Both the position numbers and the translations under genes were made by a program. Below the pieces are notes generated by a model. That model was not told where the DNA came from. It was given only the letters and a program-made list of their open reading frames with translations, and searched no databases. From a virus (lineage: Duplodnaviria; Heunggongvirae; Uroviricota; Caudoviricetes), in the IMG/VR virus record IMGVR_UViG_2617270968_000008, positions 1-32,403 of that record: a stretch of DNA of 32,403 bases; one strand, given 5' to 3'. Positions 1 to 32,403 of this stretch are shown piece by piece. How positions within the stretch are numbered: the first letter of the stretch is position 1; the number at the start of each line of letters is the position of its first letter.

Positions 1-19
1 CTATTTGATAAATATTAAA

Positions 20-1315
20 TTAATTTTTCATTGCTTCGTTATGGGGCATGGTTGGGGCAAACTCGCTTAACTGTGTATTTAACAAAGCTACCTGTGCATT
101 ATTGTTTTCAGACATCCATTTTCCGTATACCTGAAATACCATTTGCGCATCTGCATGGCCCATCTGGTTTGCTATAAATGCCGGGTTAGCACCAGCTGTC
201 AGCGACCAGCAGGCATAAGTATGTCTCGACTGATATGATTTTCGATGGCGGAGTCCGGCACGTTTTATCGCTGCGTCCCACATCTGCCTTATTGAGTCAA
301 CGGTAAAATGGTCACCATAATTTTTTACTCTCGCTGACACTTCAGGTTGAAAAACAAAGGTGCATTTTTGTTTTTCTGTTCTGCCATACTCTCTGAGGTG
401 AACATCAATGATATGCTCTTTGCTCAGTCTCGTTAATGTCATCTGACTCCGGAGAGCGTCGATTGCTGGCTTAATAAGATGAATGACCCGATTGGTTCCC
501 GCCTGTGTTTTTGGTACCGTGAAACGGTCTTTTGCTAAATTTCTCCTGATCATCATTGTTCCATTTTTCAGATCTATGTCCTCCCATCCAAGTGCACACA
601 GCTCACCAGGGCGAACTCCAGTATAAACAGAAACACACCATAAATTTTTTGCTTGCTGATTTCTGCACGCATCGATAAGACGGATAAATTCTTCCCGCGA
701 AAGAGGATCCGGAATGGTTCTTGATTCCTTTAATGGCGAGATCCCCTTAAACGGATTATCTGCCAGGTAACCGTTATCAACACCAAACTGGAACACGGCG
801 TTAAGATTTGTCATGTAATTATTTACAGTTACAGCCGATCTCCCTGGTTGTGTAACAATATAGTTACTTTTGGGGATCTGGTATCCAGTCAGTAACTCTT
901 TACGAACCTCCAGTAATTTTTCTTTATTAATCGATGAGGCAAGATTTTTTTCACCGATTATGCTCAGGATATTTTTGATGACGGCACGGTATGTGTTGAG
1001 TGATGTTTTGGCGACTTCAGTTTCTTTCAGTGCCAGAAATTTTTCAGCCAGTTCTTTTATGGTTAAATCTTGTCGGGCCTCACCAAATTTTTCCAGATTG
1101 CGTGAGGAGGGAAACTGTTTTGCATAGTCGAAAACACCAGTTTTTATTGCGTAACAAACAGAGGAGCGTAGTTCACCTGCAACGCGCCTGTTTTTTGCTG
1201 TGTCAGGAACCCCCAGATTTTCCCTGACTCTTACGTCTTTATAAACAAACCAGATACGTAATTTCCCTCCATGGTTTTCCACGCCTGTCGGATATTTCAT
1301 TTCAACTTCTCTCAT
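20..1315 (-). CDS. int: Phage tyrosine integrase (site-specific recombinase)
   Basis: 431-aa ORF; C-terminal catalytic region with R...HxxR (SRHTYA) and terminal Tyr (VYGKW) motifs typical of tyrosine recombinases; sits at the prophage end next to an excisionase-like gene. Likely true start is the internal MKYPTG at about 1300. Confidence 0.85.
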   Translation of the reverse strand: MREVEMKYPTGVENHGGKLRIWFVYKDVRVRENLGVPDTAKNRRVAGELRSSVCYAIKTGVFDYAKQFPSSRNLEKFGEARQDLTIKELAEKFLALKETEVAKTSLNTYRAVIKNILSIIGEKNLASSINKEKLLEVRKELLTGYQIPKSNYIVTQPGRSAVTVNNYMTNLNAVFQFGVDNGYLADNPFKGISPLKESRTIPDPLSREEFIRLIDACRNQQAKNLWCVSVYTGVRPGELCALGWEDIDLKNGTMMIRRNLAKDRFTVPKTQAGTNRVIHLIKPAIDALRSQMTLTRLSKEHIIDVHLREYGRTEKQKCTFVFQPEVSARVKNYGDHFTVDSIRQMWDAAIKRAGLRHRKSYQSRHTYACWSLTAGANPAFIANQMGHADAQMVFQVYGKWMSENNNAQVALLNTQLSEFAPTMPHNEAMKN

Positions 1316-1334
1316 TAGTTAGTGTGGCTTTTAG

Positions 1335-1586
1335 TCAAGTAAGATGACGTCTTGGTCTCGCTGATGCCTGGCGCTCAATCCAGCGATCAATTTCTTCCAG
1401 GTTGTAAAAGCATGGACTGTTATCCCATGGCATACCGTCATGAGCGACATGCTTATATTCCCTTCCTTCCATAAACGATTTTTCCCGGGCCTTTTTTAAC
1501 GTACCTTTTTTTATTCCTTTCAGCGCAATTAACTGCTCTTCGGATACCCATTTGCCGGGAGAGACAATCATGATTACTTCGCTCAT
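1335..1586 (-). CDS. xis: Excisionase-like DNA-binding protein
   Basis: 83-aa ORF immediately upstream of int on the same strand; small basic protein in the canonical int-xis arrangement. Confidence 0.5.
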   Translation of the reverse strand: MSEVIMIVSPGKWVSEEQLIALKGIKKGTLKKAREKSFMEGREYKHVAHDGMPWDNSPCFYNLEEIDRWIERQASARPRRHLT

Positions 1587-1658
1587 CGATTTCTTTATCT
1601 CTTACATCAGACGAGCGCCGGTTGCAGAATACCAGTCACAACCGGCGACAGTTGAACA

Positions 1659-4130
1659 TTAAGAATCAGCCTGACTCGGGATCAGTTTTTGCCAGATAAC
1701 TGAAACGTATTTTGCCTGGTAACGGGCGTCATCAAGTGCATTATGGCGCTCACCTTCGAATGGAATAGCCGTTCTGGCATCGAAGTCTATGGCTTTCCCC
1801 AGCTCAACGATTGTGCGTACATCGCGATCGTTGTAGTAACGCCACGGGCAGGGGATCCCCTGCCGTTCGTATGAACGGCGCAAAATCGTGTTGTCGAAGT
1901 TGGCTCCATTTCCCCAAACCTGAACAAAAAATTCACCGGAGTTTTCGTCGATAAATTCTCGCAATTGTAACAGTGCATCATCTAACGGGATTTCATCGGT
2001 CATAATGGCAGATTGCGCTTCGCGTGATTGCTTAAGCCACCATTTAATGGTGTCCCGATCAATGACTCCGCCAGCAGTTTCCAGATCGATAGTCTTACTA
2101 AATTCCGGTCCCATATCTCCGGTTTGCGGATCGAAAAATATTGCACCTATTGAGATGATCGGGGCATCAGGATTTTTTCCCATGGTTTCAAGGTCTATCA
2201 TTAGATGGTCACACGTCCTGCTGGTGGATGTGATTACGTGATGACTGTTCACCTTAATTGAGTAATTTGCCGTCTCGCCAGTTTCATTATCGCTATCGTG
2301 ATGCTGATTGCCGCCAGTGTTCTCCTTGTGTGGATGTTCAGCGCCTTCCATTTCCTCCGGATCATCTTCCTGAACTTCAACCTGATACTCTTCATCGAAT
2401 GTTTCCTGGTATGTTGCGTCGCCCATCACCGCGCCACAATCAGGGCAATTGCCGCCGCCGGTCTGACCGCAGGCGGTGCAGACTTTTTCCACTTCCTGTT
2501 GCGCCACTGGTTCAGGCTGTTTCGTTTCTGGCTCGTTTTGTAACGCATTTGGGCTGTTTTGTTCCGCTTTTTGGTAGTTCCGTTCCGATTCATGCTGGTT
2601 CTGGTTTACAGAATCGCGGGTCTGGATCCCCTTAACCCATTTCGGATCATTCGGGTCGCTAATCCCTGCAACAAATTCTCCGCGAGAGGCAGCAAGCAAC
2701 TTATCGGCGTCAGGCTGGCTGATATTGGCTGCCTGCATAATTTTGTTTACTTCGTCAGCGGTAACTTTTATCGGCTCTGGTTGTTCTGAATCTTCAGCGG
2801 TATCTACATTTTGCGGTAAGCCCGTGTATGTGCCATTTTTTCGGGCAAAATATTCTTCTTTTGTGATTTCAGTGGCGCCAGCAGCCAGTGCCTTATCCAG
2901 ACCAGAGAGTTTGTTTGCGCGACCGTATTTTTCTCCGTCCTTATCTGCGAAGAGGAAATAGAACGGCCCCTCACGCTCTACAGATGGTTCGACTTCCACT
3001 TTGCATTCGGTTTTTTCGTTGTCCGGAATTGCCGTTTCCACTGCATCAGTTTCTGGTACTGGCGACGAGAGAGTATCAGTTGCGCTCTGATTTCTTCCTT
3101 CATCTTCAAACACGCCCTTTGTAGTCAGGTATTCAGTAATGTATTTGTTCAGTGCCACAGGGTCTTTGTGAATGTCGATCGGACGTTCACGGACAAGGCC
3201 AAAAATAGTCTGGCGGTCGTAGCGAAGGGCATCAGGCTGTTTGCGCATTGATGCCGAGATACGCTTCCAGTCTTCGCGGTCGTTGTCGATAACTTCATTT
3301 TTTGCCCAGCGATGGATGCTGCCGTCAATGTTTCCGGCATCCACATCACCAGGCCAGAGAGCGTAGGCCAGTTCGTCATCCAGTGTTTTCCATGTCTGCT
3401 TGTATTCGCGATGAATGGCAGCAATGACCAGGCTGATTTTTCCTGTTGAATTTTCAGTGTGCTGTTGATTGACTCTGGCGCGGGCGAGATCAACAACAGA
3501 CGTGTATTTTCCGGTTTCCTTGCGTTCACCTTCGCGACGTTTTTTCCAGATGCGCATCTCTGCCTGAATTTCGGGCCATTTGGCACCAGGCTTACATTTA
3601 TGCTTAACCCACCCGATGGCATGCAGCTTAAGCTCCGGATACATGGCGTTAACATCTGGCATTTTCATCAACGCTTCAACGATATGTCCGTCGAATGTTG
3701 CCATGTCTTCCTGCAACAATTCCTGTGCGCTAATAACCATATCAACGGTGATGTTTTCACATGTGTCGAACTTAACCATGACAGCGTTCTGTACTTCAGG
3801 GGCCAGCTTGTCAAAAGTGACGTTCATCGGATCGGATTCAGTCTCAACCGGGACAAAGGAAGCAGACTCCTCATCCCAGCGGTTTTCCTGCATATATTCA
3901 GCATCCCAGGAATCGAGGGCAGGGCGGGGTATACCGGGTTTATCCTCGCAGACAAGAAATTTATAAGCGCAGTCCTGAGCAGCCGGATAATGTTCCAGGA
4001 ATTGCCAGTGAAATTTTGCGCGGGCGCGACGTTCATCACCGGCTTCAATGGCAGTGGCTACAGCGACGGCACCTTCTTCCTTTATTGCCTGTTCGTCCGG
4101 AATGGCGGCGCAAATAAAGACTTTACTCAT
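1659..4130 (-). CDS. Prophage exonuclease (exodeoxyribonuclease VIII-like) with C-terminal DEDD-type 3'-5' exonuclease domain
   Basis: 823-aa ORF; C-terminal about 180 aa carry DnaQ-like motifs (MIDLETMG ... HNALDDARY); acidic low-complexity middle region with a CxxC...CxxC zinc-ribbon (CTACGQ...CPDCG). Position matches the recombination/exo gene of lambdoid early-left operons. Confidence 0.7.
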   Translation of the reverse strand: MSKVFICAAIPDEQAIKEEGAVAVATAIEAGDERRARAKFHWQFLEHYPAAQDCAYKFLVCEDKPGIPRPALDSWDAEYMQENRWDEESASFVPVETESDPMNVTFDKLAPEVQNAVMVKFDTCENITVDMVISAQELLQEDMATFDGHIVEALMKMPDVNAMYPELKLHAIGWVKHKCKPGAKWPEIQAEMRIWKKRREGERKETGKYTSVVDLARARVNQQHTENSTGKISLVIAAIHREYKQTWKTLDDELAYALWPGDVDAGNIDGSIHRWAKNEVIDNDREDWKRISASMRKQPDALRYDRQTIFGLVRERPIDIHKDPVALNKYITEYLTTKGVFEDEGRNQSATDTLSSPVPETDAVETAIPDNEKTECKVEVEPSVEREGPFYFLFADKDGEKYGRANKLSGLDKALAAGATEITKEEYFARKNGTYTGLPQNVDTAEDSEQPEPIKVTADEVNKIMQAANISQPDADKLLAASRGEFVAGISDPNDPKWVKGIQTRDSVNQNQHESERNYQKAEQNSPNALQNEPETKQPEPVAQQEVEKVCTACGQTGGGNCPDCGAVMGDATYQETFDEEYQVEVQEDDPEEMEGAEHPHKENTGGNQHHDSDNETGETANYSIKVNSHHVITSTSRTCDHLMIDLETMGKNPDAPIISIGAIFFDPQTGDMGPEFSKTIDLETAGGVIDRDTIKWWLKQSREAQSAIMTDEIPLDDALLQLREFIDENSGEFFVQVWGNGANFDNTILRRSYERQGIPCPWRYYNDRDVRTIVELGKAIDFDARTAIPFEGERHNALDDARYQAKYVSVIWQKLIPSQADS

Positions 4131-4222
4131 TTTGTTTTACCTCATTACAGATTTAAGGGTGAACAAATCCCTGCCATTGCTGGCATATAAGAATGAAACC
4201 GGATATTTATTACGGAACTGTT

Positions 4223-4414
4223 TTAAAGACCTGCCGGGATTTCGTTATTATCCTGGTGAATAACTTTATCGACCGGGTAACAGTTACCGGGAATTTTCTG
4301 TTCGGTTGCTGCAGTCACACACTCCTGCATTGTCCTGTGAACACTGACTGCAATATCAACTGGCTCTCCGGAAACAAGAAAAACTGTCAGAACAAGTGCA
4401 AATGCTGTATTCAT
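4223..4414 (-). CDS. Small secreted/membrane protein (hypothetical)
   Basis: Internal start MNTAFALVLTVFLVSG gives an N-terminal signal-peptide-like hydrophobic segment; AGGA about 8 nt upstream; start ATG overlaps the stop of the upstream small ORF (ATGA). Confidence 0.35.
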   Translation of the reverse strand: MNTAFALVLTVFLVSGEPVDIAVSVHRTMQECVTAATEQKIPGNCYPVDKVIHQDNNEIPAGL

Positions 4415-4599
4415 TGCCAGCATCCTTTTTGTATCGGACGTAAACGGGCCAGCATTGAAAGAATGCATATTTTATTTAATAGCTCCCGTTCGTGTTTTCT
4501 CTTGTTAATGGCATCTTCAGTAAATACAGGGTTACTGATATTGACACCAATTTCAAAACAACCTTCAGACGTATTAACGTTTGGTAATAACGTTTCCAT
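4411..4599 (-). CDS. Hypothetical small early-left protein
   Basis: 62-aa ORF from METLLPNV with GAGGA 7 nt upstream; translationally coupled to the next small ORF; sits where lambdoid phages carry kil/gam-like host-takeover genes. Confidence 0.3.
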   Translation of the reverse strand: METLLPNVNTSEGCFEIGVNISNPVFTEDAINKRKHERELLNKICILSMLARLRPIQKGCWQ

Positions 4600-5161
4600 T
4601 ATCGCGTCCTCAACAATGAATTTTGTGATGCGGTGCCTGGTGCCTCCAGGTGACGTTAACCAGTTAACAATTAACGCCGGATACAGAGAATCCACCCATA
4701 ACACTGTTTTTGGTTTTAACTGTTCCGCGTGCGCTCAGCCGCATTCACCACATCACAAAATTCACTTTAAAAAGGGCGGCAGAGCAGTCACGGAGTAAAA
4801 CTGATACCGCCAAACGTCACCAGAAAATTGATAACAGAGGGCGTTGCAGCGGGGTTGTCACTTAAGCGTATGGTCAACCTGACAACCCGGTGTCCTCAAC
4901 GGGGGAAGGAATACCCCCGCCATACTTACCGCCGCGCCATTTCGCGGATTGCCACAACCGGAAGCGCACGGTCGACGAAAATTTAACGACAGGCTATCTA
5001 TGAACCAGCTACCTCGCCGTGCGCTTTCGCGTTATGGTCTGACTTTTCAGGGAAATATCCTTTCAGTAAACTGTCAGTGCCGGATGCTCACCCGTGTCCG
5101 GCGCACGCACTCCACCTCACCCGTGGAGAACTCCTTAATCACCAACCCTCAGGAGGGTGAA

Positions 5162-5437
5162 ATGTCGACTGAAAATGATGAAATCATTAACTCCCTGATA
5201 CGCCAGATTAATAATTTTGATAAAGCATTGCAACATGCTGCGGCGCGTAGTGATATAACTCTTTTAGCAATTTCATTTCTTGCATCTGTTATGGATAAAA
5301 ATGAAGTCGTACGACAGAGTCTTGTTGATTATATCGACTCGCTTCAACCCGGCACTTTCAATCATGAGAGCTTCAATCATGAGAAAGAGCATGTTAAGTC
5401 TGTAATTAATTCTCTTATTTTGAATCAAAAGAATTAA
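5162..5437 (+). CDS. Hypothetical protein (plus-strand gene embedded in the leftward early region)
   Basis: ATG at 5162 preceded by AGGAGGG (5151-5157); 91 aa; opposite orientation to surrounding early-left genes; preceded by a GC-rich hairpin-dense leader. Confidence 0.4.
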   Translation: MSTENDEIINSLIRQINNFDKALQHAAARSDITLLAISFLASVMDKNEVVRQSLVDYIDSLQPGTFNHESFNHEKEHVKSVINSLILNQKN

Positions 5438-5735
5438 TGCTTTTTGTTGCAAAGTAATTTTCAAGGGGTTCTATTCGAATCCCTTTCTTTTTCATTAACA
5501 AGCCAAACCCCTTATCAATGATGTCCATTAGATCCAGGAAGTATTTTTCATGTAAATCCTGGTTATCAGAGAGCTGCTTCTCTTCGTACAGCCCGATAAA
5601 GGCTCGGCGTACGTTACCGGATATATTGTCGATGGTTTCTTTTTCTACGGTACTCAGGTCAAGAGTCGCCAGTTGAGAGCGAACCACATTCGATGCCATT
5701 TCCTGGAATGGGACTGGTAAATCTTTAAATTCCAT
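5415..5735 (-). CDS. Hypothetical protein
   Basis: ORF 5415-5747; likely start MEFKDLPV at 5735 with GAGG 7 nt upstream; convergent with and overlapping the 3' end of the 5162-5437 gene. Confidence 0.4.
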   Translation of the reverse strand: MEFKDLPVPFQEMASNVVRSQLATLDLSTVEKETIDNISGNVRRAFIGLYEEKQLSDNQDLHEKYFLDLMDIIDKGFGLLMKKKGIRIEPLENYFATKSINSFDSK

Positions 5736-5746
5736 CGTCAACCTCA

Positions 5747-5980
5747 TCAGTCAGTGTTTCTGGTTAACCAGCGACGTGCGCCAGCTTCAGTTTTAAACGT
5801 TTTGCTTCTGGTATATGTCATCGCGGTAAACGTGCCGTCCTGGTTGGGAAACACGCCGCATACCAGAGATTCGTTGTTGCCAAGCTCGATAGTATCCATG
5901 CTGACCTCATTTCCCCTTAACGCCGGGGTAGCGGAACAAAAACCTGCTGCATAGTTATTAAAGTTGAACCCTGCCGTCAT
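5747..5980 (-). CDS. Hypothetical protein, first gene of the leftward early operon
   Basis: 77-aa ORF with GAGG 7 nt upstream; immediately downstream of the inferred PL promoter. Confidence 0.4.
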   Translation of the reverse strand: MTAGFNFNNYAAGFCSATPALRGNEVSMDTIELGNNESLVCGVFPNQDGTFTAMTYTRSKTFKTEAGARRWLTRNTD

Positions 5981-6080
5981 GTTCTTACGCCTCGGGCTGG
6001 CTACTTAACCCCTGACCACTGCCTGGTAACTCGAGGTATTGCCCTGTATTGTGTGGGACGGGATGGGTTGGTATGGGAAA

Positions 6081-6124
6081 ACTATAGGAAATGCCTAATT
6101 ACTTGTCAATAGGCTATGCCTAAT
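6081..6124 (-). promoter_or_regulatory. Leftward early promoter (PL-like) with embedded operator repeat
   Basis: On the minus strand: -35 TTGACA (6103-6108), 17-nt spacer, -10 TATAGT (6081-6086). The spacer holds TTAGGC/GCCTAA half-sites; 6103-6124 is the exact reverse complement of 6747-6768. Confidence 0.6.
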
Positions 6125-6217
6125 AATTTGGGCGCAACCTAATAGGTGATGGTTTGTGGGAGAGGTAGTAGGAGTTAACTAACGGGAACTAGGAATTTCC
6201 CGTCGGACCATATAAGT

Positions 6218-6694
6218 TTAAGTTCCTGTCTTGGTGATGTTCTGGCTTTTCCGTTTTGATTCTTGATTTTTCAGATAGTTAGCTACCTTCATTTCCATTG
6301 CGGCAATGTAGGCGCGAACGTCATGATCAACCCAACTAGGCTCCGTAGCATTTCCAGATAAGATGAAAGCCACAATTGCTCTTTTTTCATCAGAGGCGGC
6401 TTGATAAAGGCTGTTTATGTCTAAAAGTTCACTTTTTGTATCTGAAGTGGATGGGGTTGGTATTGGGTATTCGTTAAGCCCCCAATGCTCTGGACCAACC
6501 ACATCAGAAAAGAAACGCCATAGTTCTGGAAGTTTGTCTTTACTTATCGAACCTTTCTTAATCCAGTCATGGATTGATGGTGGTTGGACTTTGAAATGAC
6601 GTGCGATTTCCGCCTTTGATTTGACGGCTCCTGATGCAATTTTTTTGTTAATGGCCTGCTCTATCGCTCGGCCTAAGTCTTTACCACTAAGCAT
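6218..6694 (-). CDS. racR: Prophage repressor, RacR-like (HTH DNA-binding)
   Basis: 158-aa ORF with AGGAGA RBS, flanked by operator-bearing divergent promoters; followed divergently by two genes of about 107 and 141 aa, matching the racR/ydaS/ydaT layout. Symbol is from size and arrangement, not a search. Confidence 0.6.
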   Translation of the reverse strand: MLSGKDLGRAIEQAINKKIASGAVKSKAEIARHFKVQPPSIHDWIKKGSISKDKLPELWRFFSDVVGPEHWGLNEYPIPTPSTSDTKSELLDINSLYQAASDEKRAIVAFILSGNATEPSWVDHDVRAYIAAMEMKVANYLKNQESKRKSQNITKTGT

Positions 6695-6746
6695 TGCTTA
6701 ATAGTCTCCTATGCGCATCGCGTTAGGCAATCCCTACTCTCGATGT

Positions 6747-6791
6747 ATTAGGCATAGCCTATTGACAATTTCATTAGGCTAAGCCTAATAT
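6747..6791 (+). promoter_or_regulatory. Rightward early promoter (PR-like) and operators
   Basis: -35 TTGACA (6762-6767), -10 TAATAT (6786-6791); perfect palindrome ATTAGGCT-A-AGCCTAAT (6773-6789) overlaps spacer and -10; 6747-6768 is the inverted copy of the PL-side 22-mer. Confidence 0.6.
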
Positions 6792-6818
6792 TGTTGCGTG
6801 TTTTTTGGAGTTCATTCG

Positions 6819-7142
6819 ATGAAAAAAGATAACTATTCATTCAAACGAGCTTGTGCTGTTGTCGGTGGGCAATCAGCAATGGCTAGGCTTTTAGGTGTAT
6901 CTCCTCCAAGCGTAAATCAATGGATCAAAGGTGTACGTCAGTTACCTGCTGAGAGATGTCCTGCGATTGAACGAGCAACAAAAGGTGGTGTCCTGTGTGA
7001 AGAACTTCGTCCTGATGTTGATTGGACATACTTACGACGCTCGTCATGTTATTCGCAGAATATGTCGATGAAGCAACCAAATGACGAAAACGATCATACC
7101 CGAAGCATCAAGAGGCAAATGATTCATGAAAATCAAACATGA
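6819..7142 (+). CDS. ydaS: Cro/YdaS-like HTH regulator
   Basis: ATG at 6819 after a GGAG RBS; N-terminal HTH-like segment (QSAMARLLGVSPPSVNQWIKG); first gene of the rightward operon, divergent from the repressor. Confidence 0.55.
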   Translation: MKKDNYSFKRACAVVGGQSAMARLLGVSPPSVNQWIKGVRQLPAERCPAIERATKGGVLCEELRPDVDWTYLRRSSCYSQNMSMKQPNDENDHTRSIKRQMIHENQT

Positions 7143-7551
7143 GCACATCCGCATGGCGATGAATGCCTGGGCATACCCTGATGGTGAGAAAGTTCCTGCA
7201 GCTGAAATAGCCCGGACTTATTTCGAACTGGGGATGACGTTCCCTGAACTGTACGACGACAGCCATCCGGAAGCCCTAGCCCGTAATACCCAGAAAATTT
7301 TCCGTTGGCTGGATAAAGACACCCCTGATGCTGTTGAAAAAATGCAGGCTCTGTTACCGGCGATCGAAAAGGCGATGCCGCCTTTGCTGGTGGCCCGTAT
7401 GCGCAGCCACAGTTCTGAATATTACCGTGAGATCGTCGAACGGAGGGATCGGCTGGTGAAGGATGTCGATGATTTTGTTGCGTCAGCGGTTGTTTTGTAT
7501 GACCAGATGAATCGCGGCGGCCCGGCAGGGAATGCTGTGGTGATGCACTAA
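7126..7551 (+). CDS. ydaT: YdaT-like protein (toxin-like partner of YdaS)
   Basis: 141-aa ORF overlapping the ydaS-like 3' end; size and position match ydaT of Rac-type immunity regions. Confidence 0.5.
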   Translation: MKIKHEHIRMAMNAWAYPDGEKVPAAEIARTYFELGMTFPELYDDSHPEALARNTQKIFRWLDKDTPDAVEKMQALLPAIEKAMPPLLVARMRSHSSEYYREIVERRDRLVKDVDDFVASAVVLYDQMNRGGPAGNAVVMH

Positions 7552-7573
7552 AAGCACGGTGTTCGGGGGTTTT

Positions 7574-8536
7574 ATGAGCAGCAAGCTTCATGGTCTTGTC
7601 TGGGAAGGGTGCGCCTTCACCGGCATGATCTTATCCAGGGTGGCGGTTATGGCCCGTCTTGCAGACTACAGCAATGACGAGGGCGTGTCATGGCCTGCCA
7701 TTGAAACTATCCGGCGTCAGATCGGTGCAAGAAGTGAATCCACAGTGAAATCGGCTATTGCAGAACTGGCGAAAGAGGGCTGGCTGACGAAGGAAGAGCG
7801 TAAGGTCGGTGGGCGTAATGTAAGCAATATCTATCGGCTTAATGTGGAAAAACTCGAAGCAGCTGCGGCGGCGGCGCGTGAGTCATATAAACCGAAAAGA
7901 AAAATTAGCCCGGCAAAAAATGACCCGTTAACAGTTGACCCGTCAAATATTGACCCCTCAACGGTTGACCCGTCAAATTTTGATGGATCAACTGTTGATA
8001 AAAAACTGCCGATTAGGGGGGCGATGATTGACCCCGATCCGTCAGTATTAAAACCTGATCCGTCAGATAAAAGATCTTCTTGTCCGGACGCTTCGCAACC
8101 GGACCCGCAGACGGCTGAACAGGATTTTTTAACCCGACACCCTGACGCGGTTGTGTTCAGTGCGAAAAAACGCCAGTGGGGAAGTCAGGAAGATTTGGTG
8201 TGCGCACAGTGGATCTGGGGACGAATCGTGAGTCTTTACGAGCAGGCGGCCAGCGATGATGGCGAGATCACTAGACCGAAAGAACCCAACTGGACAGCAT
8301 GGGCCAATGACGTTCGCACAATGCGGATGCTGGATGGCAGAACTCACAGACAAATTTGTGAAATGTTTGGGCGTCTCCAGCGGGATTCGTTCTGGGTAAA
8401 AAACATCATGAGTCCGGCAAAACTCCGGGAAAAATGGGATGAACTGGTTATCCGCCTGGGGCGTTCGCCTGCGCAGCGTTGCGTGAATCACATTTCTGAA
8501 CCGGACACTGAAATTCCGCCGGGCTTCAGGGGGTAA
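7574..8536 (+). CDS. Replication initiation protein (O-like / YdaU-like) with internal iterons
   Basis: N-terminal winged-helix-like region (GVSWPAIETIRRQIGARSESTVKSAIAELAKEGWL); central 5-aa repeat DP(S/L)(T/N)(V/I)D encoded by the tandem DNA repeats; first big gene of the rightward operon. Alternative GTG start at 7559. Confidence 0.65.
   Translation: MSSKLHGLVWEGCAFTGMILSRVAVMARLADYSNDEGVSWPAIETIRRQIGARSESTVKSAIAELAKEGWLTKEERKVGGRNVSNIYRLNVEKLEAAAAAARESYKPKRKISPAKNDPLTVDPSNIDPSTVDPSNFDGSTVDKKLPIRGAMIDPDPSVLKPDPSDKRSSCPDASQPDPQTAEQDFLTRHPDAVVFSAKKRQWGSQEDLVCAQWIWGRIVSLYEQAASDDGEITRPKEPNWTAWANDVRTMRMLDGRTHRQICEMFGRLQRDSFWVKNIMSPAKLREKWDELVIRLGRSPAQRCVNHISEPDTEIPPGFRG
7921..8070. repeat. Iteron array (candidate replication origin) inside the initiator gene
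   Basis: Six tandem 15-bp units from 7921 (tgacccgttaacagt / tgacccgtcaaatat / tgacccctcaacggt / tgacccgtcaaattt / tgatggatcaactgt / tgataaaaaactgcc), with further TGAYCCGTCAG-like copies at about 8028-8070. Confidence 0.65.
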
Positions 8537-8576
8537 GTGTTAATTTCTGGTCATGAGGTAATTTTCAGGAGGGCTT

Positions 8577-8999
8577 GTGGCAAAAGTTTTTACACAAGAA
8601 GAGCGGGAAAAAATTAAAGGGCAGGTTGTTGAACTCGTACGCCAGAGTGGGCGCGAGACGTTACGACAACTGGAAACTAAAACTGGGGCAACAAGATATC
8701 TGATGAGCGTTCTGGCCAGAGAGCTGGTTGCCAGTGGCGATGTATACAACTCTGGTTACGGGTTATTCCCGTCTGAACAGGCGCGTAAGGACTGGCAAAA
8801 TGCCCGTAAAAAGCTCTCAAGGGCAAAGCTGAAGAAACCATCTGCGGTTGATCCGGACCTTATCTGGTCATTACCTGACGGAGAAATACGTCGCTACGAC
8901 AGGCGTCAGAACATAATCTGTCGCGAGTGCCGGAAGAGCGAAGTTATGCAGCGCATATTGTCGTTTTATCAGGGTAATTTTCAGAAGGTGCTGTTGTGA
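8577..8999 (+). CDS. Hypothetical protein downstream of the replication initiator (not DnaC/P-like)
   Basis: 140-aa ORF with GTG start after AGGAGGG; basic protein with a CRECRKS motif; occupies the helicase-loader position but is too small and lacks Walker motifs. Confidence 0.45.
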   Translation: MAKVFTQEEREKIKGQVVELVRQSGRETLRQLETKTGATRYLMSVLARELVASGDVYNSGYGLFPSEQARKDWQNARKKLSRAKLKKPSAVDPDLIWSLPDGEIRRYDRRQNIICRECRKSEVMQRILSFYQGNFQKVLL

Positions 9000-9104
9000 G
9001 CCAAATTAACAATCGGAACTTCGTGAAGAGAAAGCATAATCCAAATCTGAATAATTAAGTTTAGCACTGTAAATAAAATTTAATCCTTAACTGGAGGTAT
9101 ATCT

Positions 9105-9317
9105 ATGTCAAATACACAGAAAATTATTAACACTGAAAAATATAACGAGTGGGTGAAAAAATTCTCTGAACAGATTTTTAAAATTACTGGCGACGAGAAT
9201 GTGGCAAAAAATGAATTAGAACCGTGGACACCTGAAGGAAACGCACCAAATTATTGCTGGTGGGAAGTTGATCCGGTTGATGCTGCAAATGAAGCCATGA
9301 GTTACCACAACGATTAA
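9105..9317 (+). CDS. Hypothetical small protein
   Basis: 70-aa ORF preceded by CTGGAGG; nin-like region. Confidence 0.4.
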   Translation: MSNTQKIINTEKYNEWVKKFSEQIFKITGDENVAKNELEPWTPEGNAPNYCWWEVDPVDAANEAMSYHND

Positions 9318-9349
9318 TGTCGGGAGGCCGCCCGAAAGGGCGGTAAGAA

Positions 9350-9568
9350 ATGACTACATTATTCAGAAAAGAATATCCGCAAAAAAGTAGAGCGACAGAA
9401 TTTTTGTTTCTCATTCTGTTTATCGTATTGATGATACCGATATCCCCTCTAATTTTTGTCTGGGCAATCGGGAAAATAATTGAGCCAGTTACTGAATTGT
9501 ATACCGACGTTGTATGGGCGTCGTTCAACACACTGCACAATAAAATTAATCCGTATAAGGAAAACTGA
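9350..9568 (+). CDS. Small membrane protein (hypothetical)
   Basis: 72-aa ORF with a clear hydrophobic transmembrane segment (EFLFLILFIVLMIPISPLIFVWAIG). Confidence 0.4.
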   Translation: MTTLFRKEYPQKSRATEFLFLILFIVLMIPISPLIFVWAIGKIIEPVTELYTDVVWASFNTLHNKINPYKEN

Positions 9569-9569
9569 T

Positions 9570-9833
9570 ATGGCAACTTTGACAAAAAAAGAACGGGCAT
9601 GGTTGAACGAATTACAGGAAGTTCTTGATCGCTGTCCATCACCGAAAAAAATTGGCTTTTACACCATTGGCGATAAAAGCATTTACCTGTATGACCTACG
9701 CCGCATGGATGAAATCATGGAGGCTCTTGATAATCGTTCGTCGATGGATTGGTGTGTTGCTGTTCATGATATGAATGCAGGGTTTGATGAAAAGATTTTG
9801 TTCCCCTCATCAGTTGAAAGCACTGCGGGTTAA
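9570..9833 (+). CDS. Hypothetical protein
   Basis: ATG at 9570 after AAGGAAA, 2 nt after the previous stop; 87 aa. Confidence 0.4.
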   Translation: MATLTKKERAWLNELQEVLDRCPSPKKIGFYTIGDKSIYLYDLRRMDEIMEALDNRSSMDWCVAVHDMNAGFDEKILFPSSVESTAG

Positions 9834-9842
9834 GGAGTAACA

Positions 9843-10010
9843 CATGACCACTATTACCAAAGAACGTATTGAATTGTTCATTAAAAACCCGCTTGAAAAC
9901 GGGCTTACCCGTGGTGAACAAATGGAACTGGCACGGATTGCGCTGGCATCGCTGGAAGCAGAGCCGGTTGTGTTCTGGTTTGAAAAATATCAAGAAGGGG
10001 CTACGGCATG
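9843..10010 (+). CDS. Hypothetical small protein (paralogue of the next gene)
   Basis: 55-aa ORF (below the ORF-track cutoff) read directly from the sequence; shares motif [10 protein letters not shown] with the next ORF ([10 protein letters not shown]); its stop overlaps the next start (ATGA). Confidence 0.35.
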
Positions 10011-10352
10011 ACGACTTTTACCAGAGAGCAGTTAATAGCTCACGCAGAGGAGACTATTGAAGCACAGAGACTGTGCATACCGGGCACAATCGACCATGAC
10101 ATCATCCGCACATATAAGATGGATATTGCTGTTCTGGAAATCGCACTGGTATCGCTGGCAGCAGAGCCAGCCGGTAAATTGCATGAATACAAACCAGTGG
10201 GATATCAGCGTCTGGTCGATGAGTTAACCATGCTGGTAAAGCAGTTAACCTGGCAACTGAGGAAAGCGAAGCCAGACTGCAAATTACCGGATAAGGCGAT
10301 GAGTTATCTGGAGCGGAACGGACTGATAAGCGTGGAGGATATTTTACGATGA
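10008..10352 (+). CDS. Hypothetical protein
   Basis: 114-aa ORF translationally coupled to the preceding paralogous ORF. Confidence 0.4.
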
Positions 10353-10432
10353 CCTGGCCTGAAGCATTAACAACGGTAGGAATTGCGATGGCGGTGGCGC
10401 TGGTGGTGTATTCGATTTGCCGCTGGGGATAA
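10349..10432 (+). CDS. Possible 27-aa hydrophobic peptide
   Basis: ATGA-coupled to the upstream gene; encodes [27 protein letters not shown], a single transmembrane helix; too short to call firmly. Confidence 0.2.
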
Positions 10433-10643
10433 AAACGGTTTGCGGGAAAAGGAGAGTTAAGTAGAATTGCAGCGGGTGCTTGAGGCTATCTGTCTCAGGC
10501 ATGAACACCAAAAGGCAGATAGAGAAAAGCCCCAGTTAACATTACGCGTCCGGCAAGACGCTTAACATTAATCTGAGGCCATATCTATGCTCTACACACG
10601 TAGGTTAGCCTCTTACGTGCCGAAAGGCAAGGAGAAGCAGGCT

Positions 10644-10799
10644 ATGAAGCAGCAAAAGGCGATGCTAATCGCCCTGATCGTCATCTGTTTAACCGTCATT
10701 GTGACGGCACTGGTAACGAGGAAAGACCTCTGCGAGGTACGAATCCGAACCGGCCAGACGGAGGTCGCTGTCTTCACAGCTTACGAACCTGAGGAGTAA
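10644..10799 (+). CDS. hokD: Hok/Gef family type I toxin (HokD/RelF-like)
   Basis: 51-aa product MKQQKAMLIALIVICLTVIVTALVTRKDLCEVRIRTGQTEVAVFTAYEPEE has the Hok/Gef signature (transmembrane helix, TRKxLCE, conserved C-terminal half). An in-frame upstream ATG at 10587 with its own GAGG gives a 70-aa Mok-like extended frame. Confidence 0.8.
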   Translation: MKQQKAMLIALIVICLTVIVTALVTRKDLCEVRIRTGQTEVAVFTAYEPEE

Positions 10800-10867
10800 G
10801 AGACCTGGCGGGGGAGAAATCCCTCGCCACCTCTGATGTGTCAGGCATCCTCAACGCACCCGCACTT

Positions 10868-10896
10868 AACCCGCTTCGGCGGGTTTTGTTCTTTTT
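10868..10896 (+). terminator. Rho-independent terminator downstream of hok
   Basis: Stem AACCCGC / loop TTCG / GCGGGTT followed by TTGTTCTTTTT; the same hairpin recurs at 12216-12243. Confidence 0.7.
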
Positions 10897-11043
10897 GTGA
10901 AAAAAATTCCCTTAAAGGAGATTTTTTTAACTAAAAAGGTTTACTTTGCTTTCGTATATGGTAAATTTTAGGAATTAGAATTTAAGCGCCCATCAGGCTT
11001 GCGTTAGGCAAGTCTGCTAAATCAACAAATTGAGGATAAAATC

Positions 11044-11403
11044 ATGGCACTCACTGAATTCGGTAAGGCCGTTAGAAAAGCGAGGATCGATACTGACAGT
11101 ACTCTTCTGACTATGTCTCAAGAACTGGGCACTACGCCAGCGTTTCTTAGCGGTTTAGAAACTGGTAGCAAAAAAATACCTCTGAAGTGGGTTAAGAAGA
11201 TTGATTCTTACTTCAAGGCCAAAGGTGTAGAAATTGAAGGGTTACAGGAGCTAGCGGCAGTTGCGAATGACTCAGTTCCAGTAAACGGTTTGTCTCAGCA
11301 ACAGAAAATGCTTGTAGCGGGATTCGCTAAGTCGCAGTTTACGCCGGAACAGCTAAAGAGTTTTGCAGATTTATTGCAAAAGATTAATAACAATGAGGGG
11401 TAA
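11044..11403 (+). CDS. XRE-family HTH transcriptional regulator
   Basis: 119-aa ORF with GAGGA RBS; N-terminal HTH-like segment; 2 nt upstream of the ImmA-like peptidase gene. Confidence 0.65.
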   Translation: MALTEFGKAVRKARIDTDSTLLTMSQELGTTPAFLSGLETGSKKIPLKWVKKIDSYFKAKGVEIEGLQELAAVANDSVPVNGLSQQQKMLVAGFAKSQFTPEQLKSFADLLQKINNNEG

Positions 11404-11405
11404 TT

Positions 11406-11882
11406 ATGTATCAAATGAGAGGTAACAGGGTGTCACCGATGCAAGAAGAAGAAATAGCCTACAGAGCTATAAACTTCTGTAATGCTATTGGTCTTACAGC
11501 CTCAAAGCGCAAAAGAAAGCGTTATGATATGTTCTTTGAAAGCCTGTCAATTTATGGGGTTACTCTTGACGTCAGGACCGACAAAGAGTGGGAGGCTCTG
11601 ACGTATGATCTAACTATCGGACATTGTGACCCCGCTTCTCTAACAATTACGGTTCCCAATAAAATATATGTGAATGCTTGCCTTGGGGAAGAGCATGCAC
11701 TTGCTGTTATCTTCCACGAGCTAGGTCATTTGCTTCTTGGACACAAAGCAGTTTTACACTTTTCAGTTAAAGAACCTACTCGTATTGAGGATGCAGAATG
11801 GCAGGCAGATACATTTGCGGATATCGTACTGGAAACAATTGGCGTGAGAACACAACAGATGTCGTTCGATTTTTATATGTAA
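11406..11882 (+). CDS. ImmA/IrrE-family zinc metallopeptidase
   Basis: 158-aa ORF with HExxH motif (VIFHELGHLLLGH) and downstream acidic residues; the classic partner of an XRE regulator. Confidence 0.65.
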   Translation: MYQMRGNRVSPMQEEEIAYRAINFCNAIGLTASKRKRKRYDMFFESLSIYGVTLDVRTDKEWEALTYDLTIGHCDPASLTITVPNKIYVNACLGEEHALAVIFHELGHLLLGHKAVLHFSVKEPTRIEDAEWQADTFADIVLETIGVRTQQMSFDFYM

Positions 11883-12049
11883 AAGCCCTGCGCTAACAGG
11901 GCTTTTAGGGACGGAAAGTGCGCTAACACATTCCGTAGTGTATGGAGATAATCCAATCACAACACTTTTTGTAGACAAGCGAAGTGTAGTGGTTCTCCCA
12001 ACAAAGTGCAACCTGTGTGGATTCACAGGTGAGCAGGGAAAACGAAATC

Positions 12050-12199
12050 ATGGCAATGGGTACCTGTCGCAAATGTGGCTGTCCATGTGAGATCATTTTT
12101 CGCTACTCTGTGTGTGTAGATGGTGTAATGCGCCACGCGAAAAAAGGGAAGCCTTTCCCGATCCCACTTTGCAGTTGTAGTGGCAAGCACGCAGCTTGA
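12050..12199 (+). CDS. Small Cys-rich protein (zinc-ribbon-like), hypothetical
   Basis: 49-aa ORF from MAMGTCRKCGCPCE with 8 Cys in CxxC-like spacing; AGGGA RBS; lies inside the terminator-bracketed cassette with XRE and ImmA. Confidence 0.35.
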   Translation: MAMGTCRKCGCPCEIIFRYSVCVDGVMRHAKKGKPFPIPLCSCSGKHAA

Positions 12200-12215
12200 T
12201 ATTCAGTACTGACAA

Positions 12216-12243
12216 AACCCGCTTCGGCGGGTTTTGTTTTTTC
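12216..12243 (+). terminator. Rho-independent terminator (second copy)
   Basis: Identical hairpin AACCCGCTTCGGCGGGTT followed by TTGTTTTTTCTT; direct repeat of the 10868-10896 terminator. Confidence 0.7.
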
Positions 12244-12314
12244 TTGGCATTCAGGTTTACAATTCGCACGTCAGCCTGAACAACTGGCACCTGCTGCGCC
12301 AGCAGAGAAAGACG

Positions 12315-12593
12315 ATGGCGCACAATACCAAATCACACAATTCTGATAATTCAGCTGTCTTTGCCAGCAGGCACGGGCGGCGTTCCCGCACATTCAAATC
12401 TGATTGGTACCAGCATCCCCCATGTACTGAAGAACAAGCTGAATGGCTAATTCAGTGCTACCGCAGACACGGATACGAGATAAAGAAAGCCCTCAGCCTC
12501 GATTATCGTCACTGGATAATCTCCGTCAGGCTTCCTTACTCTGAACGCCCACCGCGTCCGTCCCGCACATTCCAGCAACGCATCTGGAGGTAA
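12315..12593 (+). CDS. Hypothetical protein
   Basis: 92-aa ORF from MAHNTKSH; immediately precedes the DUF968 gene. Confidence 0.4.
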   Translation: MAHNTKSHNSDNSAVFASRHGRRSRTFKSDWYQHPPCTEEQAEWLIQCYRRHGYEIKKALSLDYRHWIISVRLPYSERPPRPSRTFQQRIWR

Positions 12594-12594
12594 C

Positions 12595-13641
12595 GTGCGG
12601 GTATTACTTCGACCTGTTCTGGTACCGGAACTCGGGCTGGTGATCGTTAAGCCGGGCCGTGAATCCATGCCGGTATTCCACAATACCCGGGTACTGGTGG
12701 AGCCGGAACCGAAAAGCATGCGTAATCTGTCGTCCGGGGTCGTTCCTGCCGTTCGCCAGCCGCTGGCGGAGGATAAATCATTACTGCCATTTTTCAGCGA
12801 CGAACGAGTGATTCGTGCTGCTGGTGGCGCTGGCGCATTGTCTGACTGGTTACTGCGCCATGTTAAATCCTGCCAGTGGCCACACGGCGATTATCACCAC
12901 AGTGAAACCGTCATTCACCGTTATGGTACCGGCGCAATGGTGTTGTGCTGGCACTGCGACAACCAGCTGCGCGACCAGACCTCCGAATCACTCGGGCAAC
13001 TTGCTCACCAAAACCTGTCTGCATGGATGATTGACGTCATACGCCATGCAATGAATGGCTCGCAGGAACGGGAATTATCGCTGGCTGAATTATCCTGGTG
13101 GGCGGTCCGCAATCAGGTGGCGGACGCGCTACCGGAAGCGGTATTACGTCGTTCGCTGGGGTTGCGTGCGGAAAAAATCCGCTCAATGTACCGTGAAAGC
13201 GACATCGTACCGGGAGAGCAGACCGCCACCAGCATACTGAAGCAGCGCACAAAAAATCTTGCGCCGCTGCCTCACGCCCACCAGCAAAACCCGCCACAGG
13301 AAGAGACGGTGGTCAGCATTGCCGTTGATCCTGAGTCTCCGGAATCTTTCATGAAACGACCTAAACGTCGCCGCTGGGTTAACGAGAAATACACACGCTG
13401 GGTGAAGACACAGCCGTGTGCGTGTTGTGGTAAGCCAGCCGACGATCCCCATCACCTGATTGGTCATGGTCAGGGCGGAATGGGGACAAAATCTCACGAT
13501 ATTTTCACGCTACCGCTGTGTCGGGAGCATCACAACGAGCTTCATGCGGATCCTCTGGCGTTCGAAGAAAAGCATGGTTCTCAGGTTGATTTAATTTTTC
13601 GTTTTCTTGATCACGCCTTTGCAACTGGCGTGCTTGGGTAA
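12595..13641 (+). CDS. DUF968-family prophage protein (YdfU-like) with HNH-like Cys/His motif
   Basis: 348-aa ORF with GTG start after GGAGG; C-terminal CACCGKP...DPHHL...CREHHNELH cluster resembles an HNH/zinc-finger nuclease motif; lies upstream of rusA and Q as in Qin-type prophages. Confidence 0.6.
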   Translation: MRVLLRPVLVPELGLVIVKPGRESMPVFHNTRVLVEPEPKSMRNLSSGVVPAVRQPLAEDKSLLPFFSDERVIRAAGGAGALSDWLLRHVKSCQWPHGDYHHSETVIHRYGTGAMVLCWHCDNQLRDQTSESLGQLAHQNLSAWMIDVIRHAMNGSQERELSLAELSWWAVRNQVADALPEAVLRRSLGLRAEKIRSMYRESDIVPGEQTATSILKQRTKNLAPLPHAHQQNPPQEETVVSIAVDPESPESFMKRPKRRRWVNEKYTRWVKTQPCACCGKPADDPHHLIGHGQGGMGTKSHDIFTLPLCREHHNELHADPLAFEEKHGSQVDLIFRFLDHAFATGVLG

Positions 13642-13653
13642 AAGAGGTGACTG

Positions 13654-14028
13654 ATGCTCATAGATTTGGTTTTACCTTACCCGCCGACGGTGAACACTTA
13701 CTGGCGACGCCGTGGCAGCACATATTTTATCTCGGAGGAGGGAAAGCGTTATCGCCGGGCTGTGGCGCTTATTGTTCGCCAGCAGCGGCTGAAATTAAGC
13801 CTGTCCGGAAGGCTGGCGATAAAGGTGATTGCAGAGCCACCGGATAAGCGTCGTCGCGACCTGGACAATATTCTGAAAGCACCACTGGATGCGCTGACGC
13901 ATGCCGGACTTCTCATAGACGACGAGCAGTTTGATGAAATCAATATTGTGCGCGGTCAGCGCGTTCCTGGGGGGCGGCTGGGCGTGAAGATTTACCCCAT
14001 AATGCTTGAAGGGCAGGTCAAAAAATGA
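13654..14028 (+). CDS. rusA: Holliday junction resolvase RusA
   Basis: 124-aa ORF; RusA-like motifs (PPTVNTYWRRRG, DKRRRDLDNILKAPLDALTHAGLLIDDEQ) with the conserved acidic catalytic cluster; AGAGGTGA RBS. Confidence 0.85.
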   Translation: MLIDLVLPYPPTVNTYWRRRGSTYFISEEGKRYRRAVALIVRQQRLKLSLSGRLAIKVIAEPPDKRRRDLDNILKAPLDALTHAGLLIDDEQFDEINIVRGQRVPGGRLGVKIYPIMLEGQVKK

Positions 14029-14846
14029 AACTGGAAGATTTACCGAAATACTACTCCCCAAAATCCCCCGGCCTGACTGATGCATCGGCCTCAACGTCGA
14101 AAGATGCGCTGAGTATCACTGATGTGATGGCCGCGCAGGGCATGACACAGAATCGGGCTGAGATGGGGTTTTCTGCGTTCCTTGGGAAAATGGGCATTAG
14201 TATGAATGACAGAGAGCGGGCAACAGAATTGCTGACAGAATATGCACTCAGTCGGTGTGATCGCGTGGCGGCGTTAAGAAAACTCCCGGCAGAAATAAAA
14301 CCGGCAGTGATGCGTATTATGGCTTCGTATGCGTTTGAAGATTATGCCCGCAGCGCGGCGAGCAAAAAACAGTGCTCCTGCTGTCACGGAAACAAATTTA
14401 TTGAAAGCGAGGTTTTTACAAACAAGATCCAGTATCCGGATGGTAAGCCGCCGGTATGGGCAAAGTGTACGAAAGGTGTGTATCCGTCTTACTGGGAAGA
14501 ATGGAAAAAAGTCAGGGAGGTGGTAAAAGTTGCCTGTCCGGAGTGTGGCGGAAAGGGTGAGGTTTCCACCGCCTGTAAGGATTGCCGTGGGCGTGGTGTC
14601 GCCATTCATCGTGAAGAGTCGGTAAAACGTGGTATGCCTGTTATCAGAGACTGCCAGCGTTGTGGTGGTCGTGGCTGTGAAAGACTACCATCAACGGAGG
14701 CATTTAATGCCATATGCAAAGTGACGAGTGCTATCACGCTTGATACGTGGAAAAAATCAGTGAAACGCTTTTACGATACGTTGGTGGTTCGGTTTGACAT
14801 TGAAGAGGCATGGGCGGAGCGGCAGTTAAAGAGGGTAACGCGATAG
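14025..14846 (+). CDS. Late-gene antitermination protein Q (phage 21/82 type, zinc-binding)
   Basis: 273-aa ORF ATGA-coupled to rusA; multiple CxxC pairs (CPECGGKG, CKDCRGRG, CQRCGGRG); directly followed by a late promoter and terminator. Confidence 0.7.
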   Translation: MKLEDLPKYYSPKSPGLTDASASTSKDALSITDVMAAQGMTQNRAEMGFSAFLGKMGISMNDRERATELLTEYALSRCDRVAALRKLPAEIKPAVMRIMASYAFEDYARSAASKKQCSCCHGNKFIESEVFTNKIQYPDGKPPVWAKCTKGVYPSYWEEWKKVREVVKVACPECGGKGEVSTACKDCRGRGVAIHREESVKRGMPVIRDCQRCGGRGCERLPSTEAFNAICKVTSAITLDTWKKSVKRFYDTLVVRFDIEEAWAERQLKRVTR

Positions 14847-14850
14847 TGTT

Positions 14851-14879
14851 GTTGATTTTTCCCGAATCTGTGGTAAATT
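14851..14879 (+). promoter_or_regulatory. Late promoter PR' (Q-dependent) candidate
   Basis: -35-like GTTGAT (14851-14856), extended -10 TGG-TAAATT (14871-14879), immediately downstream of Q. Confidence 0.5.
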
Positions 14880-14927
14880 TGCTCTAACGATGGGCGTTTT
14901 ATGCCTGACGTTAGAAGATTTTTTACA

Positions 14928-14950
14928 CCCCGCCGCCTGGCGGGGTTTTT
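14928..14950 (+). terminator. tR'-like intrinsic terminator
   Basis: Stem CCCCGCC / loop GCCT / GGCGGGG followed by TTTTT; about 50-60 nt downstream of the PR' candidate. Confidence 0.7.
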
Positions 14951-15072
14951 ATGACTGAAATCGCGTCAGTATAGTAAACGCGCTGGTGGCGGTGAATACC
15001 TGTCTTTCAGCTTGCTGGCTTTTTCGACAAGAGTTATTGGTTTGTCACGTTAACCGGAAAAGGGAAAAAGAC

Positions 15073-15270
15073 ATGCTAAAACAGCAGGATATGACAGAAA
15101 CCGCCAGAGTGGTGTTTAATGAATTAAGCGTTACCGAACCGGCGACAGTCGGGGAGATAGCGCAGAATACTTACCTTTCACGCGAACGCTGCCAGTTAAT
15201 ACTGACCCAGCTGGTTATGGCGGATCTGGCAGACTATCAGTTCGGTTGTTACAGACGCCTTCCGCAGTGA
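15073..15270 (+). CDS. Hypothetical small protein
   Basis: 65-aa ORF with AAGGGAAAAAG RBS; first late-region ORF. Confidence 0.4.
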   Translation: MLKQQDMTETARVVFNELSVTEPATVGEIAQNTYLSRERCQLILTQLVMADLADYQFGCYRRLPQ

Positions 15271-15420
15271 AGGCTTTTTTATTTGTGGTAAATGGGCGGC
15301 TGGTGGGGGTTAGGGGCACCCACCAGCCATCTGCTCATGCGTTGGGTTCACAAGCAAACCTCAGGCCCACTGCTTTGCGCAAAAGCAGAATGAGCCTATC
15401 AGAGACAGGCTTAATGATCC

Positions 15421-16470
15421 ATGCTTAATACTGTAAAAATATCCAGTTGTGAGTTAATCAACGCCGACTGCCTGGAATTTATCCGGTCGTTACCCGAAAA
15501 TTCTGTTGACCTGATAGTCACGGACCCGCCGTACTTTAAAGTGAAGCCTGAGGGCTGGGATAACCAGTGGAAGGGCGACGATGATTACCTGAAGTGGCTG
15601 GACCAGTGTCTGGCGCAGTTCTGGCGGGTGCTGAAACCTGCCGGAAGTCTTTACCTGTTCTGTGGTCATCGCCTGGCATCTGATATCGAAATCATGATGC
15701 GTGAACGCTTCAGTGTGCTGAACCATATTATCTGGGCGAAGCCGTCCGGACGCTGGAACGGATGCAACAAGGAAAGCCTGCGGGCGTATTTCCCCGCCAT
15801 AGAGCGCATTCTGTTCGCGGAACATTATCAGGGGCCGTATCGTCCGAAAGATGCCGGGTATGCGGCGAAGGGCAGTGCACTGAAACAGCATGTGATGGCC
15901 CCGCTGATTTCTTACTTTCGTGATGCGCGCGCGGCCCTGGGGATAACGGCAAAACAGATTGCAGATGCCACAGGAAAGAAAAACATGGTGTCGCACTGGT
16001 TCAGTGCCAGTCAGTGGCAGCTACCGAACGAAAGCGATTATCTGAAATTACAGTCGCTGTTTGCCCGGGTGGCAGAAGAGAAACATCAGCGCGGTGAACT
16101 GGAAAAGCCCCACCACCAGCTGGTGGATACGTATACGTCACTGAACCGGCAGTATGTGGAGCTGCAGAGTGAATATAAGCATCTGCGGCGGTATTTTGGT
16201 GTGACGGCGCAGGTGCCGTACACGGATGTGTGGACACATAAACCGGTGCAGTTCTATCCCGGGAAACATCCGTGCGAAAAACCGGCAGAAATGCTGCAGC
16301 AGATAATCAGCGCAAGCAGTCGTCCGGGTGACCTGGTTGCAGATTTTTTTATGGGCTCAGGTTCAACGGTAAAAGCGGCACTGGCGCTCGGGCGTCGTGC
16401 GATTGGCGTTGAGCTGGAGACCGGACGTTTTGAGCAGACAGTCAGGGAAGTTCAGGATTTAATCGTTTGA
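15421..16470 (+). CDS. Orphan DNA methyltransferase (N6-adenine/N4-cytosine, beta class)
   Basis: 349-aa ORF with catalytic DPPY motif (IVTDPPYF) near the N-terminus and SAM-binding FxGxG motif (DFFMGSGST) near the C-terminus; no adjacent restriction endonuclease gene. Confidence 0.8.
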   Translation: MLNTVKISSCELINADCLEFIRSLPENSVDLIVTDPPYFKVKPEGWDNQWKGDDDYLKWLDQCLAQFWRVLKPAGSLYLFCGHRLASDIEIMMRERFSVLNHIIWAKPSGRWNGCNKESLRAYFPAIERILFAEHYQGPYRPKDAGYAAKGSALKQHVMAPLISYFRDARAALGITAKQIADATGKKNMVSHWFSASQWQLPNESDYLKLQSLFARVAEEKHQRGELEKPHHQLVDTYTSLNRQYVELQSEYKHLRRYFGVTAQVPYTDVWTHKPVQFYPGKHPCEKPAEMLQQIISASSRPGDLVADFFMGSGSTVKAALALGRRAIGVELETGRFEQTVREVQDLIV

Positions 16471-16519
16471 AACGGATGAGATTGCAGAATTAATTACGCA
16501 CCATTATTATTCTGCTCCC

Positions 16520-16595
16520 GGCCCTTTAGCTCAGTGGTGAGAGCGAGCGACTCATAATCGCCAGGTCGCTGGTTCAAATCCAGCAAGGGCCACCA
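16520..16595 (+). tRNA. ileZ: tRNA-Ile2 (anticodon CAU, lysidine type)
   Basis: Folds as a canonical cloverleaf (acceptor GGCCCTT/AAGGGCC, D-arm GCTC...GAGC, anticodon loop CTCATAA, T-loop GGTTCAAATCC, encoded CCA); closely resembles recalled E. coli ileX. Confidence 0.8.
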
Positions 16596-16604
16596 TATCA
16601 CATA

Positions 16605-25589: not shown

Positions 25590-25965
25590 ATTCAGCCGTT
25601 CCGTGCTGTATCATGGCCGTTGCCAGTGATGATGGCACCAGAACACGCATACCCCGTAACGCCAGCTCAACGGGACGACCTGTCTCCGGGCAATACCCCA
25701 TTACTTGCAGGCACTTCCGTACCCGGACGGCTTTAACATCATCCGGAGCATCCGTGTTGTTCAACTGCTCACCATCGTCTGTGTGATTTTGATCAGCCCC
25801 ACTCTCATCAGAGTGCATAATGCCCTCCGGGGAAACAGCAAGCTCCTCTTCCCACTCAGACACACGTTGCGCAATATCCGCAGCACTCCCCGACATATCC
25901 GCCTCGCGCCCCAGCAGGCCAGCCAGTTGACGAAGACGATTCAGATTTTCTTCTTTTGTTGCCAT
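25582..25965 (-). CDS. DNA packaging protein FI-like
   Basis: 127 aa from MATKEENLNRLRQ with AGGAGG RBS; acidic protein in the lambda FI position directly upstream of FII on the same strand. Confidence 0.6.
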   Translation of the reverse strand: MATKEENLNRLRQLAGLLGREADMSGSAADIAQRVSEWEEELAVSPEGIMHSDESGADQNHTDDGEQLNNTDAPDDVKAVRVRKCLQVMGYCPETGRPVELALRGMRVLVPSSLATAMIQHGTAEYA

Positions 25966-26016
25966 CTCAGCCTCCTGTGAAAAAAGACACGGGGGCATTT
26001 CGCCCCCGCTCACGGA

Positions 26017-26202
26017 TTATTTCACCTGCACCACCACAAACTCATCCGGATCCGGCAGCACCATCAGCGGTGCGGACTGCGTCATGGTGAATTCACGGGC
26101 CGGATCGCCCACAGTCAGCCAGTGTTTCGGATAACGGGAAGATCTCCCTGTGATTAAGCTGGGGATCAGAATGCTGGGGCGTCGTCCGAACAGCATACTC
26201 AA
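26017..26202 (-). pseudogene. Major capsid protein E, C-terminal remnant (inverted)
   Basis: Short frame ending just upstream of FI on the minus strand (….PLMVLPDPDEFVVVQVK); the upstream part of the frame reads across the junction with the Z C-terminal fragment. Assignment by position and weak recall. Confidence 0.35.
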
Positions 26203-26482
26203 AGCCGGTCAGCATCGTTATCAGCGGGCATTTATCCAGCGATTAAATAATGGGCGCTGGCATGTTATGCAACGTCTTCCCCAGGCCAGATATGAGGAGG
26301 GCAATGACGACAAGGGAAGGAAAAAGCGTAATCGCCTTCCCATTCAGGTGGTGAAAATCCCGATGGCGGCCCCACTGAAACAGGCATTTGATGAGAATGT
26401 TGACCGTATCCGGCGTGAACGCCTGCCTAAAGAACTGGCATACGCGCTGAAACAACAACTGAGGATTGCGATAAAACGATGA
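26138..26482 (+). pseudogene. Tail completion protein Z, C-terminal fragment
   Basis: Frame opens after a stop at 26132-26134; (E)DLPVIKLG...FIQRLNNGRWHVMQR...VVKIPMAAPLKQAF...[25 protein letters not shown] matches the lambda gpZ C-terminal half; the N-terminal half is on the opposite strand. Confidence 0.75.
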
Positions 26483-26874
26483 AAAACACTGACATTCGTG
26501 CCGCAGTGCTGGATGCACTCGAGCAGCATGAACACGGGGCGACGCTGTTTGATGGTCGCCCCGTTGTTTTTGACGAAGAGGATTTTCCTGCGATCGCGGT
26601 TTATCTGACGGATGCAGAGTATACCGGTGAAGAGCTGGATGCAGATACCTGGCGGGCCACGCTGCATATTGAGGTGTTTTTACCGGCACAGGTACCGGAT
26701 TCAGAGCTTGATCAGTGGATGGAAAGCCGGATTTACCCGGCGATGACCGCGATCCCGGCACTGGCAGGACTGATTACCACGATGGTTACGCAGGGCTATG
26801 AGTATCGTCGTGATGACGATATGGCGTTATGGAGTTCTGCAGATCTGACTTATTCCATTACATACGAGATGTGA
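26479..26874 (+). CDS. Tail terminator protein U
   Basis: 131-aa product closely resembles recalled lambda gpU ([10 protein letters not shown]...[14 protein letters not shown]...[19 protein letters not shown]...[17 protein letters not shown]...[12 protein letters not shown]). Confidence 0.85.
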
Positions 26875-26881
26875 GGACGAT

Positions 26882-27044
26882 ATGGCAACACCAAATCCCC
26901 TTGAGCCGGTAAAAGGTGCCGGTACCACTCTGTGGGTTTACAACGGCAAGGGTGATGCTTATGCAAACCCGTTGTCAGACGATGACTGGCAGCGACTGGC
27001 TAAGGTGATGGCGCGCCGTTCCGCTACAGCTTCAGCGCCCTGAA
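26882..27044 (+). pseudogene. Major tail protein V, N-terminal fragment
   Basis: [42 protein letters not shown] matches the lambda gpV N-terminus for about 42 aa, then diverges and stops; ORF below the track cutoff, read from sequence. Confidence 0.7.
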
Positions 27045-29292
27045 GGACCGCCATAATGCCGTTGAGGTGAACTGGATTGACCCGAACAACGGCTGGGAGA
27101 CGGCGACAGAGCTTGTGGAGGATACGCAGGCCATTGCCCGTTACGGTCGTCACGTCACGAAGATGGATGCCTTTGGCTGTACCAACCGGGGGCAGGCGCA
27201 CCGTGCCGGGCTGTGGCTGATTAAAACGGAACTGCTGGAAACGCAGACCGTGGACTTCAGCGTGGGTGCAGAAGGGCTTCGCCATGTACCGGGCGATGTC
27301 ATTGAAATCTGTGATGATGACTATGCCGGTATCAGCACCGGCGGGCGCGTGCTGGCGGTGAACAGCCAGACCCGGACGCTGACGCTCGACCGTGAAATCA
27401 CGCTGCCATCCTCCGGTACCACGCTGATAAGCCTGGTTGACGGAAGTGGTAATCCGGTCAGCGTGGAGGTTCAGTCCGTCACCGACGGACTTAAGGTGAA
27501 AGTAAACCGGGTTCCTGACGGCGTTGCAGAATACAGTGTGTGGGGGCTGAAGTTGCCGACGTTGCGTCAGCGCCTGTTCCGCTGTGTGAGTATCCGTGAG
27601 AACGATGACGGCACGTATGCCATCACTGCCGTGCAGCATGTACCGGAAAAAGAGGCCATCGTGGATAACGGGGCGCACTTTGACGGCGACCAGAGCGGCA
27701 CGGTGAATGGTGTCACGCCGCCAGCGGTGCAGCACCTGACCGCAGAAGTCACCGCAGACAGCGGGGAATATCAGGTGCTGGCGCGCTGGGACACGCCGAA
27801 GGTGGTGAAGGGCGTGAGCTTCCTGCTTCGCCTGACCGTGGCAGCGGACGATGGCAGTGAGCGGCTGGTCAGCACGGCCAGGACGACGGAAACTACATAC
27901 CGCTTCACGCAACTGGCGCTGGGAAATTACAGGCTGACAGTCCGGGCAGTAAATGCGTGGGGACAGCAGGGCGATCCGGCATCGGTATCGTTCCGGATTG
28001 CCGCACCGGCAGCACCGTCGCGGATTGAGCTGACGCCGGGCTATTTTCAGATAACCGCCACGCCGCATCTTGCTGTTTATGACCCGACGGTACAGTTTGA
28101 GTTCTGGTTCTCGGAAAAGCGGATTACCGATATCAGGCAGGTTGAAACCACAGCCCGCTATCTTGGTACGGCGCTGTACTGGATAGCCGCCAGTATCAAT
28201 ATCAAACCGGGCCATGATTATTATTTTTACGTTCGCAGTGTGAACACCGTTGGCAAATCGGCATTCGTGGAGGCTGTCGGTCGGGCGAGCGATGATGCGG
28301 AAGGTTACCTGGATTTTTTCAAAGGAGAAATCGGGAAAACACATCTGGCCCAGGAGTTGTGGACGCAGATTGATAACGGTCAGCTTGCGCCGGACCTGGC
28401 TGAAATCAGGACGTCCATTACGAATGTCAGCAATGAAATCACGCAGACCGTCAATAAAAAACTGGAAGACCAGAGTGCGGCAATCCAGCAGATACAGAAA
28501 GTTCAGGTTGATACAAATAATAACCTGAACAGCATGTGGGCCGTGAAACTGCAGCAGATGAAGGACGGACGCCTTTATATTGCGGGTATCGGAGCCGGTA
28601 TTGAGAATACGCCAGCAGGTATGCAGAGTCAGGTGCTTCTGGCTGCTGACCGGATTGCGATGATTAATCCTGCGAATGGCAACACAAAGCCGATGTTTGT
28701 TGGTCAGGGCGATCAGATATTCATGAACGACGTGTTCCTGAAACGCCTGACGGCTCCGACCATTACCAGCGGCGGTAATCCTCCGGCATTTTCCCTGACA
28801 CCGGACGGGCGGCTGACGGCGAAAAATGCCGATATCAGCGGTAACGTGAATGCGAACTCCGGGACGCTCAACAACGTCACGATTAACGAGAACTGTCGGG
28901 TTCTGGGAAAATTGTCCGCCAACCAGATTGAAGGCGATCTCGTTAAAACAGTGGGCAAAGCTTTCCCCCGGGACTCCCGTGCACCGGAACGGTGGCCATC
29001 AGGGACCATCACCGTCAGGGTTTATGACGATCAGCCGTTTGACCGGCAGATTGTTATTCCGGCGGTGGCATTCAGCGGCGCTAAACATGAGCGGGAGAAT
29101 AACGATATTTATTCGTCATGCCGCCTGATAGTACGGAAAAACGGTGCTGAAATTTATAACCGTACCGCGCTGGATAATACGCTGATTTACAGTGGTGTTA
29201 TTGATATGCCAGCTGGTCGCGGCCACATGACGCTGGAGTTTTCGGTGTCAGCATGGCTGGTGAATAACTGGTACCTTCTGCCCGTAAGGTGA
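27004..29292 (+). pseudogene. Host specificity (central tail fibre) protein J, C-terminal about 760 aa (N-terminal third deleted)
   Basis: Frame opens at 27004 after a stop; [46 protein letters not shown]... matches an internal region of lambda gpJ and continues to a C-terminus; no J N-terminal domain anywhere in the window. Confidence 0.8.
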
Positions 29293-30485
29293 ATGGTAAG
29301 GCGCTTTCAGCGGATATAACACTGACGCCGAAAGATATTGGTACGCTTAACTCAACAACAATGTCATTCAGCGGTGGTGCTGGTTGGTTCAAATTAGCAA
29401 CGGTAACCATGCCACAGGCGAGTTCTGTTGTTTCAATTACGTTGATTGGTGGTGCGGGATTTAACGTGGGGTCACCTCAACAGGCAGGTATATCTGAACT
29501 TGTTTTGCGTGCAGGTAATGGTAATCCGAAGGGGATTACTGGTGCTTTATGGCAGCGCACATCGACAGGGTTTACAAATTTTGCCTGGGTCAATACATCT
29601 GGTGATACTTACGATATTTACGTTGCAATCGGAAATTATGCGACTGGTGTAAATATTCAATGGGATTATACCAGTAATGCCAGCGTGACGATTCATACGT
29701 CACCAGCATATTCTGCTAATAAGCCGGAAGGGTTAACGGACGGTACAGTTTATTCACTCTATACGCCATCAGAGCAGTTTTATCCGCCTGGCGCACCAAT
29801 CCCGTGGCCATCAGATACCGTTCCGTCTGGCTATGCCCTGATGCAGGGGCAGACTTTTGACAAATCTGCATACCCGAAACTTGCAGCCGCTTATCCGTCA
29901 GGCGTGATCCCTGATATGCGTGGCTGGACGATTAAGGGCAAACCCGCCAGTGGTCGTGCCGTATTGTCTCAGGAACATGACGGCATTAAATCGCACACCC
30001 ACAGCGCCAGCGCATCCAGTACGGATTTGGGGACGAAAAACACATCGTCGTTTGATTACGGAACCAAATCCACGAATAACACCGGGGCGCATACGCACAG
30101 TCTGAGTGGCTCTACGGGGTCTGCCGGTGATCATACTCATGGTAATGGTATTCGTTGGCCAGGAGGCGGCGGTTCTGCGTTAGCATTTTATGATGGCGGT
30201 GGGTTCACTTATGTCCAGGATTCACAGTATCAAGTAAGCCCGGGGACTTCTTCCCGTAGATCGTATTATCAACGTATTCAGACACAGTCAGCAGGTGCTC
30301 ATACCCACTCGCTGTCTGGTACTGCAGCAAGTTCTGGCGCACATGCACATACTGTAGGTATTGGTGCGCATACGCACTCCGTTGCGATTGGTTCACATGG
30401 ACACACCATCACCGTTAACGCTGCTGGTAACGCGGAAAACACCGTCAAAAACATCGCATTTAACTATATTGTGAGGCTTGCATAA
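29289..30485 (+). pseudogene. Side tail fibre protein Stf, C-terminal portion
   Basis: Contains the [18 protein letters not shown] motif usually internal to Stf, and repeated GAHTHS tail-fibre repeats; lacks the long N-terminal region; followed by tfa. Confidence 0.6.
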
Positions 30486-31069
30486 TGGCATTCAGAATGA
30501 GTGAACAAGCACGGACCATAAAAATTTATAATCTGCTGGCCGGAACTAATGAATTTATTGGTGAAGGTGACGCATATATTCCGCCTCATACAGGTCTGCC
30601 AGCAAACAGTACCGATATTGCACCACCAGATATTCCTGCTGGCTTTGTGGCTGTTTTCAACAGTGATGAGGCATCGTGGCATCTCGTTGAAGACCATCGG
30701 GGTAAAACGGTTTATGACGTAGCGTCAGGGGACGAGTTATTTATTTCTGAACTCGGTCCGTTACCGGAAAATGTTACCTGGTTATCGCCGGAAGGGGAGT
30801 TTCAGAAGTGGAACGGCACAGCCTGGGTGAAGGATACGGAAGCAGAAAAAATGTTCCGGATCCGGGAGGCGGAAGAAACAAAAAACAACCTGATGCAGGT
30901 AGCCAGTGAGCATATTGCGCCGCTTCAGGATGCTGCAGATCTGGAAATTGCAACGGAGGAAGAAACCTCATTGCTGGAAGCCTGGAAAAAGTATCGGGTG
31001 TTGCTGAACCGTGTTGATACATCAACTGCACCTGATATTGAGTGGCCTACGAACCCTGTCAGGGAGTAA
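30485..31069 (+). CDS. tfa: Tail fibre assembly protein Tfa
   Basis: 194-aa product closely resembles recalled lambda Tfa ([79 protein letters not shown]). Confidence 0.9.
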
Positions 31070-31118
31070 TCATTGGGATTATGCCGCAGCACGTCTTAAG
31101 CAAGAACGTGCTGCGGTT
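30905..31118. repeat. Direct repeat, copy 1 (3' end of tfa plus downstream flank)
   Basis: About 200 bp nearly identical to 31955-32168, including GCGCCRCTKCAGGATGCTG...GTCAGGGAGTAATCATTGGGATTATGCCGCAG. Confidence 0.7.
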
Positions 31119-31123
31119 GGATG

Positions 31124-31792
31124 CTATTTTTTCCCTGAAGCGGAAAACATTACTACAGTACCTTGAACCTTGGTTTTAACATTCTCGAAATGCTCTGAGA
31201 GTATATGTGTTAAGCCTTCTTCGGAATCTTTTGTGTTTGAAAAGATGCCTTTCTGATTGTAAATGCGCATCAGTTTTTGACCGAAGCTATTGTGCACAAC
31301 TCCATCGCCAAGAATTGTGGCTCCGTATAGAGTTCCATCGTCAGTTAAGGCCTGCGCCGCATTGCGTATTACACAGCTTTTTGTAGATATATTTCCAGGC
31401 AGGCAGTGAAGAAGGTAAAACATGGAAATGGAATCAAATTGACCATGTAACGCCGCGGGATAAGGTTCAAAAACATCATGGCTAATTTTATGTTTAATTT
31501 TTGATTCCCCAGCCCTTGTAGATGCCGCGTTCAGGCTAGCTTCGTTCAAATCCATTAAAGATATCAGACTACTCTCAGGTACGTGAGTAAGGTAAAACCC
31601 AGTTCCAACACCAATATCCAGATGGTTGTTACCTACATGTTCCAGAAAGTGTGGAAGAAGGTGTTCCTTTGTAGGACATCCCCATGCAAGCCGATTTGAT
31701 ACTCCCAAAACCCACCAGTCATAAAGCTTTAGGGTAAGTGGTGTGTAAATTTTAGCCCCATCATCTGTGTTTTTTTTCATTGATTTCACCAT
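31124..31792 (-). CDS. Class I SAM-dependent methyltransferase (substrate unknown)
   Basis: 222-aa ORF with SAM-binding motif I (LDIGVGTGFY) and an acidic post-I residue; AT-rich; lies between the two direct repeat copies. Alternative start at 31780 (MKKNTDD) has a better SD (GGTGA). Confidence 0.65.
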   Translation of the reverse strand: MVKSMKKNTDDGAKIYTPLTLKLYDWWVLGVSNRLAWGCPTKEHLLPHFLEHVGNNHLDIGVGTGFYLTHVPESSLISLMDLNEASLNAASTRAGESKIKHKISHDVFEPYPAALHGQFDSISMFYLLHCLPGNISTKSCVIRNAAQALTDDGTLYGATILGDGVVHNSFGQKLMRIYNQKGIFSNTKDSEEGLTHILSEHFENVKTKVQGTVVMFSASGKK

Positions 31793-31848
31793 GTTATAGT
31801 TTTATTTGTGAATTAAATCAATTATGGCGATGAATTACAAGGGGTTAA

Positions 31849-32118
31849 ATGCTGCCGCAGCATAGCGATATTGAAATAGCCTGGTATGCTTCGATACAGC
31901 AGGAGCCGAATGGCTGGAAGACCGTCACCACACAGTTCTACATCCAGGAATTCAGTGAGTATATTGCGCCACTGCAGGATGCTGTAGATCTGGAAATCGC
32001 AACGGAGGAAGAAAGATCGTTGCTGGAGGCATGGAATAAATATCGGGTATTGTTGAATCGTGTTGATACATCAACTGCACCTGATATTGAGTGGCCTGCA
32101 AATCCTGTCAGGGAGTAA
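31849..32118 (+). pseudogene. Tfa C-terminal domain remnant with unrelated N-terminus
   Basis: C-terminal 55 aa ([53 protein letters not shown]) duplicate the Tfa C-terminus; the N-terminal 35 aa are unrelated. Confidence 0.5.
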
Positions 32119-32168
32119 TCATTGGGATTATGCCGCAGACACGTCGTATGCAGGAACGTGCTGCGGTT
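31955..32168. repeat. Direct repeat, copy 2
   Basis: Second copy of the tfa 3' end and flank; with copy 1 it brackets the minus-strand methyltransferase gene. Confidence 0.7.
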
Positions 32169-32232
32169 AGTTTGTGAGCTTTCGATAGTGGTTGTTATTT
32201 TTGCCCTTATTTGTTCCGGAGGCCATGGTTCA

Positions 32233-32403
32233 ATGGTCCGTCTGCCCCCTGTGGTGATGTCAGCAAAATCAGCCACTGCGCGAACCACAATAGCCCGGGA
32301 AGATGCTGAAGATCACCAGGTAAAGCTATCAGCGCAGAAACTGGAAGAACTGCTCGCATCAATGGTTAAGGATGAGGTTGATCGCAATGATGGGATTTAT
32401 TGA
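32233..32403 (+). CDS. Hypothetical small protein
   Basis: 56-aa frame from MVRLPPVV (GGAGG about 10 nt upstream) ending at the TGA at the window end; start uncertain. Confidence 0.25.
   Translation: MVRLPPVVMSAKSATARTTIAREDAEDHQVKLSAQKLEELLASMVKDEVDRNDGIY

What the first reader, a model, noticed from the sequence alone, without database searches (positions are those of the whole stretch)
6081..6791. Immunity region with RacR/YdaS/YdaT-like genes and a 22-bp operator element inverted on either side of the repressor gene
The repressor gene is flanked by two promoter-operator clusters in lambda-like OL/OR geometry. The 22-mer TTGTCAATAGGCTATGCCTAAT (6103-6124) is exactly reverse-complemented at 6747-6768, far beyond chance in a 32-kb window. 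Each copy contains the -35 TTGACA of an outward promoter (PL with -10 TATAGT; PR with -10 TAATAT). A perfect palindrome ATTAGGCT-A-AGCCTAAT overlaps the PR spacer and -10. The TTAGGC half-site recurs several times. In Rac-type prophages the repressor is needed to silence a toxic ydaS/ydaT pair, so this architecture predicts cooperative, possibly looping-dependent repression of both early operons.
Basis: partly seen in the sequence, partly recalled or inferred. Interest (0 to 1): 0.5.

Follow-up and report, generated by a model that had tools for sequence, protein, structure and literature searches.

The report
Rac-type prophage switch with twin operators
This is the on/off switch of a Rac-type E. 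coli prophage; its right-hand repressor sites are already mapped in E. coli K-12, while a matching left-hand promoter-operator, not described in the papers I could search, is conserved wherever this repressor's DNA-binding domain occurs.

Summary
The 22-mer is in fact an exact 23-bp inverted repeat (6103-6125 / 6746-6768), with none expected by chance.

The three genes are RacR (91% identical to K-12, above NCBI's equivalog cutoff), YdaS (85%) and a YdaT of the CP-933P type (31%). The window is an E. coli prophage next to ompW.

The right-hand cluster is known biology. RacR operators with consensus (T/A)TAGGC-N3-GCCTA(T/A) and the PydaS promoter (TTGACA/TAATAT) were mapped experimentally in K-12.

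The left-hand cluster, just past the racR stop, is not described in any paper I found. It is the mirror image of the right one: operator, TTGACA, operator, TATAGT. This promoter-operator cassette recurs downstream of RacR-type repressors in Escherichia, Mixta, Proteus, a Klebsiella phage and Achromobacter. The two sites are always 25 bp apart, and the flanking DNA is unrelated. It was present in 23 of 25 IMG/VR loci carrying the RacR DNA-binding domain. It was absent from all 40 loci that have the same C-terminal domain joined to a different DNA-binding domain.

My verdict is an ordinary lambda-style OL/PL plus OR/PR immunity cassette (6076-7117). It is a new member of a known kind and of low-to-moderate interest. 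DNA looping is plausible but untested.

The parts
6076..7117 (.). Immunity-specific cassette: PL/OL, racR, OR/PR and ydaS
   Evidence: Homology to an E. coli prophage with a different (LexA-family CI plus Cro) immunity stops at window 6075 and resumes at 7118. In more than 2000 E. coli genomes only roughly the first 70-86 bases of the query 5990-6830 match, so homology ends no further than 6075.
6081..6086 (-). PL -10 hexamer TATAGT (predicted); transcription start predicted near 6074
   Evidence: Promoter scan, 11 of 12 consensus positions, 17-bp spacer. The -10 position is conserved in 30 unique PL cassettes.
6084..6098 (.). OL1, the promoter-proximal operator (ATAGGAAATGCCTAA, 2 mismatches). 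It lies in the PL spacer and overlaps the -10.
   Evidence: Same position as OR1 in PR. Half-sites are invariant in 34 Rac-type variants.
6104..6109 (-). PL -35 hexamer TTGACA (predicted)
   Evidence: TTGACA is conserved in 30 unique PL cassettes from several genera.
6109..6123 (.). OL2 (ATAGGCTATGCCTAA, 1 mismatch), abutting the -35. Identical to OR2.
   Evidence: The start-to-start spacing to OL1 is 25 bp, as in every relative examined.
6103..6125 (+). Left arm of the exact 23-bp inverted repeat (OL2 plus the PL -35)
   Evidence: (I2).
6128..6142 (.). Possible OL3 (TTGGGCGCAACCTAA, 2 mismatches), 19 bp from OL2. Weak, and seen only in Escherichia-type sequences.
   Evidence: Variable among Rac-type variants and absent in other genera.
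6181..6204 (-). Conserved hairpin 13 nt after the racR stop. Candidate weak terminator separating racR transcription from PL.
   Evidence: 8-bp stem in both the MFE and centroid folds. One G-C to A-T compensatory change among variants. It has no T-run and the terminator scan did not call it. The folding z-score is unremarkable.
6218..6694 (-). racR, repressor gene (158 aa)
   Evidence: NCBIfam NF049929 RacR equivalog, 246.3 bits against a cutoff of 200. 91% identical to K-12 RacR. Annotated racR in 99.9%-identical E. coli genomes.
6687..6701 (.). Operator overlapping the racR start codon (CTAAGCATTGCTTAA, 3 mismatches)
   Evidence: Same sequence as the K-12 site that PMC9638921 describes as overlapping the racR ATG. 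Conserved at this position in all relatives.
6723..6737 (.). OR3 (TTAGGCAATCCCTAC, 2 mismatches)
   Evidence: It aligns with the site that abuts the -35 in non-Escherichia relatives.
6748..6762 (.). OR2 (TTAGGCATAGCCTAT, 1 mismatch), abutting the PR -35
   Evidence: RacR footprint in K-12 (PMC9638921).
6746..6768 (-). Right arm of the exact 23-bp inverted repeat (OR2 plus the PR -35)
   Evidence: (I2).
6762..6767 (+). PR (PydaS) -35 hexamer TTGACA
   Evidence: The same hexamer was mapped by primer extension in K-12 (PMC9638921).
6774..6788 (.). OR1 (TTAGGCTAAGCCTAA, perfect dyad), in the PR spacer and overlapping the -10
   Evidence: The equivalent K-12 site is protected at the lowest RacR concentration (PMC9638921).
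6786..6791 (+). PR (PydaS) -10 hexamer TAATAT
   Evidence: Replacing this hexamer abolished promoter activity in K-12 (PMC9638921).
6819..7142 (+). ydaS, Cro analogue (107 aa)
   Evidence: Pfam YdaS_toxin 3.8e-30 and P22_Cro 1e-8. 85% identical to K-12 YdaS. Its helix-turn-helix resembles that of RacR.
7119..7136 (.). Candidate YdaT box (ATGATTCATGAAAATCAA, 1 mismatch to TTGATT-N6-AATCAA) at the ydaS/ydaT junction
   Evidence: the count is not above chance. The position matches the CP-933P YdaT operator at the end of ydaS (PMC9986795).
7126..7551 (+). ydaT, CII analogue (141 aa), CP-933P type
   Evidence: Pfam YdaT_toxin 2.8e-10. phrog_163 'CII-like transcriptional activator' 2e-47. 31% identical to K-12 YdaT.
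5747..5980 (-). First ORF of the leftward (PL) operon, DUF1391 (YdaF/YdfA-like). RefSeq annotates the shorter form, 5747-5899.
   Evidence: Pfam DUF1391 9.3e-28. Annotation in a 99.9%-identical genome.

Best explanation
The region is the immunity cassette (6076-7117) of a Rac-type lambdoid prophage. The RacR repressor gene sits between two outward-facing early promoters built to one plan: [operator]-TTGACA-[4-5 nt]-[operator]-(-10 hexamer). The operator is the dyad TTAGGC-N3-GCCTAA.

On the right, OR1 and OR2 cover PR (PydaS). PR drives ydaS (Cro analogue) and ydaT (CII analogue). OR3 and a site over the racR start codon cover the racR promoters.

On the left, OL1 and OL2 cover a predicted PL. 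PL would drive the leftward early operon: DUF1391, DicF/DicB, exonuclease, xis and int.

RacR dimers bound at each pair of sites, 25-26 bp apart, would occlude the -35 and -10 of both promoters and keep the prophage silent. This part is shown for OR in K-12. For OL it is inferred here from conservation.

RacR is an octamer in solution. Two dimers at OL and two at OR, 640 bp apart, could therefore join and loop out the racR gene, as lambda CI does. This is inferred and untested.

The exact 23-bp repeat exists because in Escherichia Rac-type elements the OR2-plus-(-35) unit has the same sequence as the OL2-plus-(-35) unit. These elements also carry one more OR site than other lineages.
For: Gene identities.

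Repeat and site statistics.

Promoter geometry: the two promoters are the only sigma-70-like hits in 5700-7200.

OR and PR have experimental support in K-12, which has the same hexamers and half-sites. The support comprises EMSA, ChIP-qPCR, DNase I footprinting, primer extension and -10 mutagenesis (PMC5700373, PMC9638921).

OL conservation:
- The same two-site cassette with 25-bp spacing lies downstream of RacR homologues in Mixta, Proteus, Achromobacter, an unclassified MAG and Klebsiella phage KpF5.
- Its distance from the repressor stop ranges from about 80 bp to 2.8 kb, and the flanks are unrelated.
- In the 38-kb KpF5 genome the only five sites with at most 2 mismatches are three at OR and two at the head of the leftward operon.
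- The consensus of 30 unique PL cassettes is ATTAGGCnnnGCCTATTGACAnannATTAGGCnnngCCTAataT.

Co-variation: 23 of 25 IMG/VR loci whose repressor has the RacR-type N-terminal domain have both OR sites and an OL pair. The two exceptions have contigs that end within about 1 kb. None of 40 loci with the same S24 C-terminal domain joined to other N-terminal domains has either.

Footprint among 34 Rac-type variants: half-sites and hexamers are invariant, while spacers and linkers vary.

Mosaic boundary: the left operators belong to the immunity-specific segment, because homology to a prophage of another immunity type ends at 6075, the predicted PL start.

Expression in K-12: lowering RacR raises ydaG, ydaF, kilR, ydaE, racC, recE, recT, ralA/ralR, xisR and intR by 40- to 100-fold (PMC6765115, PMC11014345, bioRxiv 10.64898/2026.09.06.749655).

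RacR octamer by size-exclusion chromatography: PMC11014345.
Against: No binding, transcription-start or reporter data exist for the left cluster, either in this element or in K-12.

OL1 here is a weak match (2 mismatches), and OL3 is doubtful.

The derepression of leftward genes seen in K-12 could be partly indirect, through YdaS or YdaT.

Three divergent genomic relatives (L013, L016, L018) show no OL pair within 5 kb. L018 has no sites at all.

The authors who found the octamer attribute it to four dimers on the four intergenic sites, which needs no loop (PMC11014345).

No antiterminator is identified that would carry PL transcripts as far as xis and int.
Confidence: 0.85

Rival explanations
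1. The left cluster is a distal auxiliary operator only. It helps RacR repress PR or autoregulate racR through looping, and it does not itself contain a working promoter.
For: No transcription-start data exist for PL. The sites are close enough (640 bp) to act as a looping partner. RacR is octameric (PMC11014345).
Against: TTGACA and a -10 hexamer at a 17-bp spacing are conserved together with the operators in 30 unique cassettes from several genera. The match here is 11 of 12. The cassette always sits at the head of the leftward genes, even when other genes separate it from the repressor. Leftward genes are derepressed when RacR falls (PMC6765115).
Confidence: 0.06
2. The left copy is a non-functional relic of a duplication or recombination between the two sides of racR, and the exact 23-bp identity simply reflects a recent copying event.
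For: The identity of OL2/-35 and OR2/-35 is specific to Escherichia Rac-type elements, which also have one extra OR unit. That suggests copying between the two sides.
Against: The OL pair exists in lineages where OL2 and OR2 differ in sequence. It is kept with invariant half-sites and 25-bp spacing amid unrelated flanks. It is absent whenever the DNA-binding domain is different.
Confidence: 0.03
3. The locus is chiefly a toxin-repressor (atypical toxin-antitoxin) module. RacR exists to silence the YdaS/YdaT toxins, and the flanking repeats are incidental to that.
For: Pfam names the families 'toxin'. racR is essential in K-12 unless ydaST is removed (PMC5700373, PMC5700377).
Against: YdaS and YdaT behave as Cro and CII analogues (PMC5917428, PMC8630535, PMC11879457). 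The same repressor domain and operators occur in a complete Klebsiella phage genome deposited as an isolated phage. They also occur fused to a LexA/CI-type S24 domain. The operators bracket the repressor gene and define a swappable immunity cassette. The CP-933P-type YdaT, the type found here, was reported as non-toxic (as cited in PMC9638921).
Confidence: 0.04

Closest known systems
racR-ydaS-ydaT immunity region of the K-12 Rac prophage (PMC5700373, PMC9638921, PMC11014345, PMC11879457)
   Same: RacR is 91% identical and YdaS 85% identical. The operator dyad (T/A)TAGGC-N3-GCCTA(T/A) is the same. PydaS has the same hexamers, TTGACA and TAATAT. There are four sites on the racR-ydaS side, including one over the racR ATG. 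K-12 carries the same left cluster; its two 23-mer copies differ by one base in the operator spacer.
   Different: YdaT is only 31% identical (CP-933P type). The prophage is next to ompW rather than at the K-12 Rac site (attL in ttcA, per PMC11014345). The leftward operon is of the DicF/DicB type rather than KilR/RacC. The published K-12 work covers only the racR-ydaS intergenic region; the left cluster is not mentioned.
CP-933P immunity region of E. coli O157:H7 (PaaR2-YdaS-YdaT) with PL933P and OL1-3 (PMC8630535)
   Same: The layout is the same: repressor, divergent Cro and CII analogues, and a leftward promoter whose -35 and -10 equal those of PR, with operators like those at OR. In CP-933P, PL is repressed by the repressor and by YdaS in reporter assays, and the repressor is an octamer. 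The YdaT type, with its box at the ydaS/ydaT junction, matches this window.
   Different: The published operator sequence is different (consensus GTTTAGTAA repeats), and the repressor is called PaaR2; I did not compare its sequence with RacR. A toxin-antitoxin pair is co-transcribed with the CP-933P repressor. Here the left promoter is only predicted.
Phage lambda OL/PL and OR/PR with CI octamer looping
   Same: The repressor gene lies between two outward early promoters. Each promoter is covered by adjacent dyad operators 24-26 bp apart. An additional site gives autoregulation. The cassette can be swapped between phages. Some relatives place extra genes between the repressor and OL, as lambda does with rexAB. 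Some relatives carry a CI-like S24 C-terminal domain.
   Different: The RacR C-terminal domain is unrelated to that of CI, and E. coli RacR has no S24 autocleavage domain. The operator is a 15-bp dyad with a 3-bp centre. The OL-OR distance is 0.64 kb rather than 2.4 kb. YdaS reportedly does not repress racR (PMC9638921). Looping has not been shown.
Qin prophage DicA/DicC control of the dicB operon
   Same: The leftward operon has the same content here (DUF1391/YdfA-like gene, DicF, DicB), under an immunity repressor encoded just upstream in the same orientation. This comparison rests on established knowledge of Qin and was not tested here.
   Different: The repressor family and the operators are different.

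Membership tests
RacR repressor (NCBIfam NF049929, equivalog) | Whole-protein score above the curated cutoff | tested here: met
   246.3 bits against a cutoff of 200, covering residues 1-145. 91% identity to K-12 RacR over 158 aa.
RacR operator system | Inverted repeats (T/A)TAGGC-N3-GCCTA(T/A) in the racR-ydaS intergenic region overlapping PydaS (TTGACA/TAATAT), as defined in PMC9638921 | tested here: met
   Sites at 6774 (0 mismatches), 6748 (1), 6723 (2) and 6687 (3). Promoter hexamers at 6762-6767 and 6786-6791.
RacR operator system | Binding of RacR protein to these sites | not testable with these tools
   Shown for K-12 OR by EMSA, ChIP-qPCR and footprinting (PMC5700373, PMC9638921). Not shown for this element, nor for any OL.
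YdaS (Pfam PF15943) / Cro analogue | Domain match above the gathering score, encoded divergently from the repressor | tested here: met
   103.9 bits against 30. Also P22_Cro at 35.3 against 30.2. 85% identity to K-12 YdaS.
YdaT (Pfam PF06254) / CII analogue | Domain match above the gathering score, encoded immediately after ydaS | tested here: met
   40.9 bits against 21. phrog_163 'CII-like' at 2e-47. Only 31% identity to K-12 YdaT.
Lambdoid immunity region (OL/PL - repressor - OR/PR - cro) | Repressor operators of the same specificity on both sides of the repressor gene, each overlapping an outward promoter | tested here: met
   By sequence only. Conserved in relatives and co-varying with the DNA-binding domain.
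Lambdoid immunity region (OL/PL - repressor - OR/PR - cro) | The segment is exchanged as a unit between otherwise homologous phages | tested here: met
   Homology to a prophage with a LexA-type CI ends at 6075 and resumes at 7118.
Lambda-type long-range looping switch | Repressor octamer bridging OL and OR, with a measurable effect on repression or autoregulation | not testable with these tools
   The only evidence is the RacR octamer seen by size exclusion in K-12 (PMC11014345).
Type II toxin-antitoxin module | The toxin is neutralised by direct binding of a cognate antitoxin protein encoded in the same operon | not tested
   The literature argues against this reading (PMC5917428, PMC8630535). 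Nothing in the sequence requires it.

The most novel reading that the evidence does not exclude
RacR-type switches work by OL-OR looping. On this reading, the octamer seen in K-12 is two dimers on the conserved 25-bp-spaced OL pair joined to two dimers on OR1/OR2, enclosing the repressor gene in a 0.6- to 3-kb loop. It would not be four dimers lined up on the intergenic sites.

In addition, the RacR DNA-binding domain and its promoter-operator cassette form a portable unit. This unit has been combined with at least three different C-terminal domains (RacR-type, LexA/CI-type S24 peptidase, and a short form) across Gamma- and Betaproteobacteria.
Probability: 0.4. Interest if true: 0.4.

Novelty: new member of a known kind. 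Interest (0 to 1): 0.28.

Why it matters
The left promoter-operator would give a direct explanation for a published observation. When RacR is lowered in E. coli K-12, the recombination (recET), cell-division (kilR, and here dicB/DicF) and excision (xis/int) genes are switched on together with ydaS/ydaT.

It also offers an alternative, testable role for the published RacR octamer.

Finally, it gives a clean natural example of a DNA-binding domain travelling with its operators while its C-terminal partner domain is swapped.

None of this changes the general picture of lambdoid switches.

Tried and rejected
Rfam search of 4000-9000 at E up to 1: nothing in 5990-6830, only DicF and a sub-threshold STnc100 further left.

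Terminator scan of 5700-7200: none found. The hairpin after racR folds no better than shuffled sequence (z = -0.19), so I do not call it a terminator.

PDB sequence search with RacR: no meaningful hit.

Pfam and PHROGs have no model matching RacR itself; only NCBIfam does.

The dyad allowing 3 mismatches is not enriched window-wide, so site calls were limited to 2 mismatches or fewer, plus the published ATG-overlapping site.

Literature searches for a Rac OL/PL, RacR looping, RacR ChIP-exo or SELEX, and sbcA in relation to the repressor found no description of the left sites. The library lacks most subscription-journal papers, so older Rac work could not be checked.

Three divergent genomic relatives (L013, L016, L018) showed no OL pair even with relaxed criteria.

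I considered a cruciform or recombination-site role for the 23-bp repeat. I set it aside because the arms are 620 bp apart and each arm is fully explained as an operator plus a -35 hexamer.

The large protein-database searches and structure prediction were not run, because the answer did not depend on them.

Full report
**1. The observation**

The sequence is as described. TTGTCAATAGGCTATGCCTAAT at 6103-6124 recurs as an exact reverse complement at 6747-6768. The identity extends to 23 bp, 6103-6125 against 6746-6768. No shuffle of the window gave a match, even with three mismatches allowed. The palindrome ATTAGGCT-A-AGCCTAAT is at 6773-6789.

- TTGACA-17-TATAGT pointing left (6109..6081, 11 of 12 consensus positions)
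- TTGACA-18-TAATAT pointing right (6762..6791, 10 of 12)

I scored the dyad TTAGGC-N3-GCCTAA with at most two mismatches. The 32-kb window then has six sites, at 6084, 6109, 6128, 6723, 6748 and 6774. All six lie in two roughly 60-bp patches on either side of the repressor gene, against about one site expected. With three mismatches allowed, the window-wide count is at background.

**2. What the genes are**

- The 158-aa minus-strand protein (6218-6694) passes NCBI's RacR equivalog model (246 bits, cutoff 200). It is 91% identical to K-12 RacR.
- The 107-aa protein (6819-7142) matches Pfam YdaS (3.8e-30) and P22 Cro. It is 85% identical to K-12 YdaS.
- The 141-aa protein (7126-7551) matches Pfam YdaT and a PHROG annotated as CII-like. 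It is only 31% identical to K-12 YdaT. A 2025 paper reports about 30% identity between the two YdaT homologues it compares, from the Rac and CP-933P prophages (PMC11879457), so I read this one as the CP-933P type.

The stretch 5400-7600 is 99.9% identical to several E. coli chromosomes. There it belongs to a prophage integrated next to ompW and is annotated racR.

**3. What is already known**

The right-hand cluster is published biology for K-12 Rac.
- RacR binds the racR-ydaS intergenic region in EMSA and ChIP-qPCR, and GCCTAA/TTAGGC repeats were noted there (PMC5700373).
- DNase I footprinting, primer extension and -10 mutagenesis defined the operators as (T/A)TAGGC-N3-GCCTA(T/A). They defined PydaS as TTGACA/TAATAT, and found a site overlapping the racR ATG. 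The PydaS region was protected at the lowest RacR concentration (PMC9638921).
- RacR runs as an octamer on a sizing column. The authors relate this to four intergenic inverted repeats (PMC11014345).
- YdaS and YdaT are regarded as Cro and CII analogues, and the 'toxin' label is disputed (PMC5917428, PMC8630535, PMC11879457).

The window keeps the K-12 hexamers and half-sites.

**4. The left cluster**

None of the papers I could search mentions RacR sites downstream of racR. One of them states that the RacR regulon is not characterised in detail (PMC11014345). K-12 nevertheless has the same left cluster: its two copies of the 23-mer differ by a single base, in the operator spacer.

The geometry mirrors PR. 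One dyad abuts the -35 (6109-6123). A second dyad lies in the spacer and overlaps the -10 (6084-6098).

**5. Comparative tests**

*(a) Divergent relatives.* RacR homologues of 57-78% identity were found in Mixta, Proteus, Achromobacter, an unclassified MAG and Klebsiella phage KpF5. Each has the dyad upstream of the repressor gene. Each also has a pair of dyads exactly 25 bp apart downstream of it, with unrelated flanking sequence. In the 38-kb KpF5 genome the only five sites are three at OR and two at the head of the leftward operon. There a DUF450 gene lies between the repressor and the pair.

*(b) Wider sample with a built-in control.* I scanned IMG/VR contigs recovered with the KpF5 and Achromobacter proteins.
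- 25 loci encode the RacR-type N-terminal domain. Of these, 23 have both the upstream sites and a downstream 25-bp pair, lying 76-2766 bp past the repressor gene. The other two contigs end within about 1 kb.
- 40 loci encode the same S24-peptidase C-terminal domain joined to other N-terminal domains. None has either feature.

*(c) Consensus.* Thirty unique left cassettes give ATTAGGCnnnGCCTATTGACAnannATTAGGCnnngCCTAataT. The -35 and -10 are thus conserved together with the operators, at a 17-bp spacing.

*(d) Footprint among close variants.* In 34 distinct Rac-type variants the half-sites and hexamers are invariant. The 3-bp centres and the linkers vary.

*(e) Mosaic boundary.* Homology to an E. 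coli prophage with a LexA-family CI and Cro ends at 6075 and resumes at 7118. The left operators therefore belong to the immunity-specific cassette. The breakpoint coincides with the predicted PL start. That other prophage carries its own, different dyad (GTAAC-N4-GTTAC) on both sides of its repressor.

*(f) Exceptions.* Three genomic relatives (L013, L016, L018) show no downstream pair within 5 kb. L018 has no sites at all.

**6. Mechanism**

Shown in K-12 and carried over by homology: RacR binds OR and represses PydaS, and it autoregulates racR.

Inferred here with good support: RacR also binds OL1 and OL2 and occludes a strong leftward promoter, PL. PL heads the operon containing DUF1391, DicF, DicB, an exonuclease, xis and int. 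This fits three reports that lowering RacR in K-12 raises ydaG, ydaF, kilR, ydaE, racC, recET, xisR and intR by 40- to 100-fold (PMC6765115, PMC11014345, bioRxiv 10.64898/2026.09.06.749655). An indirect route through YdaS or YdaT is not excluded.

Inferred and untested: the 25-26-bp spacing is close to lambda's 24 bp (established knowledge). Together with the octamer, it allows cooperative pairs at OL and OR to join into a loop of about 640 bp.

The helix-turn-helix regions of RacR and YdaS are locally similar: 41% identity over 29 residues. This is consistent with the published competition of the two proteins for the same operators (PMC11014345).

**7. Why the repeat is exact here**

In non-Escherichia lineages the site next to the PR -35 is TTAGGCAATTCCTAT. 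That differs from the OL2 sequence (…GCCTAT), and OR has three sites, ending 53, 28 and -7 nt from the repressor ATG.

Escherichia Rac-type elements have four sites, at 80, 54, 29 and -7. The old position carries TTAGGCAATCCCTAC without a -35. The unit next to the -35 is identical or nearly identical to OL2 plus its -35.

The simplest reading is that one 25-26-bp operator unit was added, and that the PR -35 unit now has the PL sequence. This is an inference, and the direction of copying is not resolved.

**8. Comparison and novelty**

The nearest described case for the left element is CP-933P. There a PL with hexamers identical to PR, plus OL1-3, was identified and shown to be repressed by PaaR2 and YdaS, and the repressor is also octameric (PMC8630535). 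Lambda is the general model.

The window is therefore a member of the RacR immunity family, with every sequence-level membership test met. Its left promoter-operator is a previously unremarked but expected part of that family. A specialist would not be surprised.

The useful products are a concrete, testable OL/PL for Rac (K-12 included), an alternative role for the octamer, and the domain-operator co-variation.

**9. Limits**

All evidence for OL and PL is computational or borrowed from K-12 expression data. The paper library omits most subscription journals, so an older description of Rac operators cannot be excluded.

Noticed in passing
window 4774-4825 (-) and 4567-4776 (-): DicF sRNA (Rfam RF00039, 76.7 bits, gathering score 48). 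Next to it is a sub-threshold STnc100-like match (38.7 bits against 47). The leftward operon is of the Qin dicB type (DicB is annotated in the identical genome), but it sits under a Rac-type immunity cassette.
   Followed up: partly
window 5990-6075: The predicted PL leader is shared at 90-94% identity with more than 2000 E. coli genomes that lack racR at that place. Its C-rich sequence is conserved across immunity types, and its function is unknown.
   Followed up: partly
window 6181-6204 (-): A hairpin 13 nt after the racR stop is kept in all 34 Rac-type variants, with one G-C to A-T compensatory change. It has no T-run and no better-than-shuffle folding energy, so its role (weak terminator?) is unclear.
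   Followed up: partly
window 7119-7136: ATGATTCATGAAAATCAA, one mismatch from the CP-933P YdaT operator TTGATT-N6-AATCAA. It sits at the ydaS/ydaT junction, where that operator lies in CP-933P. The count of such matches in the window is not above chance.
   Followed up: partly
L015 5001-6101, L017 5001-6089, L018 4041-4718; L139-L150: Achromobacter and Aeromonas relatives fuse the RacR-type N-terminal DNA-binding domain to a Peptidase_S24 (LexA/CI-type) C-terminal domain. The Achromobacter loci keep the same operators at OR and OL. The Aeromonas locus (L018) has no sites at all. E. coli RacR has no such domain.
   Followed up: yes
L151-L218 (IMG/VR): The same linker and S24 C-terminal domain is joined to at least four unrelated helix-turn-helix N-terminal domains, with the junction at a conserved 'PWPF' motif. 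This is a clear case of domain shuffling among phage repressors.
   Followed up: partly
L006 (Klebsiella phage KpF5) 29374-30528: A DUF450 gene lies between the repressor gene and OL, in the repressor's orientation. This is the position rexAB occupies in lambda, so it may be a lysogen-expressed accessory or defence gene. Several Achromobacter-type loci also have 1-2.8 kb between the repressor and OL.
   Followed up: no
L009 (JARKOR010000130.1): A 5.2-kb contig binned as 'Candidatus Nanosynbacter' carries an E. coli-like Rac immunity region (RacR 91% identical, with the same OR and OL sites). This is probably a binning contaminant.
   Followed up: no
L005 2590-2610 and 3400-3430: The LexA-type-immunity prophage that shares both flanks with this window has its own dyad (GTAAC-N4-GTTAC) on both sides of its repressor gene. 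The twin-operator layout therefore recurs with a different specificity at the same position.
   Followed up: partly

Follow-up and report, generated by a model that had tools for sequence, protein, structure and literature searches.

An O-type replication initiator with in-gene iterons and a DnaT-like C-terminal tail in a lambda-like E. coli prophage without a phage helicase-loader gene

In bacteriophage lambda, the replication origin lies within the initiator gene O, and the dyad-symmetric iterons encode the inter-domain linker of the protein. The source element analyzed here is a lambda-like E. coli prophage, represented by a 32,403-nucleotide stretch of DNA (the window). Its initiator gene shares these features with O/ori-lambda, the iterons are located at the same nucleotide offset, and its C-terminal domain (C-domain) was 39% identical to amino acids 171–277 of lambda O (E = 5e-26, BLASTP). 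The N-terminal domain (N-domain) is Phage_rep_O in lambda, whereas it is an HTH_36-type winged helix in the window. The lambda units are approximately 19 bp long at a spacing of 20–24 bp, compared to 15 bp at a 15-bp spacing here. Lambda also has a P gene and an initiator tail ending in TDWIYGVDL, while the window has no P gene and a DnaT-like tail.

Initiators that stand alone, with no phage loader, are found in the Shigella phages SfIV and SfII and the coliphages mEp460_ev081, PhiR49_1, and Tritos. They share with the window the C-domain family or at least the tail, but their overall identity is only 56–62%. SfIV has 15-bp CTGACCCGTCAA-type iterons as in the window, although its tail is a variant, VDYSQIPAGFRG. 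In mEp460 and Tritos, DUF977 is the next gene, as it is here, but the N-domains and iterons are different. The dnaT-dnaC operon of E. coli resembles most of the relatives of the prophage in that a gene ending in the tail is directly followed by dnaC. However, DnaT has an N-domain and a three-helix C-domain, both missing from the window protein, and is recruited by PriA and PriB, whereas the window protein putatively recognizes an origin sequence. The YdaU/YdaV module of Rac (Rac-SA53), which the earlier note on this DNA had put forward for comparison, shares a RacR/YdaS/YdaT-type control region and a downstream DUF977 gene, and YdaU is likewise an initiator made from an origin-binding domain and a piece of DnaT. 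It turned out to be a different module, as YdaU consists of DUF1376 and a DnaT-CTD-like domain (54% identity over 82 amino acids), ends in a TDW-type tail, and is followed by a P-like protein.

Iteron plasmid initiators are winged-helix proteins that bind direct repeats and rely on the host helicase and loader; RK2 TrfA, R6K pi, and pSC101 RepA, for example, bring no loader and recruit the DnaB or DnaB-DnaC of the host. These initiators have no detectable sequence relationship to the window protein. Iteron plasmid origins usually also use DnaA boxes, whereas the two one-mismatch DnaA boxes near the origin in the window are no more than expected by chance, and DnaA involvement was rejected as unsupported.

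The early region of the prophage and the parts of the initiator gene are as follows.

6218–6694, minus strand: racR (PGAP name)
6798–7142: ydaS/cro-like gene (Pfam YdaS_toxin)
7126–7551: ydaT/cII-like gene (Pfam YdaT_toxin)
7574–8536, plus strand: replication initiator gene, 320 amino acids (PHROG 391 "replication initiation O-like", E = 2e-115)
7574–7885, plus strand: N-terminal winged-helix DNA-binding domain, amino acids 1–104
8111–8464, plus strand: helical C-terminal domain, amino acids 180–297, a homologue of that of lambda O
8471–8533, plus strand: C-terminal tail QRCVNHISEPDTEIPPGFRG, amino acids 301–320, copied from that of DnaT

The immunity and early control region (6218–7551), matched by PHROGs 35 and 163, is located upstream of the initiator gene and probably drives rightward transcription into it. 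The start of the initiator gene is the one given by PGAP in a 99.9% identical genome, and the protein belongs to a cluster of 3163 near-identical members. It matched PHROGs 277, 391, and 9773. HTH_36 was the sole Pfam match of the N-domain, which presumably reads the iterons, and no match to Phage_rep_O (PF04492) was detected in the initiator at E ≤ 0.1. None of the isolated phages has exactly this N-domain; the closest protein there was in the phage collection reached 57–60% identity. The C-domain was modeled by AF2 with a pLDDT of 75–90 and is near-invariant among homologues, and the iteron-encoded linker was predicted to be disordered. Judged by its C-domain sequence, the initiator is a member of the lambda O family. 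The lambda O/ori arrangement proposed in the earlier note was borne out, with a C-domain that is a true lambda O homologue and iterons at the matching gene position.

A period-15/30 array was detected by TRF at 7909–7998 with a score of 96–101. The repeat units and the distal sites are listed below.

7921: iteron unit 1, TGACCCGTTAACAGT
7936: iteron unit 2, TGACCCGTCAAATAT
7951: iteron unit 3, TGACCCCTCAACGGT
7966: iteron unit 4, TGACCCGTCAAATTT
7981: iteron unit 5, TGATGGATCAACTGT, core inverted
7996: iteron unit 6, TGATAAAAAACTGCC, vestigial, with TGA alone kept
7921–7980: the four strong iterons of 15 bp, consensus TTGACCCGTCAA, all sharing the dyad core TTGAC-CC-GTCAA
7981–8010: inverted fifth unit, whose core TTGATGGATCAA is TTGATCCATCAA on the minus strand, and vestigial sixth unit
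8036–8045 and 8057–8066, within 8029–8078: distal iteron-like pair, exact GATCCGTCAG, 21 bp apart

Six tandem iterons had been described at 7921–8010; the coordinates were exact, but the count resolved into four strong units, one inverted, and one vestigial. Across the window, all matches to TTGACCCGTCAA with up to two mismatches were located at 7920, 7935, 7950, 7965, and 7980, at an exact 15-bp spacing, while the largest cluster of such matches within 80 bp was two in 300 first-order Markov simulations. The further copies noted up to about position 8070 correspond to the two exact GATCCGTCAG sequences of the distal pair. The observed count of GATCCGTCAG was reached in none of 100 shuffles, and the GATCCGTCA pair is also kept in the SfIV, Edwardsiella, and Morganella homologues. 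Each distal GATCCGTCAG is followed by an A-rich run, and 8029–8078, with a GC content of 0.45–0.47, holds three GATC sites; this segment is a candidate for extra initiator sites or an unwinding region. Around 7880–8100, the lowest GC content in 60-bp windows was about 0.38–0.47 with short A-runs only, and no clear AT-rich unwinding element was seen near the iterons in these windows.

The array occupies nucleotides 348–437 of the initiator gene, compared to nucleotides 349–435 for the lambda O iterons, and the initiator homologues have arrays of equal period at an equal position. The 15-bp units are of the (T/C)TGAC..GTCA type in the window and in the SfIV, Salmonella, Edwardsiella, Morganella, and Pantoea homologues. 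Units of 23 bp are present in mEp460, which has a different N-domain, and GTCACG units in Tritos. By these sequence comparisons, iteron type follows the N-domain, and the C-domain meanwhile stays constant.

The 15-bp units are read in frame as a five-residue repeat (NDPLT-VDPSN-IDPST-VDPSN-FDGST-VDKKL), in agreement with the DPS/T-V/I-D peptide repeat noted previously, and DPS-like motifs recur in homologues. The repeats might accordingly have been selected as a DPS-rich peptide linker and not as initiator sites. However, every unit is a DNA palindrome, and inverted copies keep the DNA motif while altering the peptide. Inside the array, close homologues differ in steps of five amino acids. Since the units occur in both orientations and the peptides then differ (DPS versus EGS or DGS), the constraint on the array acts on the DNA. 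mEp460 has unrelated 23-bp repeats with the same C-domain and another N-domain, and the region is predicted to be disordered and is positioned as the lambda iterons are, all of which makes selection for a peptide linker very improbable.

We searched the window for a helicase loader. The gene following the initiator is given below.

8577–8999, plus strand: DUF977/LygF gene, 140 amino acids, winged-helix protein, at the "ren" position

No match was obtained by tblastn of the window with lambda P, Salmonella P-like, and phage DnaC-like proteins, and Pfam scans of 10 of the 14 ORFs in the window with 200 amino acids or more showed no DnaB, DnaC/IstB, or P domains. Of the remaining four, three took their names from PGAP in the 99.9% identical genome, and ORF 3459–4190 was dismissed as spurious, being antisense to the exonuclease gene and contained in it. 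Outside 5000–13000, the Pfam scan was restricted to ORFs of at least 200 amino acids. Within this scope, the earlier observation that the window has no P, DnaC, or DnaB homologue was upheld.

The 140-amino-acid protein matched Pfam PF06163 (DUF977) over its full length (109.7 bits, gathering threshold 22.1), whereas no Pfam or NCBIfam loader domain was matched. The Walker A pattern G....GK[ST] flagged none of the DUF977 homologues on related contigs; because this pattern misses the GKN form of DnaC, the no-loader call is based on the wHTH fold and the lack of a DnaC-like or P-like tblastn match at 8577–8999, which agrees with the previous description of a downstream protein without loader identity. 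The AF2 model showed low confidence in the C-terminal half (amino acids 87–140) and is based on a shallow alignment, as the homologue search yielded only sequences at least 89% identical. The literature contained nothing useful on DUF977. A new small loader replacing P or DnaC could be imagined here, since the gene directly follows the initiator and its product is small and basic, as some known loaders are small. This proposal is hardly credible, because DUF977 is also found behind modules in which a DnaC-like loader is already present, the loader-less module of SfIV has no DUF977, and the protein has a generic winged-helix fold and is labeled Ren-like in PHROG. The DUF977 protein is an accessory winged-helix protein and not a loader.

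Comparison with relatives located the point at which a loader gene is absent.

8540–8567 (approximately 27 bp): cassette junction; in relatives, a 1545-bp insert with a dnaC-like gene and a gene for 256 amino acids

In blastn against the relative L209, the window was 99.6% identical up to 8539, followed by a 1545-bp jump in L209 and then 95.4% identity. Among 75 classifiable IMG/VR viral contigs that share this initiator, the cassette was present in 55 and absent from 20, and some contigs with the loader-less junction were 47–58 kb long. Approximately 421 complete E. coli genomes showed a contiguous match across the initiator and DUF977. The papers on "Eru" of Stx phages contained no description of this module.

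These results bear on whether the module is crippled, having lost the dnaC-like cassette and with it efficient helicase loading, so that only a decaying remnant is left in a prophage that is itself defective. Relatives with a 99.6% identical initiator do have the 1545-bp cassette, and it is the majority state at these loci (55/75). Most head and tail genes of this prophage are gone, a terminase-small gene being followed by an N-terminally truncated J, and there is no isolated phage with the exact initiator. We nevertheless regard a crippled module as unlikely. The initiator ORF, iterons, and tail are intact and 99–100% identical across many contigs, and the junction is shared by the 20 viral contigs and the complete genomes mentioned above. 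Moreover, mEp460_ev081, a complete genome with a solo initiator, and Tritos, with the same loader-less arrangement, have the same C-domain, tail, and DUF977, and SfIV forms plaques with a solo initiator. The earlier note had set host recruitment against an incomplete module fitting the defective state of the prophage. The choice was not a clean one: the cassette is indeed missing, but with the loader-less junction in 20 viral contigs and the initiator–DUF977 match in approximately 421 complete E. coli genomes, decay of the prophage does not account for its loss.

The DnaT-like tail, which was overlooked in the first reading, offers the most promising clue to the mechanism. It corresponds to positions 159–179 of the NCBIfam DnaT profile and matches the PDB DnaT chains 2ru8, 6aep, and 9zbt. 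It is identical to E. coli DnaT at 14 of 20 residues, is located at the extreme C-terminus in both proteins, and was predicted by AF2 to be disordered. The conserved DnaT tail [KR]RD[VIL]Nx[VIL]SEPDxxIPPGFRG is thus present at the initiator C-terminus, while full-length DnaT (NF002770) scored 16.8 bits against a cut-off of 201, with positions 159–179 alone matching. In a single genome scan of host DnaT, covering Enterobacteriaceae at 73% identity or higher, the tail was conserved across 79 Enterobacteriaceae, and dnaC began 2 nucleotides past the dnaT stop in 71 of the 79 genomes. Host DnaC and the phage DnaC-like protein were 48–56% identical. In IMG/VR, initiators of at least 10 distinct architectures end in IPPGFRG. 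The literature contained nothing useful on the PPGFRG tail or on solo initiators.

We compared tail type with loader type in viral contigs. Scans seeded by the initiator alignment and lambda P yielded near-identical copies; diversity was obtained from a degenerate DNA pattern for IPPGFRG-stop and from DnaC-like and divergent P-like queries. The DnaT-like tail ended 73 of the 74 ORFs upstream of phage dnaC-like genes. It ended none of the 87 ORFs upstream of P-type genes (0/72 for lambda P, a phylogenetically narrow sample in which all were at least 97% identical, and 0/15 for divergent P-like genes), which end in a different tail. Conversely, a P-like gene was next at none of the 57 loci selected by tail. 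YdaU of Rac-SA53 has the DnaT CTD, but a TDW-type tail and a P-like partner; therefore, the tail and not the domain tracks the loader. The tail codons are 6 nucleotides from the dnaC-like gene, so the association may partly reflect physical linkage, as one captured module, instead of contact.

By analogy with the lambda paradigm, N-domain dimers would bind the dyad-symmetric 15-bp iterons, and the bound N-domains would build a nucleoprotein complex leading to the opening of nearby DNA. Comparative genomics suggests that the extreme C-terminal tail brings the helicase and that tail type matches loader type: DnaT-like tails (...SxPDxxIPxGFRG) would pair with DnaC-type loaders, and lambda-like tails (TDW or WNxxxGW) with P-type loaders. 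This prophage, without the dnaC-like cassette of most of its closest relatives, would therefore use host DnaB6-DnaC6 directly. We somewhat favor a working O-type replicon, with its origin in the initiator gene and a tail that, we infer, hooks host DnaC-DnaB. More tentatively, the DnaT tail (...SEPDxxIPPGFRG) may dock DnaC or DnaB6-DnaC6 and may have been grafted repeatedly by enterobacterial phages, a "loader code" deciding the loader. As part of the same tentative reading, DnaT-type tails might specify DnaC-type loaders of host or phage, and TDW/WNxxxGW tails those of lambda-P type.

Alternatively, the tail may dock PriA, PriB, or DnaB itself instead of DnaC, with the origin fired through a PriA-type primosome. 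A cryo-EM structure places the DnaT C-terminal domain on PriA via a conserved hydrophobic interface, DnaT without residues 154–179 has weaker cooperative ssDNA binding, and a direct contact between DnaT and DnaC is not known from the literature. However, such docking does not easily explain why the tail accompanies dnaC-like genes almost without exception and is kept out of P-type modules, as PriA is present in every host and equally accessible to P-type phages, and we consider it improbable. A preprimosome paper from 2026 favored the DnaT N-domain as the recruiter of DnaB/DnaC, as a suggestion only, and this counts against our reading of the tail.

The handover from the PriA-PriB-DnaT preprimosome to DnaB-DnaC was stated to be unknown in papers from 2024 and 2026. 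The phage data provide a sharp and cheap hypothesis, namely that the DnaT tail is a DnaC-side adaptor, and phages supply natural tail-swap and loader-loss variants for testing it. The tail result would explain why many lambdoid prophages and phages are without a loader gene, and would offer a simple sequence rule to predict the host factors on which a phage replicon depends. If true, this prophage would be a natural case of an O-type initiator that relies solely on the loader of its host.

As a replicon, the region is unremarkable within the lambda O/ori family, and this settles the annotation of the initiator gene. So far, the gene is labeled only as a "helix-turn-helix domain-containing protein" or as "primosomal protein I", and the latter name is misleading.

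The replication initiator and the next gene are laid out as follows, with domain limits taken from an AlphaFold2 model based on 54 homologues.

7574-8536 (+), initiator ORF, 320 aa, given the same start by PGAP in an E. coli chromosome of 99.9% identity
aa 1-104 of the initiator, winged-helix domain
aa 110-179, disordered stretch
aa 180-297, helical domain
aa 298-320, disordered tail
8577-8999 (+), DUF977 (LygF) gene, 140 aa, winged-helix

Pfam detected only the HTH_36 winged helix (aa 25-71) in the initiator, and PHROGs matched it over its full length to 'replication initiation O-like' (E=2e-115). Fold searches with the N-domain returned nothing beyond generic winged-helix proteins. The C-domain (aa 182-300) shared 39% identity with lambda O aa 171-277 (E=5e-26) and is truly homologous to the C-terminal domain of that protein. 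However, lambda O ends ...LDLTNTDWIYGVDL, whereas the window initiator ends in a DnaT-like tail.

Tandem Repeats Finder (TRF) detected an array of period 15/30 at 7909-7998 (score 96-101), with in-register 15-bp units starting at 7921, 7936, 7951, 7966, 7981 and 7996. Units 1-4 contain the core TGACCC(G/C)T(C/T)AA and, with the preceding T, form the dyad TTGAC-CC-GTCAA. The core of unit 5 is inverted (TTGATGGATCAA, or TTGATCCATCAA on the opposite strand), and only TGA is left in unit 6. Exact copies of GATCCGTCAG occur further on, at 8036 and 8057. Every match to TTGACCCGTCAA with two or fewer mismatches in the 32.4-kb window fell in the array at exact 15-bp spacing, while the largest cluster in Markov simulations (n = 300) comprised two sites. 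The array coordinates and the peptide repeat reported in the earlier note were correct, but its six iterons are better described as four strong units, one inverted and one vestigial, plus the two distal copies. The iterons encode aa 116-146, within the disordered linker, and occupy nt 348-437 of the gene, compared with nt 349-435 for the annotated lambda O iterons. The proposed lambda O/ori arrangement was right. Three GATC (Dam) sites lie within 40 bp at 8036-8076, two of them inside conserved GATCCGTCA repeats, and occur at the same place in the comparison loci L002, L089 and L090; they may reflect methylation- or SeqA-linked origin control.

Arrays of 15-bp units were found at the same place in all homologous initiators from SfIV, PhiR49_1, Salmonella, Edwardsiella, Morganella and Pantoea, with the related cores CTGACCCGTCAA, TTGACCCCTCAA, TTGAGGGGTCAA and CTGACGCGTCAG. 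Their units occur in both orientations, and in an inverted unit the peptide DPS becomes EGS or DGS. The downstream GATCCGTCA pair is conserved across genera despite the predicted disorder of the protein segment. The repeats therefore appear to be DNA sites rather than a peptide repeat. Near homologues (88-92% identical; P0002, P0005, P0015 and P0016) are 320, 315, 310 and 305 aa long. These gaps, multiples of 5 aa, were placed inside the array (7921-8010), indicating that iteron copy number varies among otherwise near-identical prophages. In mEp460_ev081, the C-domain and tail are nearly identical to those of the window, but the N-domain is different and the repeats, of 23-bp period, bear no relation to those of the window; Tritos combines GTCACG repeats with yet another, third type of N-domain. 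Together with the array-length gaps, these differences show that iteron type tracks the DNA-binding domain, as it does in classical O/ori pairs of lambdoid phages.

The absence of a visible lambda P, DnaC or DnaB homologue from the window was upheld. No tblastn match in the window was obtained with lambda P, a P-like or a DnaC-like protein. Of the 14 window ORFs that reach 200 aa, 10 were scanned with Pfam, which found no DnaB, DnaC or P domain in them. One of the remaining four is antisense and was taken to be spurious; the names of the other three come from PGAP of the 99.9% identical genome. DUF977 stands after modules already equipped with a DnaC-like loader, as in Shigella phage 75/02 Stx and numerous viral contigs, as well as after modules with none (Tritos and mEp460), and is missing from the loader-less SfIV module. 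Its 140-aa product is an accessory protein at the 'ren' position and not a helicase loader, in agreement with the earlier reading.

The viral contig L209 is 99.6% identical to the window across the initiator, carries 1545 extra bases in place of about 27 bp in the window, and resumes at 95% identity in DUF977. The extra segment, or cassette, encodes a DnaC homologue of 248 aa and a second product of 256 aa. Among the 78 IMG/VR loci with the window initiator and enough downstream sequence, 55 have the cassette, 20 have the junction of the window and 3 have another arrangement; thus, the window represents a minority, cassette-less form. Some 421 of the 5426 complete E. coli genomes contain a contiguous match over the initiator and DUF977. 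In mEp460_ev081, whose genome is complete (60 CDS), the C-domain, tail, junction and DUF977 are the same as in the window and no loader is present anywhere; Tritos shares this layout with a different initiator. SfIV, which was propagated from single plaques, has an initiator 62% identical to that of the window; its iterons are similar, and none of its 54 genes encodes a loader. Since these three also lack a loader, the cassette-less form is not confined to decayed prophages.

For the alternative in the earlier note, an incomplete module in a defective prophage, the picture is mixed: the cassette is absent and the structural genes are defective, but the early region is intact and the loader-less form also occurs in SfIV and mEp460_ev081. 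Lack of a loader is thus a natural variation that occurs commonly, not simple decay, although this particular initiator is usually paired with a dnaC-like gene. The structural module (24261-29292) is mostly gone and J is truncated; therefore, the prophage is defective for morphogenesis.

24261-24809, terminase-small-sized ORF, followed by unrelated ORFs
27067-29292, J tail-tip protein without its N-terminal part (the match to Phage-tail_3 begins only at profile position 72)

The last 20-21 residues of the initiator, QRCVNHISEPDTEIPPGFRG, are identical at 14 of 20 positions to the extreme C-terminus of E. coli DnaT, the host restart protein, and match PDB chains 2ru8, 6aep and 9zbt and the NCBIfam DnaT model. 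This match explains the label 'primosomal protein I' on related phage genes. The host tail is conserved as [KR]RD[VIL]Nx[VIL]SEPDx[QH]IP[PR]GFRG in 79 Enterobacteriaceae genomes. A degenerate DNA scan of IMG/VR found the IPPGFRG-stop tail on at least 10 different initiator architectures, some of which also have a DnaT-like three-helix domain. Clear copies of that C-terminal domain, fused to DUF1376 or other N-domains with or without the tail, were seen in L005:1164-2234 (ydaU of Rac-SA53), L176, L210, L220, L229, L236 and L244. Phages have dismantled DnaT and put its pieces to separate use.

Tail type goes with loader type. Upstream of phage dnaC-like genes, whose loaders share 78-100% identity with the query, the ORF ends in [RK]D[VPL]Nx[IV]SxPDxxIPxGFRG in 73 of 74 cases, on at least four different C-domains; the lone exception looks frameshifted. 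No DnaT-like tail was found upstream of lambda-P genes (0/72) or divergent P-like genes (0/15), where all ORFs end in the TDW/WN..GW type, one of them with a non-O C-domain. Conversely, none of 57 tail-selected loci was followed by a P-like gene; as read from the per-locus listing, roughly half lead to a dnaC-like gene and most others directly to DUF977. The Salmonella, Edwardsiella and Morganella homologues have the window-type C-domain, end ...EWNTPEGWRDVL or ...NTDWIDGIENDL, and are each followed by a Phage_lambda_P gene. YdaU of Rac-SA53 has a C-domain resembling that of DnaT (54% identity, E=2e-22), but its tail is of the TDW type and its partner is P-like (hhalign probability 98%). This partner, 'ydaV' (L005:2227-2688, 153 aa, annotated 'putative replication protein'), is not a DnaC homologue but matches the C-terminal half of lambda P (hhalign 98%, E=3e-13). 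Among the hosts, 71 of 79 genomes have the start of dnaC 2 nt past the stop of dnaT, and the phage DnaC-like protein shares 48-56% identity with host DnaC.

Tail codons adjoin the dnaC-like gene, and the main caveat is that the two may be physically linked and travel together, the tail hitch-hiking with its neighbour. Conservation of the tail at the protein level across divergent lineages, its retention in viable loader-less phages and its occurrence apart from the DnaT C-domain in YdaU count against pure hitch-hiking, short of proving contact. The genomic associations, like the architecture, the homologies and the repeat statistics, are observed; they suggest that the C-terminal tail couples the initiator to its loader, the DnaT type to DnaC-type loaders. 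In that case a prophage lacking a dnaC-like gene could load host DnaB via host DnaC. By analogy with lambda, N-domain dimers would bind the iterons and open the origin. Recent papers state that a DnaT-DnaC interaction has not been shown and that the preprimosome's means of recruiting DnaB/DnaC is unknown, tentatively favouring the DnaT N-domain. The original observation was confirmed, and the association between DnaT tail and loader is the part worth following up.

Other genes of the prophage were also noted. At 10587-10799 lies an ORF for a type I toxin of the Hok family (…MLIALIVICLTVIVTALVTRKDLCEVRIRTGQTEVAVF…), named hokD in the genome with 99.9% identity. Two adjoining ORFs at 11044-11882 code for an HTH protein of 119 aa and for one of 158 aa bearing the HExxH motif HELGHLLLGH; they resemble an antirepressor protease pair of the ImmA/IrrE type. 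The lysis genes and the terminase gene are separated by a convergent pair (22227-23856), labelled 'sce7726 family' and 'beta family' in that genome, which is possible moron or defence cargo. The nin/Q region contains a gene for a 349-aa N6/N4 DNA methylase (15421-16470).

What the first reader, a model, noticed from the sequence alone, without database searches (positions are those of the whole stretch)
10540..10800. Stand-alone Hok toxin with an in-frame Mok-like extended start and no relBE neighbours
The 51-aa Hok/Gef-family toxin is not preceded by relB/relE as in the Qin relBEF operon. Instead an in-frame ATG 57 nt upstream (10587, with its own GAGG) would give an N-terminally extended 70-aa product, and a hairpin (10807-10828) sits immediately after the stop. 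Classical hok loci are controlled by an overlapping leader ORF and an antisense Sok RNA made from the opposite strand across the leader start. A weak TTGCCT-17-TAACCT promoter-like element on the minus strand around 10595-10625 could drive such an antisense RNA. Whether this copy is an active, regulated toxin is open.
Basis: partly seen in the sequence, partly recalled or inferred. Interest (0 to 1): 0.5.

Follow-up and report, generated by a model that had tools for sequence, protein, structure and literature searches.

The report
Ordinary prophage hok/mok/sok toxin-antitoxin locus
This is a complete, textbook hok/mok/sok RNA-controlled toxin-antitoxin cassette sitting in a Rac-like lambdoid prophage of E. 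coli. It matches the hokW-sokW locus already studied in Shiga-toxin phages and is present in most E. coli genomes, so it is ordinary.

Summary
A 51-aa Hok toxin lies at 10644-10799. An in-frame ATG at 10587, preceded by GAGG, gives a 70-aa product. A hairpin follows the stop, TTGCCT-17-TAACCT lies on the minus strand, and no relB or relE is present anywhere in the window.

It is not an oddity. It is the complete form of the hok/mok/sok type I toxin-antitoxin family. Rfam RF01794 matches the whole leader (10474-10649) at 117 bits against a threshold of 59. The predicted 420-nt mRNA closes its 5' end (tac) onto 10849-10861 (fbi). The antisense strand folds like Sok. The locus is 93% identical to the annotated mokW/hokW/sokW of phage 933W/Sp5, which was shown experimentally to be a working toxin-antitoxin pair.

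The in-frame 70-codon mok is also annotated at K-12 hokC (mokC) and is normal for this clade. The K-12 relBEF hokD is the 5'-truncated copy. Most complete E. coli genomes examined (3927 of 5426) carry DNA covering at least 80% of the locus.

Verdict: already known, low interest. One side observation may merit follow-up. The roughly 20 nt targeted by the Sok 5' tail are about ten times more variable than the rest of the locus.

The parts
10440..10467 (+). Putative hok/mok promoter: TTGCGG (10440-10445), 16 nt, TAGAAT (10462-10467). The predicted start, 10474, is 7 nt downstream of the -10.
   Evidence: Read directly from the sequence. The -10 is nearly invariant in 123 related loci, while the -35 varies. 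K-12 hokC has TATAAT at the same position. It did not pass the generic promoter scan.
10474..10893 (+). Predicted full-length mok-hok mRNA, about 417-420 nt.
   Evidence: The Rfam RF01794 match begins at 10474 and the intrinsic terminator lies at 10868-10885 plus a T-run. The fold has MFE -173.2 kcal/mol and z = -6.4 against shuffles.
10474..10485 (+). tac element, the 5' end GGGUGCUUGAGG.
   Evidence: In the MFE of the full-length RNA it pairs with 10849-10861. Locally it also pairs with 10491-10502, giving a metastable-type hairpin in the truncated RNA.
10474..10649 (+). hok mRNA leader, matching the Rfam family 'sok' (RF01794), which is modelled on the hok-sense strand.
   Evidence: 117.1 bits against a gathering score of 59, E = 1.4e-27, full model 1-157. 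The orientation is shown by K-12: the match lies on the hokC strand and spans the sokC complement.
10529..10535 (+). ucb / anti-SD (GCCCCAG), which pairs with the mok Shine-Dalgarno region.
   Evidence: In the MFE of the full-length RNA, 10529-10535 pairs with 10573-10579.
10575..10578 (+). mok Shine-Dalgarno sequence, GAGG.
   Evidence: Read from the sequence. Invariant across 123 related loci. The GAGG mok SD is defined for R1 in PMC9841398.
10587..10799 (+). mok reading frame: 70 codons, in frame with hok and sharing its stop codon.
   Evidence: It is 91% identical to the annotated MokW of 933W and 72% identical to K-12 MokC, both also in-frame extensions.
10525..10595 (-). Predicted Sok antisense RNA, about 71-77 nt. 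Its 5' end is at 10595 and its 3' end at about 10519-10525.
   Evidence: Coordinates were transferred from the annotated sokW (AF125520) and sokC (K-12) through alignments. It folds as a 5' single-stranded tail, a long hairpin and a U-rich tail, with z = -4.95.
10602..10630 (-). Sok promoter: -35 TTGCCT (10630-10625), 17-nt spacer, -10 TAACCT (10607-10602).
   Evidence: The stretch is identical to 933W/Sp5. The -10 hexamer is the site replaced in the sokW 'pro-less' construct (primers YO-421/422). It is conserved, with mean minor-allele fraction 0.019.
10631..10634 (+). hok Shine-Dalgarno sequence (GGAG, within AGGAGAAG at 10630-10637).
   Evidence: Read from the sequence. Invariant in related loci. 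Homology with the K-12 relBEF hokD begins here.
10644..10799 (+). hok toxin gene, 51 aa.
   Evidence: Pfam HOK_GEF E = 2.9e-23. Identical to K-12 HokD. PGAP names the identical protein WP_000813254.1 'type I toxin-antitoxin system toxin HokD'.
10806..10829 (+). 3'-UTR hairpin with a GAAA loop. It is probably the 3' stabiliser of the processed mRNA, not a terminator.
   Evidence: It forms in the folds of both the full-length and the 3'-shortened RNA and has no U-tract. The role is inferred from R1, where the last stem-loop of the truncated hok mRNA protects it against exonucleases (PMC9841398).
10849..10861 (+). fbi element, CCUCAACGCACCC, complementary to the 5' end.
   Evidence: MFE and duplex calculations. 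The pairing is kept with compensatory changes in distant loci: GGGUGC/GCACCC versus GGCGC/GCGCC.
10868..10893 (+). Intrinsic terminator of the hok mRNA.
   Evidence: Terminator scan: 7-bp stem with 5 GC pairs, followed by TTGTTCTTTT. It is shared with K-12 hokD but replaced in 933W.

Best explanation
The region 10440-10893 is a complete hok/mok/sok type I toxin-antitoxin cassette of the hokC/hokD/hokW clade. It is carried in the early-right region of a Rac-like lambdoid prophage.

The proposed mechanism is inferred from homology with R1 hok/sok and Sp5 hokW-sokW.

1. A weak constitutive promoter makes a stable mRNA of about 420 nt. Its 5' end (tac) is clamped to a 3' element (fbi).
2. In that closed form the mok ribosome-binding site is buried by an upstream complementary box, so nothing is translated.
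3. Slow 3' trimming removes fbi and opens the leader.
4. Ribosomes then start at mok (ATG 10587), and their passage allows initiation at hok (ATG 10644).
5. While the prophage DNA is transcribed normally, a short unstable antisense RNA (Sok, 10595 to about 10525, minus strand) pairs through its 5' tail with the mok start region. This blocks mok, and therefore hok, and marks the duplex for RNase III.
6. When Sok synthesis stops, the stable mRNA outlives Sok. This could follow loss of the element, a transcription block, or prophage induction. The 51-aa Hok peptide is then made, inserts in the inner membrane and kills or lyses the cell.

What is shown here: every sequence and structural element is present and conserved. 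What is inferred: that the RNAs are made and that the switch operates.
For: - Toxin: Pfam HOK_GEF domain, 100% identical to HokD.
- Leader: Rfam hok/sok model matched over its full length at 117 bits against GA 59.
- Long-range pairing: the full-length RNA fold closes 5' GGGUGCUUGAGG on 3' CCUCAACGCACCC, z = -6.4. The same 5'-3' pairing recurs with compensatory substitutions in IncF-plasmid, Aeromonas and Vibrio loci.
- SD sequestration: the mok SD is paired with GCCCC in that fold.
- Antisense RNA: it folds as tail, hairpin and U-tail, z = -4.95.
- Closest relative: 93.3% DNA identity to 933W mokW/hokW/sokW, with an identical Sok promoter, hok SD and fbi.
- Sok 5' end: the sokW and sokC 5' ends both map to 10595.
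- Experimental support in the relative: HokW is toxic, sokW from its own promoter neutralises it, and mutating the same -10 hexamer abolishes protection. sokW RNA and hokW mRNA were seen on Northern blots (PMC8621323).
- Selection: strong conservation of all functional elements across 123 related phage-borne copies.
Against: - No expression data exist for this copy.
- Both promoters are weak by consensus and fail a generic scan.
- Thermodynamic folding of the 3'-shortened RNA does not by itself produce the tac-ucb 'open' conformation.
- The Hok here differs from HokW at 4 C-terminal residues, and the Sok tail differs at 6 of 16 nt.
Confidence: 0.9

Rival explanations
1. The locus is a silent remnant. 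It is carried along with the prophage but neither kills nor is regulated, as was concluded for several chromosomal hok loci.
For: Native chromosomal hokA, hokB and hokC loci were reported unable to mediate post-segregational killing (cited in the preprint). The K-12 copies are disrupted: IS186 lies next to hokC and relBE replaces the hokD leader. The promoters are weak by consensus.
Against: Every element is intact: both promoters, tac, ucb, mok SD and ATG, Sok hairpin and tail, hok SD, ORF, fbi and terminator. Functional elements are far better conserved than the flanks across 123 copies. The 93%-identical hokW-sokW is functional.
Confidence: 0.08
2. The 70-aa in-frame Mok-Hok polypeptide is itself a functional product, either an N-terminally extended toxin or a modulator, and not merely a by-product of translational coupling.
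For: In this clade mok reads straight into hok, so translation from 10587 necessarily yields a Hok with 19 extra residues. 112 of 129 unique clade sequences keep the frame.
Against: The mok frame is not conserved in the family. R1-type loci have mok 58 nt upstream in the +1 frame. A sub-clade of 10 sequences has a 19-codon mok ending in an ATGA overlap with hok. The first codons of the extension fall in the most variable part of the locus. For R1, the act of translating mok was shown to matter, not the Mok product (PMC9841398).
Confidence: 0.1
3. The biological role is abortive-infection defence against other phages, not prophage addiction or help with lysis.
For: [quoted passage not shown]
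Against: The closest relative was shown to act at prophage induction, doubling release of Sp5 progeny. The preprint found no enrichment of hok next to defence systems. These roles are not mutually exclusive, and none was tested here.
Confidence: 0.25

Closest known systems
mokW/hokW/sokW of Stx2 phage 933W and Sakai prophage Sp5 (AF125520; Takada et al. 2021, PMC8621323)
   Same: It has the same architecture: a 213-nt in-frame mok, a 156-nt hok and an antisense RNA of about 71 nt over the mok start. DNA identity is 93.3%. The Sok promoter, hok SD, tac and fbi are identical, and it also sits in a lambdoid prophage.
   Different: Hok differs at four C-terminal residues (T45V, A46D, P49S, E51K). 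Six of the first 16 Sok nucleotides differ. The terminator region downstream of fbi is different. The prophage backbone is different: Rac-like next to ompW, not an Stx phage.
hokD (relF) of the relBEF operon, Qin prophage, E. coli K-12
   Same: The Hok protein is identical. The DNA is nearly identical from the hok SD (10630) through the 3' UTR, fbi and terminator. PGAP names the window's gene hokD.
   Different: K-12 lacks everything upstream of the hok SD: its own promoter, tac, ucb, the mok start, the Sok gene and the Sok -10. relB-relE occupy that place, and there is no Rfam leader match. The window has the full leader and no relBE.
hokC (gef)/mokC/sokC of E. coli K-12
   Same: The leader is the same (Rfam 118 bits). 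mokC is in frame, 57 nt upstream of hokC (69 and 50 aa). The sokC 5' end maps to the same position, and the Mok proteins are 72% identical.
   Different: The Sok hairpin here carries an extra 18 nt. The K-12 hokC 3' region is interrupted next to IS186 and has no fbi partner.
hok/mok/sok (parB) of plasmid R1 and related IncF plasmids
   Same: The order of elements is the same, as are the Rfam family, the 70-codon mok, the position of the Sok promoter (TTGCGC-17-TATCCT versus TTGCCT-17-TAACCT) and the tac/fbi pairing.
   Different: The Hok protein is only about 43% identical. mok lies 58 nt upstream and so is in the +1 frame, not in frame. It is plasmid-borne.

Membership tests
hok/mok/sok type I toxin-antitoxin family | Small hydrophobic toxin with the Hok/Gef domain | tested here: met
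   Pfam PF01848 E = 2.9e-23 over profile positions 1-42 of 42. Identical to K-12 HokD.
hok/mok/sok type I toxin-antitoxin family | Conserved structured mRNA leader upstream of hok | tested here: met
   Rfam RF01794 at 117.1 bits against GA 59, full-length match 10474-10649 on the hok strand.
hok/mok/sok type I toxin-antitoxin family | Overlapping upstream reading frame (mok) with its own SD, starting about 57-58 nt before the hok ATG | tested here: met
   GAGG at 10575-10578 and ATG at 10587, 70 codons. Homologous to the annotated mokW and mokC. R1-type mok lies at 58 nt. Translational coupling itself could not be tested.
hok/mok/sok type I toxin-antitoxin family | Antisense Sok gene across the mok start, with a promoter between the mok start and the hok SD, a 5' single-stranded tail, a hairpin and a U-tail | tested here: met
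   Promoter TTGCCT-17-TAACCT at 10630-10602, positionally identical to the sokW promoter mutated in PMC8621323. The antisense RNA fold has z = -4.95. The annotated sokW and sokC map onto 10595 to 10519/10525.
hok/mok/sok type I toxin-antitoxin family | Long-range 5'-3' pairing (tac/fbi) that closes the full-length mRNA | tested here: met
   The MFE pairs 10474-10485 with 10849-10861. The duplex energy is -29.8 kcal/mol, and 5 of 200 shuffles did as well. Compensatory changes appear in distant loci.
hok/mok/sok type I toxin-antitoxin family | mok SD sequestered by ucb in the closed form, and a tac-ucb switch after 3' processing | tested here: inconclusive
   SD-ucb pairing is present in the full-length MFE. 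The MFE of the 3'-shortened RNA shows the local tac hairpin, not tac-ucb. Energy minimisation cannot settle a kinetic switch.
hok/mok/sok type I toxin-antitoxin family | Both RNAs expressed, Sok unstable, hok mRNA stable and 3'-processed, duplex cut by RNase III | not testable with these tools
   This needs Northern blots or RNA-seq. It has been shown for R1 and partly for hokW-sokW in the literature.
hok/mok/sok type I toxin-antitoxin family | Toxicity of Hok and neutralisation by the cognate Sok | not tested
   Shown for HokW/sokW, with 47 of 51 residues identical. Not done for this sequence.
relBEF operon (Qin-type relB-relE-hokD) | relB and relE immediately upstream of hok, co-transcribed with it | tested here: not met
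   tblastn with K-12 RelB and RelE gives no hit in the window (E > 4). The upstream ORFs are small phage proteins of unknown function. Homology to the K-12 operon starts only at 10630.

The most novel reading that the evidence does not exclude
The roughly 20 nt around the mok start codon (10580-10601) form the target of the single-stranded 5' tail of Sok. This stretch is a hypervariable specificity cassette.

- Among otherwise near-identical phage-borne hokD/W loci it differs at 37% of positions per pair, against 3.5% at four-fold degenerate sites of hok.
- It falls into at least 7 major haplotypes whose Sok tails differ by 2-9 of 16 nt (4-9 for all but one pair).

This could reflect diversifying selection for mutually orthogonal Sok antitoxins, so that co-resident prophages (median 2 and up to 9 places matching this locus per E. 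coli genome) cannot neutralise each other's toxin. The evidence does not exclude the duller reading. Under that reading these are simply the only unconstrained positions of a locus in which even synonymous sites are held by RNA structure.
Probability: 0.3. Interest if true: 0.45.

Novelty: already known. Interest (0 to 1): 0.1.

Why it matters
For the finding as stated, it matters little. The locus is a known, widely distributed and already annotated kind of type I toxin-antitoxin cassette. Its closest relative has been characterised experimentally.

There are two practical points.

1. PGAP annotates only the 51-aa 'hokD' CDS here, without mok or Sok. That makes a complete regulated cassette look like an orphan toxin, which is probably why it drew attention.
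2. The name hokD invites a wrong comparison with the truncated K-12 relBEF copy.

The side observation of a hypervariable Sok-recognition segment would, if confirmed, give a simple natural system for studying how antisense antitoxins keep their specificity among many co-resident paralogues.

Tried and rejected
- The generic sigma-70 scan of 10300-11050 found neither the hok nor the Sok promoter. Its single hit (TTAACA-18-TATGCT, + strand, 10562-10591) is no more than the shuffled expectation (1 found, 0.6 expected), so I disregarded it.
- Folding the 3'-shortened mRNA (10474-10846) was meant to show the 'open' tac-ucb form. The MFE gave the local 5' hairpin instead, so that feature stays inconclusive.
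- The 5'-3' duplex search was uninformative for two loci. In K-12 hokC the 3' region is lost next to IS186 (82 of 200 shuffles did as well). In the R1-type locus L006 an alternative pairing scored best (44 of 200 shuffles did as well).
- The Klebsiella variicola plasmid locus L008 and the relBE-hok plasmid locus L011 gave no Rfam leader match at the gathering score. They were not used for structure comparison.
- The first IMG/VR scan, with the 70-aa protein, returned only 96-100% identical copies, which is too little diversity. A second scan with a conserved 5'-end DNA pattern gave the diversity used for the variability profile. It fixes 10474-10496 by construction, so conservation there is not evidence.
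- The test of whether co-resident loci carry different Sok tails had only 4 informative same-genome pairs, 3 different and 1 identical. That is too few to conclude anything.
- Literature searches for Sok cross-talk, specificity or diversifying selection in hok/sok found nothing relevant.
- The isrK, ceN48, mir-9457 and rsmX Rfam hits are all far below their gathering scores. I treated them as chance or as reflecting a generic hairpin plus terminator.

Full report
**1. What is in the sequence**

- The window carries a 51-aa ORF at 10644-10799 (+). It matches the Pfam Hok/Gef domain over its whole length (E = 2.9e-23) and is residue-for-residue identical to HokD (RelF) of E. coli K-12.
- An ATG at 10587, 57 nt upstream and in the same frame, extends it to 70 aa. 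GAGG lies at 10575-10578.
- A 9-10-bp hairpin with a GAAA loop lies at 10806-10829. It has no U-tract. The real terminator is the stem at 10868-10885 followed by a T-run.
- The minus strand carries TTGCCT (10630-10625), 17 nt, TAACCT (10607-10602).
- K-12 RelB and RelE have no relative anywhere in the 32.4-kb window (tblastn E > 4).

**2. Context**

The window is 99.8% identical over 23 kb to prophages in several E. coli chromosomes. In strain SCPM-O-B-12142 the element lies next to ompW. It carries integrase, excisionase, exonuclease, dicB, racR, ydaT-like, replication genes, DUF977, small ORFs, 'hokD', an HTH/ImmA-IrrE pair, DUF968, rusA, an antiterminator, tRNAs, lysis genes and terminase. 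A window-wide Rfam scan also finds DicF, two STnc100 copies, IS009 and two tRNAs. This is a Rac/Qin-like lambdoid prophage, and the hok locus sits in the early-right 'nin-like' region.

**3. The locus is a complete hok/mok/sok cassette**

- *Leader.* Rfam family RF01794 ('sok') matches 10474-10649 over the full model at 117.1 bits against a gathering score of 59 (E = 1.4e-27). This Rfam model is built on the hok-sense strand and covers the whole leader. In K-12 it matches the hokC strand (L004 754-602) and spans the complement of the annotated sokC (653-711). So the match reports a conserved hok leader that contains the Sok target, not the Sok RNA itself.
- *Long-range pairing.* The predicted full-length mRNA (10474-10893) folds with z = -6.4. 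In the MFE its 5' end GGGUGCUUGAGG is paired with CCUCAACGCACCC at 10849-10861. This is the tac/fbi clamp that defines hok mRNAs. The mok SD is paired with GCCCC at 10529-10533, the ucb.
- *Conservation of the clamp.* The same 5'-3' pairing is found in seven other loci that match the Rfam leader. These include Aeromonas (GGGUGCUUG/CAAGCACCC), Vibrio (GGGUGCUCUUGG/CCAACGAGCACCC) and IncFII plasmids (GGCGCUU/AAGCGCC), so it persists through compensatory changes.
- *Antisense RNA.* The antisense strand from 10595 to 10518 folds as a 5' single-stranded tail, a long hairpin and a U-rich tail (z = -4.95). This is the shape of Sok.

**4. Closest relatives**

- *933W/Sp5.* The region is 93.3% identical to the locus annotated mokW/hokW/sokW in phage 933W (AF125520). 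There mokW (213 nt) is likewise an in-frame extension of hokW (156 nt), and sokW (71 nt) is antisense across the mokW start.
- *Sok coordinates.* Transferring sokW through the alignment places Sok at window 10595-10525. Transferring K-12 sokC gives the same 5' end, 10595. That is 7 nt downstream of the TAACCT hexamer.
- *Experimental support.* Takada et al. (PMC8621323) showed that HokW is toxic and that sokW expressed from its own promoter neutralises it. A 'promoter-less' mutant loses protection, and sokW in trans partly restores it. Both RNAs are seen on Northern blots. After mitomycin C, sokW disappears, HokW accumulates in the inner membrane in a RecA-dependent way, and phage release doubles. 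Their mutagenic primers (YO-421/422) replace TAGGTTAG with CCGGCTCG.

**5. 'No relBE' and 'in-frame Mok' are not anomalies**

- *relBE.* Alignment with the K-12 relBEF region shows near-identity from 10630 (the hok SD) to the terminator and no similarity upstream. K-12 hokD gives no Rfam leader match. The K-12 copy is therefore the 5'-truncated one, with relBE in place of the promoter, tac, ucb, mok start and Sok gene. The window has the complete form.
- *mok frame.* MokC of K-12 (annotated as 'regulatory protein MokC') and MokW are both in-frame extensions and align with the 70-aa product here at 72% and 91% identity. Among 129 unique sequences of this clade, 112 have the 57-nt in-frame arrangement. 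Ten have 56 nt, giving a 19-codon mok that ends in an ATGA overlap with the hok start. R1-type loci have 58 nt, a +1 frame and 70 codons.
- *Interpretation.* The frame is therefore not what is conserved. The position of the mok start is. This fits the published conclusion that translation of mok matters, not its product (PMC9841398).

**6. Distribution**

- DNA matching the 461-nt locus occurs in 4939 of 5426 complete E. coli genomes. In 3927 of them it covers at least 80% of the locus, with a median of 2 and up to 9 places per genome.
- It also occurs in 110 GenBank phage records, at least 1685 plasmids and at least 594 IMG/VR contigs, 42 of which have a 100% identical 70-aa product among the best 80.
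- A 2026 preprint catalogues 44,248 Hok homologues and reports enrichment in prophages.
- PGAP annotates only the 51-aa 'hokD' CDS at the identical loci, with neither mok nor Sok.

**7. Mechanism**

I commit to the standard hok/sok mechanism set out under Best explanation. In short, a stable, closed mRNA is opened by 3' trimming, hok translation is coupled to mok, and repression comes from an unstable antisense Sok that pairs over the mok start.

- *Shown here:* the presence, arrangement, predicted folding and conservation of all elements.
- *Inferred:* transcription, processing, coupling and killing.
- *Biological role:* the role in this prophage is open. It could be addiction, help with lysis at induction as for Sp5, or exclusion of other phages.
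- *A caution:* some native chromosomal hok loci were reported not to mediate post-segregational killing.

**8. A side observation**

In 79 pattern-retrieved phage-borne loci at least 80% identical to the window, the 19 positions flanking the mok ATG (10580-10601) differ at 37% of sites per pair. The other parts of the locus vary far less:

| Region | Pairwise difference |
|---|---|
| 19 positions flanking the mok ATG (10580-10601) | 37% |
| Four-fold degenerate sites of hok | 3.5% |
| Sok promoter / hok SD stretch | 3.4% |
| Rest of the leader | 6.5% |
| 3' UTR | 6.5% |

- The ATG and GAGG are invariant.
- At least seven common haplotypes exist. Their predicted Sok 5' tails differ at 2-9 of 16 nt (4-9 for all but one pair). 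Cognate tail-target duplexes score -23 to -26 kcal/mol, and non-cognate ones -3 to -20.
- Three of four same-genome pairs carry different haplotypes, which is too few to test anything.

This could reflect selection for orthogonal antitoxins among co-resident prophages. It could equally be relaxed constraint on the only unpaired, non-coding-relevant positions of a heavily structured RNA. I found no description of it in the searched literature, but that search covers open-access papers only.

**9. Verdict**

The object is a known, annotated and very common kind of element with an experimentally characterised near-identical relative. It is already known and of low interest.

Noticed in passing
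window 10580-10601 (both strands): The target of the Sok 5' tail, around the mok ATG, is hypervariable among otherwise near-identical phage-borne hokD/W loci. Pairwise difference is 0.37 against 0.035 at hok four-fold sites. There are at least 7 major haplotypes with 2-9 of 16 tail nucleotides different (4-9 for all but one pair). This may mark orthogonal antitoxin specificities.
   Followed up: partly
window 10349-10432 (+): A 27-aa hydrophobic ORF ([27 protein letters not shown]) is not annotated in the near-identical prophages examined. Its ATG overlaps the stop of the upstream 114-aa ORF (ATGA). It is conserved in phage 933W (L001 2410-2493), where it is also unannotated. There is no Pfam or NCBIfam hit. 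It may be a small membrane peptide lying just before the hok promoter.
   Followed up: partly
window 11044-11882 (+): Immediately downstream of the hok terminator lies an HTH protein (119 aa) followed by an ImmA/IrrE-type metallopeptidase (Peptidase_M78, 158 aa). This two-gene module is often linked to mobile-element regulation or defence. It is also present in the identical prophages.
   Followed up: no
window 10782-10785 (+): The Tyr47 codon of hok is TAC followed by G, within CUUACGAA. A 2026 preprint states that hokC, hokD and hokE mRNAs undergo TadA A-to-I editing that recodes a Tyr to the second Cys, as in hokB. The motif is intact here, and the TAC codon and following G are invariant in related loci.
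   Followed up: no
window 10808-10889 (+): A sub-threshold Rfam match to isrK, an sRNA of a Salmonella prophage, covers the hok 3' UTR hairpin and terminator (27.2 bits against a gathering score of 50, E = 0.002). It probably reflects only the hairpin-spacer-terminator layout.
   Followed up: no
L011 1-747 (Citrobacter sp. Y3 IncFIB plasmid NZ_CP050011.1): A relB-relE-hok arrangement also occurs on a plasmid, with a Hok only about 41% identical to the one here and no Rfam hok leader. Capture of a leaderless hok behind relBE is therefore not unique to the K-12 Qin prophage.
   Followed up: no
IMG/VR loci such as L155, L188, L133: A sub-clade (10 of 129 unique sequences) has the mok ATG 56 nt instead of 57 nt before hok. 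This gives a 19-codon mok whose TGA stop overlaps the hok ATG (ATGA), a termination-reinitiation layout instead of an in-frame read-through.
   Followed up: partly
window 4774-4825 (-), 16946-17139 and 17415-17603 (+), 30828-31026 (+): Other known RNA elements occur in the prophage: DicF (76.7 bits), two copies of STnc100 (138 and 132 bits) and IS009 (224 bits), plus two tRNAs at 16520-16678.
   Followed up: no

What the first reader, a model, noticed from the sequence alone, without database searches (positions are those of the whole stretch)
10897..12243. XRE regulator, ImmA-type metallopeptidase and Cys-rich small protein form a cassette bracketed by a duplicated terminator
The hairpin AACCCGCTTCGGCGGGTT plus T-tract occurs twice as a direct repeat (10868-10896 and 12216-12243). 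Between the copies lie an AT-rich promoter region, a tightly coupled XRE-HTH gene and HExxH ImmA/IrrE-type peptidase gene, and a 49-aa ORF with eight cysteines. A duplicated terminator flanking a self-contained unit is the footprint of a moron insertion. XRE/ImmA pairs are known as DNA-damage-responsive switches on mobile elements and as regulatory modules beside anti-phage or abortive-infection effectors. This prophage already has its own RacR-type immunity switch, so the pair probably controls a separate payload, which could be the Cys-rich peptide or the neighbouring hok.
Basis: partly seen in the sequence, partly recalled or inferred. Interest (0 to 1): 0.7.

Follow-up and report, generated by a model that had tools for sequence, protein, structure and literature searches.

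The report
Mobile three-gene prophage switch cassette
A 1.35-kb accessory cassette inserted at the hok terminator of an E. coli prophage encodes a repressor, a repressor-cleaving-type protease and an unannotated 49-residue cysteine-rich protein, and this trio is a widespread module of temperate phages (found on no plasmid record) whose output function is still unknown.

Summary
A 27-nt terminator hairpin (26/27 identical, 23 nt exact) brackets a 1,348-bp, low-GC unit. Related E. coli prophages carry hokD, one terminator and the downstream gene with nothing between them. Corrections: the small protein has 7 cysteines, not 8 (5 conserved), and the XRE call is below Pfam cut-offs, though profile searches support it.

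New findings:
- The right-hand hairpin is the cassette's own terminator, kept in relatives that sit elsewhere. At least three other contexts also have this hairpin on both sides. The repeat is probably the recombination substrate, not a target-site duplication.
- xre, immA and the small ORF form a conserved triad. A small basic beta-rich ORF lies about 150-230 nt after immA in roughly 74 of 82 loci. The triad occurs in lambdoid, Mu-like and F116-like phages and on no plasmid record. hok is not its payload.
- The small ORF is under strong purifying selection (dN/dS 0.01-0.09) and has no known homologue.
- It follows a structured, covarying leader that starts with two hairpins carrying the same loop. 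This is unexplained.

Most likely mechanism (inferred): an ImmR/ImmA-type autorepressed switch that releases the small protein after DNA damage or infection. I rate it a new variant of a known kind.

The parts
10474..10649 (+). sok antisense-RNA region of the resident hok/sok locus (context, not part of the cassette)
   Evidence: Rfam RF01794 sok, 117 bits against a gathering score of 59, E 1.7e-27
10644..10799 (+). hokD toxin gene (context; resident gene whose terminator is the insertion point)
   Evidence: Pfam HOK_GEF 2.9e-23. PGAP annotates hokD in the identical record.
10868..10894 (+). Left copy of the terminator hairpin AACCCGCTTCGGCGGGTT plus T tract. This is the resident hok terminator.
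   Evidence: It is present as the only copy at empty sites.
10929..10941 (+). Candidate XRE operator AACTAAAAAGGTT (family consensus TTAACC-W5-GGTTGAA), overlapping the -35
   Evidence: A visibly similar motif lies about 100 nt upstream of xre in 18 of the 19 loci whose upstream regions were printed (the 19th, L006, has a run of N there). A stricter pattern search over 12 sources found it at that position in 6, and nowhere else near the module.
10940..10967 (+). Putative sigma-70 promoter of the cassette: -35 TTTACT (10940-10945), 16-nt spacer, -10 TAAATT (10962-10967)
   Evidence: Read directly from the sequence. It was not picked up by the strict consensus scan, so this is inferred.
10994..11016 (+). 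Hairpin/palindrome CAGGCTTGC-GTTAG-GCAAGTCTG in the xre 5' leader
   Evidence: Folds at -13.9 kcal/mol, z -4.2. The Klebsiella phage has a different palindrome (ACAGGTT-ATG-AACCTGT) at the same place.
11044..11403 (+). xre: 119-aa HTH repressor-type protein with a conserved C-terminal domain (motif MLVAGFAKS)
   Evidence: A homologue lies immediately upstream of immA in 80 of 82 loci.
11406..11882 (+). immA: 158-aa single-domain M78 (ImmA/IrrE-type) zinc metallopeptidase. H104-E105-xx-H108 and E131 are invariant.
   Evidence: The N-terminal MYQMRGxRVxPM is conserved in homologues, so the 11406 start is preferred to PGAP's later start at 11439.
11881..11906 (+). Hairpin 1, starting inside the immA stop codon (AAAAGCCCTG-CGCTAA-CAGGGCTTTT), with core TGCGCTAACA at 11889-11898
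   Evidence: Folds at -16.8 kcal/mol, z -4.4. Conserved, with compensatory changes.
11911..11936 (+). Hairpin 2, with a different stem but the same loop and closing pairs (TGCGCTAACA at 11919-11928)
   Evidence: The same-loop property recurs in many loci.
11937..12049 (+). Structured leader of the small ORF. It contains GGAG...CUCC pairing, the conserved GGTTCTCC motif and a hairpin at 12013-12028.
   Evidence: RNAalifold and pair counts: 97% of cells paired, 10 pairs with compensatory change against 4.1 +/- 1.3 in shuffles (0 of 500 reach it), slid controls at most 3. No Rfam family matches.
12013..12028 (.). CTGTGTGGATTCACAG: stem-loop of the leader that also has the form of a LexA box (CTGT-N8-ACAG)
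   Evidence: It is the only CTGT-N8-ACAG in the window, and it lies at the same position in 7 other enteric loci. Compensatory variants occur elsewhere (helix 6).
12050..12199 (+). Unannotated 49-aa Cys-rich, basic, all-beta protein (CxxCxxxC...CxC), the third gene of the module
   Evidence: dN/dS is 0.09 against the Klebsiella phage and 0.01 against Lelliottia (21 synonymous, 2 non-synonymous changes), versus about 1.5 in the other frames. Homologues. AlphaFold2 gives pLDDT 79 with five strands.
12211..12243 (+). Right copy of the terminator hairpin (repeat 12216-12242; stem extended to 12 bp). This is the cassette's own terminator.
   Evidence: The same hairpin ends the cassette in relatives in unrelated contexts.

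Best explanation
The region is a mobile, self-contained accessory transcription unit (a 'moron') of temperate phages: promoter/operator, xre, immA, structured leader, 49-aa Cys-rich protein, own terminator. It entered this lambdoid prophage at the hokD terminator. The cassette's own terminator is identical to the hok terminator over 23 nt, so insertion most likely went by short-homology recombination through the hairpin, which leaves one copy on each side.

Proposed function, by analogy with ImmR/ImmA, DdrO/IrrE and CapH/CapP:
1. The XRE dimer binds the conserved AAC(C/T)-N5-GGTT operator that overlaps the -35 and represses the operon.
2. A stress signal (DNA damage or phage infection) makes the single-domain M78 peptidase cleave XRE in its conserved C-terminal domain.
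3. The operon is derepressed.
4. The small beta-rich, probably zinc-binding protein is made. Its translation is additionally gated by the structured leader. It is the output of the module.

Shown here: the insertion, the gene content, that the small ORF codes for protein, the conserved triad architecture, the restriction to phages, the conserved operator-like motif, and leader covariation. Inferred: repression by XRE, cleavage by ImmA, the nature of the signal, co-transcription, and what the small protein does.
For: - Insertion: empty sites have one terminator and lack exactly the 1348 bp. The cassette is low in GC. 48 of 5426 complete E. coli genomes carry it at 98% identity or more, with the same flanks.
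- The cassette's own terminator, and the same hairpin upstream, occur in other contexts. A different cargo at the same hok site is also flanked by a partial copy of the hairpin.
- Family calls: M78 above the Pfam cut-off, invariant HExxH plus E, weak profile match to CapP 7t5t aligning E131 with the CapP zinc ligand. The XRE profile hits solved XRE-type regulators.
- Triad: XRE lies directly upstream of immA in 80 of 82 loci. A small ORF of one HMM family follows in 60 of 82, and a second small basic type in about 13 more.
- The small ORF is under purifying selection.
- A single conserved operator-like palindrome lies upstream of xre.
- The leader covaries.
- Phage contexts: a Klebsiella lambdoid phage next to dinI; E. 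coli/Enterobacteriaceae prophage ends between dinI-SRAP and umuDC; the tail operon of Neisseria Mu-like prophages; Pseudomonas phage H66 gp69-gp68-gp67 and a Pasteurella Mu-like phage; 169 IMG/VR contigs; no match in 72,556 plasmid records.
- Mechanistic precedent for M78 peptidases cleaving XRE repressors after DNA damage: bioRxiv 10.1101/2022.04.27.489752, bioRxiv 10.64898/2026.05.16.725639, PMC12828697, PMC10904395.
Against: - No experiment exists on this family.
- The peptidase is a single domain of 158 aa. It lacks the linker and GAF domains through which CapP and IrrE sense single-stranded DNA, so the trigger is unknown.
- No operator copy and no convincing promoter lie in front of the small ORF. 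Hairpin 1 could terminate much of the transcription, so coupling of the small ORF to XRE is inferred from linkage only.
- The XRE domain is below Pfam cut-offs.
- The small protein has no detectable relative of known function.
- The twin same-loop hairpins are not explained by this model.
Confidence: 0.55

Rival explanations
1. A toxin-antitoxin or abortive-infection module. The M78 peptidase is the toxin, cleaving a host target as Lit cleaves EF-Tu. XRE is the antitoxin and autorepressor, and the small protein is an accessory or specificity factor.
For: - Xre-COG2856 pairs are listed as putative type II TA systems, including the Brucella ZnMP/HTH-Xre pair with a 118-aa XRE (PMC2701414, PMC10538038).
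- One homologue is named 'toxin' by a source, and several homologues carry precomputed PF10463 (Lit-type Peptidase_U49) hits.
- The window protein has a weak NCBIfam Lit hit, E 0.13.
- PD-lambda-2 shows that an ImmA/IrrE peptidase can be part of a defence system (PMC9519451).
Against: - There is no match in 72,556 plasmid records, which is unusual for an addiction module.
- The window protein does not reach Peptidase_U49 at E of 1 or below.
- PADLOC finds no known system.
- The near-universal third gene with its elaborate leader has no role in a two-component TA.
- The Brucella papers report stress phenotypes, not toxicity.
Confidence: 0.15
2. The small ORF is an independent SOS gene repressed by host LexA at the CTGT-N8-ACAG site in its leader. 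It is only physically linked to xre-immA.
For: - The only CTGT-N8-ACAG in the 32.4-kb window lies 37 nt upstream of the ATG, and 7 other enteric loci have it at the same position.
- In L088 the other two such sites lie about 57 nt upstream of dinI and just upstream of the umuD-like (Peptidase_S24) gene. In the Klebsiella phage the second site precedes dinI. In phage H66 a box precedes the gene just upstream of the module.
Against: - The same helix shows compensatory changes (Pantoea CCGT..ACGG) and a conserved loop TGGGTT, which fits a hairpin rather than a LexA site.
- The motif is absent from the non-enteric lineages that keep the triad.
- No credible promoter overlaps it.
- Linkage to xre-immA in roughly 74 of 82 loci argues for functional coupling.
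Confidence: 0.1
3. An auxiliary induction module. The small protein is an antirepressor that inactivates the prophage's RacR-type repressor, giving a non-SOS-cleavable prophage a route to induction.
For: - This prophage's repressor is of the RacR type. As far as I know it lacks an S24 autocleavage domain; no domain search was run on RacR here.
- Transcription factor plus small-protein antirepressor modules exist in plasmid-like phages (PMC10432266).
Against: - Closely related small proteins sit in phages with unrelated immunity regions (lambdoid, Mu-like, F116-like). Known antirepressors are specific to their repressor (PMC10432266).
- Most related prophages of this lineage do without the cassette.
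Confidence: 0.1
4. The repeat is not a recombination footprint. Two unrelated genes happen to use the same very common UUCG-loop terminator.
For: The hairpin CCCGCTTCGGCGGG is common in enterobacterial phage DNA. For example, it occurs again 130 nt downstream of the cassette in the Klebsiella phage, and in several loci.
Against: - Identity extends over 23 nt, including the flanking AA and the first part of the T tract.
- The junctions of the insertion relative to empty sites fall inside the repeat.
- The same arrangement recurs in at least three other contexts. Another cargo at this hok site has a partial copy of the hairpin on its other side.
Confidence: 0.1

Closest known systems
ImmR/ImmA of Bacillus ICEBs1 and phage phi105
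   Same: An XRE-type repressor is encoded next to a small single-domain HExxH (M78) peptidase on a mobile element. In those systems the peptidase cleaves the repressor after DNA damage (as summarised in bioRxiv 10.1101/2022.04.27.489752). ImmA is of similar size; the figure of about 170 aa is from my own knowledge.
   Different: ImmR/ImmA is the master switch of its element and controls excision. Here the pair sits in an accessory cassette beside a separate RacR-type switch. The gene order is xre then immA, on one strand, followed by a dedicated small ORF. Sequence similarity is only at family level (ImmR 7t8i E 0.96).
DdrO/IrrE (PprI) of Deinococcus and CapH/CapP of CBASS and other defence operons
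   Same: The logic is an XRE repressor with a C-terminal oligomerisation domain plus an M78 peptidase. CapP is the best, though weak, solved-structure match to the peptidase profile (7t5t, E 0.047), and the zinc ligands align.
   Different: IrrE and CapP are three-domain proteins of about 250-290 aa (peptidase, HTH-like linker, GAF) that bind single-stranded DNA in an interdomain groove (bioRxiv 10.64898/2026.05.16.725639, PMC10904395). This peptidase is 158 aa with no such domains. The PADLOC capH and capP models score only E 0.01 and 0.0035. The regulated output is one 49-aa protein, not a defence operon or repair regulon.
Xre-COG2856 putative type II toxin-antitoxin pairs (Makarova 2009; Brucella ZnMP/HTH-Xre)
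   Same: The two-gene core is the same (an XRE of about 118 aa followed by a small HExxH peptidase) and lies on islands and prophages (PMC2701414, PMC10538038).
   Different: Toxicity of this class has not been demonstrated in the papers read. The third gene, the leader and the absence from plasmid records are not part of that description.
Transcription factor plus small-ORF modules of plasmid-like phages (Silpe et al. 2023)
   Same: A phage-borne regulator is coupled to a gene for a small protein (about 50-60 aa) with no homologues, which is the effector (PMC10432266).
   Different: In those modules an activator drives a divergent small ORF that acts as an antirepressor, and there is no peptidase. 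Here a repressor, a peptidase and a co-oriented small ORF make up the module, and the small proteins form one family spread across unrelated phage types.
Lambdoid-phage morons and boundary-sequence exchange (Juhala/Hendrix; from my own knowledge)
   Same: An autonomous unit with a promoter and a terminator is inserted between two genes of a conserved phage backbone, and its GC content differs from the flanks.
   Different: The same hairpin terminator bounds the unit on both sides in several independent contexts. This points to the terminator itself as the recombination site.
PD-lambda-2 (Vassallo et al. 2022)
   Same: An experimentally found E. coli anti-phage system that contains an XRE-type HTH and an ImmA/IrrE peptidase domain (PMC9519451).
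   Different: There the HTH and the peptidase are fused in one protein, flanked by a HigB-like toxin and a P4-antitoxin-like gene. No PADLOC PD-lambda-2 model was among the matches.

Membership tests
Peptidase M78 (ImmA/IrrE, COG2856) | Match to the family model above its curated threshold | tested here: met
   Pfam PF06114 scores 24.6 bits against a cut-off of 22, E 2.4e-5. PHROG 87 metallo-protease, 7e-17.
Peptidase M78 (ImmA/IrrE, COG2856) | HExxH motif plus a downstream glutamate as third zinc ligand | tested here: met
   H104, E105, H108, E128 and E131 are invariant in 29 homologues. E131 aligns with the CapP zinc ligand in the EAQAD motif.
Peptidase M78 (ImmA/IrrE, COG2856) | Proteolytic activity on the partner repressor | not testable with these tools
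   Needs a cleavage assay.
XRE-family HTH regulators | Match to HTH_3/HTH_31 models above threshold | tested here: not met
   HTH_31 scores 15.9 against 27 bits and HTH_3 13.5 against 23 bits.
XRE-family HTH regulators | Profile-level similarity of the N-terminal 60-80 residues to solved XRE-type DNA-binding domains | tested here: met
   The profile of 11 orthologues hits 9sf2 (3.6e-5), ClgR 3f51 (5.4e-5) and 5woq (1.2e-3). PADLOC HTH_VI 1.1e-6. The Neisseria orthologue carries a precomputed HTH_19 hit.
ImmR/ImmA-, DdrO/IrrE-, CapH/CapP-type protease-repressor switch | The repressor gene is adjacent to the peptidase gene, and this is conserved | tested here: met
   An XRE homologue lies directly upstream of immA in 80 of 82 loci.
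ImmR/ImmA-, DdrO/IrrE-, CapH/CapP-type protease-repressor switch | The repressor has a C-terminal oligomerisation domain that holds the cleavage site | tested here: inconclusive
   A conserved C-terminal region of about 55 aa with the invariant motif M89-x-x-A92-G93-F94-A95-x-S97 exists. No structure or cleavage data exist.
ImmR/ImmA-, DdrO/IrrE-, CapH/CapP-type protease-repressor switch | Autoregulatory operator at the promoter | tested here: inconclusive
   A visibly similar palindrome, AAC(C/T)-N5-GGTT, overlaps the -35 in 18 of the 19 loci whose upstream regions were printed. A stricter pattern search over 12 sources found it at that position in 6. Binding was not tested.
CapH/CapP specifically | Three-domain peptidase (peptidase, linker, GAF) with a groove for single-stranded DNA | tested here: not met
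   The protein is 158 aa and only the peptidase core aligns with CapP residues 82-154. Family members are 143-174 aa.
Type II toxin-antitoxin (Xre-COG2856) | Toxicity of one partner, neutralised by the other | not testable with these tools
   The only indirect evidence is absence from 72,556 plasmid records.
Known anti-phage defence systems (PADLOC-DB v2) | Significant match of the components to a system model | tested here: not met
   Best hits are HTH_VI 1e-6, RmrA 1e-3 and capP 3.5e-3, restricted to the HExxH region. Nothing credible matches the small protein.
Moron (autonomous inserted transcription unit in a phage backbone) | Present or absent between the same conserved neighbours in related phages | tested here: met
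   Empty site in strain WS3294A and in most of the E. coli records listed (852-bp span). Occupied in 48 of 5426 genomes.
Moron (autonomous inserted transcription unit in a phage backbone) | Own promoter and own terminator | tested here: inconclusive
   The terminator is clear and native to the cassette. The promoter was read by eye (TTTACT-16-TAAATT) and was not found by the strict scan.
Zinc-ribbon small proteins | Two Cys knuckles (CxxC...CxC) on a beta-hairpin scaffold | tested here: inconclusive
LexA (SOS) regulon | CTGT-N8-ACAG operator at a promoter | tested here: inconclusive
   The motif is present once, at 12013-12028, and is conserved in enteric loci. It covaries like a hairpin elsewhere, and no promoter overlaps it.
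Rfam RNA families (for the leader) | Match to any curated covariance model | tested here: not met
   No hit falls in 11883-12049, even at E up to 10.

The most novel reading that the evidence does not exclude
The triad is an undescribed three-component stress switch of temperate phages across Proteobacteria. Its output is a new family of 35-50-residue beta-rich proteins, with zinc-clasped and cysteine-free forms. This protein is made from a structured leader whose two leading hairpins always display the same loop, although the loop differs from locus to locus. That pattern suggests a cognate recognition event (RNA or single-stranded DNA hairpin binding, possibly the trigger or feedback step of the switch) with no counterpart in ImmR/ImmA, DdrO/IrrE or CapH/CapP. 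The terminator hairpin that bounds the cassette would serve as its vehicle for moving between phage genomes.
Probability: 0.3. Interest if true: 0.75.

Novelty: new variant of a known kind. Interest (0 to 1): 0.6.

Why it matters
Protease-plus-repressor switches are known to control mobile-element excision, the Deinococcus radiation response and the expression of defence operons. Here the same core is packaged with a dedicated miniprotein as a free-moving cargo unit of unrelated temperate phages. The miniprotein gene is missing from the PGAP annotation of the E. coli records inspected. If the inferred logic holds, this family gives a compact, testable case of what a prophage gains by releasing one small protein on stress: defence, modulation of the SOS response, or competition between prophages. 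It also gives a concrete example of cargo exchange between phages through a shared terminator hairpin. The twin same-loop hairpins are a defined sequence puzzle that simple loop-swap experiments could address.

Tried and rejected
- PADLOC scan of the three proteins: no known defence system.
- Pfam, NCBIfam and PHROGs scans of the small protein and its variants: nothing, or PHROGs of unknown function (4533, 33859, 21154). The only lead was a sub-threshold Arm-DNA-bind_4 hit at E 0.03.
- PDB sequence-profile search with 30 small-protein sequences: no hit at E up to 10.
- Rfam on 10400-12400 at E up to 10: only sok. An isrK hit at 10808-10889 is below its gathering score.
- hok as payload: rejected on distribution.
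- A partner for the twin loops. No residues in XRE or ImmA track the loop class. Small-protein identity does not track it either: the Lelliottia protein is 96% identical to the E. coli one but its loop differs. No complementary sequence lies within the module. The loops are not a -35 element, because E. coli and Klebsiella loops do not resemble one.
- A second XRE operator in front of the small ORF or neighbouring genes: none found.
- An independent sigma-70 promoter for the small ORF: only an implausible match whose -10 overlaps the ATG.
- Plasmid carriage: none.
- Literature searches for this triad found only the general families.
Full report
**Where the window comes from**

The window is identical to part of a lambdoid prophage integrated next to ompW in E. 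coli strain SCPM-O-B-12142 (hit H1). That record is annotated with integrase, exonuclease, dicB, racR, a YdaS-like HTH gene and a YdaT-family gene. It then has replication genes, hokD, 'helix-turn-helix domain-containing protein', 'ImmA/IrrE family metallo-endopeptidase', a hypothetical protein, DUF968, RusA and an antiterminator. The 49-aa ORF is not annotated there.

**Checking the observation**

- The direct repeat is real. Positions 10868-10894 and 12216-12242 are 27 nt long and 26/27 identical.
- The exact 23-mer occurs only twice in 32.4 kb, and none of 100 shuffles contained any match.
- Both copies look like intrinsic terminators. They fold well: -13.8 kcal/mol (z -4.5) and -19.2 kcal/mol (z -6.0).
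- Between them lie xre (11044-11403), immA (11406-11882) and the small ORF (12050-12199).
- immA passes the Pfam M78 cut-off. It has invariant HExxH and glutamate residues across 29 homologues.
- Its first 11 residues are conserved. The 11406 start (158 aa) is therefore better than the later PGAP start at 11439 (147 aa).
- xre is below the Pfam HTH cut-offs. A profile of its orthologues does hit solved XRE-type regulators.
- The small protein has seven cysteines, not eight.
- The cassette is 41-44% GC, against 48-57% in the flanks.
- hok/sok next door is intact: sok scores 117 bits in Rfam and Hok 2.9e-23 in Pfam.

**Insertion**

Against 5426 complete E. coli genomes, 48 carry the whole 2.2-kb interval. 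Many others match only the two flanks, joined over 847-853 bp. The query is 2201 nt and the repeat spacing is 1348, so an exact excision predicts 853.

Alignment with strain WS3294A shows one hairpin. Its upstream flank equals the window's left copy and its T tract equals the window's right copy. The junctions therefore lie inside the repeat.

The cassette alone is found in 56 genomes. Forty-eight of these hold it complete at 98% identity or more, all on chromosomes.

The same site holds other cargo. Some strains have a 130-aa hypothetical gene there, again with a partial copy of the hairpin (ACCCGCTTCGGCG) on its left and a full copy on its right. K-12 Qin has rem there, without a repeat. The hok terminator is thus a recurrent insertion point.

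**Whose hairpin is it?**

Relatives of the cassette in IMG/VR with 84-94% ImmA identity lie in contexts with neither hok nor the downstream gene. They still end with AAACCCGCTTCGGCGGGTTTT, and similarity to the window stops right after it. The right copy is therefore the cassette's own terminator.

At least three of these contexts (L109, L110, L111/L112) also have the hairpin, or a slightly degraded copy, just upstream of the cassette promoter. The sequences further upstream are unrelated to each other. In Lelliottia the cassette is likewise bracketed by two ACCCGC...GCGGGT terminators with different loops.

My reading is an inference. The hairpin is a short homology shared with many phage terminators. 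Recombination through it inserts, and could excise, the cassette, which leaves a copy on each side. This is not a target-site duplication made de novo.

**A conserved triad**

- A Klebsiella phage (MK422450) has xre, immA and the small ORF at about 75% DNA identity. There they lie between an SppA-like gene and dinI, and the small ORF is not annotated.
- With an alignment of 29 ImmA homologues I fetched 80 genomic loci, from Gamma-, Beta- and Alphaproteobacteria and a few other phyla.
- An XRE homologue lies directly upstream of immA in 80 of the 82 loci.
- An ORF of 35-52 aa starts about 150-230 nt after the immA stop in almost every locus.
- One HMM covers the downstream ORF in 60 of 82 loci. 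It includes Cys-containing forms (CxxCxxxC...CxC) and Cys-free forms that share the core (V/I)(I/V)(F/Y)R..I...GK.I......F.I.
- By eye, about 13 further loci have a second small basic type, which matches phrog_21154.
- Purifying selection on the window's ORF is strong. dN/dS is 0.09 against the Klebsiella phage. Against Lelliottia it is 0.01, with 21 synonymous and 2 non-synonymous changes. The two other frames give about 1.5.
- An exhaustive profile search found only 16 cluster representatives, essentially all short proteins. C6, C9, C13 and C41 are invariant among them, and C43 nearly so.
- AlphaFold2 gives a five-strand all-beta model with pLDDT 79. Fold and sequence searches find no relative.

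**Contexts**

- In E. coli and other Enterobacteriaceae, a version with 51% ImmA identity lies at prophage ends. The order is dinI, SRAP, xre, immA, a 49-aa ORF, then convergent umuC-umuD.
- In Neisseria meningitidis the triad is inside the tail operon of a Mu-like prophage.
- In Pseudomonas phage H66 it is gp69-gp68-gp67 next to the integrase, with the 36-aa gp67 annotated. In a Pasteurella Mu-like phage it follows mor.
- IMG/VR holds 169 contigs with a relative.
- There is no match in 72,556 plasmid records.

The module is therefore cargo of temperate phages. It is independent of hok and independent of any one immunity system.

**Regulatory anatomy**

Upstream of xre there is a visibly similar palindrome in 18 of the 19 loci whose upstream regions were printed: TTAACC-W5-GGTTGAA. 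In the window it is AACTAAAAAGGTT at 10929-10941, overlapping a -35-like TTTACT. A stricter pattern search over 12 sources found it at that position in 6 and nowhere else near the module. Together with the highly conserved HTH, this fits autorepression.

The 167 nt between immA and the small ORF are conserved and structured. On 11 enteric-type sequences, 97% of cells pair. Ten pairs show compensatory changes, against 4.1 +/- 1.3 in shuffles (0 of 500 reach the observed value), and slid controls give at most 3. The caveat is that the structure was predicted from the same alignment. No Rfam family matches.

A GGAG...CUCC...Shine-Dalgarno arrangement allows alternative pairings. That would suit translational gating, but this is inferred.

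The helix at 12013-12028 has the form CTGT-N8-ACAG. It is the only such site in the window and is conserved in position in seven other enteric loci. In neighbouring DNA the same pattern lies just upstream of dinI and of the umuD-like (Peptidase_S24) gene of the umuDC pair. Because the helix also covaries and has a conserved loop, LexA binding is only a hypothesis.

**An unexplained feature**

Hairpin 1 starts within the immA stop codon. Hairpin 2 lies about 30 nt later and has a different stem. Within a locus the two carry the same loop and closing pairs, but the loop differs between loci:

| Loop | Loci |
|---|---|
| CGCTAA | E. coli window; Providencia (four copies, because hairpins + leader + ORF are tandemly duplicated) |
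| CTAGGA | Klebsiella phage; Lelliottia |
| TTGACG | Erwinia; Pantoea; Enterobacter |
| CGTCAA (the reverse complement of TTGACG, in both hairpins) | Atlantibacter |
| TTGGCA | Rheinheimera |
| other shared loops | Orbaceae; Pseudomonas; Aquitalea; Neisseria; Moraxella |

An automated comparison was run on 95 distinct regions. It undercounts, because the minimum-energy fold often misses hairpin 2. It finds a shared core of 7 nt or more in 21% of loci, against 0.4% for cross-locus pairs.

The loop class does not follow XRE, ImmA or small-protein identity, and it has no complementary partner inside the module. I have no explanation for this.

**Mechanism**

The best-supported reading is an ImmR/ImmA-like switch with the small protein as its output. 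The repressor-plus-M78-peptidase logic is established for ICEBs1/phi105, DdrO/IrrE and CapH/CapP (bioRxiv 10.1101/2022.04.27.489752 and 10.64898/2026.05.16.725639; PMC12828697; PMC10904395).

This peptidase lacks the DNA-sensing domains of IrrE and CapP, so the trigger is open. The neighbourhood of SOS genes (dinI, umuDC, SRAP) in two independent contexts hints at DNA damage.

The alternatives cannot be excluded without experiments: a TA or abortive-infection system with the peptidase as toxin, an independent LexA-controlled small gene, or an antirepressor module. Their weights are given under the rival explanations.

**Novelty**

The two-gene core is a known kind and is already annotated. I found no description in the literature searches of three things: the conserved third gene, which is absent from the PGAP annotation of the E. 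coli records inspected; its structured leader with twin hairpins; and the hairpin-bounded mobility. I therefore rate the finding a new variant of a known kind, of moderate to good interest.

Noticed in passing
window 11406-11438: PGAP starts immA at 11439 (147 aa). The upstream 11 codons (MYQMRGNRVSP) are conserved across 29 homologues, so the annotated start is probably too short.
   Followed up: partly
L084 744-1136 and L085 744-1136 (E. coli 14EC029, LH50-c): A different cargo, a 130-aa hypothetical protein (WP_000737636 / WP_039720016), occupies the same hok-terminator site. It is also flanked by a partial and a full copy of the hairpin. K-12 Qin has rem at this site. The site is a small cargo hotspot.
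   Followed up: partly
L004 4494-5140 (Providencia rustigianii): The unit 'twin hairpins + leader + small ORF' is tandemly duplicated. The two small proteins have diverged (about 75% identity by eye), while the four hairpin cores are identical.
   Followed up: partly
L012 position 277 (Candidatus Schmidhempelia bombi): A third copy of the hairpin-2-like element (TATATTTGCGGATATA) lies about 3 kb upstream of the module. This may be a further site for whatever recognises the loops.
   Followed up: no
L088 4328, 6619, 8551; L002 5968, 6408; L097 1469: CTGT-N8-ACAG sites flank the module in several phages: upstream of dinI and of the umuD-like gene in L088, upstream of dinI in the Klebsiella phage, and upstream of H66 gp70. 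The module keeps company with genes that carry SOS-box-like sites.
   Followed up: partly
window 10808-10889: A sub-threshold Rfam hit to isrK (27 bits against a gathering score of 50, E 0.0024) covers the hok 3' UTR and terminator. It probably reflects only the terminator hairpin.
   Followed up: no
window 12377-12395 and 12554-12572: A 19-nt imperfect direct repeat (84% identity) lies inside the downstream phrog_1212 gene (12315-12593). At protein level it gives two R-x-SRTF motifs.
   Followed up: no
window about 22227-23856 (L003 23728-25357): A convergent pair, annotated 'sce7726 family protein' and 'beta family protein', sits between the lysis genes and the terminase. It looks like another accessory, possibly defence-type, insertion in the same prophage.
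   Followed up: no
L020 4900-5000 (Lelliottia wanjuensis): About 100 nt past the cassette's terminator lies the 3' end of ssrA (tmRNA) on the opposite strand. I recognised this by eye and ran no tool on it. The cassette would then sit at the very edge of an element integrated at ssrA.
   Followed up: no
many loci: Across the whole family the loop of hairpin 1 follows a loose consensus, TTRRCG or its reverse complement (CGYYAA). This orientation-independence looks more like a DNA-level constraint, or hairpin loop flipping, than an RNA loop constraint.
   Followed up: partly

Follow-up and report, generated by a model that had tools for sequence, protein, structure and literature searches.

It is a textbook feature of lambdoid mosaicism that cargo is gained beside tail-fibre genes when recombination takes place at conserved boundaries between modules. 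Morons and other cargo in the region between the tail-fibre genes and the attachment site include lom and bor of lambda and the effector loci of the O157 Sakai prophages. Lambdoid morons and cargo have been treated by Juhala et al. (2000), Hendrix et al. (2000) and Tobe et al. (2006).

The gene order tfaD-ybcY-tfaX (b0561–b0563) is already annotated in prophage DLP12 of Escherichia coli K-12, and the locus is annotated in thousands of genomes. DLP12 resembles the window (the whole 32,403-nt stretch of viral DNA analyzed here) in gene order and orientation, with 96.9% nucleotide identity over window positions 30631–32095, and shares the ybcY<>tfaX spacer and the hairpin between the tfa and ybcY ends. 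It differs in that K-12 ybcY is a pseudogene with a 2-nt deletion in the A-run at codons 6–8, whereas ybcY in the window is intact. K-12 tfaX has a TGG-to-TGA change and diverges at its 3′ end, beyond which lies appY-ompT. Phages PhiR26_1, 2G7b, ev243, Turner, and Kati carry ybcY and the spacer at 99.3–99.7% identity to the window, and PhiR26_1 has the order stf-tfa-ybcY-tfaX, as in the window. In contrast to the window, these viable phages have an alpha/beta hydrolase gene and ompT downstream, and a truncated tfaX with an unrelated 3′ end. In 2G7b, an integrase gene follows ompT, and the upstream side consists of a different fibre module with a mere 150-nt tfa remnant.

The ybcY cassette and its tfa-derived repeats

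The features of the right end of the window are as follows.
29289..30485, + strand: stf, C-terminal 398 codons (Pfam Collar and Phage_fiber)
30485..31069, + strand: tfa, tail fibre assembly chaperone, 194 aa, intact (Pfam Caudo_TAP, E=1.3e-44)
30893..31118, + strand: repeat copy A, the last 58 tfa codons, the stop codon and a 49-nt flank with hairpin A
30950..31048, no strand: left crossover interval
31083..31117: hairpin A, ~12-bp GC-rich stem where the tfa and ybcY ends converge
31112..31935, − strand: cargo unit proper, ybcY and a 143-nt upstream region (blastn against Citrobacter freundii)
31124..31792, − strand: ybcY, class I SAM-dependent methyltransferase, 222 aa (Pfam; 99% nucleotide identity to K-12 ybcY)
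31793..31850, no strand: AT-rich divergent spacer, 27% GC, with sigma-70-like hexamers
31849..32118, + strand: tfaX-type ORF, 89 aa, a chimeric scar (Caudo_TAP, phrog_2341)
31942..32168, + strand: repeat copy B, a tfa 3′ fragment and hairpin B (32132–32167)
32059..32073, no strand: right crossover interval
32216..32403, + strand, running off the window: right end of the resident prophage, a DUF4376 pseudogene remnant (UTI89 annotation)

The N-terminal part of stf is gone through a J′-′stf deletion junction at 29270–29273, recognized as a break in collinearity with UTI89. None of the complete E. coli genomes contains this junction as a single uninterrupted match, and a scan for exact matches among species-representative genomes gave no hit. 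Records identical to the window annotate the product of 30485..31069 as a tail fiber assembly protein and have an ompW′ attachment-site fragment after the DUF4376 remnant.

A repeat search of the window identified one direct repeat of 226/227 nt (30893–31118 and 31942–32168) that is ~90% identical, and pairwise alignment agreed; this is far beyond chance. A 1-nt indel parts the repeat into a 197-nt segment (30893–31089 and 31942–32138, 89%) and a 29-nt segment (31090–31118 and 32140–32168, 90%). Copies A and B are spaced 1049–1050 nt apart. The search returned direct repeats only and no pairs of inverted repeats. An initial annotation had described a direct duplication of the tfa 3′ end at 30905–32168 around a methyltransferase gene; the duplication is real, extends over 58 codons, and includes that span. 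The coding parts of the copies differ at 22 positions, 14 of which are third codon positions, and 52 of 58 residues are conserved. The copies are therefore diverged functional alleles and not a fresh duplication.

Hairpin A has a predicted folding energy of −28.5 kcal/mol (z=−5.0) on the + strand and −23.9 kcal/mol (z=−5.7) on the − strand. It is followed by a weak U-tract on the tfa side and by none on the ybcY side, so a terminator belonging to the ybcY cassette is a weak claim. A CssrB match on the hairpin in the Rfam scan was below threshold.

The bracketed minus-strand gene was found as initially annotated, a 222-aa class I SAM methyltransferase gene. It is 99.0% identical over 669 nt to K-12 ybcY (NC_000913). 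The GC content is 41.1% in ybcY and 26.8% in the 56-nt upstream spacer, compared to 48.3% in the window and 48–50% in the flanks. Residues 5–222 align to the 218 positions of the phrog_2132 profile (E=4e-157), and ybcY homologues are 218 aa long. Translation probably begins at Met5 (31780), for a protein of 218 aa.

Among 5,426 complete E. coli genomes, 3,832 (~71%) contain ybcY, and ~1,113 have the whole 2-kb arrangement of the window. In K-12, PhiR26_1, O121, ECGC74, and strain 146, ybcY is convergent with an upstream tfa or its remnant and divergent from a tfaX-type fragment. The cassette adjoins differing tail-fibre genes and is found at argU/DLP12, ompW, bioA-ybhB, and potB as well as in the viable phages 2G7b and PhiR26_1. 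In Citrobacter freundii, a locus without flanking tfa sequence shares only 31112–31935 with the window (91.8%, blastn). Homologues in Salmonella, Enterobacter, and Yersinia are stand-alone, monocistronic chromosomal genes, and no conserved neighbours were found at these loci. The genomic context therefore gives no clue to the substrate. The dN/dS of ybcY is 0.11–0.22, which indicates that the gene, intact in the window, is under purifying selection.

Crossovers and the history of the locus

Crossover intervals were read from SNPs. On the right, 31935–32073 is identical to tfaX of O121 and O157, and from 32074 on the sequence exactly matches the resident tfa 3′ end of loci that have no insert. 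Beyond this point, R26-, 2G7b-, O121-, and O157-type tfaX pass into unrelated DNA. The right crossover lies at 32059–32073, with the tfaX lineage to its left and the resident tfa 3′ end to its right, and by these SNPs copy B is demonstrably a chimera of DLP12-type tfaX and the resident tfa 3′ end. On the left, resident-type SNPs extend to 30949 and donor (DLP12-type) SNPs start at 31049, an interval defined only against the alleles compared, namely the R26, O121, and K-12 donor types and four empty-site loci. Empty sites, in which tfa, the hairpin and DUF4376′ are contiguous with no insert, were found in 20 genomes; all four that were examined are at ompW′/yciE. At the empty-site loci, the DNA of 32216..32403 lies directly 3′ of tfa.

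The cassette is most likely a DLP12-like, moron-like ybcY cargo unit that was placed by homologous recombination through tfa arms. The resident would have been an ompW-site-type prophage, and recombination with a DLP12-type phage would have set the cassette downstream of its tfa. A first crossover between the two tfa genes would fall at 30950–31048, and a second, between tfaX and the resident tfa 3′ end, at 32059–32073. The resident tfa 3′ end would automatically be left duplicated as copy B, and the cassette could be lost again by loop-out through repeats A and B. We infer the direction and timing of these events from sequence comparison, and the same product would result from a single tfaX crossover combined with an unrelated upstream exchange.

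The median E. coli genome has ~3 places with sequence resembling the tfa 3′ end. The C-terminal domain is the conserved part of Tfa proteins, as described in PMC9608196, which cites North et al. 2019. Because of this conservation and copy number, the flanks act as portable homology arms. The initial annotation had proposed that recombination between the tfa genes of two prophages captured a cargo gene. The chimeric copy B, the SNP switch in copy A, and the empty sites bear out the recombination. The capture does not stand: many prophages, integrated at several different sites, already have tfa′-ybcY-tfaX, and recombination moved an existing cassette.

Instead of the ancestral state, the 20 unoccupied sites may represent later deletions by loop-out. 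A history in which the occupied state is ancestral, all 20 unoccupied loci arose by A x B loop-out, and nothing was imported here is rather unlikely. Occupied loci are the commoner (~1,113 vs 20). One unoccupied locus (L004) has A-type SNPs through ~31054 and then a B-type hairpin, the pattern expected from a simple A x B crossover, and three others (L005–L007) are A/B mosaics. However, these three have B-type 'GCAAATCC/GTAAATCC', a B-type hairpin and mixed upstream SNPs, a combination that cannot come from one A x B crossover in the window sequence. Unoccupied loci are also more diverse (94.7–99.6% identity to the query) than the near-clonal occupied loci, which fits older diversity, and SNPs absent from both window copies were seen in part in the unoccupied alleles. 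Recombination between tfaX and a full tfa 3′ end would still be required for copy B, because tfaX of R26, 2G7b, O121, O157, and K-12 continues differently after 32073–32096.

The divergent spacer and the tfaX reading frame

In the tfaX-type ORF, residues 31–86 match only positions 75–130 of the 131 in the Caudo_TAP profile, and the first ~30 residues have no match. The N-terminal fibre-binding domain of Tfa is absent from the ORF, which is not a full-length Tfa, and PGAP annotates it as a tfa pseudogene without an N-terminus. Its first 31 codons are the ybcY upstream region read through, and the C-terminal Tfa domain follows. Copy B is thus fused to another N-terminal frame, as initially annotated, but that frame is the methyltransferase upstream region read backwards and not unrelated sequence. 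An origin of the 31 codons from another tfa type was rejected, with 31793–31945 found solely with ybcY by distant blastn. One odd blastn match to 31793–31945 is a deletion derivative. A DinI remnant under 5′ tfaX was also dropped, with no Pfam match and E >= 0.3 in tblastn with two DinI proteins. PGAP annotates a DinI remnant under tfaX in two records, and an intact dinI adjoins the Citrobacter homologue.

In K-12, the tfaX frame is stopped by the TGG-to-TGA nonsense codon; in 2G7b it has a 7-nt deletion, and other 3′ ends occur elsewhere. Judged by these lesions, tfaX is a decaying scar.

The divergent spacer contains promoter-like hexamers on both strands. On the ybcY side these are TTGATT-17-TATAAC (31821 to 31793, minus strand), and on the tfaX side ATGGCG-15-TTAAAT (31824–31850, plus strand). 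The predicted −10 elements abut or overlap the annotated ybcY and tfaX start codons. In K-12, an RpoD-holoenzyme SELEX peak and an H-NS site were mapped to the ybcY<>tfaX spacer (PMC3946193), and the K-12 spacer hexamers are conserved in the window. ybcY may be expressed in the lysogen from its own H-NS-silenced sigma-70 promoter. The tfaX start would not be transcribed from the predicted promoter because the −10 element overlaps the tfaX ATG.

That the repeated element is itself functional, either as a small TfaX protein (a free Tfa trimerisation domain that might hamper the building of fibres in other phages) or as the Rfam sRNA IS009, is highly improbable. The window type keeps the 89-aa ORF unbroken, the ORF belongs to a recurring family (phrog_2341), and the SELEX RNA-polymerase site in K-12 is upstream of tfaX. 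The ORF is nonetheless broken in several lineages, and the overlap of the predicted −10 element with the tfaX ATG also argues against a protein role. Copy A matches IS009 (RF02111) at 223.8 bits and copy B at 112.5 bits, with a gathering score of 117. The IS009 model is nevertheless sparsely base-paired and, in both K-12 and PhiR26_1, is internal to the tfa coding sequence. Substitutions in the repeat also follow a coding-sequence pattern, and the match was judged to be coding sequence. IS009 was left out of the ncRNA analysis in PMC5331693. The annotations of Rfam IS009, "tfaX", and a 45-aa "hypothetical protein" seem to derive secondarily from the coding sequence of tfa and its scars.

The window-type TfaX has the whole conserved C-terminal (trimerisation) domain of Tfa. 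There is a very slim chance that the lysogen produces TfaX as a decoy, which would spoil the assembly of tail fibres in Tfa-dependent phages that superinfect the cell or are co-induced. If so, the cassette would be a two-gene module for lysogenic conversion and interference, spreading via its own homology arms. A milder reading, that the arms make ybcY a recombination-mobilised and reversibly excisable cargo cassette, is largely supported.

Tandem duplication of the tfa 3′ end in situ, with later insertion of the methyltransferase by illegitimate recombination, could also leave an insert flanked by direct repeats, but it is scarcely tenable. The copies are ~10% apart, mainly at synonymous sites. 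At 31935–32073, copy B does not differ from tfaX of unrelated prophages that occupy other attachment sites, which contradicts an in-situ origin, and the same sandwich is found in K-12 DLP12 and in free phages.

The tail-fibre variation cassette suggested in the initial annotation, in which programmed recombination would swap in tfaX as an alternative C-terminus for tfa (or stf), in the manner of the invertible G, C, and P segments, deserves almost no credence. Alternative tfa genes do occur at the tail-fibre loci of Mu, P1, and e14 (tfaP/tfaE/pinE in e14), but the idea is not supported here, since the repeats are direct and not inverted, no invertase or other recombinase gene was found between stf and the prophage end, and tfaX is damaged in several lineages. 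The duplicated part of Tfa is, in addition, conserved and not specificity-determining.

YbcY as a putative methyltransferase and the cassette as phage cargo

YbcY matches Methyltransf_12, _23, _25, and _11 above the Pfam cut-offs. In an alignment of 29 sequences, G61, G63, and G65 of motif I (LDIGVGTG) are invariant, as are D81 and D106. An invariant N-terminal block, YDWWVL..SN..AW.C, is specific to the YbcY family. The AF2 model (pLDDT 90) has strands alternating with helices and gave 1,407 PDB matches at E<=0.001 with Foldseek (best E=3e-11), the best 50 of which are class I methyltransferases. Fold neighbours among the matches listed include PmtA (PDB 8ys9), JHAMT, PfPMT, and SgvM, with TM-scores of 0.53–0.66 for the fold matches. 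Weak NCBIfam matches to PmtA, RquA, and CpaM scored 16–18 bits against curated cut-offs of 175–390. No characterised close homologue was found in the homologue searches, and papers mentioning ybcY or tfaX give no function for either gene. In a PADLOC search the sole match was to mad2 and was not significant (E=0.009), and membership of the cassette in a defence system was dropped.

The YbcY model resembles small-molecule or lipid methyltransferases and not DNA methyltransferases, and the protein would act alone on a metabolite or lipid. Modification of DNA by YbcY, as a phage orphan methylase or for anti-restriction, is hardly credible: DNA methylases are common on prophages and the window has one at 15421–16470 (N6_N4_Mtase), but YbcY contains no [DNS]PP[YFW] or PCQ motif and matches no DNA-methylase Pfam family, the best 50 of its 1,407 Foldseek matches are small-molecule or lipid enzymes or uncharacterised proteins with no DNA methyltransferase among them, and its homologues outside phages are stand-alone chromosomal genes. 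These results agree with the initial expectation that the enzyme probably does not methylate DNA. The accompanying link to YmfD of e14 is not supported. YmfD (b1137, 221 aa) is nearly equal in length to YbcY, prophage-borne, and likewise annotated as a generic class I methyltransferase. It has no detectable similarity to YbcY, however (best BLASTP against e14 E=15, 7/26 identities), and is int-proximal in e14, beside ymfE and not tfa; the gene in the window is that of DLP12 YbcY. PmtA (a bacterial phosphatidylethanolamine N-methyltransferase), JHAMT, PfPMT, and UbiG are like YbcY in size and in their Rossmann-type fold (TM 0.61–0.65), but PmtA and other small class I methyltransferases are just 13–21% identical to it. 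ybcY is a reasonable target for functional study, being intact, under purifying selection, and present in ~71% of complete E. coli genomes.

The arrangement has little significance beyond tidy annotation and is ordinary phage mosaicism. Its value is as a clean example of the Tfa C-terminal domain as a homology arm, with the crossovers of the cargo transfer readable to within 15 and 99 nt. The window differs from DLP12 in that recombination has given its tfaX a complete tfa 3′ end, with ompW-site prophage DNA after it. As with morons, ybcY lies between sequences that are contiguous in 20 genomes and has a composition different from its flanks. It is an extra gene of lower GC, encoded on the strand opposite to its neighbours, that has a promoter-like region of its own and occupies a classic cargo region in some genomes but not in others. 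Unlike the morons named above, it is bracketed by 226-nt arms from a neighbouring essential gene, and its crossovers can be read from SNPs.

Organization and occurrence of the ybcY cassette

The class I SAM methyltransferase gene ybcY lies between two direct copies (A and B) of the 3′ end of tfa, the tail fibre assembly chaperone gene. The repeats are 226/227 nt long, share 89–90% identity and differ by one 1-nt indel. No inverted repeats were found in the repeat region by a repeat search of the window. Repeat search, alignment, and Pfam matches agree with the layout of repeats and ORFs in the initial annotation.

Features at positions 30485–32168
30485–31069, plus strand: tfa, intact, 194 aa (Caudo_TAP, E = 1e-44)
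30893–31118, plus strand: copy A, with the final 58 tfa codons, stop codon, and stable hairpin
31083–31117: hairpin A (RNA fold −28.5 kcal/mol, z = −5.0)
31124–31792, minus strand: ybcY ORF, 222 aa (passes Pfam cut-offs for Methyltransf_12, _23, _25, and _11)
31849–32118, plus strand: tfaX-type ORF, 89 aa, containing copy B (Tfa match at residues 31–86 only, to Caudo_TAP profile positions 75–130 of 131)
31942–32168: copy B

GC content is 41% in ybcY, 48% in the window, and 27% in the 56-nt spacer upstream of ybcY. In K-12, genomic SELEX located one site for the RpoD holoenzyme and one for H-NS within the spacer between ybcY and tfaX (PMC3946193). The hexamers reported for the K-12 spacer, a putative promoter by sequence, are conserved in the window, and the promoter-like −10 of tfaX overlaps its ATG. 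The tfa/ybcY hairpin is strong and has no U-tract on the ybcY strand. A 45-aa ORF (31042–31179, plus strand; RefSeq hypothetical protein WP_001309429.1) crosses the tfa stop, hairpin A, and the opposite-strand 3′ end of ybcY, and is probably an annotation artefact.

A prophage in UTI89, S88, APEC O1, ATCC 11775, and many more strains matches the final 2 kb of the window at 100% identity. In these strains it ends ~300 nt past the window, at an ompW fragment adjoining yciE-trp. The 2-kb arrangement is present in 1,113 of 5,426 complete Escherichia coli genomes, and ybcY in 3,832. In a phage collection, a ybcY query matched 16 records (14 over most of its length), including PhiR26_1, 2G7b, ev243, Turner, and Kati. 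PHROGs assigns the methyltransferase to phrog_2132 and the second ORF to phrog_2341, both families of unknown function.

The window is almost a whole lambdoid prophage. Its late region is laid out as in Stx phages, minus stx, with Q, a DNA methylase, two tRNAs, and a NanS-p-like esterase.

Other features of the prophage
20–1315: integrase gene
1659–4130, minus strand: gene for an 823-aa protein with a C-terminal Rv2179c-like 3′-5′ exoribonuclease domain, adjoining the integrase gene
14025–14846: Q antiterminator
15421–16470: DNA N6/N4 methylase
16520–16681: tRNA-Met and tRNA-Arg
18210–20081: NanS-p-like sialate O-acetylesterase (DUF1737, SASA, and DUF6645)
22789–23856, minus strand: 'Beta_protein' (PF14350) gene, between the lysis genes and Nu1
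24261–24809: Nu1

The prophage is defective. Relative to the UTI89 prophage, it has an inverted 1.16-kb head-gene fragment (24984–26142) and an ~8-kb deletion, including the tape-measure gene, that joins the tail gene U region to mid-J (~27006–27008). A second deletion joins the 3′ end of J to mid-stf at 29270–29273 (noted region 29270–29292), removing the J C-terminus, lom, and ~630 stf codons. This J'-'stf junction was not found in one piece in any complete E. coli genome of the collection. The ybcY cassette is intact inside the decaying prophage.

Recombination through tfa

Column-by-column comparison with tfaX and tfa alleles revealed that copy B is a chimera. Positions 31935–32073 are identical to tfaX of O121 and O157, nearly so to PhiR26_1 and strain 146, and differ from resident-type tfa alleles at ~20 sites. 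From 32074 to beyond 32200 there are 0–1 differences from loci with a single tfa directly before the same downstream DNA, and in R26-, 2G7b-, O121-, and O157-type tfaX unrelated sequence begins exactly at the equivalent of 32074. The switch at 32073/32074 places the right crossover within 15 nt (32059–32073). In the window tfa, nine positions between 30832 and 30949 show the resident-type base, and from 31049 through hairpin A the bases are those of the donor (DLP12-type), placing the left exchange in 30950–31048. The imported patch is ~1.0–1.1 kb.

An existing ybcY cassette probably moved into the resident prophage through tfa homology arms. Of the initial proposal, homologous exchange via tfa stands, and gene capture does not, as the cassette pre-existed. 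One crossover in tfaX and a later, separate exchange upstream would give an identical product; the right junction alone is strictly demonstrated. The suggestion of a tail-fibre variation cassette was rejected.

The coding parts of A and B differ at 22 sites, 14 of them third codon positions, and the encoded peptides agree at 52 of 58 residues. This pattern shows two diverged alleles of tfa genes that were once functional; they did not arise by recent duplication. The 58 duplicated codons correspond to the helical domain at the Tfa C-terminus. Tfa chaperones are conserved in this domain and vary in the N-terminal fibre-binding domain (PMC9608196, citing North et al. 2019). Query sequences from the tfa 3′-end region matched a median of 2–3 places per E. 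coli genome (maximum 8–10), making tfa 3′ ends abundant substrates for homologous exchange. A B-type hairpin with ~22 nt of flank, matching window 32132–32190, also follows tfaR of Rac-type prophages in many genomes (H251–H259), so hairpin and tfa 3′ end travel as one unit across prophage types.

A synthetic junction query was built to keep any single match to an occupied locus below 80% coverage; it found tfa, hairpin, and DUF4376' contiguous in 20 genomes. Whichever way these loci arose, related prophages do not all carry the methyltransferase gene at a repeat-free site, so the initial annotation is not refuted on this count. The four contiguous loci examined are all at the ompW'/yciE site, as in the window-type prophage. 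Their single tfa 3′ ends are A/B mosaics with differing switch points. Unoccupied loci could represent the ancestral state or have formed by loop-out; wider diversity (94.7–99.6% identity to the query) favours the ancestral state for most, and EFF60 looks like a simple A × B recombinant.

Cassette contexts and tfaX

The unit of tfa 3′ fragment, hairpin, ybcY, spacer, and tfaX has varied neighbours and integration sites.

Contexts of the cassette
K-12 DLP12: argU site; cassette, then appY-ompT
O121 RM8352, PhiR26_1, and 2G7b: cassette, then alpha/beta hydrolase gene and ompT (in 2G7b, integrase gene next)
2G7b: downstream of a different fibre module; tfa remnant 150 nt
Strain 146: adjoins potB, downstream of an S74-peptidase-type fibre; tfa remnant only 135 nt
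Strain 82.0312 and relatives: DLP12 remnant int'-tfa'-ybcY-ompT, without tfaX
ECGC74: cassette adjoins ybhB-bioA
O157:H7 E32511: Mn-catalase/yciE/yciF/yciG block separates tfa from hairpin

In O157:H7 E32511 (L018, 653–3453), cargo accreted serially at one spot: a manganese catalase gene and yciE, yciF, and yciG paralogues lie upstream of ybcY-tfaX, and an IS66 element follows tfaX. In ECGC74 (L020, 4569–6217), tfaX is separated by a sensor diguanylate cyclase gene from a further tfa hairpin copy with downstream flank, which matches window 32133–32190 and adjoins ybhB-bioA; the cyclase gene is a second cargo bracketed by tfa-end scars.

A Citrobacter freundii contig shares window 31112–31935 alone (91.8% identity), without the tfa flanks, and so defines the cargo proper; the match ends ≤7 nt from each repeat boundary. 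The N-terminal frame of the 89-aa ORF, initially called unrelated, is indeed non-Tfa, and by this match is the region upstream of ybcY, read on the strand opposite to ybcY. Next to the Citrobacter ybcY homologue, on its downstream side, is an intact gene of the DinI family (L026, 4745–4996). In two E. coli records (L020, L023; 4244–4339), PGAP marks remnants of DinI pseudogenes, here upstream of ybcY. DinI similarity was not confirmed in the window (no Pfam match; tblastn E at least 0.3).

tfaX is a scar. K-12 tfaX has TGG→TGA at the equivalent of 32034, 2G7b tfaX has a 7-nt deletion (31985–31991), 3′ continuations differ among several lineages, and PGAP annotates tfaX as a pseudogene with missing N-terminus. 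The Rfam sRNA candidate IS009 (RF02111; gathering score 117) matches both repeat copies, with 223.8 bits at 30828–31026 and 112.5 bits at 31872–32075. The model has few base pairs and, in both K-12 and PhiR26_1, falls within tfa coding sequence. The match is regarded as a by-product of coding-sequence conservation; IS009 seems to represent tfa coding sequence rather than an RNA gene.

YbcY and comparison with K-12

An alignment of 29 YbcY sequences has invariant motif I (LDIGVGTG), acidic D81 and D106, an FDS..Y.LH.L block, and a family-specific N-terminal block, YDWWVL..SN..AW.C. Most homologues (218 aa) and the PHROG profile begin at Met5, and the predicted −10 (31798–31793) abuts the annotated ATG, so translation probably starts at 31780, for a product of 218 aa. 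Confidence in the AlphaFold model is high (pLDDT 90, pTM 0.86). Its best PDB fold neighbours are phosphatidylethanolamine N-methyltransferase, juvenile-hormone acid methyltransferase (JHAMT), phosphoethanolamine methyltransferase, SgvM, CysG, and NodS (13–21% identity, TM-scores 0.53–0.66), and no DNA methyltransferase is among the 50 structure matches listed. Profile and sequence searches of solved structures agree (JHAMT and UbiG, E = 5e-6 to 1e-3). NCBIfam matches to CpaM, RquA, and PmtA are all far sub-threshold. A motif search of YbcY found neither [DNS]PP[YFW] nor PCQ.

dN/dS of 0.11–0.22 against Citrobacter, Salmonella, and Enterobacter orthologues indicates that the protein is maintained by selection. 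Salmonella, Enterobacter, and Yersinia homologues (56–65% identity) lie on the chromosome as lone genes, flanked by neither phage genes nor conserved partners, which suggests that YbcY would act by itself on a metabolite or lipid. What YbcY methylates is the question of real value at this locus.

The link to e14 YmfD suggested in the initial annotation was rejected (BLASTP, protein versus protein, E = 15). The gene is ybcY from DLP12, a cryptic prophage of K-12 (99% identical), and is a pseudogene in K-12 (L002) through a 2-nt deletion in an A8 run at codons 6–8 (window 31778–31792 region). DLP12 has the same sandwich, annotated tfaD-ybcY-tfaX. The locus had been annotated before, and its mechanism is the mosaicism ordinarily seen in phages.
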